Part shown: piece by piece, positions 1-64,000 of the stretch
How the letters are laid out: each line of letters opens with the position of its first letter
Numbering within the stretch: the first letter of the stretch is position 1
DNA from: Selaginella moellendorffii
Lineage: Eukaryota > Plantae > Lycopodiophyta
DNA: 64,000 bases
Assembly: GCF_000143415.4 (NCBI RefSeq)
Contig: NW_003314293.1
Coordinates: 1,432,457-1,496,456, forward strand
Direction of reading: 5' to 3'
Position numbers and translations under genes: made by a program
The notes under the pieces: generated by a model
What the model saw: only the letters and a program-made list of their open reading frames with translations
Told to the model about the DNA's origin: nothing
Database searches by the model: none

Positions 1-21
1 TCGGATGATCTTTTTCGCCCA

Positions 22-264
22 ACTCTCGAATCCTGGATCAATCAAACGCTATAACTACCAGATAAAAAATGCAAGGTCCTACTTCTGGATCAAATGGTTA
101 ACTCTTTGCTTCTGGAACAACTGGCTCGTGTTGTTTAAGTTTGCAGATGCAGCAGAAAAGAGACGCTGTTGGTGGATTGAAGTTCTCCAACCCAAAGCAG
201 AGCATGTAGTTGCTGCAGTAGCCAGGAGAAAGAACACGCATGTCAGCATTAGGAAAAATGCCAT
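22..264 (-). pseudogene. 5' fragment of serine carboxypeptidase S28 gene (signal-peptide exon)
   Basis: Reads MAFFLMLTCVFFLLATAATTCSALGWRTS and mirrors 39433-39676. It has a 1-nt deletion at NHFDP and is truncated at the duplication edge. Confidence 0.8.
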
Positions 265-933
265 GATCAAACGAACCTCGGTTTGCTGATATTTAAAGCA
301 AGCTGCCGGGATGCCGACAATTCCGAAACTATTATTCATGTCAATGATGGAAGCATAGGAGGCAGCAGATTTTGTTGTTTTCTTTTAGGAATAGAACACA
401 AACGGCTGTCTCATATGTTTTACGGCGAATCTTTTCTATTACTTGACGAATGGAGCTCCGTCCAAGCAACACCCTTGTTTCTTTTGATTGACTAGCCACT
501 GTGAGAGAATGTTGATCTAATGTTAAAAAATGATGAATGGTAGGGACCTTACCTGAGAAATATTTGGAGTCTAGTGTCGTCCTGAAGTTCCAAAGTCACC
601 AGTAATTGCCATCGATCTGTAAAAGAAAAAAAAAAAGAGCAAGCTGGAAGAGGTGACTACTTGAGAGAAAGTAAAAATCTTATCAAGTTTTAGTTTGTTT
701 CCTGCGAGGTCAAGACCAAAAATAATAGGATCCATGCAGTATAATTTAATAACTAGCTCGTGCGAAGCGCCGCCTCTGGATCGGAAATCTGCCTCAAATG
801 CTTGGTAAGTTTGATCTGAAACAATCGACGAACCTATGCACCGGATGTAAGCCGAAGGAAGGAAGCACACCGCCATTCCCCTAAACCCTAGCAATTTGAA
901 TGGGGGCGGGAGAAACCAAAGCATCATTTTGTA

Positions 934-2796
934 CTACGAGGAAAGCCACTCCATGTACAAAGATATAAATGCGTGGGCCTTCGTTAGCTCTTGGCACTGA
1001 TCTAGATCTGAGAATCCAATCCAATGTTAAAAACAGGGTATACAGAAATTATTACTACAGAAGCTATACCAGTTTCTATGGTACATTCTGGCCAAAGGTC
1101 TTGGCAATGTGCGCAGTTATTGCACGTTAATATAAAGAAAGGCTCTGTGAATTCATCTTTGCTTAAAGTCTTCGAAGCAAAACAATAAGTTACCATAAGG
1201 AGAGAAAGTTTGTTTTGACACGCCATGGATCCTGTGAGCCATTCAGGAAGATAATTCTAGTGCTGCTTGTTTAAGACCAGAATCAAGCTAGCAAAAGAAA
1301 GAACGAATTAATTACCAGAAATATCCCATCCTCCATAGTTCTCTTTTGAAGCTTTGACATCTGGGAATGTCTCGTGGCCAAAACAATTCAGCACAGTAGT
1401 GGATGAATTACCTGTTAATTGTAAGAAATACATCTAAGGCACATAATTTGAAAGAGTAAAACATGAACAAACTTACTAAGGTCTAGCCGAATGCTGTCGT
1501 TGGCCGGAGAAACGTGGAAGGCTGCCAATTCTGTGCAAACTTGGTACGCATAGCTCATAGAGTTTATAGCACCGATATCGTTTGCTTCAGCTCGCCTTTT
1601 CAGCTCATTTGCATCGTAAAGTTCAACGGAAGAACGATTCAGGCTCAGAAGATTGGCAAACGCCCTCTATAAAAAAGCAAAAAAATTGACCTTTATGAAA
1701 GAAAAGTTACCAGAAGGTCTGTTTTGTTCTGAACAGCTTCCAGAAGTGGAGCACAAAGGTTGTCAGATCTACCATATTGCACCTAGCATAAACAAAATGC
1801 TTGTCAACCTTTGTATAAATTCTCACGATGTTTACTTACAAAACCAGCTCCAATGTCTGCTATCAGCGATAGAAGTCATCGCCTTTAAGCTGTCAAATGT
1901 AGTGTTCACAAGTAAACACGAAGGAACTCCAAAGACAATACCTTTTCCTCAGAGAACATGGATTTAACGGGTGCTGAATTTGCTACCAGGCCTTCTTCGG
2001 CCAGCTTTGTAATCTCCTGTAATTCTTTCTTGCATTCGGGACCAGCAGAAACTCCAATCTACAAGAGAAACAAAGAAACATGAGCGAGCTTTGGCGTGAG
2101 TAAACATACTTGCTCGTCATAATCACTGTATTCCAAGATTGTTTGGACCACGGCTGAGCTTCCCAGCTTGCAGCAACCAAGTGCGGGAATTTCAGTACTA
2201 CGCACTCAAGGCACCTCCCACAACAATCCATGGATTCTTGTCTTGCTTGTTATATCGTTGAATAATCAAGTTCTGTATAAGAAAACGGAAATCACACGGT
2301 AAGATCATCATCCACTTAATGCCTGATAGTTGGAATAAAGCTTGCTGCGTCGTGAGATACTTAAGATTCTCATAAGTGAAGTTTTGAAGGGGGAACCGTC
2401 TCCGTAATACTGACGCTCGACAGTCACGATTGCCCCTTCCAATGATTTCACAAGAGTTTTCTAATCAAACACTGATGACAAGAAAGATTGGGCCTTGCCG
2501 AGGCTGAAAGTAGGAGCTCATAGTATTTCTGAGAAAATACTCTCGAATCCTGGATACATCAAGTGTATTACGACAAAAAAATCGGGTTGTATAAATAAGC
2601 CCACCTCTTGGAACTTTTTGATGCAGGAAGAATGAAATCGTCTCGTTCGTGTTAGTAGATCACCGGAGGAGAACTGGTGTTCGTGAAGTGAATTTCTACA
2701 TGTGTAAAAGGTTATTATTAGTAAAATATCTCCAGCCCGAGTCGCTGCAGCAGCCAAGAAAAAGAAGAAACATGCCAAAACTGGAAAACTCGCCAT
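934..2796 (-). pseudogene. Serine carboxypeptidase S28 pseudogene (inverted copy of 36904-38738)
   Basis: Contains LKFPHLVAASW, CAHCQDL and EFTEPFFILTC fragments with frameshifts. Confidence 0.8.
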
Positions 2797-3176
2797 GATC
2801 TCACGTCAAAGAATCTACTGATATTTGAAGCAAGCTTGCCGGAAGGACTGCTTTGGAGAAGTTTCCAGTCAATGCCGGAAACATAAGAGACAACCATTGT
2901 TAAGACGAACGGCTGTCTCATATGGTTCATACCGAATCTTTTTCTAGAAGTTGCAATAAACCTTTCGTTGTATACTATGTTTAGGATCTCATCCGCGAGT
3001 TACAAGAAAGAAAGAGCTGACTTACCATTTATGATACATCACACCATAAGTAATCTACAAAATAATAAAGGTCGAGCTCGAACATTACAAGCATACCTGG
3101 TAGCTTCTCTTCCGTGAGTAGATCCAAAATCAAGCCAAAGTAACAGCACAGAGAGCAAAGCGTAAGCAGCGAACTA

Positions 3177-4020
3177 GTATTACTTCGAGCTCCGATCACA
3201 GTTAATTGAACCAAGAGTACGAGATAGAGCAAGTACTAACTCGAGATCAACTTCTCCGTGAAACCGAGTAATCCATGAGCATAGACTCATGCCTGCCGCC
3301 GGAGACACGACGAAGTCTGCCTCGCACTGAAACGGCAGCATTTGCTTGATCCACTCCGCTTCCCGCACCTTTAAGGGGATCCGGCCTGGTTACGAGTATG
3401 TTCTTGAGCAGGCCCCTCACCTCCCTTGACAGGTAACCGAAGTTGCCATCAAGGCCATAGCATGTCAGCTGGAGATCACTCTTATCCTCCTCCTGATCCC
3501 ACAAAAGCCAAGACTTTGTGTCCGCAACTGCTTGCTCCTTGCATTGACATACACGGTAACCACAGGAAGACTTTCCACTTGGTGAGCTCGGATGAGACAC
3601 CGCCCCTCGTCTTCAGGGACACAACGCAGCAAGTCATCCCCTCAGGAAGAATGAGATCGGCACCACGCATATCGTTTTCCGCTTGATGCCCGATAGCAAG
3701 GCCTCCTGCAAAGTATCTCGCTGCAGTATCCGGGACTTCCCGCACGGCAAAAGAATTGCAGAACAGGGGACCACCACTTTGATCGGATGAAGGTACCAGC
3801 TAAGCATACCGCTTCACTTCTTGAACTTGAGCAGGCTAGCAGCTGGGCGTCGCTGGAAGAGCGACAAACAACCTGTTTTTCATAGTAATACGACGTTCAT
3901 ATGTGACGCTACCATCGGGCAGCGAGGACACACCTGCAGGCCTGTTGCAGCAGCAAACAATACCATCCCTGGCTCTCTGTCACCTTGCCTTCAATGGCGA
4001 ACTCATTACTGATTCCCATT
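3177..4020 (-). pseudogene. Frameshifted copy of the Cys-rich ORF at 35675-36517
   Basis: Shares peptide segments (GYRVCQCKEQAVAD, SLCSWITR) split across frames. Confidence 0.65.
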
Positions 4021-5795
4021 TCACCCTATCCTATTCTGGCGGCCCGCACAGGCCTTCCATACTTCATCCAGGTTGACGAAGAACTATACTCCGCAACGCT
4101 CAGGCCCGGCTTGAGCATGTCTAGTTGCAAAGTTAGCAAGAAGTAGATCGGAGGCAATAAGCATCTCCCGGTCTTCAAGGCCCTGCTGCTGTTGTCCTCG
4201 TCACTCTTTCTTGGCAAAAACTTCGCGGTTGTCCAGCATGAGCACAAAGTAGGCATTCCACGGAAACAAAACTCTGAGCGCCCCGCGGAGCTGAGGTTTC
4301 GTTCAGACCCCTTGCCTCGTCAAACACGAAAACGGCTCGCCTGTCCTCGCCGCACTTTCTCGGCGAGCTGCTGTTGTCCTCGTCGCTCTTTCTCGGCAAA
4401 AGCTTCGCGGTTGAGTCCAGCGCAAAGCTGGCATTCCACGGAAACAAAACTCTGAGCGGGTTTCGTTCAAACCCCCTGCCTCGTCAAACACGAAAACGAC
4501 TCGAGGATTACATCACGGAACTCTGGTCGTAAATGCGCGGCTGGTGATCACCATCCAAGAGCTGTTGCAACTGCTCCAATGTTTTTCCATGATTTCACGC
4601 TTATCCTCAATGTGAGTTCTTCCCACTTCTCGCTCACTGCTCGGGCGATGCCAGAATCGCTGCCAGGCAACTGCTTATCCTTCCACTCCACGGCCGAAGT
4701 TCCTTTCTCCAATTCATGGAGCCAGGCATTCACAAGTAGAACACCATCTCTAGCTCGGTGAAGCTTTGTGTGCCAGGAATTCAGTCTTAAGTCCTTGGCA
4801 GATGAGGAGTCCTTGCCAGGCTGCTGTACACACCTAGCCTGGACATCTCCATGACAGACCTTCGAAGCATTCAGCCATCTAAAATAGAGTTTTAGATTAA
4901 TTATTTTTAATAAAGTTTTTTAAAAAGTAAATTCTTTTGATATTAATAATTTTGGATTTTTATTAACAATAAATAAGTATTTTTAATAATAAAGAATAAA
5001 TAAAATTAGGAATGCTTGGTTAACATTGTAGCTTTAGGCATTTACATAATATTTTTGCTATGTTTTGTTTTTTTTGTTTGTAAAATTAATACAGATTTAA
5101 ATAAAAATAAGTGTTTTAGTTTATAAATAATAAATTTAAAATTTAAATATTTATAGTTGATTATTATTTTATTAACTTGAAATCTAAATTCACATAATCT
5201 TTTAGTTTTTAGGCTTTTGAATAGGCCTAAAAGCAACATAGTTTTCTCTTTTTCAGTAGTATTTTTTAGTCTGAAAACATGTAAACATTAACAGAACATA
5301 GATTGAGATACTTTAAAATAAATTTTTATTATTGACTCACTCTTAATCACCATTAATCACCATATAGTTATATGGAAATCACCATTCTTTTATATTTGAA
5401 ATTTTTATAGTTTAAAATTATAATATAGTTTACTTTATTAAATTCTTCTATTAAATTTCATAAATTAACATTACAATACCAACCACAGTTTTATTAACTT
5501 TTAATTTTCTTTTCAACCTTAAACTTTTTCTAAAATACTTAAATTAAATGTACCAATGTAATTTATAAGCATAATTTATAAACACAATTTTGTAGTTTCT
5601 CTTAGATGATTTATTTAACTAATCATACCAAAAAGAAAAGAAAATATTAAATTATTTTAACTAATATTATGTGTTATTTAAATTTTTCACAATTGTGATT
5701 GTTACATCTATTATACACTTATTTTTATTTCTTCTATTCACAAAACTAACTAATGATCTTTTTAAATGTAATGAAACTTAACTATACATACATAC

Positions 5796-5826
<31 letters not shown>

Positions 5827-6067
5827 CAATACATTTAAAAAGATCATTAGTTAATTTTGTAAATATCAAAGACCTTACAATTAATAGAGCAATCTAAAAT
5901 TCTAACTTTTCTATAAAGCTCAGTAATATGAAGTTACACTAAGAGAAATCCTGCTGAGTATGATCCATCCAAGCTTAGGAAGCCTCGAATAAACTAGCTC
6001 CCAGTCACACTTAGAGAAATCACTTACTACATTGATCAAGGGTTTTTCTTTTTGGGCGGGCAATTTC

Positions 6068-6813
6068 AAAGAAAGTCCGAGCTGGTTCTTCACGACGATC
6101 TCGCAGCGAATCCAGCTGCCACGGCTGCGCCGAGCAATTCCAGGTCGATCGCGTCCAGCGCAAGGGCTTCCACCATCGCATCGGCCGCAAGATTCGGCGA
6201 TGTCTTGCCAACGTCGATCCGCGGCGGCCCCAGCGCTTCCTCGGCGATCCCTGGCCACGGCGCAAGCTCTTCCTCCTCCACATCGATCCCGCGTTCTCTC
6301 GATCCAGGGCCTTCAAGCTCCGTAATATTCTTCCCACGCTCCAGGGGCGAGGATCCGAGCAGCTCCAGCGCCACAGCACCCGGCGGAGGTAATCCGAGCA
6401 GCTCCAGCGCCGTAATATCGATGCCGAGCTCTGGCGAGGCCGAATCGAGCACTCGCGGCCGTCGCGGCGAGGGTCCGAGCTCTTCCAGGGCCGAAATATC
6501 AAGCGTGGAGAATCCGAGCTCTCGCGCTCCGGAGAATCCGAGCTCTTCCGACAGTGCTGACGCGGCCCCGAACGCGAGCGATTCCGACACTGGCGACATT
6601 TCTACTGTCGAGGACGAATGGCGGCGCGCTCTCAAAGGCAAAGCCAAGGTGATCGATTCCACGCCAAGCAGCAGCAGTCTTTCCTCCGCTGGAACCCTCC
6701 TCGTCGCCATTCCCGCATTCTCTTCTCCTCCAAATCTTCCGCCAGCGCCATCACCGCCATCACCGCGACCAAGTTGCTGCCGTAAGTGGTTCTGCGGCTG
6801 CAACATCCTCTAG
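6068..6813 (+). pseudogene. Copy of the Ser/Pro-rich CaaX protein gene with its ATG and MGNKPS start deleted
   Basis: Near-identical to 32653-33417, but caatttcaa joins directly to agaaagtccgag, removing atggggaacaagccttcc. Confidence 0.75.
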
Positions 6814-7070
6814 ATTCTTTCTCCTGCTCGCAAGCCTCGATCTTTTTGCAGCTCTTTTTCCATCGATTGATCGACGAGAAGATCACTGGAAATAACCATC
6901 GCTCTTGTAAGTTTCATGGCATTTAGTGTTCTTGGTTATCGGATAACTCTTTCTATTTGCCAGGAGATCTCTTGTTGCCTACCGTACACACCTTGCCGTA
7001 CTCGAGCTTGCGCGTTCGCCACGTAGTAGAGAATATCCCACGGGACAGAGTATCTAATGGAGGAAAGGAA

Positions 7071-8127
7071 ATGGTAGCTGCGAGGGCAATGGCGGCAGGG
7101 CTCCCGGCCTGTTCTTCTTCAGGTAAGCTCTTTAGGATGTCATTCCAGCAGCTAGACCATAGACCCACTCGATCTCTCTTTTCCTTGCATGGTGGAGCAG
7201 CCTTTTCTCTTGGGACGATACTGGCACCGCAATTTCCAGTCAGCTCTTCCGCTTGACAAAGATTTCCTGCCATCGCTTCCGGTTTAGGGTTTAACCCTAA
7301 ACCCTAAACCCTAAACCCTAAATCCGTCCACTCTACTCTTGGATTTCGTCTCGCAGCGCAAGGAAGAAAAGCTCGGTGGTATCTTTTGCTCGGCTACTCA
7401 CGCTGGCGGCGATGATTCAAGCTCATCAAAGACTTCCAGAGCCACTCGGCCGCCGAAAGATCCACAGTCGATCCGAGAGAAAGCTCTGGCTTTCGTGGAC
7501 AAGCAGGCCGGTTTCCTGTGGCTACTCGGTCCAGTGCTGGCAACCTCGGCAGTGGTCCTCCCGACGCTCTCACTCTCCCTGATCGATCTCCTCCAGGCCA
7601 ACTTCTGGATCGGGCTTGGCACCGTCTTCGCCCTCGACTTGATCTACGTGCTCGCCGCCGACGCCTTCTTCGTCTTCGCGGACAAATGCGGCCACCAGCA
7701 GAGCGTCCCGGGTGAGCTCCCGCCCTGGGAGATCCTCGGCTATCCCAAAGGTCTGCCTCAAGTCTGGGACTACACCACGTACGCGGGTATTGGAGTGGGC
7801 AGCGTTTGCTCTGGTGATGTCCATCTTTTCGGGAAAGCCGGGCGTGGCTCTCGCGGTGTTTGGCCCCTACTTGGCGTTCATCCTCGTCCAGGCGGCGTAC
7901 GAGCGGCTGCTTTGCAAGGAGAGGCTGCCAACTTATCCACTGGTGGCGGCGGTGTATACCATGTATCGGTTTCGGCAGCTGGGGCGGGCGATGGAGCTGC
8001 TCGGTGCGTTTGGAGCTGGGTGGGCAGCGTGAGAGTGTTGATGGCCATCTGGACCTTTTATCTCGCCACCTTTCTCTCGCAGTTGCCATGGCTGTATTGC
8101 ACTTGGAACGCGAATAAAATCTCTTAG
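7071..8127 (+). pseudogene. Frameshifted copy of the membrane protein gene at 31344-32396
   Basis: Same peptide split across frames, with small deletions and a telomeric insertion at ~7283-7320. Confidence 0.85.
7281..7322. repeat. Interstitial plant telomere repeats, head-to-head (GGTTTAGGGTTT / (AACCCTA)4)
   Basis: ggtttagggtttaaccctaaaccctaaaccctaaaccctaaa is absent from the parental copy at ~32172-32182. Confidence 0.9.
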
Positions 8128-8267
8128 AATGTAAGAGAGCTTCTTTTTAGTGCTTTGAGAATGTGAGAATCCATACCTGGTGGTGGTGGTGGCTCCACCT
8201 TTGTTATCTGTTGCTACAGTAGAGCATTCCAAGTTGGATGGAGCTTGCTACCTTTTGCTCGCAAAAT

Positions 8268-10184
8268 TTACTTTGAAGAAAGCTTGTGAGCTTCTTGTGG
8301 GATCATGAGTTCCTCATAGTCATCGACCAGAGCCTGGACAAAACCACAGTGACATTCTAACGAGAGCGGCTCGGAAAGCCTTACCTTGAACTGTGAGCCT
8401 TGGAGGGTGTACGAGACAACCAGCTGCTTTGGCTGGCCCGGGCATGGATCACAAAAGCCCATCAATCCGGCGTGGAGCTGCATGAAACATAGATCAAAAC
8501 GACACGAGTTCCTCCATGTAGAGAAACTTTACCTTGAGCTGACCAGAGTCGTCGACAAGGAACTGCAGAGGTATGGTCACGTCAATCGTTGGAGGGGTGT
8601 CTTCTCCAGACACGTTTCCATCCCGGGCCTTGAGATCGCCGTAAATGGCTTTGGCAATGATCAAGCCTCCTGTCTCCTCCGCTTTCGCAACTTTACAATG
8701 AGCAACGTTTTTCAAAAGATCTTGAGCCTTTTCGGCGTTTGCCCGAGACTCTTGAACCTGTTAATCCTGGTCAGGGACACTGAAATTAACAGCCTTCTAC
8801 AGACCTGTGTTACTGTCGACTTTCGCTGTTCCAGCTTCTTCGCTTCTGCTCTCTTTTAGAAATACGGCTTAAAGACGTACTTCTGCGAGCACGAAAGACA
8901 AACAGATTACCAGAGGTTCGAGGTCTTCATAAATGTACCTTGAGAACAACATATAGAGTCGATGGTAAGAGAAGTGCACCAAGTGCCACTACCGGATCAA
9001 AACGCGCTGCAAGTAAAAGCTGCACAGGACGAGGAACCATATAACACAAGAAAGAAAGTACTCGTGAAACTGCTAACCGGCACGACGAACTTCTGGCCAC
9101 CTCGAGTGAACCTGAATTTCCAAGACACTCCCTGCAGCACAAGCGCAGATTACTAGAAGGCCTATATAACAAAAAAACAGATAACAAGTACCTGAAGGCC
9201 TATCACGCAGAACATTCCAGCCGAGCTATGGTCAGAGATACTTCTCTCACCACCAATCTCGAGCTCAACACCAGTACTGCATAGATATTCTAGTTACCAA
9301 ATGACTTTCACAGATGAGCATACCTCCCAAGTCGAGCGCTAACTTTCCCCTTGGACTTGCCAGACAGTTGCCTGGTGACTTGGCCACTGATTCCTGCCGC
9401 TGCTGGACCGGCTTTGATCTCAGAGCTTATCGAGTTTTTGGTTCCTTTGTGTTGCCAGCCCAGAACTAAACCCGCTTGATTCGGATCAGGACCAAGAAAG
9501 AGCAAAAGCTGAGCATTCAAATCTCAGTATAATGAAAAACAGAAGACCACAAACTCCTTACAGTTGCGGTCGTGTTTTCAGCGATCTGCCTCGTCCATGA
9601 TTCACCCAGAGTTACGTGTCCACTCCGCAGCAAGTAAGAGAGGCTAAGCGTGCCCGATGAATGAGACGATATTTGCCTGATCTTTCCAAGTTTAAACCTC
9701 AGAAAACCACAAGCAACAGAAAATACCTGGTGATCTGCCAGTTCAAAACCGACCGAAGTCCCAAAGTCGCCATGAACTCCAGAGACGTAGCCGGGCAATA
9801 TTGGTGGCGAAGCACTCCAGTCATGGAGCCTCCTCCCATGTTTCTTCGAAGAAACATGTTGCCACCCGCAAGAACTGTGTCTTTCTTAGACATCTGCGCT
9901 TGAATTTGCGTGGTCATTCCCATCCTGCATAGCTGCTTCAAGTCAGAACACTCGAAAGAAAGAAGAAGAAACAAAGCTCGAAGAGAGTGAAACACCAAGC
10001 TTACGCAGTAAGCGCAGCCCCTTTGAGAAGAGACGATCGCATGGCCTTGACGAGCGAGAGATAGATGACCATCGATCTTGAGTGTAGAATGTGAGACGCG
10101 AGCTTCTGCTCCACCTTCCGTGCCTGGAGCTTCTCGTACTCGTTTCTTACCTCCTCCCTCGTCTTGAGCTTGACCAAGCTCCAG
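8268..10184 (-). pseudogene. Truncated DNAJC11-like copy lacking the J-domain
   Basis: Mirrors 29271-31208. It lacks the HPD-containing exon, has TTA>TAA at 8856-8858 and a 15-bp in-frame deletion near 8470. Confidence 0.85.
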
Positions 10185-10386
10185 GGATGGGAGGTGGTGG
10201 TGACGCTGGGAGGGGAAGTAGAGCTTCCTGAATCTAAATAAGAAACAAATAGTAAGATATAAACAATACAATTGAGATCAATACATACCACTTCTTCAAT
10301 CTTGCTCCATTCGTTAAGGGTGTGTTTGTATGTTTTAAATCTTCCTTGCCAAACTAGAGCCACGAAAAACAATTCACCTGCTCGCA

Positions 10387-11221
10387 TTGCTAATGTTCCC
10401 ACCCAATGCTCTTTAGAACGTTTAAATTTTACTACACATACTTGTGTAGTGAGAACACCAACTTAGCTAGTCACATATTCGTCATGTGGCACAACTAAAC
10501 CACCTAAAAAGAAATGTATGAAAAAATCCATTCGAAAACAAGAAACCAGAAATTAACATTCTGTACACACTCTTGCATTAATTAGCTTATTTTAATGTTA
10601 ATTTCTGGTGTGAACAAGTTAGCATTAAATTTAATAGTTAAATTAAAGTTTACAAATTTAATCTAATAATGTAATGGTATGAATGAATTGCTTTCTCGGG
10701 TTCCTTTTTTCGGTTTTTCTCTCATTAACGATTCTTGACAATAGCGGCCCAAGAACTCTAACGGCTTTAGTGGTGGCAGCAGCAGCGGAATTCTTAGGTG
10801 CATTCCCTTTTTTTCCTTTCCTATTAGAAACGTTGTGTTTTATTTTTCTAGATGGATCTTCTAAGTCTTAAAAGGCTTGTTAGAGATACAATCCACTACG
10901 AAATTTTCCGAAGGTGGGAATCACGGGGGTTTTGATTAAATAATTATTAATTAATTAATTAATTAATTAAATATTAAATTTAATGCTAACTTGTTCACAC
11001 CAAAAATTAACATTAAAATAAGCTAATTAATGCAAGAGCGCGTACAGAATGTTAATTTCTGGTTTCTTGTTTTTGAATGGATTTTTTCATACATTTCTTT
11101 TTAGGTGGTTTAGTTGTGCCACATGACGAGTATGTGACTGGCCAAGTTAGTGTTCTCATTACACAAGTATGTGTAGTGAAATTTGAACGTTCTAGGGAGC
11201 ATTGGGTGGGAACATTAGCAA
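10387..11221. mobile_element. Non-autonomous element with ~250-bp terminal inverted repeats (MULE/foldback-like)
   Basis: 10387-10636 is the reverse complement of ~10973-11221 (ttgctaatgttcccacccaatgctc ... gagcattgggtgggaacattagcaa). No ORF and no clear TSD. Confidence 0.65.
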
Positions 11222-11299
11222 CTTATTTTTAATTCTTCTATTCACAAAACTAACTAATGATCTTTTTAAATGTACTGAATATACATAAATATACATACA

Positions 11300-14219
11300 T
11301 ATATATGTATGTATGTATAGCTAAGTTTTATTACATTTAAAAAGATCATTAGTTAGTTTTGTGAATAGAAGAAATAAAAATAAGTGTATAATAGATGTAA
11401 CAATCACAATTGTGAAAAATTTAAATAACACATAATATTAGTTAAAATAATTTAATATTTTCTTTTCTTTTTGGTATGATTAGTTAAATAAATCATCTAA
11501 GAGAAACTACAAAATTGTGTTTATAAATTATGCTTATAAATTACATTGGTACATTTAATTTAAGTATTTTAGAAAAAGTTTAAGGTTGAAAAGAAAATTA
11601 AAAGTTAATAAAACTGTGGTTGGTATTGTAATGTTAATTTATGAAATTTAATAGAAGAATTTAATAAAGTAAACTATATTATAATTTTAAACTATAAAAA
11701 TTTCAAATATAAAAGAATGGTGATTTCCATATAACTATATGGTGATTAATGGTGATTAAGAGTGAGTCAATAATAAAAATTTATTTTAAAGTATCTCAAT
11801 CTATGTTCTGTTAATGTTTACATGTTTTCAGACTAAAAAATACTACTGAAAAAGAGAAAACTATGTTGCTTTTAGGCCTATTCAAAAGCCTAAAAACTAA
11901 AAGATTATGTGAATTTAGATTTCAAGTTAATAAAATAATAATCAACTATAAATATTTAAATTTTAAATTTATTATTTATAAACTAAAACACTTATTTTTA
12001 TTTAAATCTGTATTAATTTTACAAACAAAAAAAACAAAACATAGCAAAAATATTATGTAAATGCCTAAAGCTACAATGTTAACCAAGCATTCCTAATTTT
12101 CTTTATTCTTTATTATTAAAAATACTTATTTATTGTTAATAAAAATCCAAAATTATTAATATCAAAAGAATTTACTTTTTAAAAAACTTTATTAAAAATA
12201 ATTAATCTAAAACTCTATTTTAGATGGCTGAATGCTTCGAAGGTCTGTCATGGAGATGTCCAGGCTAGGTGTGTACAGCAGCCTGGCAAGGACTCCTCAT
12301 CTGCCAAGGACTTAAGACTGAATTCCTGGCACACAAAGCTTCACCGAGCTAGAGATGGTGTTCTACTTGTGAATGCCTGGCTCCATGAATTGGAGAAAGG
12401 AACTTCGGTGGAAGGATAAGCAGTTGCCTGGCAGCGATTCTGGCATCGCCCGAGCAGTGAGCGAGAAGTGGGAAGAACTCACATTGAGGATAAGCGTGAA
12501 ATCATGGAAAAACATTGGAGCAGTTGCAACAGCTCTTGGATGGTGATCACCAGCCGCGCATTTACGACCAGAGTTCCGTGATGTAATCCTCGAGTCGTTT
12601 TCGTGTTTGACGAGGCAGGGGGTTTGAACGAAACCCGCTCAGAGTTTTGTTTCCGTGGAATGCCAGCTTTGCGCTGGACTCAACCGCGAAGCTTTTGCCG
12701 AGAAAGAGCGACGAGGACAACAGCAGCTCGCCGAGAAAGTGCGGCGAGGACAGGCGAGCCGTTTTCGTGTTTGACGAGGCAAGGGGTCTGAACGAAACCT
12801 CAGCTCCGCGGGGCGCTCAGAGTTTTGTTTCCGTGGAATGCCTACTTTGTGCTCATGCTGGACAACCGCGAAGTTTTTGCCAAGAAAGAGTGACGAGGAC
12901 AACAGCAGCAGGGCCTTGAAGACCGGGAGATGCTTATTGCCTCCGATCTACTTCTTGCTAACTTTGCAACTAGACATGCTCAAGCCGGGCCTGAGCGTTG
13001 CGGAGTATAGTTCTTCGTCAACCTGGATGAAGTATGGAAGGCCTGTGCGGGCCGCCAGAATAGGATAGGGTGAAATGGGAATCAGTAATGAGTTCGCCAT
13101 TGAAGGCAAGGTGACAGAGAGCCAGGGATGGTATTGTTTGCTGCTGCAACAGGCCTGCAGGTGTGTCCTCGCTGCCCGATGGTAGCGTCACATATGAACG
13201 TCGTATTACTATGAAAAACAGGTTGTTTGTCGCTCTTCCAGCGACGCCCAGCTGCTAGCCTGCTCAAGTTCAAGAAGTGAAGCGGTATGCTTAGCTGGTA
13301 CCTTCATCCGATCAAAGTGGTGGTCCCCTGTTCTGCAATTCTTTTGCCGTGCGGGAAGTCCCGGATACTGCAGCGAGATACTTTGCAGGAGGCCTTGCTA
13401 TCGGGCATCAAGCGGAAAACGATATGCGTGGTGCCGATCTCATTCTTCCTGAGGGGATGACTTGCTGCGTTGTGTCCCTGAAGACGAGGGGCGGTGTCTC
13501 ATCCGAGCTCACCAAGTGGAAAGTTCTTCCTGTGGTTACCGTGTATGTCAATGCAAGGAGCAAGCAGTTGCGGACACAAAGTCTTGGCTTTTGTGGGATC
13601 AGGAGGAGGATAAGAGTGATCTCCAGCTGACATGCTATGGCCTTGATGGCAACTTCGGTTACCTGTCAAGGGAGGTGAGGGGCCTGCTCAAGAACATACT
13701 CGTAACCAGGCCGGATCCCCTTAAAGGTGCGGGAAGCGGAGTGGATCAAGCAAATGCTGCCGTTTCAGTGCGAGGCAGACTTCGTCGTGTCTCCGGCGGC
13801 AGGCATGAGTCTATGCTCATGGATTACTCGGTTTCACGGAGAAGTTGATCTCGAGTTAGTACTTGCTCTATCTCGTACTCTTGGTTCAATTAACTGTGAT
13901 CGGAGCTCGAAGTAATACTAGTTCGCTGCTTACGCTTTGCTCTCTGTGCTGTTACTTTGGCTTGATTTTGGATCTACTCACGGAAGAGAAGCTACCAGGT
14001 ATGCTTGTAATGTTCGAGCTCGACCTTTATTATTTTGTAGATTACTTATGGTGTGATGTATCATAAATGGTAAGTCAGCTCTTTCTTTCTTGTAACTCGC
14101 GGATGAGATCCTAAACATAGTATACAACGAAAGGTTTATTGCAACTTCTAGAAAAAGATTCGGTATGAACCATATGAGACAGCCGTTCGTCTTAACAATG
14201 GTTGTCTCTTATGTTTCCG
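11300..14219 (+). repeat. Near-perfect inverted duplicate of ~2876-5800
   Basis: Identical mirrored ORF translations (5042-5239 vs 11863-12060; 4175-4447 vs 12647-12919; 3029-3232 vs 13863-14066). Confidence 0.93.
13075..13918 (+). pseudogene. Frameshifted copy of the Cys-rich ORF at 35675-36517
   Basis: Starts atgggaatcagtaatgag like 35675 but has an early stop and frameshifts. Confidence 0.65.
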
Positions 14220-14224
14220 ACATT

Positions 14225-14351
14225 TCCAAAGACAAGCCTAGGGTAGCTTGAAAATTTGGCTGAAGTGTGTGATTTTGGCAGTAGAATCCCGTTTCGATTG
14301 ATTCCAATCGCCCCCGAGAGAATTCTCAGCTACCCTAGGCTTGTCTTTGGA
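14225..14351. repeat. Short hairpin/MITE-like element with 24-bp perfect inverted repeat
   Basis: tccaaagacaagcctagggtagct ... agctaccctaggcttgtctttgga. Confidence 0.75.
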
Positions 14352-14629
14352 TCATAGCCTTTCATTTGTCCCATTTTGGTGTCTCTTTCGTTCACTTGCG
14401 TGCTAAGGGCTGATTGATAAGTAGCTAGAGTTATTTCGATGGCTAGTCTTTAGTGGATTGGTCCTCACTTCTCCATTCTTTTTTTTTTTGTTGTTTCGCA
14501 AAGCTTGCTTGGGCTTTTGTCTACTTTTTTGTTTCATTGCTGCTAAAGACTTGGTCCGGCTAGAGTTCTCGTCCTTTAAAAGCTTTTTATCTCGAGTCTT
14601 CGGGAGTTCTTACCATACATTCTTTCCAG

Positions 14630-15644
14630 GGATGTTCCGGACGACAAAAGAGCAATCTTGGCATGCCTTGTGTCAAGCGTGTACTCACTCCAGCACGACA
14701 GAGCGAAAAACTACACAGGAACTCCGCAAGCTCTCGCTCCTCCCTGGTGGACGTCCTTCAACTACGAGCTCCTCGACGTGATCCTCGGCAATGACAAGCT
14801 CCGGATCAACGGCGCAGTGTTCGTGTGGAACTACAAAAACCACTGGAAGCCTGCCAGAGCTCCGATGGTGGTCCTGGCGCTCAGAGGCACGGACAGCGTA
14901 ACCAGCGACTACATCGTCGACTTCAAGATCGCCAACCAGGAGCTTTACAAGACAGGCAGGTTCACAGCCGCGTACAACGCTCTCCGAAACGCCGTCGCAT
15001 GGCATGGCAAGGACAACGTTTGCATTACGGGGCACTCGCTCGGAGCAGCGGTGGCGCTCTCCGCCGCTCGGATGATGGCATCGCATGGCCAGTTCGTCGA
15101 GGCTCATCTCTTCAATCCGCCATTCTCGTCCTCGACCGCTCCATACAAGTCACTCTTCGGTGCTGAGACTTACAGCAATCTCCAAGAGGTTTACACCGTT
15201 GCAAAGGCCGGGCTCGTCAACTTACTGGTGGATGCCGCAAAGAGAAGGGAGTCCGAGGCAGAGTTTGCGGCACTTGGAAGCTGGTACCCGGACATGTATG
15301 TTCATCCCAGTGATCCGGTATGCTCGGGCTTTCTCGAGCACTTCAAGAACTATCAGTATATGCTACAGGGGAAGTACGCGAGATTGGCGATGCCTCACGA
15401 ATCCATCCGGGGCGTGCTCTGCTCCTCCAAAGCGAAGCCGCATCACCTCATCCCCTCGGCAAGGCTTCACGTCCCAGCGGATGAAGGCAAAGCTGCGAGT
15501 GCTCGAGACGCTCATTCTCTTACACAGTGGTGGTCGGATGGAGCAGTCGTTCAGGTGCAATTTGTCAACTTGACAGGTCAAGAACACTTGGATCATCCGC
15601 TGCAAATCCCGTTTGGGGGGATAAGCTATGAACCTATGGTGTAG
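14630..15644 (+). CDS. Class 3 lipase / alpha-beta hydrolase (At4g10955-like), main exon; 5' exon unresolved
   Basis: VVLALRGT, catalytic GHSLG, EAHLFNPPF, MYVHPSDPVC and AHSLTQWW motifs. Splice acceptor tttccag at 14629. Confidence 0.85.
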
Positions 15645-17571
15645 TCCGCGGCAATGATTTGATGGTACATATTTTCTCTGTGCTCAAAGAACCCGAGAAA
15701 AAAGATTTTTATTTTTTCCTGTGCTAGAAGAGAACGCGGCGTGTTTTCGACGTTCAATCTGACTGGAAGAACGTCACAGGTGGATGTTTACCACGTCATG
15801 ACTTTACAATGAACACTTTCATTGTCTTGCTCGAGCCAAAGCCTTCAAAGTAAGTTTGCTCGCGTTTGTTTTTGTTAGATGGTTAAAGAGAGAACGAGGC
15901 CGGATAATGAGGGTTGGCGATTTCAACTAGAGAAGCACAAGCCAGTGAGAAGAAGCTGAGCTTCCCGAAAATGAGATTTTTTAATCGATGAAGCGTCACT
16001 CTGCTTCCATGCTATGAGAAGGGTTTGCTCGAGGACATGGAAGGTAATCTTGTTCCATTTGGGGCATCCCTTTTGCAGTACTATAAGGTGCTTCTCGCCA
16101 CTCTTCTAGGCATTGCCCTTGTGATGAAGAAACGGAGAAAAGAAGCGCCTGTGTTGCTGCAAGACGACATTTTGGAGACGGTTCTCAGCTATGTGGACCT
16201 GGCCACACTAGCGACCTCATGCTCCGCCGTTTGCAAGTCATGGAACGCCATCATCGGCGATCCATCCTTTCGCCGCCGCTGGTGCCAAAACAGTGTTGCG
16301 GCTTATGACTAGCTCCTTCGGCTACGGCGAGCGTTGCCACGCCTGGGATCCATCACGGCCCCAACGCAGCGTGGAGTTTCCGTTGCCCCACAAAACGGAA
16401 GAATTTCCTAACGCTCAAGTGGTTGCTTCCGCGGGTGGCCTGGTATGCGTCTTCAGGACGCACAGGGGCATGGTTGATCCTGCTGATGATGTGTTTCACC
16501 TGGTGGTGGGGAATCCAGTGACCCAAGAGTGGAGCGAACTACCACCGCTCCATTGGGAGGACAGAGAAAGATGCACTTTAGCGGGAGTGATCGACTTTGC
16601 CATGTTCGTCGACAAGAATGGCTTCAAAGTCGGTCTGCACTACACCGCTGTCGACTTCTCAGGCCACTGGTGCTGCATCTACGACTCGGCAACGCGCTCC
16701 TGGTCTTCTCTCCCCAAGCTCCCGTTCTCGCCAGCCTACGTCAAAATGAAGGCGCAGCGGCTTTCAGATTACAGCGTGGACATGGCACCCCCTGCTGTAT
16801 TCCCAGGCTTGGACGATTACTTCTACGATCTCACCATCCTGGGATTTTACGACTTTGGCCGCGCCAGGTGGAGCACCGGGGAACTCGTGCGCAGCCTGAG
16901 GATTACAACAGGCCTGGAAGACAAGGTTGACCCGGATGGAGAGATCCTGCGCTGCGTTTTGCCGTTCCCGGGACTGTGCACCGCGAGGCTGTGGGAGTAC
17001 AATGGCCAGCGATACCTGGCAAGTGGCTGGGTGTATGCGGGAGGCTACCGCGAGTCAGGGGTGTCCGGAGTTGATGGCTATGGCGTGTGGAAGGTTGACG
17101 ACAAGGGTGGCTTGGTTGCCGTCTCTGCAAAGACCCATAAATCGATCCTTCGTCAAGTGTACGCTGGGCAGCGCTCTATGGGAGCGGTTTCCCGTTGTTC
17201 TGTTCATGCAGAGGCCAATCTGGTGATCTTTTCAGAGACAGGGCTCATGTTTGTTTACGACTTGAGCACAGGGGATTGGGGCGGAGTAGGGGGGCACGTA
17301 GATGAATATTCAAAAGCAGTGATTTTTCGCCCGTCCAGAAAGGAGGATGAACGCCACACAAACAGGTAACGAGACTTCCTGGGCTGGCAGGAACACACAC
17401 ACCTGTTTGGAGCATTGGCGAAGTCTGTCTATTATTCAAGAATTATACACATTATGTACATATAAGATTTTGAGATTCTATGTACATAGAAGATTTTGCC
17501 TCCCAGAGGATTGCTACTCAACAGTACGGTAGACAGCAGATAAATATTCATGATGGGGATGAAAGTCTGCT
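15120..17571 (+). repeat. Left arm of a 2.45-kb inverted duplication (right arm 20090-22558)
   Basis: Mirrored lipase 3' half and F-box gene; breakpoints at ccattctcgtcc and gaaagtctgc. Confidence 0.92.
16124..17369 (+). pseudogene. F-box protein copy with frameshift just after the F-box
   Basis: A 14-bp deletion (gccacaaggaatcc) at ~16295 and a 21-bp deletion removing the stop, relative to 20394-21767. Confidence 0.85.
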
Positions 17572-17573
17572 TC

Positions 17574-19979
17574 CTTGCTTTATCGTCAAGTTCTGTGCTA
17601 AAATCACGGGAAAACACGCTCTAGATATTTATCTACTTAATAAAGAGAGCATAATCATGCTGTGTTGTGAGATACTTGAGGTTCTCGCAAGTGAAGTTTT
17701 GAAAGGGATAGCTTTCTCCACGATGCCCAAACGATTCCACTGTTTGCATAACAATCGATTAAAAAGGATGCTAAATGCTATAATGAGAGATGCGACATAA
17801 GTTTGAAAATGGCTACAGAGGGCGAGAAATATCGGGCTGAAAGTAATCCAGGAGCTCGAAGTATCTTTGAGAGAACACTCTCGAGTCCAAGATCAACTAT
17901 ATAACACTAGATAAGAAATGCAGGACGTACTTCTGTATCAAAATGGTTGGCTCTGGAAAAAATAACTAATATGGTTTGCGTTTGTACATGCAGCGGAAGA
18001 GAAATGTTGCCGGTGGATTGAACTTCTCCAACCCAAAGCATAGCAAGTAGCTGCTGCAGTAGCCAGGAGGAAGAACAATGTTTCATAGAGAATCTTTCAC
18101 ATTACTTGATGGAAGGATCTTCGTCCAAGCTATACTCCGCTAGTGACCTTACTTGAGAAATTTCGGACTCCAGCGTCGTTCTTTTGACTTTCCAGCTCGA
18201 AAGTTCACCAGAATTCACCATCGAGCTGTAAAAGAGAAAAAGAGACCAATGGAGTCTTGGCTGTTGAGAAATTTTAGTTTGTTAAGAATTAAGAACGACG
18301 ACTAGAAGTTAACTTCCTTGAACTCTCCACTGAAAGTTCCGAGTCGGCGCCTCGGATGGGCGCGCTACGATCATAACACGCGAATTCCAAAGCCTAAAGT
18401 CCTTAGCATAAATTTGCTATTCCATTCATTTGATAGATCTCTACTCTATCCCTGTGGACATGACTACAAAATAGATCATGGAGCAAGGTAACTTGTAGAG
18501 TGTGGATGTTCTTTAGGATCCGAGCAGGAGGAACAGGAGGAGCTTCTCCAGCTCATGAACAAGGAGTATTTCCTCAAGAAGTTGGTCACGAACAAGCATC
18601 TGAGAACGTTCGACTCAACGAGTTTCTCAAACCGGTAAAATAACTCCTTGCGAATCATACATTTCCTCTTCTAACTTAAAACTGGACACTCGTTGGAGAT
18701 CAAATACATACTTTCACCAGGACTCCATCCGGAAACTTGGGCGTCGTCAAGTTGTGTGGAGACGCCAGGGGAGCCGTCACGCTACAATGGCGTTCTTCTT
18801 GGAGATCCGAGGACAAGGACTCTGCTAGTGTATAATGTTCACTATCCAACCATATAAGCACTACGGATCTCTAAAGATATTTATAATTATATTTTCATGT
18901 AAGTGGGAATTTCTGTTAGTCCTGAATGCAGGAAAGCAGTACAGGAGATCACACAGATGGTAGAAGAAGGTAGCAACAAACTGCAAGTCTCTTACAAGAG
19001 AAAGGAAGTCAACGTCATTGAGCTGTAAAACGAGAGAACAGAAGCAATCGATACCTTTTTTGCAAGAAACAGAGATTTTACTACTATTGCACTCCTTATG
19101 TGAGAAAAGAGCTTCTAGATTGACTTAACATCTTGTCCCATATTCATTTTATTAGGTGGCATTGAGTTGCTTTGTCCAGATACAAGTCACGACTTTGTTT
19201 TTCCAGATGGCATATGCAGGCAGATCGGGAATTCCTAGTATATAAACTGAAAACAAGCTGAAGGAAACGATATTGATGTTAAAGACACTATGGGGCAGAA
19301 TTGGGATACTTCCAAATGAATGCTGCACACACACACACACACATACCCCTTTCTTTTTCAGAGGCATAAGCTTTCAGGAATCGATTAAAAGTTTGGTGTA
19401 AAGTATTTAGCTCCAAGGTTGTAGACGACGAGGCTTGAAAGAAGGGGAAAACAATGCGATCGTCACGTATAAATTTCCAGTAGGTTTGCATTTCCTTTAT
19501 CCTCTTATCTTGAGTATGCCTAAAAAGCATTACCAATTCTTTGAAGCATGCTGCCACGTATATTCAGATAACTATTACTCAAGATCAGTAAGGCAACATC
19601 AAGAAGAACAAACTTACCAGAAATCTCCCGTCCTCCTTAGTTCCTGTTTACAGCACTAACATCTGGAAATGTCCCGGGACCAAAAAAATTATTGATGACC
19701 AGCAACAAAAAGACACCACTCTTTTGATCCTCTTAGGAGCGCCAAAGTGTAAATAGCTAATGAAGGCCCACGGGTACGTAGATTTGTACATGAAAGAGCG
19801 GCTTTGCTCGTAGTTAATGGCGTCTTTTGGTTCTCTTTGGCAACATTCATCCCAGGGTTTCTTTCTTGTGTTTCTAATTCTTTTTTTCTTTTAGACACGA
19901 ACAAAAGGATGACAGAAACGTCAAATGTGGTATGTAATGTTTTACCATGAAAGAGAAGATACAGAAAAGAGAAAAGCTT
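17574..19979. pseudogene. Scrambled copy of 41708-44560 (S28 and WWE-ART relics in mixed orientation)
   Basis: 17574-18818 is the reverse complement of 41708-42995. 18819-19979 is a direct copy of ~43194-44560 with a micro-inversion at 18981-19091. Confidence 0.8.
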
Positions 19980-20393
19980 CGATTTTAGTTTAGACCACGG
20001 CCGCAGCAGCGTGAGATCTTCGGTGCAGAGGCCTCGAATCCAACCTACGAATATGACCAGCGGATCATGAGGCATTCATTGGTTTGAAGAGCAGACTTTC
20101 ATCTCCATCATGAATATTTATCTGCTGTCTACCGTATTGTTGAGCAGCAATCCTCTGGGAGGCAAAATCTTCTATATACACATCCTAGCCCTATTGGTTT
20201 AGGGTTTTACAAAATCTTAGAATCTCAAAATCTTTTATGTACAAAATGTGTATAATTATTGAATAATAGACAGACTTTGCCAATGCTCCAAACAGGTGTG
20301 TGCGTTCCTGCCAGCCCAGGAAGTCTCGTTAACTTACAGACTAGCTCAGGATTAACAATACCTGTTTGTGTGGCGTTCATCCTCCTTTCTGGA

Positions 20394-21767
20394 TCATCTA
20401 GGTGCCCTGAGGGACGGGCGAAAAATCACTGCTTGTGAATATTCATCTACGTGCCCCCCTACTCCGCCCCAATCCCCTGTGCTCAAGTCGTAAACAAACA
20501 TGATCCCTATCTCTGAAAAGATCACCAGATTGGCCTCTGCATGAACAGAACAACGGAAAACCGCTCCGAAAAAGCGCTGCCCAGCGTACACTTGACGAAG
20601 GATCGATTTATGGGTCTTTGCAGAGACGGCAACCAAGCCACCCTTGTCGTCAACCTTCCACACGCCATAGCCATCAACTCCGGACTCCCCTGCCTCGCGG
20701 TAGCCTCCCGCATACACCCAGCCACTTGCCAAGTATCGCTGGCCATTGTACTCCCACAGCCTCGCGGTGCACAGTCCCGGGAGCGGCAAGACGCAGCGCA
20801 GGATCTCTCCATCCGGGTCAACCTTGTCTTCCAGGCCTGTTGTAATCCTCAGGCTGCGCACGACTTCCCCGGTGCTCCACCTGGCGCGGCCAAAGTCGTA
20901 AAATCCCAGGATGGTGAGATCGTAGAAGTAATCGTCCAAGCCTGGGAATACAGCAGGGGGTGCCACGTCCACGCTGTAATCTGAAAGCCGCTGCGCCTTC
21001 ATTTTGACGTAGGCTGGCGAGAACGGGAGCTTGGGGAGAGAAGACCAGGAGCGCGTTGCCGAGTCGTAGATGCAGCACCAGTGGCCTGAGAAGTCGACAG
21101 CGGTGTAGTGCAGACCGACTTTGAAGCCATTCTTGTCGACGAACATGGCAGAGTCGATCACTCCCGCTAAAGTGCATCTTTCTCTGTCCTCCCAATGGAG
21201 CGGTGGTAGTTCGCTCCACTCTTGGGTCACTGGATTCCCCACCACCAGGTGAAACACATCATCAGCAGGATCAACCATGCCCCTGTGCGTCCTGAAGACG
21301 CATACCAGGCCACCCGCGGAAGCAACCACTTGAGCGTTAGGAAATTCTTCCGTTTTGTGGGGCAACGGAAACTCCACGCTGCGTTGGGGCCGTGATGGAT
21401 CCCAGGCGTGGCAACGCTCGCCGTAGTCGAAGGAGCTAGTCATAAGCCGCAAGGATTCCTTGTGGCCACTGTTTTGGCACCAGCGGCGGCGAAAGGATGG
21501 ATCGCCGATGATGGCGTTCCATGACTTGCAAACGGCGGAGCATGAGGTCGCTAGTGTGGCCAGGTCCACATAGCTGAGAACCGTCTCCAAAATGTCGTCT
21601 TGCAGCAACACAGGCGCTTCTTTGCTCCTTTTCTTCATCACAAGGGCAATGCCTAGAAGAGTGGTGAGAAGCACCTTATAGTACTGCAAAAGGGATGCAA
21701 ATGGACGAGCAAACCCTTCTCGTAGCATAAAAAACCTAACTTCCGCGGAAGCAGAGTGACGCTTCAT
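20394..21767 (-). CDS. F-box protein with C-terminal F-box-associated/beta-rich domain (start may be a downstream Met)
   Basis: F-box LQDDILETVLSYVDLATLATSCSAVCKSWNAII, then VVASAGGLVCV and VGNPVTQEWSELPPL; uninterrupted 457-aa ORF. Confidence 0.88.
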   Translation of the reverse strand: MKRHSASAEVRFFMLREGFARPFASLLQYYKVLLTTLLGIALVMKKRSKEAPVLLQDDILETVLSYVDLATLATSCSAVCKSWNAIIGDPSFRRRWCQNSGHKESLRLMTSSFDYGERCHAWDPSRPQRSVEFPLPHKTEEFPNAQVVASAGGLVCVFRTHRGMVDPADDVFHLVVGNPVTQEWSELPPLHWEDRERCTLAGVIDSAMFVDKNGFKVGLHYTAVDFSGHWCCIYDSATRSWSSLPKLPFSPAYVKMKAQRLSDYSVDVAPPAVFPGLDDYFYDLTILGFYDFGRARWSTGEVVRSLRITTGLEDKVDPDGEILRCVLPLPGLCTARLWEYNGQRYLASGWVYAGGYREAGESGVDGYGVWKVDDKGGLVAVSAKTHKSILRQVYAGQRFFGAVFRCSVHAEANLVIFSEIGIMFVYDLSTGDWGGVGGHVDEYSQAVIFRPSLRAPR

Positions 21768-22104
21768 CGATTAAAAAATCTCATTTTCGGGAAGCTCAGC
21801 TTCTTCTTTCCCCATTATCTGTCCTCACTGGCTTGTGCTTCTCCAGTTGAGACCGCCAACCCTCATTATCCGGCCTCGTTCTCTCTTTGACCATCTAACA
21901 AAAACAAACGCGACCGAACTTACTTTGAAGCCTTTGGCTCGAGGAGACAATGAAAGTGTTCATTGTAAAGTCATGACGTGGTAAACATCCACCTGTGACG
22001 TTCTTCCAGTCAGATTGAACGTCGAAAACACGCCACGTTCTCTTATGGTCTAGCACAGGAAAAAATAAAAACTTTTTTCTCGGGTTCTTTGAGTACAGAT
22101 GATG

Positions 22105-22558
22105 TCAAGTTGACAAATTGCACCTGAACGACTGCTCCATCCGATCACCACTGTGTAAGAGAATGAGCGTCTCGAGCACTCGCAGCTTTGCCTTCATCCG
22201 CTGGGACGTGAAGCCTTGCCGAGGGGATGAGGTGATGCGGCTTCGCTTTGGAGGAGCAGAGCACGCCCCGGATGGATGCGTGAGGCATCGCCAATCTCGC
22301 ATACTTCCCCTGTAGCATATACTGATAGTTCTTGAAGTGCTCGAGAAAGCCCGAGCATACTGGATCACTGGGATGAACATACATGTCCGGGTACCAGCTT
22401 CCAAGTGCCGCAAACTCTGCCTCGGACTCCCTTCTCTTTGCGGCATCCACCAGTAAGTTGACGAGCCCGGCCTTTGCAACGGTGTAAACCTCTTGGAGAT
22501 TGCTGTAAGTCTCAGCACCAAAGAGTGACTTGTATGGAGCGGTCGAGGACGAGAATGG
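22105..22558 (-). pseudogene. 3' half of the class 3 lipase, lacking the catalytic GHSLG
   Basis: Mirror of 15120-15575 with a premature stop (LTQW*). Confidence 0.85.
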
Positions 22559-22799
22559 AGGAAGCCAACTTGGTGCAGCTGTGGGAGAGAATACAGCAAG
22601 CTATTGCCAGCGGGGAGGAATGCCCCACAGGCAATAGGTTTCACGGCCATACTTGTGCAGCCCCATCCCAAATACCACAACCAAGTGACTCGCCCAGAAG
22701 CGCGACTTACGTGAATCATCGACCACTGCCATGGTCATGGAATCCACTACTTTGGGTGCTGTCAAGAAAAAGATCCGTGGTCCAGTTAGTCGCGGACTT

Positions 22800-22897
22800 G
22801 TAAGTTGAATGTGACACAGTAGAAGCGGGTAATACTTATTGAAGACTTTCTCTTGGAGGCAGCACTCTAGGATGACTGTCATGAGTTGTGTGTCCTG
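22800..22897 (-). pseudogene. Exon-sized fragment resembling the MA3/MI domain of NOM1/Sgd1
   Basis: Peptide MTVILECCLQEKVFNKYYPLL, preceded by a polypyrimidine tract and CAG acceptor. Confidence 0.5.
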
Positions 22898-25314
22898 GTA
22901 GAAAAAGAAAAAGAAAAAAACAAAACAAAACCAAAGAACCTTTTTGCTTTCCCGTCAAGGCGAGCCTAGTTTCTGGAATTCGTCTTCGCTGCTCAAGACG
23001 ATTGTCGCTCAATCCGGCAGCTCTTTAAACATCTACGACCACAAAACAAACGCTTGACCACCGTAGCAAAACATTTCACATACTTACTTTCATAAATCGT
23101 GATCACTCGAGCATATCACGACAACAAAAACTATGAAGACATCCATAAGTGAAAATCATTTCTTCAGAACATAAAAAACCAAGAACTTACATGAATAACT
23201 TTGCGCCATTGTTTCAACCGTTAAAACAATGATTGATTGATTGATGGGGAATCTTAGCTCTTCTCTTATATCCCAGCCATCAGCGGTATTCGTAAACAGC
23301 GTGGAGATGTACTCTTCGCCGCAAGCATAAATTGGATTTCTTGGCAGCCCAGCATCTTGCGTCGTAAGTAAGAATGAGATGCTTGATGCTCGATCGGCCG
23401 AGGAACCCGATTCCGAAAAGACAGTCCGTGTGTGGTTGTAAATAGCTCTTGTCACAACTTGCAGTTCCCTGCTCAGAGCTAGCACCAGTATCATTGCCGT
23501 GCGCTGTCCTCGCGAAGTCTCGGAGAGTAAACTAAAGACGCTTTACCAGTTTTGTGGGATACTTGCCACCGAAAAATTTATGGTAGTTCTCTGCAGTCGT
23601 CTCCGCTTGATGCTGCCCCTGCTTGAAAACTTGCCTGAGGCCTTTCTTATGAAAAGCCACAGATAAGAAACAAGAGACCTGCCCTTCCATGTCCGTCTCG
23701 TCACTTGGCATGGAGCCTTGAAATGCAAAGCTCAAGGTCTGGGCAAACTCACGCGTCTCTGGACGACTTCCAACTGTTGTCCTGTATTGACGCCAGTCCG
23801 GACCTAGGGGATGGAAAGATCACACACAAGTCTGGGACGTGATGAAAAGAAATCCGGACCTTTCGAGTTCTCCACTGGCTGAGGCCTTGACGCTTGCTCC
23901 AGAATAAATGCTCCATGCGGGTCCTTTTGATCAGCGCAGTATATGCATGATCGCAAGAAAAGCGCATATGGATCAGATGTCCGAGCAAACAAGAAGCGGA
24001 GCACCTCTCGATGCACCGGATCAGGTTCCTGGAAAGATGAGTTAAATGAAAGAAAAAGAGCAAAGCAAGAAAAGCGAAAGTGAACCTTACGAGCAACAAG
24101 TTGTAGAGACGAGTGAGCAAGTCAGCTCCCTTCAGGAAAGCCTTGAGTTTCTCCAGCATTTCATCGCCGGTGGTGGTAAACGCTGTTTTCTCTTCCTCGT
24201 CATGGCCACCTGTGGAACAAATCGGTGTGATAGTCCTCACGGCCGAAGCAAACGCCTGATTCAGGAGCCACGGACGAGCGCCGCCAGCCTTCCTCCTGTG
24301 AAAGCCGAGGAAGAAGTCTACAAACCGATCGAGCTGGTGCCTGTGCCATCCCCCTCGAGCAAAACACGAGTAGCTTGGCCAAAGCACTGGCGCTGGATGA
24401 GAGCCGCCAGAGAGTGAGCAGTGTTATCGACGGCAAAAGCCCTGGAAATTCCGGGAGATCCTTGACGAGCTTTGCCTCCTAAGATCACATTTTCTTCGCA
24501 AATTAACTAGATACTAAACGATTGAAGGAGCCTACACTGGAACAAGGAGACGATGGCTGCGGAGCATGTTTGATCGCTCAACGGACGCAAAACTCGCCGC
24601 GCTTCTCCCAGCAGTGTGAGATCTTCGGTGCGGAGGAAGTAAGTACATAGGAAAAGCCACAAAACAAGAGACCAACGAACCTTCTCTTCCGGAAGAATAA
24701 AGCTCCCTCCATTCGTGGGACACAACACAGTTTCTCTTTTTCGTTTTCTTCCCACTGCAAACGAAAAATAAGTAAAAAGACCAACAAAAAGCTTACTTTC
24801 TTAACAGTACCTGAGTGAGCTCCACATGGAACCAAGAGCGCCTGTGAAACTCAGCGTGGCCAATCCAGGCTGCTTCCAATGTTTTGAAGTAAGAACTACC
24901 TTTGAGGCTCTTGGTGCTGGTGAAGGCTGGTGGAGGCTGACACTGCTACTCACAAGGAACAAGGCAAAGGATTTAAGTTACCAAAAAAAATAAAAGATCC
25001 GAAATAAAAATTCTGCTTTCCTTGGTGGTGGTCTTTATGTTTTATGCTTGCCAAAGAGCAAATAAGGATAGTGCATGAGAAGAATGTATCTCAATCAATA
25101 CTTTGGAAGTGGTTGCCAAAGTGATGGTGGTGAGCCGTGTGGAGGTGGCAGCGATGGTGGTGGAGATAGTGGCAGCCGAGGTGATGAGTGGTGTGGAGGT
25201 GGTAGAGAGATGGCAGCAACTTTGGCGGCAATGGTGATGACATGCATGGTGGTAGTGCCAATTTTGATGGAGGGGATGGTGGTGGAGGTGGTGGTGGAGA
25301 TGATGGGAGCGGAA

Positions 25315-25912
25315 TGTAAGCTCCTGAGTTTGGACTTCCCGGGAGGTCACCCAGCCCAGTATTATTCACACCCAAGGATGTTTAACTCTAACTATCCCAA
25401 GACCCTTAACCGATTGGAAAAGGTGGTGCACTCATGTTCATGCTCTATATTTAAACCCCATGGATCGTCTCTCGAGTTGTTCCCTTTGGTTGCTTACAAT
25501 CCACCATGCTTCCCTGCAAGCAGGAGCAAACTGGACCAGCCAGATGTCAATCGGAAGCTGAGAGCCGTAGTTTTCCCGAGAGCCTCGCTCTCTTGACACC
25601 CTACCCCTTGGGTCGAGCCCAGCAGGAGCAAACTGGACCAGCTAGATGTCAATCAACATATGGTGTGATTCCCTTAGCCAACCAACAGAGTCGGACCCGA
25701 GACCCCTCTGATACCAAATGTAAGCTCCTGAGTTTGGACTTCCCGGGAGGTCACCCAGCCCAGTACTATTCACACCCAAGGACGCTTAACTCCAACTATC
25801 CCAAGACCCTTAACCGATTGGAAAAGGGGGTGCACTCTTGTTGATGGGCCCTTTCCCTTTATATTTGAACCCCATGGATCATCTCTCGAGTCGTTCCCTT
25901 TGGTTGCTTACA
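25315..25912 (-). mobile_element. Cassandra-type TRIM (terminal-repeat retrotransposon in miniature with 5S rRNA-derived LTRs)
   Basis: LTRs at 25315-25498 and 25719-25912, each TGTAAGC...GCTTACA. iMet PBS (tggtatcagagg on minus) at 25705-25716; near-TSD cggaa/cggca. 5S-like core agttaagcgtccttggg...gtactgggctgggtgacctcccgggaagtcc on minus. Confidence 0.92.
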
Positions 25913-28767
25913 CGGCAATGGAGAAGATATAAAAAATACAATCCAGAAAATATATTATTACTTCTTTAAATTTCTTTATTCATTGATGTTATTTTTGTAT
26001 GTTTCGAATTTTTGTTGGTAAGCAAGGGCTATGAAAAACAGTTAACCTCCCTACACAACAAGAGTTTCCACCCAATGCTCTCCCACATGTCTAGATTTCA
26101 CTATACATAATTATATAGTGTGAATGCTAATTTAGCCACTCCTATACTCATGATGTAACACAACTAAACCACCTAAAAAGAATTATAAAATGAAAAATCC
26201 ATTCTAAAACAACCTTTTGCAAAGCAATCTCCACTTTAGCATTCAATGCAACTCCAACAACTTGCATTGAAAAAAATTCTAGACAGTTGAAGTTGTCATT
26301 GCAAAATACTTTTGGAGGAAGTCCCTTTAAATCCCATCTTAAAAAAATTTCATAAATCCCCTTTAGATCTAAAAGGACCAATTTATAATTTATGGTGGCA
26401 TGTGGTGCAGTATGGTGGCATGGAAAGGGTTTAGCAAGGCATTTACCAAGATCCATGTGACTAAAGATAATAGTGCTTGTGGTAAGCAAATATATTTCTT
26501 TTCAATTAGTAATTTTCTTGTGGCTTTCTTGATTATGAGGCAAATAATGGTTTAAGGCTCAATGTATTACATTTGAGCTATACCCCTGACTGAACATTAG
26601 GAAGGAGAACAAGAAAATACGTTTTGTCTTCTCAAATGAAGCGATTATGGATAAAATGTGATCCTTGATCAAGTCAATGTACAAGCCAATGCTGTTGGGA
26701 AGTGAAGATTTCTCATCTCAATGGGACAAAATAATGAGAAAGCTGAACAATTTGAAAAAGTACATGTTTTTTTGTTGTTTTTTTTTTGTTTTTGATGTTG
26801 TTTTTTAGGCATGAATTCTTTTGTTAATTTTCAATGCTTAATTTATTGCATTGAATAGATTAAGCATTAAAATTGTAAAACTCGTGGATAAAAAGCTCAA
26901 CTATCTCCCTTAATAATTGATTAATTTTCATATAATAAATCTATATTTTGTTAGTGCTCACATGTTTTTAGATTAAAAAATACCACTAAAAAATAAAAAA
27001 TTATGTTAATGTAAAACCCATTCAAATGCCTAAAGAGTAACGAAAACAATCCCTCTCAAGAGATTGTGTGATACATATCTCAATTTACTAAAATTTGATA
27101 TTACCGAACAAAAAAGATTGTTTTCATTGCTCTTTAAACTTTTGGATAATCTAGGATCACACAATCACTTTACTTGAAGAGGCAAAATATATTTTCTCGT
27201 TCTCTGATTATGAGGTGAGTAATGGGTTTAGGACTTGATGTATTTATTACATTTGAGCTATACCCAAACAAATATTAGAAAGGATAACAAAAAAAGCTAA
27301 TATCAATTAAGACTTGGAAAATCCATCTAAAACAATAAAGCACAGCATTTCTAAGGGGAAAGGGAAGGAATCTAAAACAATAAAGCACAGCGTTTCTAAG
27401 GAAGGAAGGGAATGTACCTAAGAATTCCACTGCTACTGCCACCGTTAGAGTTGGGCTACTAAAGTTCTTGGGCCATTGTTGTCAAGAATTATTAATAAAA
27501 GAAAGAAGGAAAAAGGGGACTGCGCTTGCTAGGGCTTCTTGATCAAGCACTCATGTTGGCCAAATCACCAATGGAAACAAAGAGGAGATCTAGTGCTAGA
27601 GTGCATACCTCTTGAGGGAAGCGCTACTCCTCAAAAACCCTAGCGCCCGAAGAGGCAGTTCCCGGGTAGGGTGAGCACGTTCCCGCCCAGAACAGGCGAG
27701 CCAGGTGTTAGCCCAGCAGCGCATTCTGGAGGGAATGAACGAGGCCGTGCCCGGGAATGGCCTTAACGGGCTGTGGCGAGACCGTTAATGGACACGTGTA
27801 ATAACATTATTGGAGAATGAGAGGGTTCTCCAGAACCTCGCAGCTGGCAGCTGGGTTCTGGAGAACCTGGCAGTTGTCAGCCACGTTCTCCAGAATGTGG
27901 CTGACAACAATAAAATTCTCATAAAGAACCTGACTCGATCTAACGGCTGCTCAAGTTAACAGGCGAGCCACAGCCCGTTAAGAACTTAGAAATGCCGTCC
28001 CCAGTTCGAACCCCACTGGGATTCGAATCACAGAACCCTGCATTTCCCAGGTTACAATTTGCCTTAGCTGCGCATGCCATGAATTTCGCGTTTGGGGGGA
28101 TAAGCTACGAAGCTATGGTGTAGTCCGCGGCTATGGTTTTATGGTACATATTTTTACTGTGCTCGATTCGAACTGCGAGATCCGAGCTTTGCGAAGATAA
28201 GAAAAAAAATATCTACATTTCTTTTTGAGGCAGCCACCGACTGGTTTTCAAAGAGATGGTTCTTGAGGATTCAGAAAGAACGCAGCGATTTTTCCAATCA
28301 TCGGTTTCAGAGAGAATTTTTGAGCTATTCCATCACCATCAAACAAGAACCACCAGTCTCTGTTATCTCTGTTGTCAGGTCATTGCAATTATATAAAATT
28401 CCATCAGAGAGATCAGAGGGAATCCGATTTTAGAGTGTCATCGCCCAACAGAGAATAAACCACACAAGCAAAAAGAAATTTTTCCTGCTCTTGGCTCATC
28501 GGCAGTTCTTGGGTTCGACGCCTAGACTCGTTCCTCACTGCAAATCTCAGTAGAGGGAGCACACATCTCATCATAGCCAAGACGAAAGGAAGAAAAACAC
28601 CCAGCAAACAAAGGGAGAGGGAGAAGAAATTTTTGCTTCAGCCATCCAAGGAAGGTTGAGCCGCATCAATCCTCAAGCCCGGCAAGGCGAGAACTCTCGG
28701 GCGGCCACTGCGAATGTTTTGAGAACGGAGCCTTAGAATGATCATCACGAGCAAGACGCAAACACTA

Positions 28768-28945
28768 AAACCCTAGACTCATTGAAGAAACCCTAGCCCC
28801 ACAGCCTGAATATATCCATCCTCTACAGCAACCACAGCCGTCCGATCAATTCCGATCTTGCGGCTGTGGCCAGGCGGCAAATTTAGGGCGGATATTTATC
28901 TTTTTTCTTAAACCCAGCGTCCACGTCAGCTACACCGATTAGGGT
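28768..28945. promoter_or_regulatory. Telo-box-like motifs (AAACCCTA/TAGGGTT) upstream of the DnaJ gene
   Basis: aaaccctag at ~28768 and ~28788; ttagggtt at ~28939. Confidence 0.4.
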
Positions 28946-28965
28946 TCTTGGCATTTCTTCTGGAA

Positions 28966-31208
28966 ATGGAGGGGGACCAGCCTGATCGCGAGCTCTACGC
29001 GCTCTTGCATCTCGATCCCGATGCCTCCGACGAGGACATCAAGCGCGCGTATCGGCAGTGGGCGCAGGTGTATCATCCGGACAAGCATCGTACACTCCAG
29101 GTACTACATTCTTCGTTTTCCTCCACCGATTCTCGCTGGAAATATTCTGCCAGATGCAAGACATTGCGACTCAGAACTTCCAGCGCATTCGCGAGGCGTA
29201 TGAGATCCTCAGCGACGAGAAGAAGCGGCAGGTTTACGACATCTATGGCATGGAGGGGCTGAAATCCGGGCTGGAGCTTGGTCCCAAGCTCAAGACGAGG
29301 GAGGAGGTAAGAAACGAGTACGAGAAGCTCCAGGCACGGAAGGTGGAGCAGAAGCTCGCGTCTCACGTTCTACACTCGGGATCGATGGTCGTCTATCTCT
29401 CGCTCGTCGAGGCCATGCGATCGTCTCTTCTCAAAGGGGCTGCGCTTACTGCGTAAGCTTGGTGTTTCACTCTCTTCGACCTTTGTTTCTTCTTCTTTCT
29501 TTCGAGTGTTCTGACTTGAAGCAGCTACGCAGGATGGGAATGACCACGCAAATTCAAGCGCAGATCTCTAAGAAAGACACAGTTCTTGCGGGTGGCAACA
29601 TGTTTCTTCGAAGAAACATGGGAGGAGGCTCCATGACTGGAGTGCTTCGCCACCAATATTGCCCGGCTACGTCTCTGGAGTTCATGGCGACTTTGGGACT
29701 TCGGTCGGTTCTGAACTGGCAGATCACCAGGTATTTTCTGTTGCTTGTGGTTTTCTGATGTTTAAACTTGGAAAGATCAGGCAAATATCGTCTCATTCAT
29801 CGGGCACGCTTAGCCTCTCTTACTCGCTGCGGAGTGGACACGTAACTCTGGGTGAATCATGGACGAGGCAGATCGCTGAAAACACGACCGCAACTGTAAG
29901 GAGTTTGTGGTTTTCTGTTTTTCATTATACTGAGATTTGAATGCTCAGCTTTTGCTCTTTCTTGGTCCTGATCCGAATCAAGCGGGTTTAGTTCTGGGCT
30001 GGCAACACAAAGGAACCAAAAACTCGATAAGCTCTGAGATCAAAGCCGGTCCAGCAGCTGCAGGAATCAGTGGCCAAGTCACCAGGCAACTGTCTGGCAA
30101 GTCCAAGGGGAAAGTTAGCGCTCGACTTGGGAGGTATGCTCATCTGTGAAAGTCATTTGGTAACTAGAATATCTATGCAGTACTGGTGTTGAGCTCGAGA
30201 TTGGTGGTGAGAGAAGTATCTCTGACCATAGCTCGGCTGGAATGTTCTGCGTGATAGGCCTTCAGGTACTTGTTATCTGTTTTTTTGTTATATAGGCCTT
30301 CTAATAATCTGCGCTTGTGCTGCAGGGAGTGTCTTGGAAATTCAGGTTCACTCGAGGTGGCCAGAAGTTCGTCGTGCCGGTTAGCAGTTTCACGAGTACT
30401 TTCTTTCTTGTGTTATATGGTTCCTCGTCCTGTGCAGCTTTTACTTGCAGCGCGTTTTGATCCGGTAGTGGCACTTGGTGCACTTCTCTTACCATCGACT
30501 CTATATGTTGTTCTCAAGGTACATTTATGAAGACCTCGAACCTCTGGTAATCTATTTGTCTTTCGTGCTCGCAGAAGTACCTCTTTAAGCCGTATTTCTT
30601 AAAGAGAGCAGAAGCGAAGAAGCTGGAACAGCGAAAGTCGACAGTAACACAGGTCTGTAGAAGGCTGTTAATTTCAGTGTCCCTGACCAGGATTAACAGG
30701 TTCAAGAGTCTCGGGCAAACGCCGAAAAGGCTCAAGATCTCTTGAAAAACGTTGCTCATCGTAAAGTTGCGAAAGCGGAGGAGACAGGAGGCTTGATCAT
30801 TGCCAAAGCCATTTACGGCGATCTCAAGGCCCGGGATGGAAACGTGTCTGGAGAAGACACCCCTCCAACGATTGACGTGACCATACCTCTGCAGTTCCTT
30901 GTCGACGACTCTGGTCAGCTCAAGGTAAAGTTTCTCTACATGGAGGAACTTGTGTCGTTTTGATCTATGTTTCATGTAGCTCCACGCCGGCGTAAAGAAG
31001 GCCGGATTGATGGGCTTTTGTGATCCATGCCCGGGCCAGCCAAAGCAGCTGGTTGTCTCGTACACCCTCCAAGGCTCACAGTTCAAGGTAAGGTTTTCCA
31101 AGCCGCTCTCGTTAGAATGTCACTGTTTGTGGTTTTGTCCAGGCTCTGGTCGATGACTATGAGGAACTCACGATCCCACAAGAAGCTCACAAGCTTTCCT
31201 CAAAGTAA
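28966..31208 (+). CDS. DNAJC11-like chaperone (plant DnaJ13 type), multi-exon
   Basis: J-domain ELYALLHL...YHPDKH...[18 protein letters not shown]; C-terminal DUF3395-type [11 protein letters not shown]...[13 protein letters not shown]; GT-AG introns. Confidence 0.92.
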
Positions 31209-31343
31209 ATTTTGCGAGCAAGCTCCATCCAACTTGGAATGCTGTAAAACCATGGCACTGTAGCAACGAATAACAAAGGTGGAGCCACCACCAGGTATGG
31301 ATTCTCACATTCTCAAAGCACTAAAGAGAAGCTCTCTTACATT

Positions 31344-32396
31344 CTAAGAGATTTTATTCGCGTTCCAAGTGCAATACAGCCATGGCAACTGCGAGAGAAA
31401 GGTGGCGAGATAGAAGGTCCAGATGGCCATCAACACTCTCACGCTGCCCACCAGCACTGGCCCAGCTCCAAACGCACCAAGCAGCTCCATCGCCCGCCCC
31501 AGCTGCCGAAACCGATACATGGTATACACCGCCGCCACCAGTGGATAAGTTGGCAGCCTCTCCTTGCAAAGCAGCCGCTCGTACGCCGCCTGGACGAGGA
31601 TGAGCGCCAAGTAGGGGCCAAACGCCGCGAGAGCCACGCCCGGCTTTCCCGAAAAGATGGACATCACCAGAGCAAACGCTGCCACTCCAATACCCGCGTA
31701 CGTGGTGTAGTCCCAGACTTGAGGCAGGCCTTTGGGATAGCCGAGGATCTCCCAGGGGGCGATCCACGGCGGGAGCTCACCCGGGACGCTCTGCTGGTGG
31801 CCGCATTTGTCCGCGAAGACGAAGAAGGCGTCGGCGGCGAGCACGTAGATCAAGTCGAGGGCGAAGACGGCGCCAAGCCCGATCCAGAAGTTGGCCTGGA
31901 GGAGATCGACCAGGGAGAGTGAGAGCGTCGGGAGCACCACTGCCGAGGTTGCCAGCACTGGACCGAGTAGCCACAGGAAACCGGCCTGATTGTCCACGAA
32001 AGCCAGAGCTCTCTCTCGGATCGACTGTGGATCTTTCGGCGGCCGAGTGGCTCTGGTCTTTGATGAGCTTGAAGGATCGCCGCCAGCGTGCGCAGCCGAG
32101 CAAAAGATACCACCGAGCTTTTCTTCCTTGCGTTTTGGTGGCCGAGACGAAATCCAAGAGTGGAGTGGACGGATTGCCGGGAAGCGATGGCAGGAAATCT
32201 TTGTCAAGCGGAAGAGCTGACTGGAAATTGCGGTGCCAGTAGCAGCATTCGTCCCAAGAGAAAAGGCTGCTCCACCATGCAAGGAAAAGAGAGATCGAGT
32301 GGGTCTATGGTCTAGCTGCTGGAATGACATCCTAAAGAGCTTACCTGAAGAAGAACAGACCGGGAGCCCTGCCGCCATTGCCCTCGCAGCTACCAT
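31344..32396 (-). CDS. Conserved-type plant multi-pass membrane protein, probable plastid transit peptide
   Basis: Ser/Arg/Ala-rich N-terminus and several hydrophobic helices; FLWLLGPV and YPLVAAVYTMYRFRQLGRA motifs. Confidence 0.75.
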   Translation of the reverse strand: MVAARAMAAGLPVCSSSGKLFRMSFQQLDHRPTRSLFSLHGGAAFSLGTNAATGTAISSQLFRLTKISCHRFPAIRPLHSWISSRPPKRKEEKLGGIFCSAAHAGGDPSSSSKTRATRPPKDPQSIRERALAFVDNQAGFLWLLGPVLATSAVVLPTLSLSLVDLLQANFWIGLGAVFALDLIYVLAADAFFVFADKCGHQQSVPGELPPWIAPWEILGYPKGLPQVWDYTTYAGIGVAAFALVMSIFSGKPGVALAAFGPYLALILVQAAYERLLCKERLPTYPLVAAVYTMYRFRQLGRAMELLGAFGAGPVLVGSVRVLMAIWTFYLATFLSQLPWLYCTWNANKIS

Positions 32397-32652
32397 TTCC
32401 TCTCCTCCATTAGATACTCTGTCCCGAGGATATTCTCTACTACGTGGCGAACGCGCAAGCTCGAGTACGGCAAGAAGTGTACGGTAGACCACAACAGATC
32501 TCCTGGCAAATAGAAAGAGTTATCCGATAACCAAGAACACTAAATGTCATGAAACTTACAAGAGCGATGGTTATTTCCAGTGATCGTCTCGTTGATGAAT
32601 CGATGGAAAAAGAGCTGCAAAAAGATCGAGGCTTGCGAGCAGGAGAAAGAAT

Positions 32653-33417
32653 CTAGAGGATGTTGCAGCCGCAGAACCACTTACGGCAGCAACTTGGTCG
32701 CGGTGATGGCGGTGATGGCGCTGGCGGAAGATTTGGAGGAGAAGAGAATGCGGGAATGGCGACGAGGAGGGTTCCAGCGGATGAAAGACTGCTGCTGCTT
32801 GGCGTGGAATCGATCACCTTGGCTTTGCCTTTGAGAGCGCGCCGCCATTCGTCCTCGACAGTAGAAATGTCGCCAGTGTCGGAATCGCTCGCGTTCGGGG
32901 CCGCGTCAGCACTGTCGGAAGAGCTCGGATTCTCCGGAGCGCGAGAGCTCGGATTCTCCACGCTTGATATTTCGGCCCTGGAAGTGCTCGGACCCTCGCC
33001 GCGACGGCCGCGAGTGCTCGATTCGGCCTCGCCAGAGCTCGGCATCGATATTACGGCGCTGGAGCTGCTCGGATTACCTCCGCCGGGTGCTGTGGCGCTG
33101 GAGCTCGGATCCTCGCCGCTGGAGCGTGGGAAGAATATTACGGAGCTTGAAGGCCCTGGATCGAGAGAACGCGGGATCGATGTGGAGGAGGAAGAGCTTG
33201 CGCCGTGGCCAGGGATCGCCGAGGAAGCGCTGGGGCCGCCGCGGATCGACGTTGGCAAGACATCGCCGAATCTTGCGGCCGATGCGATGGTGGAAGCCCT
33301 TGCGCTGGACGCGATCGACCTGGAATTGCTCGGCGCAGCCGTGGCAGCTGGATTCGCTGCGAGATCGTCGTGAAGAACCAGCTCGGACTCTCTCGGCTTG
33401 GAAGGCTTGTTCCCCAT
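32653..33417 (-). CDS. Ser/Pro-rich disordered protein with MGxxxS N-terminus and Cys-rich CaaX C-terminus (CNIL)
   Basis: 254-aa ORF MGNKPSK...PSCCRKWFCGCNIL*; paralog at 48770-49867. Confidence 0.75.
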   Translation of the reverse strand: MGNKPSKPRESELVLHDDLAANPAATAAPSNSRSIASSARASTIASAARFGDVLPTSIRGGPSASSAIPGHGASSSSSTSIPRSLDPGPSSSVIFFPRSSGEDPSSSATAPGGGNPSSSSAVISMPSSGEAESSTRGRRGEGPSTSRAEISSVENPSSRAPENPSSSDSADAAPNASDSDTGDISTVEDEWRRALKGKAKVIDSTPSSSSLSSAGTLLVAIPAFSSPPNLPPAPSPPSPRPSCCRKWFCGCNIL

Positions 33418-35674
33418 TGAAATTGCCCGCCCAAAAAGAAAAACCCTTGATTCAAATGACTAGGGCTCTTTACGGCTATGGCGTCAATGGCGCGCGCTTC
33501 GTTGGGGAATGATATTAAGTGATTTCTCTAAGTGTGACTAAGAGCTAGCTTATTCAAGGCCCCTTACACTTGGATGGATCATACTATCCAGCGGGATTTC
33601 TCACAGTGTAACTTAGATGAAGTTTATATTACTCACCTTTATGGAAAAGTTGGAATTTCAGGTTGTTTTATTATTTGCATATATGTAAATATATAATACT
33701 CTTATATGAAATTATATATTTGTTGCCAGGTTTCAGTACATTTAAAAAGATCATTAGTTAATTTTGTGAAGAGAAGAATTAAAAATAAATGTAAAAATAG
33801 ATGTAATAATCACAATGGTGAAGAATTTTAAATGACATAAAATATTTGTTAAAAACTTTTAAAATCTAATTTTATTTTTGGTATGATTGGTTAAATAAAT
33901 CATGTAAAAGAAATTACAAAATTGTGCATACGTTATGTTGGTATATCTAATTTGAATGTTTTAGGAAAGTTTAAAGTTGAAAAGAAAATTAAAATTTAAT
34001 AAAATTGTGATTGGTATTATAATGTCAGTTTAAAAAATTTAATAGAAGAATTTAATAAAGTATACTATGTTATAATTTTAAACTATAACAATTTCAAATA
34101 TAATAGAATGGTGATTTCCATGTAACTATAATTTTTTATTTTTTGGATTAAAAGTGAGCTAAAAAAAACTTTGTTTTATTTTTTTTTTACACAATTATAT
34201 GTAATAAAATCTAAACATATGGGAGAGCATTGGGTGGAAACTCTTGCTATGTAGGAAAGTCAACTATTTTTTGTAACCCTTGTTTATTAATAAAAATTCA
34301 AAACATACAAAAATTACATCAATGAATGGAAAAAATTTGAGAAAATAGTAAATTTTGGTAAGTGTTTTGCTAAACTTTTTGCACACTGCTCTTTTGCTAT
34401 ATTATGCACTACCCAAAATATAAAAACTATTATTTTATTTCAATTTAACTTTTAAGCCCATTTAAAAGCCTAAAGAATAATAAAAATAATCCCTTTCAGA
34501 GATTGTGTGAATTTAGATTTCAAATTAATAAAATAATAATCAGTTATAACTATTTAAATTTTAAATTTATTATTTATAAAATAAAAAGTACTTTATTTAG
34601 ATCTTTATTGATTTTACAAACAAAAAAAGACAAAACATAGCAAAACAATTATGTTTATGCCTAAGGCTAAAATGTTAACCAAGCATTCCTAATTTTCTTT
34701 ATTCTTTATTATTAAAAATACTTATTTATTGTTAATACCAATAAAAAATTTATTAATATAAAAAAATTACTTTATAAAAAGTTTATTAAAAATAATTAAT
34801 CTAAAAATCTATTTTAGATAGATGAACAGAGGTCTGTCATGGAGATGTTCAGGCTAGATGTGTACACCAGCCTGGCAAGGACCCCTCATCTGCCAAGGAC
34901 TTAAGACTGAACTCCTGGCACACAAAGCTTCACCGAGCTAGAGATGGTGTTCTACTTGTGAATGCCTGGCTCCATGAATTGGAGAAAGGAACTTCGGCTG
35001 TGGAGTGGAAGGATAAGCAGTTGCCTGGCAGCGATTCTGGCATCGCCAGAGCAGTGAGCGAGAAATGGGAAGAACTCACGTTCATCAAAGGAGGATAAGC
35101 GTGAAATCATGGAAAAACATTGGAGCAGGTGCAACAGCTCTTGGATGGTGATCACCAGCAGCGCATTCACGACCAGAGTTCCGTGCTGTAATCCTCGAGT
35201 CGTTTTCGTGTTTGACGAGGCAAGGGGTTTGAACGAAACCCGCTCGAGGTTTGTTTCCGTGGAATGCCAGCTTTGCGCTGGACTCAACCGCGAAGCTTTT
35301 GCCGAGAAAGAGCAACGAGGACAACAGCAGCTCGCCGAGAAAGTGCGGCGAGGACAGGCGAGCCGTTTTCGTGTTTGACGAGGCAAGGGGTCTGAACGAA
35401 ACCTCAGCTCCGCTGGGCGCTCAGAGTTTTGTTTCCGTGGAATGCCTACTTTGTGCTCATGCTGGACACAACCGGGAAGTTTTTGCCAAGAAAGAGTGAC
35501 GAGGACAACAGCAGCAGGGCCTTGAAGACCGGGAGATGCTTACTGCCTCCGATCTACTTCTTGCGAACTTTGCAACTAAACATGCTCAAGTTGAGCGTTG
35601 CGGAGTATAGTTCTTCGTCAACCTGGATGAAGTATGGAAGGCCTGTGTGGGCCGCCAGAATAGGATAGGGTGAA

Positions 35675-36517
35675 ATGGGAATTAGTAATGAGTTCGCCAG
35701 ACAGAGAACCAAGGATGGTATTGTTTGCTGCTGCAACAGGCCTGCAGGTGTGTCCTCGCTGCCCGATGGTAGCGTCACATATGAATGTTACGATGGAAAA
35801 CAGGTTGTTTGTCGCTCTTCCAGCGACGCCCAGCTACTAGCCTGCTCAAGTTCAAGAAGTGAAGCGGTATGCTTAGCTGGTACCTTCATCCCATCAAAGT
35901 GGTGGTCCCCTGTTCTGCAATTCTTTTGCCGTGCGGGAAGTCCCGGAGACTGCAGCGTTAAGCAGATACTTTCCAGGAGGCCTTGCTATCGGGTATCAAG
36001 CGGAAAACGATATGCGTGGTGCCGATCTCATTCTTCCTGTCTGGACTCCCGAGGGGATGACTTGCTGCGTTGTGTCCCTGAAGACAAGGGGCGGTGTCTC
36101 ATCCGAGCTCACCAAGTGGAAAGTTCTTCCTGTGGTTACCGTGTATGTCAATGCAAGGAGCAAGCAGTTGCGGACGCAAAGTCTTGGCTTCTGTGGGATC
36201 AGGAGGAGGATAAGAGTGATCTCCAGCTGACATGCTATGGCCTTGATGGCAACTTCGGTTACCTGTCGAGGGGCCTGCTCAAGAACATACTCGTAACCAG
36301 GCGGGATCCCCTTAAAGGTGCGGGAAGCCGAGTGGATCAAGCAAATGCTGACGTTTCAGTACGAGGCAGACTTCGTCGTGTCTCCGGCGGCATGAGTCTA
36401 TGCTCATGGATTACTCGTCTTCACGGAGAAGTTGATCTCTTTAAGTTCGAGTTAGAACTTGCTCTATCTCGTACTCTTGGTTCAATTAACGGTGATCGGA
36501 GCTCGAAGCAATACTAG
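35675..36517 (+). CDS. Hypothetical Cys-rich protein, possible GRF-like zinc-finger N-terminus
   Basis: Intact 280-aa ORF with CCCNRPA...YEC...C; two decayed copies in the duplicated arms. Confidence 0.45.
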   Translation: MGISNEFARQRTKDGIVCCCNRPAGVSSLPDGSVTYECYDGKQVVCRSSSDAQLLACSSSRSEAVCLAGTFIPSKWWSPVLQFFCRAGSPGDCSVKQILSRRPCYRVSSGKRYAWCRSHSSCLDSRGDDLLRCVPEDKGRCLIRAHQVESSSCGYRVCQCKEQAVADAKSWLLWDQEEDKSDLQLTCYGLDGNFGYLSRGLLKNILVTRRDPLKGAGSRVDQANADVSVRGRLRRVSGGMSLCSWITRLHGEVDLFKFELELALSRTLGSINGDRSSKQY

Positions 36518-36903
36518 TTCGCTGCTTACGCTTTGCTCTCTCTGCTGTTACTTTGGCTTGATTTTGGATCTACTCACGAAAGAGAAGCTACCAGGTATGC
36601 TTAGTAATGTTCGAGCTCGACCTTTATTATTTTGTAGATTACTTATGGTGTCATAGCTCTTTCTTTCTTGTTCTTTTTTGTAACTCGCGGATGAGATCCT
36701 AAACATAGTATACAACGAAAGGTTTATTGCAACTTCTAGAAAAAGATTCGGTATGAACCATATGAGACAGCCGTTCATCTTCTATTCCTCAAGAATAGAA
36801 CAATGGTTGTCTCTTATGTTTCCAGCATTGACTGGAAACTTCTCCAAAGCAGTCCTTCCGGTAAGTTTGCTTCAAATATCAGTAGATTCTTTGACGTGAG
36901 ATC

Positions 36904-38738
36904 ATGGCCAGTTTTCCAGTTTTGACATGTTTCTTCTTTTTCTTGGCTGCTGCAGCGATGGAGATATTTTACTAATAATAACCTTTTACACATGTAGAAA
37001 TTCACTTCACGAACACCAGTTCTCCTCCGGTGATCTACTAACACGAACGAGACGATTTCATTCTTCCTGCATCAAAAAGTTCCAAGAGGTGGGCTTATTT
37101 ATACAACCCGATTTTTTTGTCGTAATACACTTGATGTATCCAGGATTCGAGAGTATTTTCTCAGAAATACTATGAGCTCCTACTTTCAGCCTCGGCAAGG
37201 CCCAATCTTTCTTGTCATCTGTGTTTGATTAGAAATCTCTTGCGAAATCATTGGAAGGGGCAATCGTGACTGTCGAGCATCAGTATTACGGAGACTGTTC
37301 TCCCTTTCAAAACTTCACTTATGAGAATCTTAAGTTTCTCACGACGCAGCAAGCTTTATTCCAACTATCAGGCATTAAGTGGATGATGATCTTACCGTGT
37401 GATTTCCGTTTTCTTATACAGAACTTGATTATTCAACGATATAACAAGCAAGACAAGAATCCATGGATTGTTGTGGGAGGTGCCTTGAGTGCGTAGTACT
37501 GAAATTCCCGCACTTGGTTGCTGCAAGCTGGGAAGCTCAGCCGTGGTCCAAACAATCTTGGAATACAGTGATTATGACGAGCAAGTATGTTTACTCACGC
37601 CAAAGCTCGCTCATGTTTCTTTGTTTCTCTTGTAGATTGGAGTTTCTGCTGGTCCCGAATGCAAGAAAGAATTACAGGAGATTACAAAGCTGGCCGAAGA
37701 AGGCCTGGTAGCAAATTCAGCAGCCGTTAAATCCATGTTCTCTGCGGAAAAGGTATTGTCTTTGGAGTTCCTTCGTTTTTACTTGTGAACACTACATTTG
37801 ACAGCTTAAAGGTGATGACTTCTATTGCTGATAGCAGACATTGGAGCTGGTTTTGTAAGTAAACATCGTGAGAATATTTATACAAAGGTTGACAAGCATT
37901 TTGTTTATGCTAGGTGCAATATGGTAGATTTGATAACCTTTGTGCTGCACTTCTGGAAGCTGTTCAGAACAAAACAGACCTTCTGGTAACTTTTCTTTCA
38001 TAAAGGTCAAATTTTTTGCTTTTTTTTTAGAGGGCGTTTGCCAATCTTCTGAGCCTGAATCGTTCTTCCGTTGAACTTTACGATGCAAATGAGCTGAAAA
38101 GGCGAGCTGAAGCAAACGATATCGGTGCTATAAACTCTATGAGCTATGCGTACCAAGTTTGCACAGAATTGGCCGCCTTCCACGTTTCTCCGGCCAACGA
38201 CGGCATTCGGCTAAACCTTAGTAAGTTTGTTCGTGTTTCACTCTTTCAAAGTATGTGCCTTAGATGTTTTTCTTACAATTAACAGGTAATTCATCGACTA
38301 CTGGAATTTTTTGGCCACGAGACATTCCCAGAGTCAAAGCTTCAAACGAGAACTATGGAGGATGGGATATTGCTGGTAATTAATTCGTTCTTTCTTTTGC
38401 TGGCTTGATCCTGGTCTTTAACAAGCATGCTCTAGAATTATCTTCCTGAATGGCTCACAGGATCCACGGCGTGTCAAAACAAACTTTCTCTCCTTATGGT
38501 AACTTATTGTTTTGCTTCGAAGACTTTAAACAAAGATGAATTCACAGAGCCTTTCTTTATATTAACGTGTAAGAACTGCGCACACTGCCAAGACCTTTGG
38601 CCAGAATGTACCATAGAAACTGGTATAACTTCTGTAGTAATAATTTTTGTATACCCTGTTTTTAACATTGGATTCGATTCTCAGATCTAGGCCCACGCAT
38701 TTATATCTTTGTACATGAAGGAGTGGCTTTCCTCGTAG
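36904..38738 (+). pseudogene. Serine carboxypeptidase S28 pseudogene
   Basis: EHQYYG and NPWIVVGG(..)ALSA, with the catalytic SYAG segment deleted; frameshifts. Confidence 0.82.
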
Positions 38739-39432
38739 TACAAAATGATGCTTTGGTTTCAATTAATATGATGATTAGATAAATATTCCCGCCCCCATTC
38801 AAATTGCTAGGGTTTAGGGGAATGGCGGTGCGCTTCCCTCTTTCGGCTTACATCCGGTGCATAGGTTCGTCGATTGTTTCAGATCAAACTTACCAAGCAT
38901 TTGAGGCAGATTTCCGATCCAGAGGCGGCGCTTCGCACGAGCTAGTGATAAAATTATAATGCATGGATCCTATTATTTTTGGTCTTGCGCTCGCAGGAAA
39001 CAAACTAAAACTTGATAAGATTTTTACTTTCTCTCAAGTAGTCACCTCTTCCAGCTTGCTCTTTTTTTTTTCTTTTACAGATCGATGGCAATTACTGGTG
39101 ACTTTGGAACTTCAGGACGACACTAGACTCCGAATATTTCTCAGGTAAGGTCCCTATCATTCATCATTTTTTAACATTAGATCAACATTCTCTCACAGTG
39201 GATAGTCAATCAAAAGAAACAAGAGTGTTGCTTGGACGGAGCTCCATTCGTCAAATAATAGAAAAGATTCGCTGTAAAACATATGAGACAGCCGTTTGTG
39301 TTCTATTCCTAAAAGAAAACAACAAAATCTGTTGCCTCCTATGCTTCCATCATTGACATGAATAACAGTTTCGGAATTGTCAGCATCCCGGCAGCTTGCT
39401 TCAAATATCAGCAAATCGAGGTTCGTTTGATC

Positions 39433-41470
39433 ATGGCATTTTTCCCAATGCTGACATGCGTGTTCTTTCTCCTGGCTACTGCAGCAACTACATGCTCTGC
39501 TTTGGGTTGAAGAACTTCAATCCACCAACAGCGTCTATTTTCTGCTGCATCTGCAAACTTAAACAACACGAGCCAGTTGTTCCAGAAGCAAAGAGTTAAC
39601 CATTTTGATCCAGAAGTAGGACCTTGCATTTTTTATCTGGTGGTTATAGCGTTTGATTGATCCAGGATTCGAGAGTCTTCTCTCAAAGATACTTCGAGTT
39701 CCTGGATTACTTTCAGCCCCAACAAGGCCCAATATTTCTCGCCCTCTGTGGAGAATCCACATGCGGCGGCGGATATCAAAGAACAGCTGTAGGAGTAAGC
39801 GTCTCACATCATAACGTTTCATCCTTTTATCCAATTTGATGCAAGCAGGCTCTAGCTAAGTCACTAGGAGCGGTAGTCGTGACAATTGAGCATCGGTATT
39901 ACGGACAAAGCTATCCCTTTCAAAACTTCTCTTACAAGAACCTCAAGTATCTCACAACACAGCAAGCTTTATATGATTATGCTCTCTTTATCGACTATTA
40001 TGAGGTAGATAAATATCTCGAACGTGTTTTCTCGTGATCTTAACGTTCTTTGGTACAGAACTTGGTTAATCTACAATATAACAAGCAAGGCAAGAATCCA
40101 TGGATTGTTGTGGGAGGTTCATACGCAGGTGCCCTGAGTGCTTGGTTTAGACTGAAATTTCCGCATTTGGTCGTTGCAAGCTGGGCAAGCTCAGGTGTGG
40201 TCGAAGCTGTGCTGGAATATAGTGCTTACGACGAACAAGTACGTAAATTTACTTTGAGATTTCCTGTATTTATCCTTCTTTGTATGTAGGTGGGAATTTC
40301 TGTTGGTCCTGAATGCAAGAAGGCATTACAGGAGATCACAAAGCTGGCTGAAGAAGGTCTAGTAACAAACGCAACAGCAGTTAAATCTGTGTTTTTTGCA
40401 CAAAAGGTATTTCATCCTTTCTAAATCGTTTCTCTCAAAGGCTTAAGACTTGCGAACTTCGCACAGCTCAGAGATGATGATTTCCTGTCATTGGTAGCAG
40501 ACATTGCCGCTGGTTTTGTGAGTAGAAAGCTTGAGAATAACATAGTTTTCATTTAACGAGCTTTATATTTTTTCCGTTTTATTTTTTGTTAGGTGCAATA
40601 TGGTGCTATTGATATGCTCTGTCCTCCACTTTTGGAAGCCATTCAGAACAAAACCGATCTCCTGGTAATTTGCTCCTCTTTCATGAGTTCTATACAAGTC
40701 ACGACTTCATTGTTTTTCCAGATGGCATATGCACGTATTGGTGGAGTAGATAGCTCCTCCAGTGACTCTTACGATGCATATGAACTGAGAAGACAAGCTG
40801 AAGCAAACGATATCAGCGCTAAAGACACTATGAGCTGGAATTACCAAATTTGCACAGAATTAGCTTACTTCCAAGTTGCCCCTACCAACGACAGCATTCG
40901 ATCATCACGTATAAATCTCCAGTAAGTTTGTTTTCCCTTTTCCCTCTCAGCTTGAGTGTGACTTCATGTTGCTACGTGTTAGATATTACATCGACATTTG
41001 TGCTGTATTGTTTGGTCCCAACACATTTCCAGATGTTAGTGCCGCAAACTGGAACTATGGAGGGCGGGACATTGCTAGTAAAATATTTTCTTCTTCATGC
41101 TGCCTTGCTCTGTTCTAATCTTGAATAACAGGTTCTAGAATTATCTTTCTGAATGGCTCACAGGATCCGTGGCAGCATGCATCGAAGACGACATTTTCTC
41201 CAGGAGGTAAAACGATAGGGCAGCGCTTTTATGCTTAGGAGATTTACAATGATTTATTTTTCCCATAGAACCCTCCTTTGTATTAACTTGTGAAAGCTGT
41301 GCACACTGCGAGGACCTTTCTATGGATTGTAGTTCAGACATTGGTAATGCTTTGATACATGACCACCCTTGCGTTTAACTTTGATTTTCTCAGGATCACC
41401 CAGGTGCCAGGAGCTAATGAAGGCCCACACCTACATATCTTTGTACATGAAGGAGTGGTTTTCCTCGTAG
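39433..41470 (+). CDS. Serine carboxypeptidase S28 (prolyl carboxypeptidase-like), full exon set but premature TGA at codon 26
   Basis: Signal peptide; FSQRYF, IEHRYYG, GGSYAGALSAWFRLKFPHL, WNYQICTELAYFQ, NGSQDPW and AHCEDL motifs; TGA at 39508-39510. Confidence 0.85.
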
Positions 41471-41611
41471 TTAATGGCGTTCTCTTCGCGAGGGCAAACA
41501 CGATTCATGGCAAACTTTCGTAATTTCTGCTTTGAGCTTTCGAAGTTCTTCTTGTGGTACGTAAGATTTTAGCATGGAAGAAAAGAGAAACAGAAAAGAA
41601 GAAGGCTTTGG

Positions 41612-42060
41612 TTTTAGTCGTTGTCGTCATGATGAATTTCGACAGGCAGATCCACCGGCAGCAAGACGCTCTTGCTTCGCTGCTTTGTGGAGTTCCCCTC
41701 TCTCTCGCCTTGTCCTCGGATCTCCAAGAAGAACGCCATTGTAGCGTGACGGCTCCCCTGGCGTCTCCACACACCTTGACGACGCCCAAGTTTCCGATGG
41801 AGTCCTGGTGAAAGTATGTATTTGATCTCCAACGAGTGTCCAGTTTTAAGTTAGAAGAGGAAATGTATGATTCGCAAGGAGTTATTTTACCGGTTTGAGA
41901 AACTCGTTGAGTCGAACGTTCTCAGATGCTTGTCCGTGACCAACTTCTTGAGGAAACACTCCTGGTTCATGAGCTGGAGAAGTTCCTCCTGTTCCTCCTG
42001 CTCGGATCCTAAAGAACATCCACACTCTGCAAGTTACCTTGCTCCATGATCTGTTTTGTA
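41612..42060 (-). pseudogene. Relic of a WWE-ART gene
   Basis: HATMAFFLEIRGQGE...VLLPVDLPV and LQLMNQE segments homologous to 44560-45594, with large deletions. Confidence 0.75.
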
Positions 42061-42474
42061 GTCATGTCCACAGGGATAGAGTAGAGATCTATCAAATGAA
42101 TGGAATAGCAAATTTATGCTAAGGACTTTAGGCTTTGGAATTCGCGTGTTATGATCGTAGCGCGCCCATCCGAGGCGCCGACTCGGAACTTTCAGTGGAG
42201 CGTTCAAGGCTTGGTAAGCTAACTTCTAGTCGTCGTTCTTAATTTTTAACAAACTAAACCTCGTGAGGTAGCTCGGTTTCTCAACAACAGCCAAGAGAGT
42301 CACCTCTCGTTTTCTCTTTTACAGCTCGATGGTGAATTCTGGTGAACTTTCGAGCTGGGAAGTCAAAAGAACGACGCTAGAGTCCGAAATTTCCCAAGGT
42401 CGTTAGCCAATCAAAAGAAACAGGAGTATAGCTTGGACGAAGCTCCTTTCATCAAGTAATGTGAAAGATTCTCT

Positions 42475-44400
42475 ATGAAACATTGTTCTTCCTCCTGGCT
42501 ACTGCAGCAGCTACTTGCTATGCTTTGGGTTGGAGAAGTTCAATCCACCGGCAACATTTCTCTTCCGCTGCATGTACAAACGCAAACCATATTAGTTATT
42601 TTTTCCAGAGTCAACCATTATGATCCAGAAGTACGTCCTGCATTTCTTATCTAGTGTTATATAGTTGATCTAGGATCCGAGAGTGTTCTCTCAAAGATAC
42701 TTCGATCTCCTGGATTACTTTCAGCCCGATATTTCTCGCCCTCTAGCCATTTTCAAGCTTATGTCGCATCTCTCATTATAGGATTTAGCATCCTTTTTAA
42801 TCGATTGTTATGCAAACAGCGGCAATCGTTTGAGCATCGTGGAGAGAGCTATCCCTTTCAAAATTTCACTTGCGAGAACCTCAAGTATCTCACAACACAG
42901 CAGGCTTTGTTTGATTATGCTCTCTTTATCAAGTAGATAAATATCTAGAGCGTGCTTTCCCGTGATTTTAGCACAGAACTTGACGATAAAGCAAGCAAGG
43001 CAAGAATCCATGGATTGCTGTGGGAGCTTCATACGCAGGTGCCTTGACTGCGTGGTTTGGACTTAAATTTCCGGACTTGGTCGTTGCAAGCTGGGCAAGC
43101 TCAGGTGTCATCAAAGCTGTGCTGGAATATAGTGCTTACGATGAACAAGTATGTAAAATCACACTGAAGTTTTATCTTGTTGCCCCATAGGCACTCTGTT
43201 AGTGTATGATGTTCACCACCCAACCGTATAAGCACTAGAACCTCTCCCAAGACTTTAGATGCTGTGGATCTCTAAAGATATTTATGATTATTTTTTTAAG
43301 TAGGTGGGAATTTCTGTTGGTCCTGAATGCAAGAAAGCATTACAGGAGATCACACGGATGGCCGAAGAAGGTAGCAACAAATGTAATAACAGTTAAATCT
43401 CTGTTTCTTGAAAAAAAAAAGGTATCGATTGCTTCTGTTCTCTCGTTTTACAGCTCAATGACGTTGACTTCCTTTCTCTTGTAGCAGACGTTGCAGCTCC
43501 TTATGTGAGAAAAGAGCTTCATTCGATCCTAGATTGTACTTAACATCTTGTCCCATATTCATTTTATTAGGTGCAATATGGTGGCATTAAGTTGCTTTGT
43601 CCAGATATTCATAACAAAAGCGATCTCCTGGTAATTTTGCTCTTCTCTCATGTATACAAGTGACGACTGTATTTTTCCAGGTGGCATATGCAGGCAGATG
43701 GGGAATAGATTCCTACGATGTATATAAACTGAATAAACAGGCTGAAGTAAACGATATCGATGCTAAAGACACTATGGGCTGGTCCTATTAAACTTGCACA
43801 GAATTGGGATACTTCCAAATGAATGCTGGCACACACACGCACCCCTTTCTTTTAGAGGAACCATGGCCTCCATAAGCTTTCAGGAATCGATTAAAAATTT
43901 GGTGTAAAGTATTTAGCTCCAAGGTTGTAGGCTTGAAAGAAGGGGAAAACAATTCGATCATCACGTATAAATTTCCGGTAAGTTTGCATTTCCTTTTCCC
44001 TCATATCTTGAGTATGCCCAAGAAGCATTATGAAGGTCCTTGCAGCGTGCACAGCTTTCACAAGTTACTACAAAGAAGATTCCGTGGGAAAAAATAAAAC
44101 ATTGTACTGATCTCTCATTTTAGCCTGTGGAGAAAATGTCATCTTTGAAGCATGCTGCCACGGATATCATAAAGATAACGATTACTCAAGAAGAACAAAC
44201 TTACCAGCAATGTCCCGTCCTCCGTAGTTCCTGTTTACAGCACTAACATCTGGAAATGTCCTGGGACCAAACAAATTATTGATGACCAGCAACAAAAAGA
44301 CACCACCCTTTTGATCCTCTCAGGAGCGCCAAAGTGTAAAGAGCTAATGAAGGCCCACGCGTACATAGATTTGTACATGAAAGAGCGGCTTTCCGCGTAG
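42475..44400 (+). pseudogene. Serine carboxypeptidase S28 pseudogene with an internal inversion
   Basis: Homologous to 39433-41470 with indels; ~44032-44274 is reversed. Confidence 0.8.
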
Positions 44401-44559
44401 TTGGTTCTCTTTGCAACATTCATCCCAGGTTTTCATTTGAGCTTTCTTGTGTTTCTAATATTTTTTTTCTTTTAGACACGAACAAAAGGATGACAGAAAC
44501 GTCAAATGTGGTATGTAATGTTTTACCATGAAAGAGAAGATACAGAAAAGAGAAAAGCT

Positions 44560-45594
44560 TTAGTTGTCGTCGTCGTCGTCGTAGTCGTCGTCATCGTCGT
44601 CATAGTGATTTTCTACAGGCAGATCGATCTCCGCCACCGGCAGCAGGACGCTCGACTTTGTGTTTGGAATGCTGCGCTGCTTTGCGGTGTTCCACTCGGT
44701 CTCTCCATGTCCTCGGAGCTCCAGGAAGAGCGCCATTGTAGCTTGACGGGCTCTCGTCTTGCAGTACTGCAGGCTCACGTACGGATCTTTCCCGACCCAA
44801 AACTTCCTGGTGTCTCCACACAGCTTGGCATCCAATCCATTCTTCTTGATGGATTCCAAGTTCTCGGATGGAGTCCCGTGAAAGACGTACTCGAGAGACT
44901 TGAGCTCCGAAGAGTCTCCTTGCTTGACAGCGCAGAACATCTCCACTGCGACCACATGTAAGTTCTAAGTTCGAAGAATGTATGATCATTGACAACTTAA
45001 CTGATGAGCTCTTTGTTGGTCTTGGCGGTTTCCTTGAGAGCTTGGACGAACTGGCGGTACATATCGGGCTTATCGGCCAGAAACGTGTTGAGTCGAACGT
45101 TTCTTATCTCTGGATGCTTTTCCGTGACCACCTTCTTGAGGAAACTCTCCTTGTTCATGAGCTGGAGAAGGTCCTCGACTGCGTGCTCGATTGCTTGGTC
45201 CTCGGGATCCTGGAGAAAAAGCAGGAAACTGGAGCTTGCGAAAGAACAAAAGAGTTCCAACTTTTACTTTTCCGATGATCTTGATCTCCCGTCGATAGCC
45301 ACTCCGCAAGTTAACTTGCTCCATGCGCTCCAGATCGATCTGGTAGTCAAGTCCATTGGGATACTTCGCTGAGGTGATCCTTCCCAGAGAAACATTCGAT
45401 GCTCGTCCCTTGGAGATCTATCAAACAACAAAACTGGAAACCTATTGCTAGAACGCAATGACATAGCAGACCTTGTTCTTGTGAGCGTCACGAATGGCAT
45501 GCTCGGTGCTTGCGCTGTATCGTACCCAGCAATCGTCCTCCCTCCAGTAAACTCCAGCCTCAGTGGGATCGGCGCACTCCTTGGTGATACACAT
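44560..45594 (-). CDS. WWE-domain + minimal PARP-like ADP-ribosyltransferase-fold protein (4 exons)
   Basis: Spliced: MCITKECADPTEAGVYWREDDCWVRYS...|...YQIDLERMEQVNLRSGYRREIK (WWE)|DPEDQA...|EYVFHGTPSENLESIKKNGL...FWVGKDPYVSLQYC...LLPVAEI, then an acidic tail. Confidence 0.75.
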
Positions 45595-45806
45595 TCTTGG
45601 ATAGAAACGATCACAAGCGCAGCCACATTATATTGCCAGAGAATGACTATAATTAATGCTACTTGTCTCCACGCTCCAGGGATTTTGGATAGATTTTACC
45701 CGCACTTTTTGAGCAAAGAGTTTAGCTAGAAAAAAGTAAAGGAGATTTCCTTTATGAGTATACAAAATAGGGTTTATTAAGTCGCCGAGAAGGCGGGAGG
45801 AGAGCG

Positions 45807-48189
45807 ATGAGGATCGCCGTGGTCAACTCTGATCGTTGCAAGCCCAAGAAGTGCCATCAGGAATGCAAGAAGAGCTGCCCAGTGGTGAAAACAGGCAAAT
45901 TTTGTTCTCATCTCTTGAAAGGTATGCGATCTGAGATTCGAATTTCCAGGGAAGCTGTGCATCGAGGTCTCTCCGGCATCCAAGATCTCGTCCATTTCGG
46001 AGGAGCTCTGCATTGGATGTGGGATTTGCGTGAAGGTCGGCCACTTCGATTCCCCCTTCCCGTCTTGTTTCGATCTGTGGTTTGTGTGGCAGAAATGTCC
46101 ATTTGGAGCGATAGATATCATCAAGCTGCCTAAGGAGTTGGACAAAGAAACCACGCATCGGTATGGAGCGAACACTTTCAAGCTACACAGGTTTGCTTGG
46201 TTTTCTAGATGCGTAGTACTAGTGTTCTCGTAAACAGGCTGCCTGTTCCAAAGCCGGGCCAGGTCTTGGGTCTCGTTGGGACGAATGGAATTGGAAAGAC
46301 AACCGCCTTGAAAGTTCTTCACGGGTTCCTCAAGCCCAACTTGGGGAACTTTGCGGTACTGGCTTTTGCGGTATTTGTTTTGTTCCTATGACAGTGTTAC
46401 GTTGTAGGATCCACCGGACTGGCAAGAGATCTTGACATACTTCAGAGGATCGGAGCTCCAGAACTACTTCATGCGATATCTGGAAGATAATTTGAAGGTA
46501 TGGGAACAGGACTTGGTTTCAAGTCATTTCTTAACGAAGCCTGTTGCCTCAGGTGGCCACGAAAACGCAGAACGTTTCCGACGTTCCGAAGGTAATTAAA
46601 GGCACCGTCGGTGAAGCTCTCTCGCGGAAGGATGAAAGAGGCGTGATGGAGGATGTCTGCCATGATCTTGATTTGATCGATGTCTTGGACCGAAATCTGG
46701 ATGATTTGTCTGGTGGAGAGCTCCAACGCTTTGCTATAGCCGAGGTGGCCGTGCAAAAGGCAGACGTCTACATGTTTGATGAGCCATCCAGCTTTCTGGA
46801 TGTTCGGCAGCGGCTCAAGGCTGCTCAAGTCATTCGGTCCCTTCTCACACCAAACAGGTACATGTTTTTTTCGACTCTTTTCCTTCTTGGTTTCCCTCGT
46901 TCCCCTCGACTTACTCTGAGGTTGCAATGCAGCTATGTGATTGTCGTGGAGCATGATCTGAGTGTTCTCGACTATCTATCGGACTATGTTTGCTGCCTCT
47001 ATGGAAATCCCGGCGCGTATGGCGTTGTGACGCTCCCTTTCTCTGTGAGGGAAGGCATAAACATATTCCTCGCTGGATACATTCATACGGAAAACGTGCG
47101 GTTCCGTGAAGTGTCCCTCACGTTCAAGGTAAGAATTGTTTTCGCTAAGTTGCAATTAAAACGGGGATTATGTCAATGCAAGGTTGCTGAGAGCGCTCAA
47201 GAGAGCCCCGAGGAAGTCCAGGCGTACACTCGGTATAAGTATCCTGCCATGTCGAGGACTCAAGGAAGTTTCAAGCTTCAAGTCAAGGAGGGGGACTTTA
47301 CAGACTCGCAGATCATTGTGATGCTCGGCGAGAATGGCACTGGAAAGACCACTTTCATAAGAATGCTGGTAAGTTTCCAGAACTATTTTCTCGTGACATG
47401 CAAAGCTTTTCTATAATCTCAGGCTGGGCTGCTAAAATCCGACGACGACTCTCGTGACTCGGAAGAAATTCCCGAGTTCAACGTCTCATACAAGCCACAA
47501 CACGTCAACTCCAAGTCCCAGTCCACGGTCCGGCATTTGCTGCACACCAGGATCCGGGACTCGTGCTTTCATCCTCAATTCAACACGGACGTGATGAAGC
47601 CTCTCCAGATTGAGGCACTCATGGACCGGGAAGTTGCCAACTTATCGGGTGGAGAGCGCCAGCGCGTTGCTATTTGCCTTTGCCTTGGAAAGGTAGTAGC
47701 GCTTTTCCTTGAACTTATCCTCGTAGCATATCTAACCATTTGCCTTGGCAGCCCGCGGACATCTATCTGATCGACGAGCCCAGCGCTCACTTGGACTCCG
47801 AGCAGCGACTCGTGGCGTGCAAGGTGATCAAGCGCTTCATCCTCCACGCCAAGAAGACGGCCTTCGTGGTGGAGCACGACTTGATCATGGCAACGTACTT
47901 GGCGGACAGGGTCATCGTCTACGAAGGAAAACCGTCGGTGGAGTGCGTTGCCAACTCGCCCCAGAGTCTCCTCACGGGGATGAACCTGTTCCTCTCGGTG
48001 AGTAGCGTGTTCTCTCTCCTTCTCCAGGCGTTCATGGCTGATTTGATTCCACTTTTTCGCTTCGCGCAGCACCTGGACATCACCTTCCGGCGTGATCCCA
48101 CGAACTTTAGGCCGCGGATCAACAAGCTCGACTCCACCAAAGATCGCGAGCAAAAGGCTGCCGGATCTTACTATTACTTGGACGACTGA
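45807..48189 (+). CDS. ABCE: ABCE / RNase L inhibitor (ribosome recycling ATPase), multi-exon
   Basis: Fe-S CKPKKC...CPV and [13 protein letters not shown]; Walker A GTNGIGKT and GENGTGKT; LSGGE twice; ends GSYYYLDD*. Confidence 0.96.
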
Positions 48190-48769
48190 GCAGTCCGGTT
48201 TGCTTCTGTAAAGGTTTGAAACGAAAATGTGTTTATTATATGGTTACTTACACGCCATTTGCTTTCGCTGGAACAGTACTCTCGATCTGGAGGTTCGTTT
48301 TGTGGAGCTCGAGTTGTACGCACGCTGGAACACTACTTCTCTCTCTGTTGGTTCGTTGTTTAGAGGTCCGAGTGACTGATCTCGCAAGAACAACAAAAAG
48401 AAGAAAGAAGAGCGAAAACAAAACTGTAAATCGACAGGCGACTTTAAAACATCCCAAGAGCTTACCAGAAGACGCCGTCCCATCGCAACTACCATAAACT
48501 TCTCCATTTGGTCGAAAGAAGCTAGCAACGTACTCTCGAAAACGGAAAAACAGAAGGTAGAAACAAAAATGGTGGCGAAGATCAAAGAGCTGTCCAAGGA
48601 TGTCAAAACACAATTAAAGAGAGAAATGCTTCAAAGCTTACCGTAGCAGCCATAAGCAGCGATCAATCGATAGAAGAATTTGCGAACAACCAATCGAGGG
48701 AACGAGAGAGCAAGGACGGAGAAGACACCGCCAAAACGAAAGACCCGACGAACGAAAGGAAGAAAGGAT

Positions 48770-49867
48770 CTAGAGGATGCTACAGCCGCTCTGGCAGCAG
48801 CGGGAGCACCTACAGCACTTCTGGTACCAGCGCTGATGGGGGTGTGGCGGTGGCGCCGCGGGTGGCGCTCCTGGAGAGCTTGGAGGAGGAGAGAAAAAAC
48901 TGCCAATGTTGCCAATGACAGTAACAACTGACCCGGTGGATGATTTGCCGCTGCCGGTGGACTCGCTTTCCTCGATCAGTATCCCCTTGCCTTTGTCGTC
49001 GGCGCTCGCGATCGGGGTCGGGCCAGCGCGTGACAGACGCGACGGACCATGGAGCAATCCACCCGGGCCGGTGATCTCCGAGACTGGGACCTTCGGAATC
49101 GAGACTGAGGCGATCGATGAGCTCGGACCTGGAAGACCAGAGCTTGCGGCAATCGGATCCTTGCCTGGAGACGCGCTGGATGAGCTTGGATCCTTTGGAA
49201 TCGCGGTCGATGAGCTCGGACCTGGTGCTGTGGCAACGGACGAGCTCGGATCCATGCCTGGAGACGACATTATGGCGCTGGATGAGCTCGGATTCTCTGA
49301 AATCGCGGTTCCGGCGCTCGATGAGCTCGGACCTGGAAGACCAAAGCTTGCCGTGACACTGGACGAGCTCGGATCCGATATTATGGCGCTGGATGAGCTT
49401 GGATCCTCCGCGATCGCGCTGGATGAGCCCGGATCCCCTGAAATCCAAGGCGTGGCACTGGACGAGCCCGGATCTCCGCCCTGAGTTGATATTACGGCGC
49501 TGGAGCTGCTCGGACCCTCCATCGGCTCCTTCCCGCGATAGCAAACTGCGTCGCTGGAAGTGCTCCTGGGATCAGACCTGCGGAACGTTGGAACCTCGGC
49601 TATGGCGGAATCGCTGGGACTCGAAGCAATCAACCTAGAATCGCTGTTAGACCTGGTAAATGCGGCATGCGGAGTAGCGGGACTAGGCGGAGGAGCGACA
49701 GGACCGAGAACGGGAGATGGAAAGAGCCTGGCGATCATCTGGAGATCCTCATTGCGCACTGGCACCACCGGCTCGGGCGGCGCCGCTGGCTCGCCATTGT
49801 CTCCCTCGCTATCGTTGCCCTCTTCTTGCCGTTGCTGCCGGCCAGGATCGGGAGGTGGAGGACCCAT
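48770..49867 (-). CDS. Ser/Pro-rich repeat protein with Cys-rich CaaX C-terminus (CSIL)
   Basis: 365-aa ORF with PSSSSA repeats and DKGKG, ending CCRCSRCCQSGCSIL*. Shares its upstream sequence with 32653-33417. Confidence 0.75.
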   Translation of the reverse strand: MGPPPPDPGRQQRQEEGNDSEGDNGEPAAPPEPVVPVRNEDLQMIARLFPSPVLGPVAPPPSPATPHAAFTRSNSDSRLIASSPSDSAIAEVPTFRRSDPRSTSSDAVCYRGKEPMEGPSSSSAVISTQGGDPGSSSATPWISGDPGSSSAIAEDPSSSSAIISDPSSSSVTASFGLPGPSSSSAGTAISENPSSSSAIMSSPGMDPSSSVATAPGPSSSTAIPKDPSSSSASPGKDPIAASSGLPGPSSSIASVSIPKVPVSEITGPGGLLHGPSRLSRAGPTPIASADDKGKGILIEESESTGSGKSSTGSVVTVIGNIGSFFSPPPSSPGAPPAAPPPHPHQRWYQKCCRCSRCCQSGCSIL

Positions 49868-49957
49868 TGGAAATGCCCGCCCAAAAACCCTTGATTCAAA
49901 TGACTAGGGCTCGTGCTATAATGTTTTATAGTCTTTTAAATTAATTATATAGAATAA

Positions 49958-50031
49958 GGCCTATTAGCTCAGTTGGTCAGAGCGTGGTGCTAATAACGCC
50001 AAGGTCGCAGGTTCGAAACCTGCATATACCA
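49958..50031 (+). tRNA. tRNA-Ile(AAU), probable pseudogene (3' acceptor strand mutated)
   Basis: Identical to 56083-56156 except that it ends tatacca instead of tgggcca. Confidence 0.75.
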
Positions 50032-50103
50032 TTGTTTTTTCTTGCAAAGGTCGCTGGCTCAAAATCTTTTAACAGCAAAAGAATGTGAGGGCTCCAGGAA
50101 GGG

Positions 50104-51129
50104 ATGGTTTTGCTACGGATGGTTTTGCTATGGATCGTTCTTCTCTTCTCCTCAAAGATCTGTCAAGCTGATCGGAATGGTCTCACGCAAGAAAAGATTC
50201 AAGCGGCTTTCGTGGGCGATGATCATCGCCTAGAGGTATCTCTCCCGAATCTTTTCTCCTTTGGAAGTTTTACTCTTGCATTGCATTCCAGGAAGAGGAG
50301 ATTATTGCCGAGATTGTGCTTGGAGGAGTGGCAAACCAAGACGAAGAGGTGCGTGTATCTATCTTAATCCTGAGTGTCACGATCCAGAGTTTCTTATATT
50401 CAGGTGGATGAATTCTTCCTTGTGGACGAGGTATGGAGCCCTGTTTCTCAGGATCAATGCGCAACTTACGTTTTCTTTTGCTCCAGGTGGAAGATTTTTC
50501 TTTTGAGGAGACAAAGGTACTTGAGCTTAGCTTTTCGAGAGGATCACTGAACTTACTACCGGGCTCTCCAGGTAGAAGAAATCTCTCCAGGAAAAGAGGT
50601 ATGAGTTTCACTATACCGAAACTTAACCGGGAGATCTATTCTTTTTGTTTTTTCTGTTTCCAGGTGGAAACGATCGTTGTACGTGAAGATGAGCCTGTAT
50701 TGTTGCCGTATGTCTGTACATGGGGGCTCATACTTCTAGGAATTGTGTTGGCGAAGAAGCTCTTTTTGAGGATTCGAGCTCGGGGGAGCAAGGATCACAA
50801 ACTTCCAGTCGAAAGCTTCAAGCCCCCAGTGGCCCCAGTGGATATTTCAGTCATTGAAACCTTTGGTGAGATCATAGCGGAAGCTCTGTATAAGGTAAGA
50901 GCTCCTCTTTCATCCTTGGACTTGCTAATAGGATTTTTGGGAGAAGAACACCAGCAAGCTCTCCGAGGAGGCTGTGCGAGGCCTAAGTAAAGAAAAACTT
51001 TGCGAGGTGAGAAGCCACTTAAAATCTAGTACAAACGCTCGTCTTGTTCATTTCCAGGTGATCGGAAGAAGAAAGGCCGAGAGGATTGCCCGCAGATTTT
51101 CCAGGGCCTTCATCGCCAAGTATTGGTAA
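50104..51129 (+). CDS. Orphan type-I membrane protein, 8 exons including microexons
   Basis: Signal peptide exon 50104-50235; further exons 50292-50348, 50404-50430, 50487-50516, 50572-50598, 50664-50894 (TM), ~50932-51006 and 51058-51129. All introns GT-AG, phase 0. Confidence 0.65.
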
Positions 51130-54100
51130 ACGCACTCGTTAAGAAAGGTTTAAGCTTTCAGTCGTTTTCTTTCATACATTTTCAGATGAACAAGCAACAA
51201 GGAGGTGATCTTCCTTCGTTTTCTCTTGCTTGATAGTTGAGAGCAAGACTTAAAATCGTCGACGTGGTTGCATGAGTGCGTGCTAAGATACCCAATGGAT
51301 GTAAGCTTACATAACAGAATTCCTCAAACCTAAATTTTGCAAACAAAAACCACACAAGTACAAGTCCTGAATTTTTCATCAACAAATTTCTGATATATGA
51401 GTAGAAGTTTAAATTTGATTCTTGTCATAGTTAGTAGTGGTAAATATACTCTTCTATGAAAACAAAAAGATGGTGAACTAGTTGGGATCTTAGCTTTGTT
51501 GGGCGAGATAGTACACCAAAGAATAATAGATTATTTAAGATATAATATTAATACATTCATGAACAAACTTATCACTTATTTGTGAGGACACTAAAATTAG
51601 AGAGAATATATGTTGAAAAAATTCTCAATAGTTCCTAACAACAAACTGTTATGGATCAAAGATGAAACATTAATTATAAACATAATATTAGATTCATTTT
51701 TTAAAAGCAAGTTTTGAAATATAATTATATGGTGAGTGTGACACAGCCACAAATGCGCCCTATGGCCACTTTACACTTTTTTCCTCATGGGGCTCATATA
51801 ACGCCAACCATTAGATTACACATATATTTAGTTTCTCATCCTATTAGAGTAAAAGCTTTTTACTAGCATGCATACTAAGTAACAAATGTTACTTTTATGT
51901 GTTGATAGTGTAATTATATTATTTTTATAATTTTGAATATTTGTCTTCAATATTTGCTTTTTATCTAATATTTATATTCATGCATTTTCTGGGTAGTGTT
52001 TAAAATTTAACTTATTATATTATGTTTCATGAACATTATTTCTGAATATGTTTTTATTGAAATAATGCTAATGCAAAATATAATTATCATCTCTCTATTT
52101 ATAATTTATATTTATTTGAATTTAAGTCTTTATACCAATATCATTAAGAGCTTCAATTTTAATAAGAGATGAAAGATAAGGTTTTACTCCAATATTAAGG
52201 TCTCAATGTTAAATAATCTTTTCTTTTATGAAAAAAACTATAATTATTAGAAAATTCAAATATGATATATAAATAAACTTAATAATACTAAACAATCAAT
52301 TGATGATGAATCACATTTCTTTAGATTATAGTTTACTATATTGTGTGGCTATTGTACTAAAGTTATCTCAATCATTATTATTGCTTATTATGTTTTTTTT
52401 ATGTATTAAAAAGTACTTATGCTGTGGTGCTGCTCATGCACCGTGAGCAAGCAAAGCAGCCATAGAACCCTACGAGTGCATAGTGTAACACCTGTCACCA
52501 CGCCCTCTTCTCTTCCCGGCCACACATGCATCCTGCCCATTGGCCACCATAACATTGAACCAATATTCTAGTTAACCATGGCCACCAACCTTGGCCAGGT
52601 CTGGGGTGGCCTCCCTTTTCTGAGAACCATTGCTTCCCAAAGGTGCCTTGGGCCTGGGATCGGACGGCTGTGGGGGTCTGAGCCCTTCATTCTTATTACT
52701 ATAGATACATAATATATTAATGTAAAAAAAGTGTTAAAATATATGATATTATAAAATTCTTAAACTAAATCTAAGTCAGCCAACAATTAAACATAATTAT
52801 ATTCAAAGATGACTGTATTAATAAGTAACATAAGATTATTAATAAAATTAATTGTAATTTACAAAACAAAACACATATAGCTCTTCAAATTTTCTATTTT
52901 ATATTATGGAATACATAGTTTTCTATAATAACATTGTATGTGTAAATTAAATAATATAAAATTAATAAAATACTCTTTTCTCATATGCAATTTAAAATAT
53001 CATATAAATTTTAGGAATAATTTTTTTTTTCAAAATTTTAAAATTCTAAATAATTTTACTCTAAATTCATCATTTGAAGCTTAATTTCTTGAGTAAATGT
53101 AATTAAAATTCCATTTAATTTGATTATTCCTCTTAATTGTAATCTTGTATAGAACTTTAACCTTATTAAATTTTAAAAGTTTAGAAAACGAACTTCCTGC
53201 CCTGGACCTGGAGCTCGAATATCTAGAGCTTTCTGCCCTAGAGTTGGAGCCTTTAACTGTATAGCTGCAATATTTTTAATATATATACATCATTATCCAC
53301 TACATATAATTATCTATTTTATTAACATATAATAATTTAGTCATATAGAGGTTAAATGATAAAAGTTTAAACTCTTATTTTAGAATGGTTATTTTGATTA
53401 TGTGTCATGATTCTATCATAAAGAATTGATAATTTGTATATGATATCACATTTACATTAATAATAAAGTTACTCTAGAGTTAGTTTATAATCAATTTTTA
53501 ATTATATAAACTTCCAATTATTTATGTTAATTATGTGAAGGCAGAAGTAAAAACAACATGTATGGATAAGCTAACATTATTATTCTTAGTGTTATTGAAC
53601 TATTATCTACATTTCTTTATAATATTTAAAATTAGTGAAAAACAATATATTATTTATTTTGTAATTTATTTTTTGTATATTTTTATTATCTTAGTGTGGT
53701 CAGTAGTGTTTCAATAGCATTATTAAGATTTCTATAAAAATAGTTGTACCATTTATAGTTGGAGACAGATATCCCAATAATAGGGTTTAAAATTAAAGCA
53801 AAGGTTGAATATTTGATAACATTATATTCTTATATTCTTGATTGATATATTAATAGAACTATAATAATAATTATTTCTTATAAAAACATAAATATAATTT
53901 TATATATTATATTTCTATTTTAACATTTTCTTTTGTAATTTATTAGGAAATAAATATAATACAAGACAAGTCACTACTTCTATCATACAAATAATTTGAA
54001 TTGTGTATATAAATTAAATATAAAATATTAGGTATGTAACTTTTCTTGTGCCTCATGACATTTTTCACAAAAATATTAAATTTATTTTAAAAAATCTACA

Positions 54101-54717
54101 AAAATATTAGTTAAAATTTTAGAGATTACATGTAAACCATATAATACAGGAATAATTAGTGAAACTTTTTTAAAAATTATAAAACATAATTATGTGATTT
54201 CCTTAAGGAAACTATTTGTTATTTTAATAAAATTTAATTATATATGTGTAATGAAATCTTTCAAAGACATTGAAGTTTTTTTATTCAAGTAATTTTTAAT
54301 CTTAATAAAAGTTTAAAATTTAATCATAATAAAATATATTACATATACTTTTAAAATGTTTTAATTTAAAAAATGTTAAAGTTATTAATTATAAATTCAA
54401 GAAAAAAATCTTAAATGACACTATTTATCCCATAGTTTCTAGATGATGGTTCGAAATTATTTAATTAAATTATTGAAATGTTTTGACATATAATCCTTGT
54501 CTATTCAGTTGAGTTTATCTTCTGCTTGCAATAATTATAATCTAACTCTAACTAGCTCACACAATCCTTATGATTTTAGAACATGGGAGCATACATCACA
54601 AACTTCCAGTCTAAAGCTTCAAACCCCCAGTGGATCATTGAAACTTTTAATTCGGTGAGAGATAAAATAACTGGTATGTATACGTGATCATCCTTGCATG
54701 ATATTTGAAAGCAAGAC

Positions 54718-55812
54718 TTAATAATCGTCGTCGCTGCTGCTGTATGAGTATCTGTTGGAATGTTCCGACCGTGAGTAATTGCTGGATGGTTTTAGTGATG
54801 AGGTTGTGGATGCTAACCACCAGGGAACTGGCACATCAACCTCCGCCACTGGCAGTAAAACGCCCGACTTGGTATTGGGAACACTCCGTCTGTTAAGATC
54901 CCAGGTACTCTCCCCTTGTCCTCGCAGTTCCAGGAACAGCACCATGGTCGCGTGAGAAGAAGCTACTTCTCTGCAGTATTCGACGCTCACTTCGGGAGTT
55001 TTTCCGACCCAAAACTTCTGGGTGGAGCCGCAGAGCGTCGCGTCCAGTCCATTTTTCTCGATGGATTGTAAGTTTTTGGATGGAGTTCCGTGAAAGACGT
55101 ATTCGAGAGACTTTAGCTCCGAAGTATCGGCCTGCCTGAGAGCACAGAACATCTCCACTGTGACATGGTTGTTAAGAAGAATTGCTTGTATGGCTAGATT
55201 TGTATAGAGCCTTACTGATAAGTTCTTTGTTGGTCGTGGCAGCCTCTTTAATGAGTGCTCGGACGAACTTGCAGTAGATTTCCGGCTTGTTGGCAAGGAG
55301 CTTGTTGGCTCGAACGTTTTTGATCTTTGGGTGCTTGTCCATGATCACCTTCTTGAGGAAACTCTCCTTGTTCATGAGCTGGAGGAGCTCCTCAACTGCA
55401 TGCCCGATCGCTTGGTCCTCGGAAGTCTGGAAAGAAAAAAGAAGATCAGGAAGTAAGAGAATTCGAAGTATACAATCGCATCGCTTCCAATTATCTTGAT
55501 CTTCCGGCGATAGCCACTTCGCAGATTGACTTGCTCCATGTGATCCAGATCAATCTCGTATCTCCTTCCACTGGGATACTTTTTCGAAGTGATTCTTCCA
55601 AGGGAAATTCTTGATGCATACTTGGAGGCCTGGGATTCAGCAAAGCCATGCAAATCACTCAATACTTTCTCGCAGTCCTATCAAACCTTGCGCTTCATGC
55701 GAGCACCACGAATGACATGCTCGATGCTTGGGCGGTATCTCACCCAGCAGTCATCCTCCCTCCAGTAAACTCCAGCCTTGGTTGGATCCGCGCACTCCTT
55801 GGTGATACACAT
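54718..55812 (-). CDS. Second WWE + minimal PARP-like ART-fold protein
   Basis: Same exon layout: MCITKECADPTKAGVYWREDDCWVRY; YEIDLDHMEQVNLRSGYRRKIK; EYVFHGTPSKNLQSIEKNGL...FWVGKTPEVSVEYC. Confidence 0.75.
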
Positions 55813-56082
55813 TCTTTTGCTAGAGGTCTAAAATAGCGATCACACACATTATATTAGAAGTAACTAAATTTATAACAATTATAAACCATTGAGTTAAAAA
55901 TATTGTTTACATAAATTAGAGAAAATTTGGTTTAGTTAATGTCAAAACAGAAGTTTACGCCAAGGTCATAGGTTCGAAACCTGTATGGGCTACATTTTTG
56001 ACCTACACTTTTTTCGTTCATTTCAAAACCTTATTACAGAAACTTTGGTTTAGTTAATGTTAAAACAGAAGTTTGCATGTAA

Positions 56083-56156
56083 GGCCTATTAGCTCAGTTG
56101 GTCAGAGCGTGGTGCTAATAACGCCAAGGTCGCAGGTTCGAAACCTGCATGGGCCA
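56083..56156 (+). tRNA. tRNA-Ile(AAU)
   Basis: ggcctattagctcagttggtcagagcgtggtgctAATaacgccaaggtcgcaggttcgaaacctgcatgggcca, followed by a T-run terminator. Confidence 0.95.
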
Positions 56157-56908
56157 CATTTTTGACTTCTATTGTGCTTGATCAAAATCCAAAACCTTGA
56201 ACCTTTGGTTTAGTTAATGTTAAAACAAAGATGAATAAACGCCAAGGTCGCAGGCGCATACATTTTTTACTTAATATTCAAATTGTTTACGATTAAACGG
56301 TTTAATTAGCTAAGGTCGTAGGTTCAAATCCTGCATGGGCCAGGTTTTTATTGGCTTGTATTTTTCTACTTTTCTTTTTTGTTCTTCCGTGTTCTTCATG
56401 GTCGATAGAAGACAGGACCACGCCACTCAACTAACAAACGCGAAGAGTCAAGGCCCCGTGAGTGACACTGCCTGGTAAAATTCGAAGGGAAAAAAATAAA
56501 CCTTTGTTGTCTTTCCAGTGTGCTCTCTCGCTGCTCCAGATTCGCAATGGACGCTGCTGCCACGGAAGTGTATACGCACCGATCTAGCAATTGACATAAC
56601 GCTCCGGAACGTGCCACAGCAGGTAGCGAAAGCCTCCACAACGTTGACAGAAGAACCACCACCTAAGATGAAAGGAAAAGTTAGACATAAAAAATTTGCT
56701 GCGGGAAGAATCACGCCTCACCCTTAGGAGGAACTAGATGTAAAATCCGCTGGAGTTACTGGGACCAGGACTGTCACTCCCCTGTATGCACATAAATTGA
56801 ACTTCATAGCCGGAAGTGCCGTGCACGAGGGAGGGCGCATAAAGTTTGATCGTCCCCATTGTCTCCATAGTTTGTCTCGTCTCTGGTAGCAGCAGCAGGG
56901 AGGAGGCA

Positions 56909-59026
56909 ATGCAGATCCACACCCGCATTCTCGTCGTAGCAATTGGCTTGCTCGTTGCAGCCGGTGTTTCAAGCGCCGCCGACTCTACTACTTCCACAAC
57001 TCGTGTCTACAACTTCACTGTAAGGGAGCTTGTTCTTTAGCGAAAGGGAATACCTCTTTGCTTGCCTGCTTTTGTTTGTTGCTCCAGCAGTAGTGACACT
57101 GTCTTGCTGCTGCTGCTGCTGCTCAGATCCGGTCGACAAACGTGAGGCGACTTTGCAACTCGAAGTCTCTTGTCGCTGTGAACGGAAGGTACCCCGGTCC
57201 GGTCATCTTTGCAAACCAAGGTGACCGTCTTCTCATCAATGTTACCAACAATGGACCGTATAACATCACGATGCACTGGTGAGCTTCTTCCCCGCGTAGA
57301 AATCCTGTTCTCTCGTCGTGAACTTAAGTCGCTGGATTTCTCACAGGCACGGCATCCGGCAGCTCTTCTCCTGCTGGGCCGATGGACCTGCCTATGTCAC
57401 CCAGTGCCCGATCCAACCTGGGGGATCATACCTCTACAACTACACCATTGTCAGGCAGAGCGGAACTCTCTTCTATCATGCTCACGAGACTTGGCTGCGA
57501 GCGACTGTCCACGGAGCCATGGTCGTCTTTCCAACTTCTGGAGAGCCTTATCCCTTTGTCTTCCCCAAGGAAGAGCACATCATAATTCTGGGTACAACGA
57601 AGAAGCAGCATTGTTCCTGGAACTGACTGACTTTCCGATTTCTTTCTCGCAGGCGAATGGTGGAATGCTAATGTCGAGGACGTCGAGACCCAAGCGCTGC
57701 TAACCGGCGGAGGCCCTGCTCTTTCGGATGCTTACACCATCAATGGATTGCCCGGCCCTCTCTACAACTGTTCCGCTAATGGTGAGTTCCACTTGCTGCT
57801 GCTCCCCTTAAACGCCAGAACTCGTACTCTAGCTTTCTTTTCCAGCCACTTTAAAGCTCTTCTCTTCCTTTCCGCTGAGATTCTCTGCCTGCTGCTATTG
57901 CTGCTGCTACAGACGTGTACAAGCTCCGGGTCCAACCAAACAAAGTCTACCTTCTTCGGATCATCAACGCAGCACTTAATATTGAGCTCTTCTTCTCGGT
58001 CGCTAACCATAACATCACGGTGGTGGAGACGGACGGAGACTACACCAAGCCTTATAGCACCACTTCCATCATGATAACTCCTGGCCAGACGACGAACGTT
58101 CTTCTCACCACTGATCAGCCTGTTGGACGCTACTACATGGGTGCCAGTCCCTACATGTCGGCGATGAACGTTCCTTTTCGCATGACTCCCACACTGGCAA
58201 TCCTCGAGTACGCTGGCTCCAATGCTTCCTCTACACCGGTGATGCCAAACTTCCCACAAAGTAACGACACTGCGTTCGTGACAACGTTTTCCACCAGCCT
58301 GCGAAGCCTTGCCAACGCTCAGCACCCGGAGCCCGTTCCACAGACGATAACTTCCAACTTTTTCCTCACGGTCGGACTCGGGGCGAAACCGTGCGACGCC
58401 AACTTTGGCTGCCAGGGACCGAATGGAAGCAAGTTCACGGCTTCCGTGAGTAACATATCGTTTGTTCTTCCATCTGTCTCCGTGCTCCAGGCCTATTTCT
58501 TCAACATTTCCAACGTCTTCTCCCCGGACTTCCCAGCCCAGCCTCTGAACGTGTTCGACTACACCGGAAATCCTCCAAGTAATATCACCCCGCTCCGAGG
58601 AACCAGAGCTGCTGTCATCCCTTTCAATGCCAGCGTCCAGATGGTGCTCCAGGACACCAGTATACTTGGGGTTGAGAACCACCCGATCCATCTCCATGGA
58701 TTTAGCTTCTACATTGTTGGCCAAGGATTTGGAAACTTCAATAACTCCGCAGCGGCAGCTTTCAATCTCGTGGACCCTCCTCGAAGAAACACAGTTGCTG
58801 TACCCGTTGGTGGCTGGGCTGCTATAAGATTCTGGGCCGATAATCCAGGTAGCCTGTTCAATCCTGCTAAATTCATCCTGTCGTTTCTGCTTCTGCAGGA
58901 GTCTGGTATATGCATTGCCATCTGGAAATCCACACGTCATGGGGACTAGCAACCACTTTCATCGTCCAGAATGGACCCGGTAACCAGACGCTTCCACCAC
59001 CTCCTCCCGATCTACCACAATGTTAG
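56909..59026 (+). CDS. Laccase (multicopper oxidase), multi-exon
   Basis: Signal peptide; [28 protein letters not shown] and HCHLEIH motifs; ends PPPDLPQC*. Confidence 0.95.
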
Positions 59027-59522
59027 ACAAGAAAAATTCGTTTGTGTTTACCTTAATTGTTTTAGAGCTCGTGCATAAGCTGAAGTCCCATTGAATGTGT
59101 CGGATACTGCTCGGAGGACCTACCCGTCATAAAGGAGCCAGAGCTTCCAGCCGATCCAGCCGATCTACCAAGATTTTAGACAAGAAAATTTGGTTTGTGT
59201 TTACCTGATTGTTTTAAAGCTCGTGTCCTGAAGCACTATTGAGTGTGTCGGATACTGCTCGGAGGACCAACCTGTAATAAAAGAGTCAGAGCCACATAGA
59301 CAAAGACATCAACATCTCCATTGGTATCAAATCGCCTTCCAGCTATGAAACGTACCTCCCCGAAAAACTTAGAAAAAGCGTGTCGGACGAGTTGGTAAGA
59401 GATTGTCTGAAAAGCGGAACAAACATCAATTTTTAAAAGGAAATTTGTCTGTGGAAGGCCATCTATATTTCTGGAAACACAAAATAACATGAGCGAATCA
59501 TTGTTGAGCGGCTGAATGATCT

Positions 59523-60986
59523 CTACGTAGTCGACGCGTGACTCCTCGCTGTGAAAGGGACACTTATTAAGACAGAATGATTTGATAAAAGCTCACCAAA
59601 GCTAGTTGTCATGGTGACCATATCTGCAGGAGCCTCTTTGAGAGTATGCCCTTGCATATAAACATCCTGAAAGTAGAACACCGAAAACAAAACTCATGCG
59701 AAGATTGTAGAAGACTGAGACTTACAGCAGCGAAGTGATTTATTTCGCGATGGTGTATTTCATCTGCCCGAATGACCATGACAACGTCCCGTAGTGTCGC
59801 ATCAATTGGCAACCTCCAGTAATCGATAGCAAGGTCCGGCGCAGAAGCGTTTGGGACCTTTCCGTCGTCTATGTCATTGATGAGTTGTGTATACGACTGG
59901 ATTGTCTCCTCTCTGATGTACCCCGCCATCCGATGAGCAAACCGAGGAGAAACGACGTAAAGCAGGAAATACGCGTTCATAAACATCCCTTGAGCAGTAA
60001 AAACCAAGGCCCGTTCCTGCCACGATGGTTTGGACAGCTCCATGAACGTCATCAGGTGCATTCGTTCGTTTTCTGCTTCTTCCATAAGAGCCTTGATCCA
60101 CCCTCCACTGTGCTCTACTCGCCTCAGAGACTTACAATGCAAAACCATCCCCCCAACCATTCCGGGAACACCAGAGATGGTTTCTAGCATTGCGGCTCGA
60201 CATATGTAACGTTGCTGCAATAACGAGAGAGAGCAAAAGCGAGCGTGAGAAACGTAAAGAAGAAAAACGAGAAAGCCAAAACTCACGTTACTGCTTTAGA
60301 TGTCAAACTTATATGAAACTTTAGAAATGGTTGTGCAGCATCACCCGAAAGAGCAAGTCGGTGGGAGATCTTAGAGCCATCACGGCCAGCCTCGCAAACT
60401 GGTCGGAGAAATTCTCTGGGTTCCTGTGCTTGTTTACGTCGATACTCGCCTCAGCCTCAATTATCCGGTTCTCCGATGGCTGAAAAGCTCTCCAAGTTAG
60501 AACCATCAATGATCGGACTCAAAAAACATACGAACTTACCCGGAAGGAATTCCAAATCTTCGACCCAACATCGTTCGGCTTGCCGAAACACACGCCCCAG
60601 TAACCGGGAGAAATCCCAGCATCACAAACTTGCTCGGCAGGAGAAGATGTTTCCAGTGCAGGAGGAACCACATTGTCCTCTATCGGAGGAGGAGCTTCCA
60701 TTTTATCTTCCAGAGGTTCTTGCACCATAGCAGCGGCAGAGCTGCTGTTCTTGATGTGTGTGGAAGTCAGCAGGTTCTTCATGGCAGCGGCGTGCTGCTG
60801 CTTCATCGACGACGAGAGCCCGATCAAAAAGTACTGCTTCTCCTTGGACGGCGGCGACATACACCCGTGCTTGATCGGCTTGGAAACGCAGTGCCCCAGC
60901 TCGAATGCGTTGCGGATCAAAGGCGTGTTGCTCACTGGCTGCCTGGCTAGCTGCCGCAGAGAGTTGAGAAATCTGCCCCCTCTCAT
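59523..60986 (-). CDS. AOX: Mitochondrial alternative oxidase (divergent), 4 exons
   Basis: Mitochondrial-type presequence; [22 protein letters not shown] and RADEIHH motifs; the LEEEA motif reads IREET. Confidence 0.9.
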
Positions 60987-61293
60987 CTTCAGGCGCTCGG
61001 CGAAGATCAGTACTCCCAGACGATCTGGCAAGAATCACTCACCAGCAGCCGAGCGGCATCGCCAGCCCCATCGCGGCCTCGCTCGCCATAGCCTGCCCTA
61101 TTGTCTGTTTAGCTCACCGTTACGCGGGAAAAGCACACGCGGCACAAAAAGATTGGTATACGTGGCAGCTATTTAATTCTTAAAATTTAAGAGAATATTC
61201 GTTAGGGTTTATTGGCGACCCACTGGCGCGAGCGAAAGAGGTAATCTCTGATTGATCGGGGCGCGAGTGTGTAGAGGATGAATTTTGGATGAA

Positions 61294-61817
61294 ATGCAGA
61301 GGATTTTGGAGGATCGAGGCCTCAAGCTGCGATTTCCAAAGCCCAGTAAAGAGAAATGCCAGTGGCTGGAGGAAGCATTAGAGGCAGCACGGATTCTAGA
61401 GCTCAACGAGGTAAGAGTTCGTCATTGCTCTATCGAAGATTTGCTGTTTTCTTTTGTTTTTCTTCTTTGCTCTCAGACAGAATGTTATTTTCTGGAAGAC
61501 GATGAAAGCGGCATGATCAGTGCTCGAAACGAAATGGCGTCGTTCGATCTTTGCTGGTTTCCAGCACGGATTCCGAGCTCGAGAAAATGGTTTTGAAAAG
61601 GCTGGATGAATTTAAAGCAATGTAGGCAACTTTGCCGCTCCGTGCGAGAGGAACGCAGAGAAATCTTTGTCTGAATGGGCAAAGGATAGAGGAGTCAAAA
61701 GCAACATTGACATAGCTGGTGCGTCTTGGTATTTTTTTCTGCGACGATCTTAAAAGCTTTGTGACAAAACAGATTTTGAAGGATATGGTAGAGGAGGGGC
61801 TGCAGCGTGCGATTTAA
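61294..61817 (+). CDS. Possible small spliced hypothetical gene, divergent from AOX
   Basis: ORF MQRILEDRGLKLRF...ELNE ends at a gtaag donor, followed by a pyrimidine tract and CAG; no recognisable domain. Confidence 0.3.
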
Positions 61818-62290
61818 AAGCTGGAGATCTCGTCCTTGACATTCCCAGCGAGATAATTATCTCTGAAACTGTCACGCTGGAGTGTGGTGAGTCGGATTTC
61901 TGTTCGACTCTTTGACGTCGTGATTTGAGAAGGGAAAAGTACTGGCGAGCAGTAGATAGTTGTTGAAGTTTTCTGGGAGGGGATTGTTCGTTTTCACGGG
62001 ATTCCTCAGGACATTGTTTGGTCTATTTTCTCCACTGATCGTTCAAGATTCTGATCTACAAGAGCATCTTCACGCCATACAGGAACTCCATACTCTTGTT
62101 TGCAAGCATCTCCATGCTGCCCAGGATTCCATGAAGGTTTTTGCGGACCAGCACAGAACTTTTCGAGCCTTTGTTGGGGACTGGATTTTGTACGGTTTCG
62201 GTTCGGTGGCCAATAATACTCTAGGGCACACATATTTAGGGGCCAATAAACCCTAACGAATATTCACAGACCTCTTCCTCTTCCTACAGC

Positions 62291-63350
62291 CTACAGTCTC
62301 AATGGAGGACAGATCATTAAACCATCCAGCAGGGATTGTTGAGACTGGTGTACGGCAACTTCGTGGTCGCCAACTCCACTCTGGGCGTAGCCGGCCATCA
62401 TCGCGTTCCGGGAAACAAGATTTCGCTCTGGCATGGCATCCAACAGCGCCCTGGCGCGGTCCAGATCCCCGCCCTGTGCGATCGCCACGGCAATCGTGGT
62501 GAAGGAGATCACGTCGGGCTGCGGCATTCGATCGAAGACCTCTACAGCGGCGATCAAACCCCCGCTCGCTGTGTAGGCCTGGATCATCGCGTTCCAGGAG
62601 ACGCAGTTCTTCTCTGGGATGCGATCCAAGAGATTCTTGGCCGAGGAGAGATCGCCGCTCTCGGCCGGCGCAATGGCCATGGCGTTCCAGGAAATGAGGC
62701 TCCACGTCGGCATTCGCCAAAATACCGCCACTGCCGCCCCGATTCGATCGTTCCTGGCATAGCCAGAGATCATCGACGTCCAGGAGCTACAATCCCGCCC
62801 AGGCGTCTTGGCCGTGAAAAGCGACGCTGCGGCATCCACATCCCCTTCCTGACAGCTCGCCTGGATCATCGCGTTCCAAGCCACAGCGCTCCTCTCCGGC
62901 ATCGCCTGGATCCCTCCTCGATCTTGCCCCGCGCGACGTGACCCGTGACGATCAGCGTCCAGGAGATGAGATCCGTGAGCGGCATTCTGTCAAAGACATC
63001 TCTGGCCCGGCGTACGCTTGGATCAGGAGACAACGTTCTTGCCCGGGGTGCGATTAAACAAAACCGTAGCCTCGTCCAGGAATCCATGGCTAATGCAGGA
63101 CACGAGGCTCTTCCTGGGAATGGAATCAAAGAGATTTCTGGCTAACAAGATGCCCTGATCGGGCATATGCTGCAAACATGAGATTCCACGGCACGGTATC
63201 GCTGCTGGGCATCTTCCGAAAGAGGTCCCAGGCATCTTCCAGCCGGCCCAGGGTGATGTTCCAGGAAAAGAGATTCCTGTGCCAGCGCCGCCGAGGGCGC
63301 CATACATCTGGACAGCGACGAAGGTCTTGCGGATCCAGCCATTGCTGGAG
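62291..63350 (-). pseudogene. PLS-class pentatricopeptide repeat gene, frameshifted
   Basis: Repeats such as FDRMPQPDVISFTT, SWNAMIQAY and MPERNLVS spread over several frames. Confidence 0.85.
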
Positions 63351-64000
63351 ACGTGGGTGTGGAGACTTCGCCAATGTGGCGGCATCCACGGAGGAGGGAC
63401 GCGGGCTTTCAATATACCGGGATTGGGCATATCCCTGGCATCTCTATGGCTTCAAAACTCGAGGCTCTACCTTGGAAGTATCAGCTGTCGTTGCGCGTCG
63501 ATTCCACCATTCTGATCGCCTTGCCAGAACGCACTGATCACTGTGGCCAGAACCGCGAGTTTGAATTGTTTGCCGATGAAGATCCTTGCCATTGCGAGTC
63601 AGTCCCGATCATGCTGCTGCTGGCACTGCTGCAGGGGTCTTTGCTCGATCGGCGCTCTCGGCTCCATGACGCTGAAGCATCCCGGGAGCAAGGAGCTCAC
63701 CCTCACCTCCTCGCTGCCGGTGAGCATCGCCACAACTTTGGACATTGCTGGACGCTGTGATGCTGTCGCTTGGGTGCTTATAACTTGTTCGTCGTCGGCA
63801 TTGTCGGCTCTCTTGTCCAGGAGTTCTAGTAGCTTATCGCTATGGTACTGATAATTGACGCGAGTTAAAGAGCAAACACTTCGTAAATCTTTATACGTAC
63901 GTGATCGAGAAGATGGGTCATGTCTTCACTCGTGGTGTCCAGATTGGTTCTTCCGCTCACGATTTCTAGTACCAGAACTCCAAAGCTGTAGACATCTGCA

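Follow-up and report, generated by a model that had tools for sequence, protein, structure and literature searches.

A candidate unannotated gene joining a WWE domain to a compact PARP-like domain in Selaginella moellendorffii

Accounts of plant ADP-ribosylation usually feature PARP1-3, the RCD1/SRO proteins, which are inactive, and the Clade 6 PARPs of bryophytes. We asked whether a locus in the lycophyte Selaginella moellendorffii, at which a sequence-only reading had proposed a hidden spliced gene family with a WWE domain fused to a minimal PARP-like ADP-ribosyltransferase (ART) domain, encodes such a protein, and how this protein might work. In the surveys consulted, the mono-ART clade with WWE domains has no reported member from plants (PMC2964712, PMC4245714): in one, Clade 3 was without plant representatives (PMC2964712), and PARP7 and PARP11 homologues have been confirmed in vertebrates only (PMC4245714). 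The window, that is, the whole stretch of DNA analysed here, comprises 64,000 nucleotides of scaffold GL377597.1, the annotation of which was checked in GCA_000143415.2; it carries ABCE1, tRNA-Ile, laccase, AOX, PPR, F-box and lipase-like genes, and gave no match to the anti-phage defence models of PADLOC. The word "hidden" proved apt, as no gene is called in GCA_000143415.2 at the proposed gene (gene A) or at a second copy (paralog B), and no protein close to either was found among 1.84 billion cluster representatives. The annotation of S. moellendorffii thus overlooks a whole small gene family.

Gene A is read from the minus strand, with its ATG (45594-45592) lying 212 bp from that of ABCE1. 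Exon 1 (45594-45472, 41 codons) begins with the conserved N-terminus MCITKECADPT in translation and encodes the first half of the WWE domain in its residues 16-41 (nt 45549-45472). The domain is interrupted by intron 1 (45418..45471, 54 nt) and resumes in exon 2 (45417-45268, 50 codons), residues 21-46 of which (nt 45357-45280) form the second half with the motif YQIDLERMEQVNLRSGYRREIK. Intron 2 (45210..45267, 58 nt) separates this exon from exon 3 (45209-45002, 69 codons plus 1 nt, phase 1), which encodes the linker, and intron 3 (44946..45001, 56 nt) is followed by exon 4 (44945-44560), comprising the core of the ART-like domain (residues 1-112, nt 44943-44608), an Asp-rich tail (44607-44563) and the stop codon (44562-44560). 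The three introns run from GT to AG and the four exons join in a continuous frame to give 288 aa, in agreement with the four minus-strand exons and ~290 aa originally proposed. All of the motifs listed in that proposal were also recovered from the product (YWREDDCWVRY, YQIDLERMEQVNLRSGYRREIK, FHGT, NLESIKKNGL, FWVGKDPYVSLQYC, LLPVAEI and the Asp-rich tail).

Paralog B (54718..55812, minus strand), ~10 kb from gene A, encodes 310 aa in exons 55812-55687, 55629-55474, 55426-55216 and 55157-54718, which are separated by introns of 57, 47 and 58 nt. Intron positions are common to the two genes, with the intron-2 donor of paralog B displaced by 12 nt relative to gene A, and the C-terminal tail is Ser-rich in paralog B but Asp-rich in gene A. 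Nucleotide identity between them amounts to 72-85% in exons (85% in exon 1 and 80.6% in exon 3; 73-85% in the exons flanking intron 1), compared with 41-48% in introns (47.5%, 44.8% and 41.4% in introns 1, 2 and 3, respectively) and ~35% in the flanks. All exon indels are multiples of three, dN/dS is 0.22 at a dS of 0.85, the comparison of synonymous with non-synonymous changes gives a Fisher p of 1.6e-19, and 0.06% of copies in neutral simulations were free of stop codons. The greater conservation of exons than of introns, together with the dN/dS of 0.22, therefore supports both the splice model and past selection. With paralog B and two relics in the window (described below), the claim of a gene family also holds.

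Domain, sequence and fold searches for gene A were run exon by exon. The Pfam WWE model (PF02825) matches exon 1 at model positions 4-30 (E=0.012, 16.4 bits) and exon 2 at positions 41-66 (E=1.1e-4, 23.0 bits), and exon 2 of paralog B scores 25.1 bits, so that the gathering score of 21.1 bits is exceeded by exon 2 alone in both genes. Single-sequence searches of the PDB with exons 1, 2 and 4 of gene A returned nothing significant; the only PDB match of exon 2 was the WWE domain of PARP11 (2dk6), at a non-significant E of 1.9 over a 25-residue alignment in which the motif is aligned.

For exon 4, the Pfam PARP model (PF00644) is matched by gene A at positions 44-113 of 199 (E=3.8e-4, 20.5 bits) and by paralog B with 16.6 bits (E=0.0059), both below the cut-off of 26.7 bits and together covering positions 42-113 only, whereas the relatives retrieved from exon 4 reach 27-73 bits on the same model, above the cut-off. 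When the family profile was compared with the PDB, the best match was KptA/Tpt1 (E=1.7e-7, positions 10-98 of 123), followed by ZAP/PARP13 (2.1e-5), PARP12 (1.1e-4) and then PARP15, 14, 16, 10 and 1. AlphaFold2 models were built for exon 4 only and are of moderate confidence (pLDDT 64-68; 67.7 with a pTM of 0.64 for the second model). In a fold search of 48,161 PDB chains with the second model, about 45 of the best 50 matches were ART folds, and PARP or Tpt1 domains occupied the first 17 places with rmsd of 2.6-3.5 Å and Z of 7.2-8.2, a Z of ~8 being near the stated background of the fold tool; the alignment spans 101-112 of the 112 residues for 16 of these 17 and 85 for KptA. The first model gave the same outcome in this search, and in Foldseek all of the 50 best matches were ART folds, PARP12 being the best (E=6e-3). 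The structural comparison thus came out almost exclusively on ART folds, and the proposed architecture of a WWE domain, a linker and a short ART-fold domain is upheld.

The key residues of exon 4 are His22 (44880-44878), Trp49 (44799-44797), Ser57 (44775-44773) and Tyr60 (44766-44764). As had been suggested, the His and the Trp occupy positions 1 and 2 of the triad in the HMMER alignment to ZAP/PARP13. With Trp at position 2, neither the H-Y-E triad nor the H-Y-[I/L/V] of mono-ARTs is found, and the candidate strand for position 3, RSIPN, contains no Glu. The region of the PARP acceptor loop is much shortened. Distant relatives of the ART domain were found in Klebsormidium nitens (GAQ83764.1, P0006) and in metagenomic sequences (P0005, P0007, P0008 and P0014-P0017), and a word-indexed profile search added four further metagenomic relatives only. 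These compact PARP-like proteins are 21-37% identical to gene A, match the first half of PF00644 only, and share with gene A a short ART core (FHGTP..N..SI..GL, an aromatic residue and Ser..Tyr-Cys) and a terminal ..LP/FP.. strand. Across the family and these relatives, His22, Asn28, Ile32, Gly36 and Tyr60 do not vary, position 49 holds an aromatic residue throughout, either Tyr or Trp (the latter in P0006, P0007, P0008, P0016 and P0017), and Ser57 is kept in all but two relatives. The label "lineage-specific" is hence only partly right: it does not apply to the ART part, which has His-Trp-Ser-Tyr-Cys kin in K. nitens and on metagenomic contigs. A WWE domain was not detected in these relatives, either in the proteins or among upstream exons on the contigs L001 and L002. 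To our knowledge, no function has been described for them.

The reading that we prefer, at a probability of roughly 0.42, is that gene A is a genuine protein-coding gene with the predicted product, a WWE reader combined with a putative mono-ART of the PARP type that was missed by annotation; that exon 4, as modelled, would adopt the ART fold of the PARP/diphtheria-toxin (H-Y-E) class; and that the small family to which it belongs gains and loses copies, two intact copies and two relics being present in this window. In other proteins, the ligands of WWE domains are derivatives of ADP-ribose, for example the iso-ADP-ribose of poly(ADP-ribose), and the WWE domain of gene A would direct the protein to targets modified with ADP-ribose or to a free ligand of the ADP-ribose type. 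The compact ART domain, followed by a probably disordered acidic tail, may bind NAD+ in a pocket in which His-Gly, Ser and the second Tyr are kept and Trp replaces the first Tyr. Because a catalytic Glu is missing, the predicted enzyme would transfer at most single ADP-ribose units, as PARP10, PARP11 and PARP12 do. Such a protein, with the His, Ser and Tyr of this pocket kept, would add a possible writer or reader of mono-ADP-ribose to early vascular plants, and its compact domain would offer structure-function studies a PARP domain that is minimised by nature.

The active site also bears on a somewhat doubtful reading in which the protein is a non-catalytic reader or scaffold whose ART-like domain binds NAD+, ADP-ribose or a protein and has no transferase activity, as in ZAP/PARP13, PARP9, TASOR and RCD1. 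The missing Glu, the Trp in place of the first triad Tyr and a domain that falls 30-50 residues short of PARP ART domains across the equivalent structural range would all fit such a scaffold, as would the second-best PDB profile match, which is the inactive ZAP domain and shares the Tyr-Cys motif, and plant RCD1 is an established inactive protein with WWE and PARP-like domains (PMC2848248). However, dead PARP-like domains usually lose the His (L-H-N in RCD1 and Y-Y-V in ZAP), and RCD1 has Leu where gene A keeps His (PMC2848248). The conservation of His-Gly, Ser and the second Tyr in gene A, paralog B and the distant relatives argues that the nucleotide pocket has been retained.

Under the preferred reading of a WWE reader with a putative mono-ART, the closest known proteins include animal PARP11 and the PARP7/12/13 group (Clade 3E, Citarelli et al. 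2010), which share with gene A a WWE domain followed by a PARP domain of the mono-ART type in a protein of ~300 aa. The C-terminal motif of the PARP11 WWE domain, Y.ID...M.Q.NL..G..R.IK, aligns with gene A; His at triad position 1, Ser..Tyr and the lack of a catalytic Glu are shared with the PARP11 group; and PARP12/ZAP provide the best Foldseek matches and the best PARP profile matches of the family. Gene A differs from these proteins in having Trp for the first triad Tyr, a much shorter second half of the ART domain and no zinc fingers. Gene A may thus be PARP11-like in its predicted mode of working, which does not imply common descent, as the fusion could be convergent.

RCD1/SRO proteins are another group to be compared. 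The Selaginella SRO belongs to group Ic, whose members keep the PARP and RST domains, and no WWE domain was detected in that protein (PMC2848248). The RST domain is absent from gene A, as the sequence-only reading had it: exon 4 gave no RST match at E<=10, and gene A and paralog B have no conserved sequence downstream of the ORF (3' flank 35% identical), unlike the RST-bearing RCD1/SRO proteins, which are also about twice the size of gene A. The lack of this domain indicates that gene A is not an RCD1/SRO protein. In addition, none of the 60 best PDB matches of the family profile is an RCD1 or SRO1 chain, although 16 other PARP/Tpt1 families are among them. As judged by sequence profile and domain content, gene A is set apart from SRO/RCD1. 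The PARP domains of RCD1 and wheat SRO1 reach fold Z-scores of 7.8-8.0, tied with other PARPs, and PARP clades, SRO and Tpt1 all lie within 1 of each other, so that structure does not separate gene A from SRO/RCD1 or Tpt1.

Tpt1/KptA enzymes are RNA 2'-phosphotransferases with an N-terminal catalytic and RNA-binding lobe, which holds most of the Arg-His-Arg-Arg catalytic tetrad, and a C-terminal NAD+ lobe, which equals the minimal ART lobe of gene A in length. A Tpt1-like activity, in which the substrates of this lobe would be phosphorylated ends of nucleic acids and not proteins, and the WWE domain would provide the targeting, appears very improbable to us, even though KptA is the best PDB profile match, the HGTP..N..SI...GL motif is common to Tpt1 and gene A, and the fold Z-scores for Tpt1 range from 6.3 to 8.2. 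PARP10, 11 and 15 and TRPT1 are also reported to ADP-ribosylate phosphorylated RNA ends (PMC6582358). However, the N-terminal lobe is missing from gene A, where the WWE domain takes its place; Pfam assigns PARP rather than PTS_2-RNA to both gene A and paralog B; and Z-scores for Tpt1 and PARPs are tied. Membership of Tpt1 was also rejected with the NCBIfam models, which gave 12-16 bits over ~25 residues, far below their cut-offs of 231-239.

Evidence on copy turnover and expression bears on whether the family is still in use. Relic 1 (41617..42100, minus strand) is a decayed copy resembling gene A; it lacks exon 1, exons 2, 3 and 4 and the 3' flank survive as remnants, and it has suffered several internal deletions as well as a frameshift around FHGT. 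In this relic, blastn aligned 41380-41752 with 44310-44749 and 41898-41988 with 45079-45176 of the gene A region. Relic 2 (18537..18818, plus strand) is an inverted copy of the relic 1 region with 92% identity (17570-18818 matching 42999-41708), beside which a copy of the gene A 3' flank (19538-19979) ends exactly at the stop codon of gene A. In the haplotype-2 allele of paralog B, the loss of 1 nt shifts the frame of exon 1 and a 9-nt deletion takes away the intron-1 donor, so that this allele was judged broken when read on the haplotype-1 model. Allelic differences of paralog B comprise 12 non-synonymous and 8 synonymous changes, and conservation between haplotypes is no higher in its exons than in the sequence around them. 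This allelic ratio, the broken allele and the nearby relics suggest that constraint may have lapsed, and the one broken allele renders present-day function doubtful. Of the other gene A allele, exon 1 and 41 codons of exon 2 could be read. This part is intact and carries 3 substitutions over 247 nt, 1 of them non-synonymous; a 5-nt insertion lies in intron 1 with the AG kept, and this intron indel also speaks for a real gene.

Expression was examined in two RNA-seq runs, using ~12% of the reads of each, with the tissue not stated. Gene A had a depth of 0 in run X4 (ABCE1 ~20) and one read pair at its 3' end in run X5 (ABCE1 ~6). The absence of spliced transcripts had been named beforehand as refuting the gene, and no reads spanning its junctions were found in these two samples. 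In these samples, gene A is either not expressed or expressed at a very low level, so that its protein would need a specific tissue or condition in which to act. Essentially no reads in the two runs, two relics within the same 64 kb, the broken allele of paralog B and the pattern of its allelic changes could also mean that the gene is on its way out, having belonged to a once functional and now dispensable family in which gene A is silent and still intact. We consider this unlikely, as opposed to it stand the A-B dN/dS of 0.22, the two ORFs still open at dS 0.85 and the intact readable part of the second gene A allele, and two RNA samples of unstated tissue are a thin basis for silence. The lack of expression and the broken paralog B allele limit the weight of the finding of a WWE reader with a putative mono-ART.

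A broader evolutionary scenario, which we regard as quite unlikely, would place gene A in an old streptophyte lineage of minimal His-Trp ART domains common with Klebsormidium and outside the six PARP clades. A lycophyte WWE fusion might then have produced an independent PARP11-like read/write module, expressed in particular conditions (e.g., infection or stress) and turning over rapidly like a conflict gene.

The linker between the WWE and ART domains, putatively helical as originally proposed, comprises ~70 residues. No Pfam family was found in exon 3 of gene A, and the idea that this exon supplies the N-terminal portion of the PARP domain was not supported (BLASTP E=8.3, hhalign probability 0.6%). 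By eye, exon 3 resembles the I..I...N....W..F motif of the ART relatives.

Four open pieces on the minus strand between 44200 and 46000 can be joined across introns of 54, 58, and 56 nt, each with GT..AG ends, into gene A, whose exons lie at 45594-45472 (41 codons), 45417-45268 (50 codons), 45209-45002 (69 codons plus 1 nt), and 44945-44560. The sequence-only reading had proposed a protein of about 290 aa from four minus-strand exons; the product is 288 aa long, ends in DDDDDDYDDDDDN at its C-terminus, and contains every motif quoted there. A second copy on the same strand, gene B (55812-54718), was aligned with it over both loci, giving 72-85% identity in exons vs 41-48% in the three introns and about 35% in the flanks. 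Intron positions coincide except for the second donor of gene B, which is displaced by 12 nt, and every exon-internal indel has a length divisible by three. The four exons together give dN 0.187 and dS 0.850 (dN/dS 0.22), with a difference between synonymous and non-synonymous changes at Fisher p=1.6e-19. When neutral copies were simulated with substitutions only, at half the A/B neutral divergence, all four pieces were stop-free in only 0.06% of them. Intron 1 of gene A carries a 5-nt insertion between the assembly haplotypes and the adjoining exons remain in frame. Considering this indel together with the A/B comparison, the predicted splice model is well supported by comparison, though not by RNA. 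Because the two loci have nothing in common outside the coding sequence, they are old duplicates rather than transposon cargo.

Both genes are unannotated, in keeping with the sequence-only reading, which called the family hidden. The region 46909-64000 is 100% identical to DNA around the laccase gene in GL377597.1 (GCA_000143415.2), and that record holds no gene calls between the genes flanking B; the other haplotype, GL377610.1, likewise has none between B's flanking genes and none over exons 1 and 2 of A. Moreover, an exhaustive phmmer search of 1.84 billion cluster representatives, a collection that includes the Selaginella proteome, retrieved just eight proteins for exon 4 (best E=4e-5).

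Database searches were carried out for each exon separately. The Pfam WWE profile was matched in two halves, positions 4-30 by exon 1 and 41-66 by exon 2, and exon 2 by itself exceeds the gathering score (23.0 bits in A and 25.1 bits in B), which bears out the suspected WWE-like module. A PDB sequence search with exon 2 gave a single, non-significant match (E=1.9), the WWE domain of PARP11, with which it has the motif Y.ID...M.Q.NL..G..R.IK in common. The WWE match is preceded by a conserved N-terminus with two Cys residues, where A and B start with the same 11 residues, MCITKECADPT (45562-45594 and 55780-55812, minus strand); at the next residue, M replaces K in the haplotype-2 allele of B.

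Exon 4 matches the PARP family PF00644 below threshold (A, E=3.8e-4, 20.5 bits; B, E=5.9e-3), and only over profile positions 42-113 of 199. Its relatives, namely GAQ83764.1 from Klebsormidium nitens along with un-named metagenomic proteins, exceed the PARP threshold and likewise match just the first half of the profile; the Klebsormidium protein partly supports a tie to streptophyte algae. When A, B, and these relatives were combined into a profile, the PDB matches were KptA/Tpt1 (1.7e-7), ZAP/PARP13 (2.1e-5), and PARP12 (1.1e-4), followed by PARP15, 14, 16, 10, and 1 and then DarT; RCD1 and SRO1 chains were absent from the best 60 matches. AlphaFold models of exon-4 residues 1-112 were built from 7 sequences (pLDDT 63.6) and from 13 sequences (pLDDT 67.7, pTM 0.64). 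With the second model, the best 50 Foldseek matches are all ART folds (top PARP12, E=6e-3), and an aligner-independent scan of 48,161 PDB representatives placed about 45 ART folds among the best 50. The best 17 are PARP or Tpt1 domains (rmsd 2.6-3.5 Å), 16 of which align over 101-112 of the 112 residues modelled and KptA over 85; their Z-scores of 7.2-8.2 lie close to the background that the tool states, so that the fold argument rests on specificity and coverage and not on height. The first model gives the same picture at lower Z. The predicted models thus agree with the ART-like core that had been suspected. Tankyrase, PARP16, ZAP, PARP1, wheat SRO1, PARP10, and RCD1 are tied in Z, and structure therefore does not tell where in the superfamily the domain belongs. 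In PARP targets the aligned span is 128-164 residues vs 112 in exon 4, which is what a "minimal" ART would mean in practice on these models; the Tpt1 lobe is equal to it in size. Taken together, we put the probability that gene A encodes a WWE domain and an ART-fold domain at about 0.85.

A Logan contig from SRR23617307 contains the mini-ART signature VFHGTP..N..SIL..G...DWF..DP..S.GYC twice in tandem (1502-1705 and 4478-4633, 3 kb apart), suggesting that the His-Trp mini-ART may form arrays elsewhere too. No WWE-like sequence was found upstream of these copies.

The active site was examined in a 13-sequence alignment, in which identity to gene A is 69-70% for the paralog and its allele and 21-37% for the more distant members. 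His22, Asn28, Ile32, Gly36, and Tyr60 (exon-4 numbering) are invariant and Phe21, Thr24, Pro25, and Gly43 nearly so, position 49 is Trp or Tyr in every sequence, and Ser57 is present in all but two. An alignment with ZAP puts the His of gene A on triad position 1 and the Trp on position 2, in agreement with the H-W start that had been read from the sequence. Taking PARP1 His862/Gly863, Tyr896, Ser904, Tyr907, and Glu988 as reference, the conserved residues correspond to nicotinamide and adenosine-ribose contacts, and their retention suggests continued selection on a nucleotide pocket. The third triad residue would be expected in a strand that is R-S-I-P-N in A and R-S-V-P-N in B, and this lack of Glu excludes polymer formation on the usual rules; mono-transfer would be possible. 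The idea that gene A works as a WWE-guided mono-ADP-ribosyltransferase is tentative, with somewhat less than an even chance, and the alternative that it is a non-catalytic reader is rather unlikely. The exons and motifs of the sequence-only reading are confirmed, and its interpretation is supported in part.

Known families were also considered. RCD1/SRO identity was rejected, as gene A has no RST domain (as had been claimed), no conserved downstream sequence, and keeps the His, a position at which RCD1 has Leu (PMC2848248). Tpt1 identity was rejected because NCBIfam models reach 12-16 bits over a 25-residue motif, with cut-offs above 230, and because the N-terminus is a WWE domain; a Tpt1-like action of gene A on nucleic-acid ends, Tpt1 being the first match of the family profile, is very improbable. 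PADLOC gave no match to a known defence-system protein. As regards a possible descent from the animal PARP7/11/12/13 branch, Citarelli et al. reported no plant representatives of Clade 3 (PMC2964712), and Perina et al. confirmed PARP7 and PARP11 homologues in vertebrates only (PMC4245714). For lycophytes and streptophyte algae, a full-text literature search turned up no account of a protein of this type.

Expression was assessed in X4 and X5, both stranded RNA-seq runs, from about 12% of the reads of each (X1 and X2 are genomic DNA, whose contigs continue straight across the introns). The divergent neighbour ABCE1, whose ATG is 212 bp from that of gene A, is covered at depth 8-23 in X4 and 3-8 in X5, and three splice junctions are seen in it. 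For gene A, depth is 0 in X4, and X5 gives one read pair (44513-44654), oriented as minus-strand RNA would be. Splice-junction reads, the absence of which the sequence-only reading had set beforehand as a refutation, were not found for gene A in either sample; this is no proof of silence, yet it lowers confidence in present-day function. In the first intron of ABCE1, RNA reads jump 55 nt (45895-45949, plus strand) with reported ends CA..TC, which a 3-nt shift (within an ambiguity of 4) turns into GC..AG; its other two introns are GT..AG (57 and 47 nt).

Decayed copies lie nearby. Relic 1 (about 42100-41617, minus strand) resembles gene A but lacks exon 1, and it carries internal deletions together with a frameshift around FHGT; relic 2 (18537-18818, plus strand) belongs to a stretch that duplicates the surroundings of relic 1 in inverted orientation at 92% identity, and 19538-19979 is a copy of the 3' flank of gene A that ends exactly at its stop codon. 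The haplotype-2 allele of B (GL377610.1) has a 1-nt deletion in exon 1 and a 9-nt deletion across exon 1 and intron 1 that removes the donor, both within L004:8753-8770, corresponding to 55683-55709; if the haplotype-1 model is applied, this allele is null, with a stop after 38 residues. A GT created beside the 1-nt deletion could in principle yield a shorter, in-frame exon 1. Allelic substitutions in B comprise 12 non-synonymous and 8 synonymous changes, and its exons are conserved no better than their surroundings between haplotypes. For gene A, the other allele was read across exon 1 and 41 codons of exon 2; this part is intact and differs by 3 substitutions, 1 of them non-synonymous. This pattern is that of birth-and-death evolution, and constraint on the family is possibly relaxed today. 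That gene A itself is now functionless is unlikely. A 26-residue stretch, LNPECHDPEFLIFRWMNSSLWTRYGA (50363-50440, plus strand), has a weak likeness to the family's exon 1 (E=0.019 in a tblastn search of the window) and could be another relic or chance; it sits in or beside a gene annotated at 50104-51186, whose 211-aa product has no Pfam family.

Neighbours in the window are ABCE1, two tRNA-Ile, laccase, AOX, PPR, F-box, and lipase-like genes; a pairing with Crinkler-like NTPase-nuclease genes was not observed. One laccase exon shares 99% identity with SELMODRAFT_105894 from Selaginella moellendorffii. Both tRNA-Ile(AAT) genes are on the plus strand (49958-50031 and 56083-56157); the 3' part of the second and its downstream sequence recur about 160 nt upstream (55957-56067, 79% identity), and this partial duplication adjoins the start of paralog B. 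A SNORD14 (U14) box C/D snoRNA match was detected at 28634-28753 on the minus strand (66.3 bits vs a gathering score of 64). At 25313-25912 lies a Cassandra-type candidate element with 89% identical direct repeats (25313-25498 and 25717-25912); for 5S rRNA, Rfam gave no match at the gathering threshold anywhere in the window. An inverted duplicate (15677-17571 and 20090-22099, 90% identity) carries F-box/At3g26010-like beta-propeller ORFs, and no annotated protein is recorded for the 457-aa ORF at 20394-21767. Repeats of 3-5 kb, both inverted and direct, with 91-99% identity occupy 22-14224 and 29271-39676 (e.g., 22-5200 with 39676-34500, and 2871-5865 with 14224-11239) and are probably young retroelements. 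AT-rich tracts occur at 10-12 kb within these large repeats and at 52-54 kb outside them.
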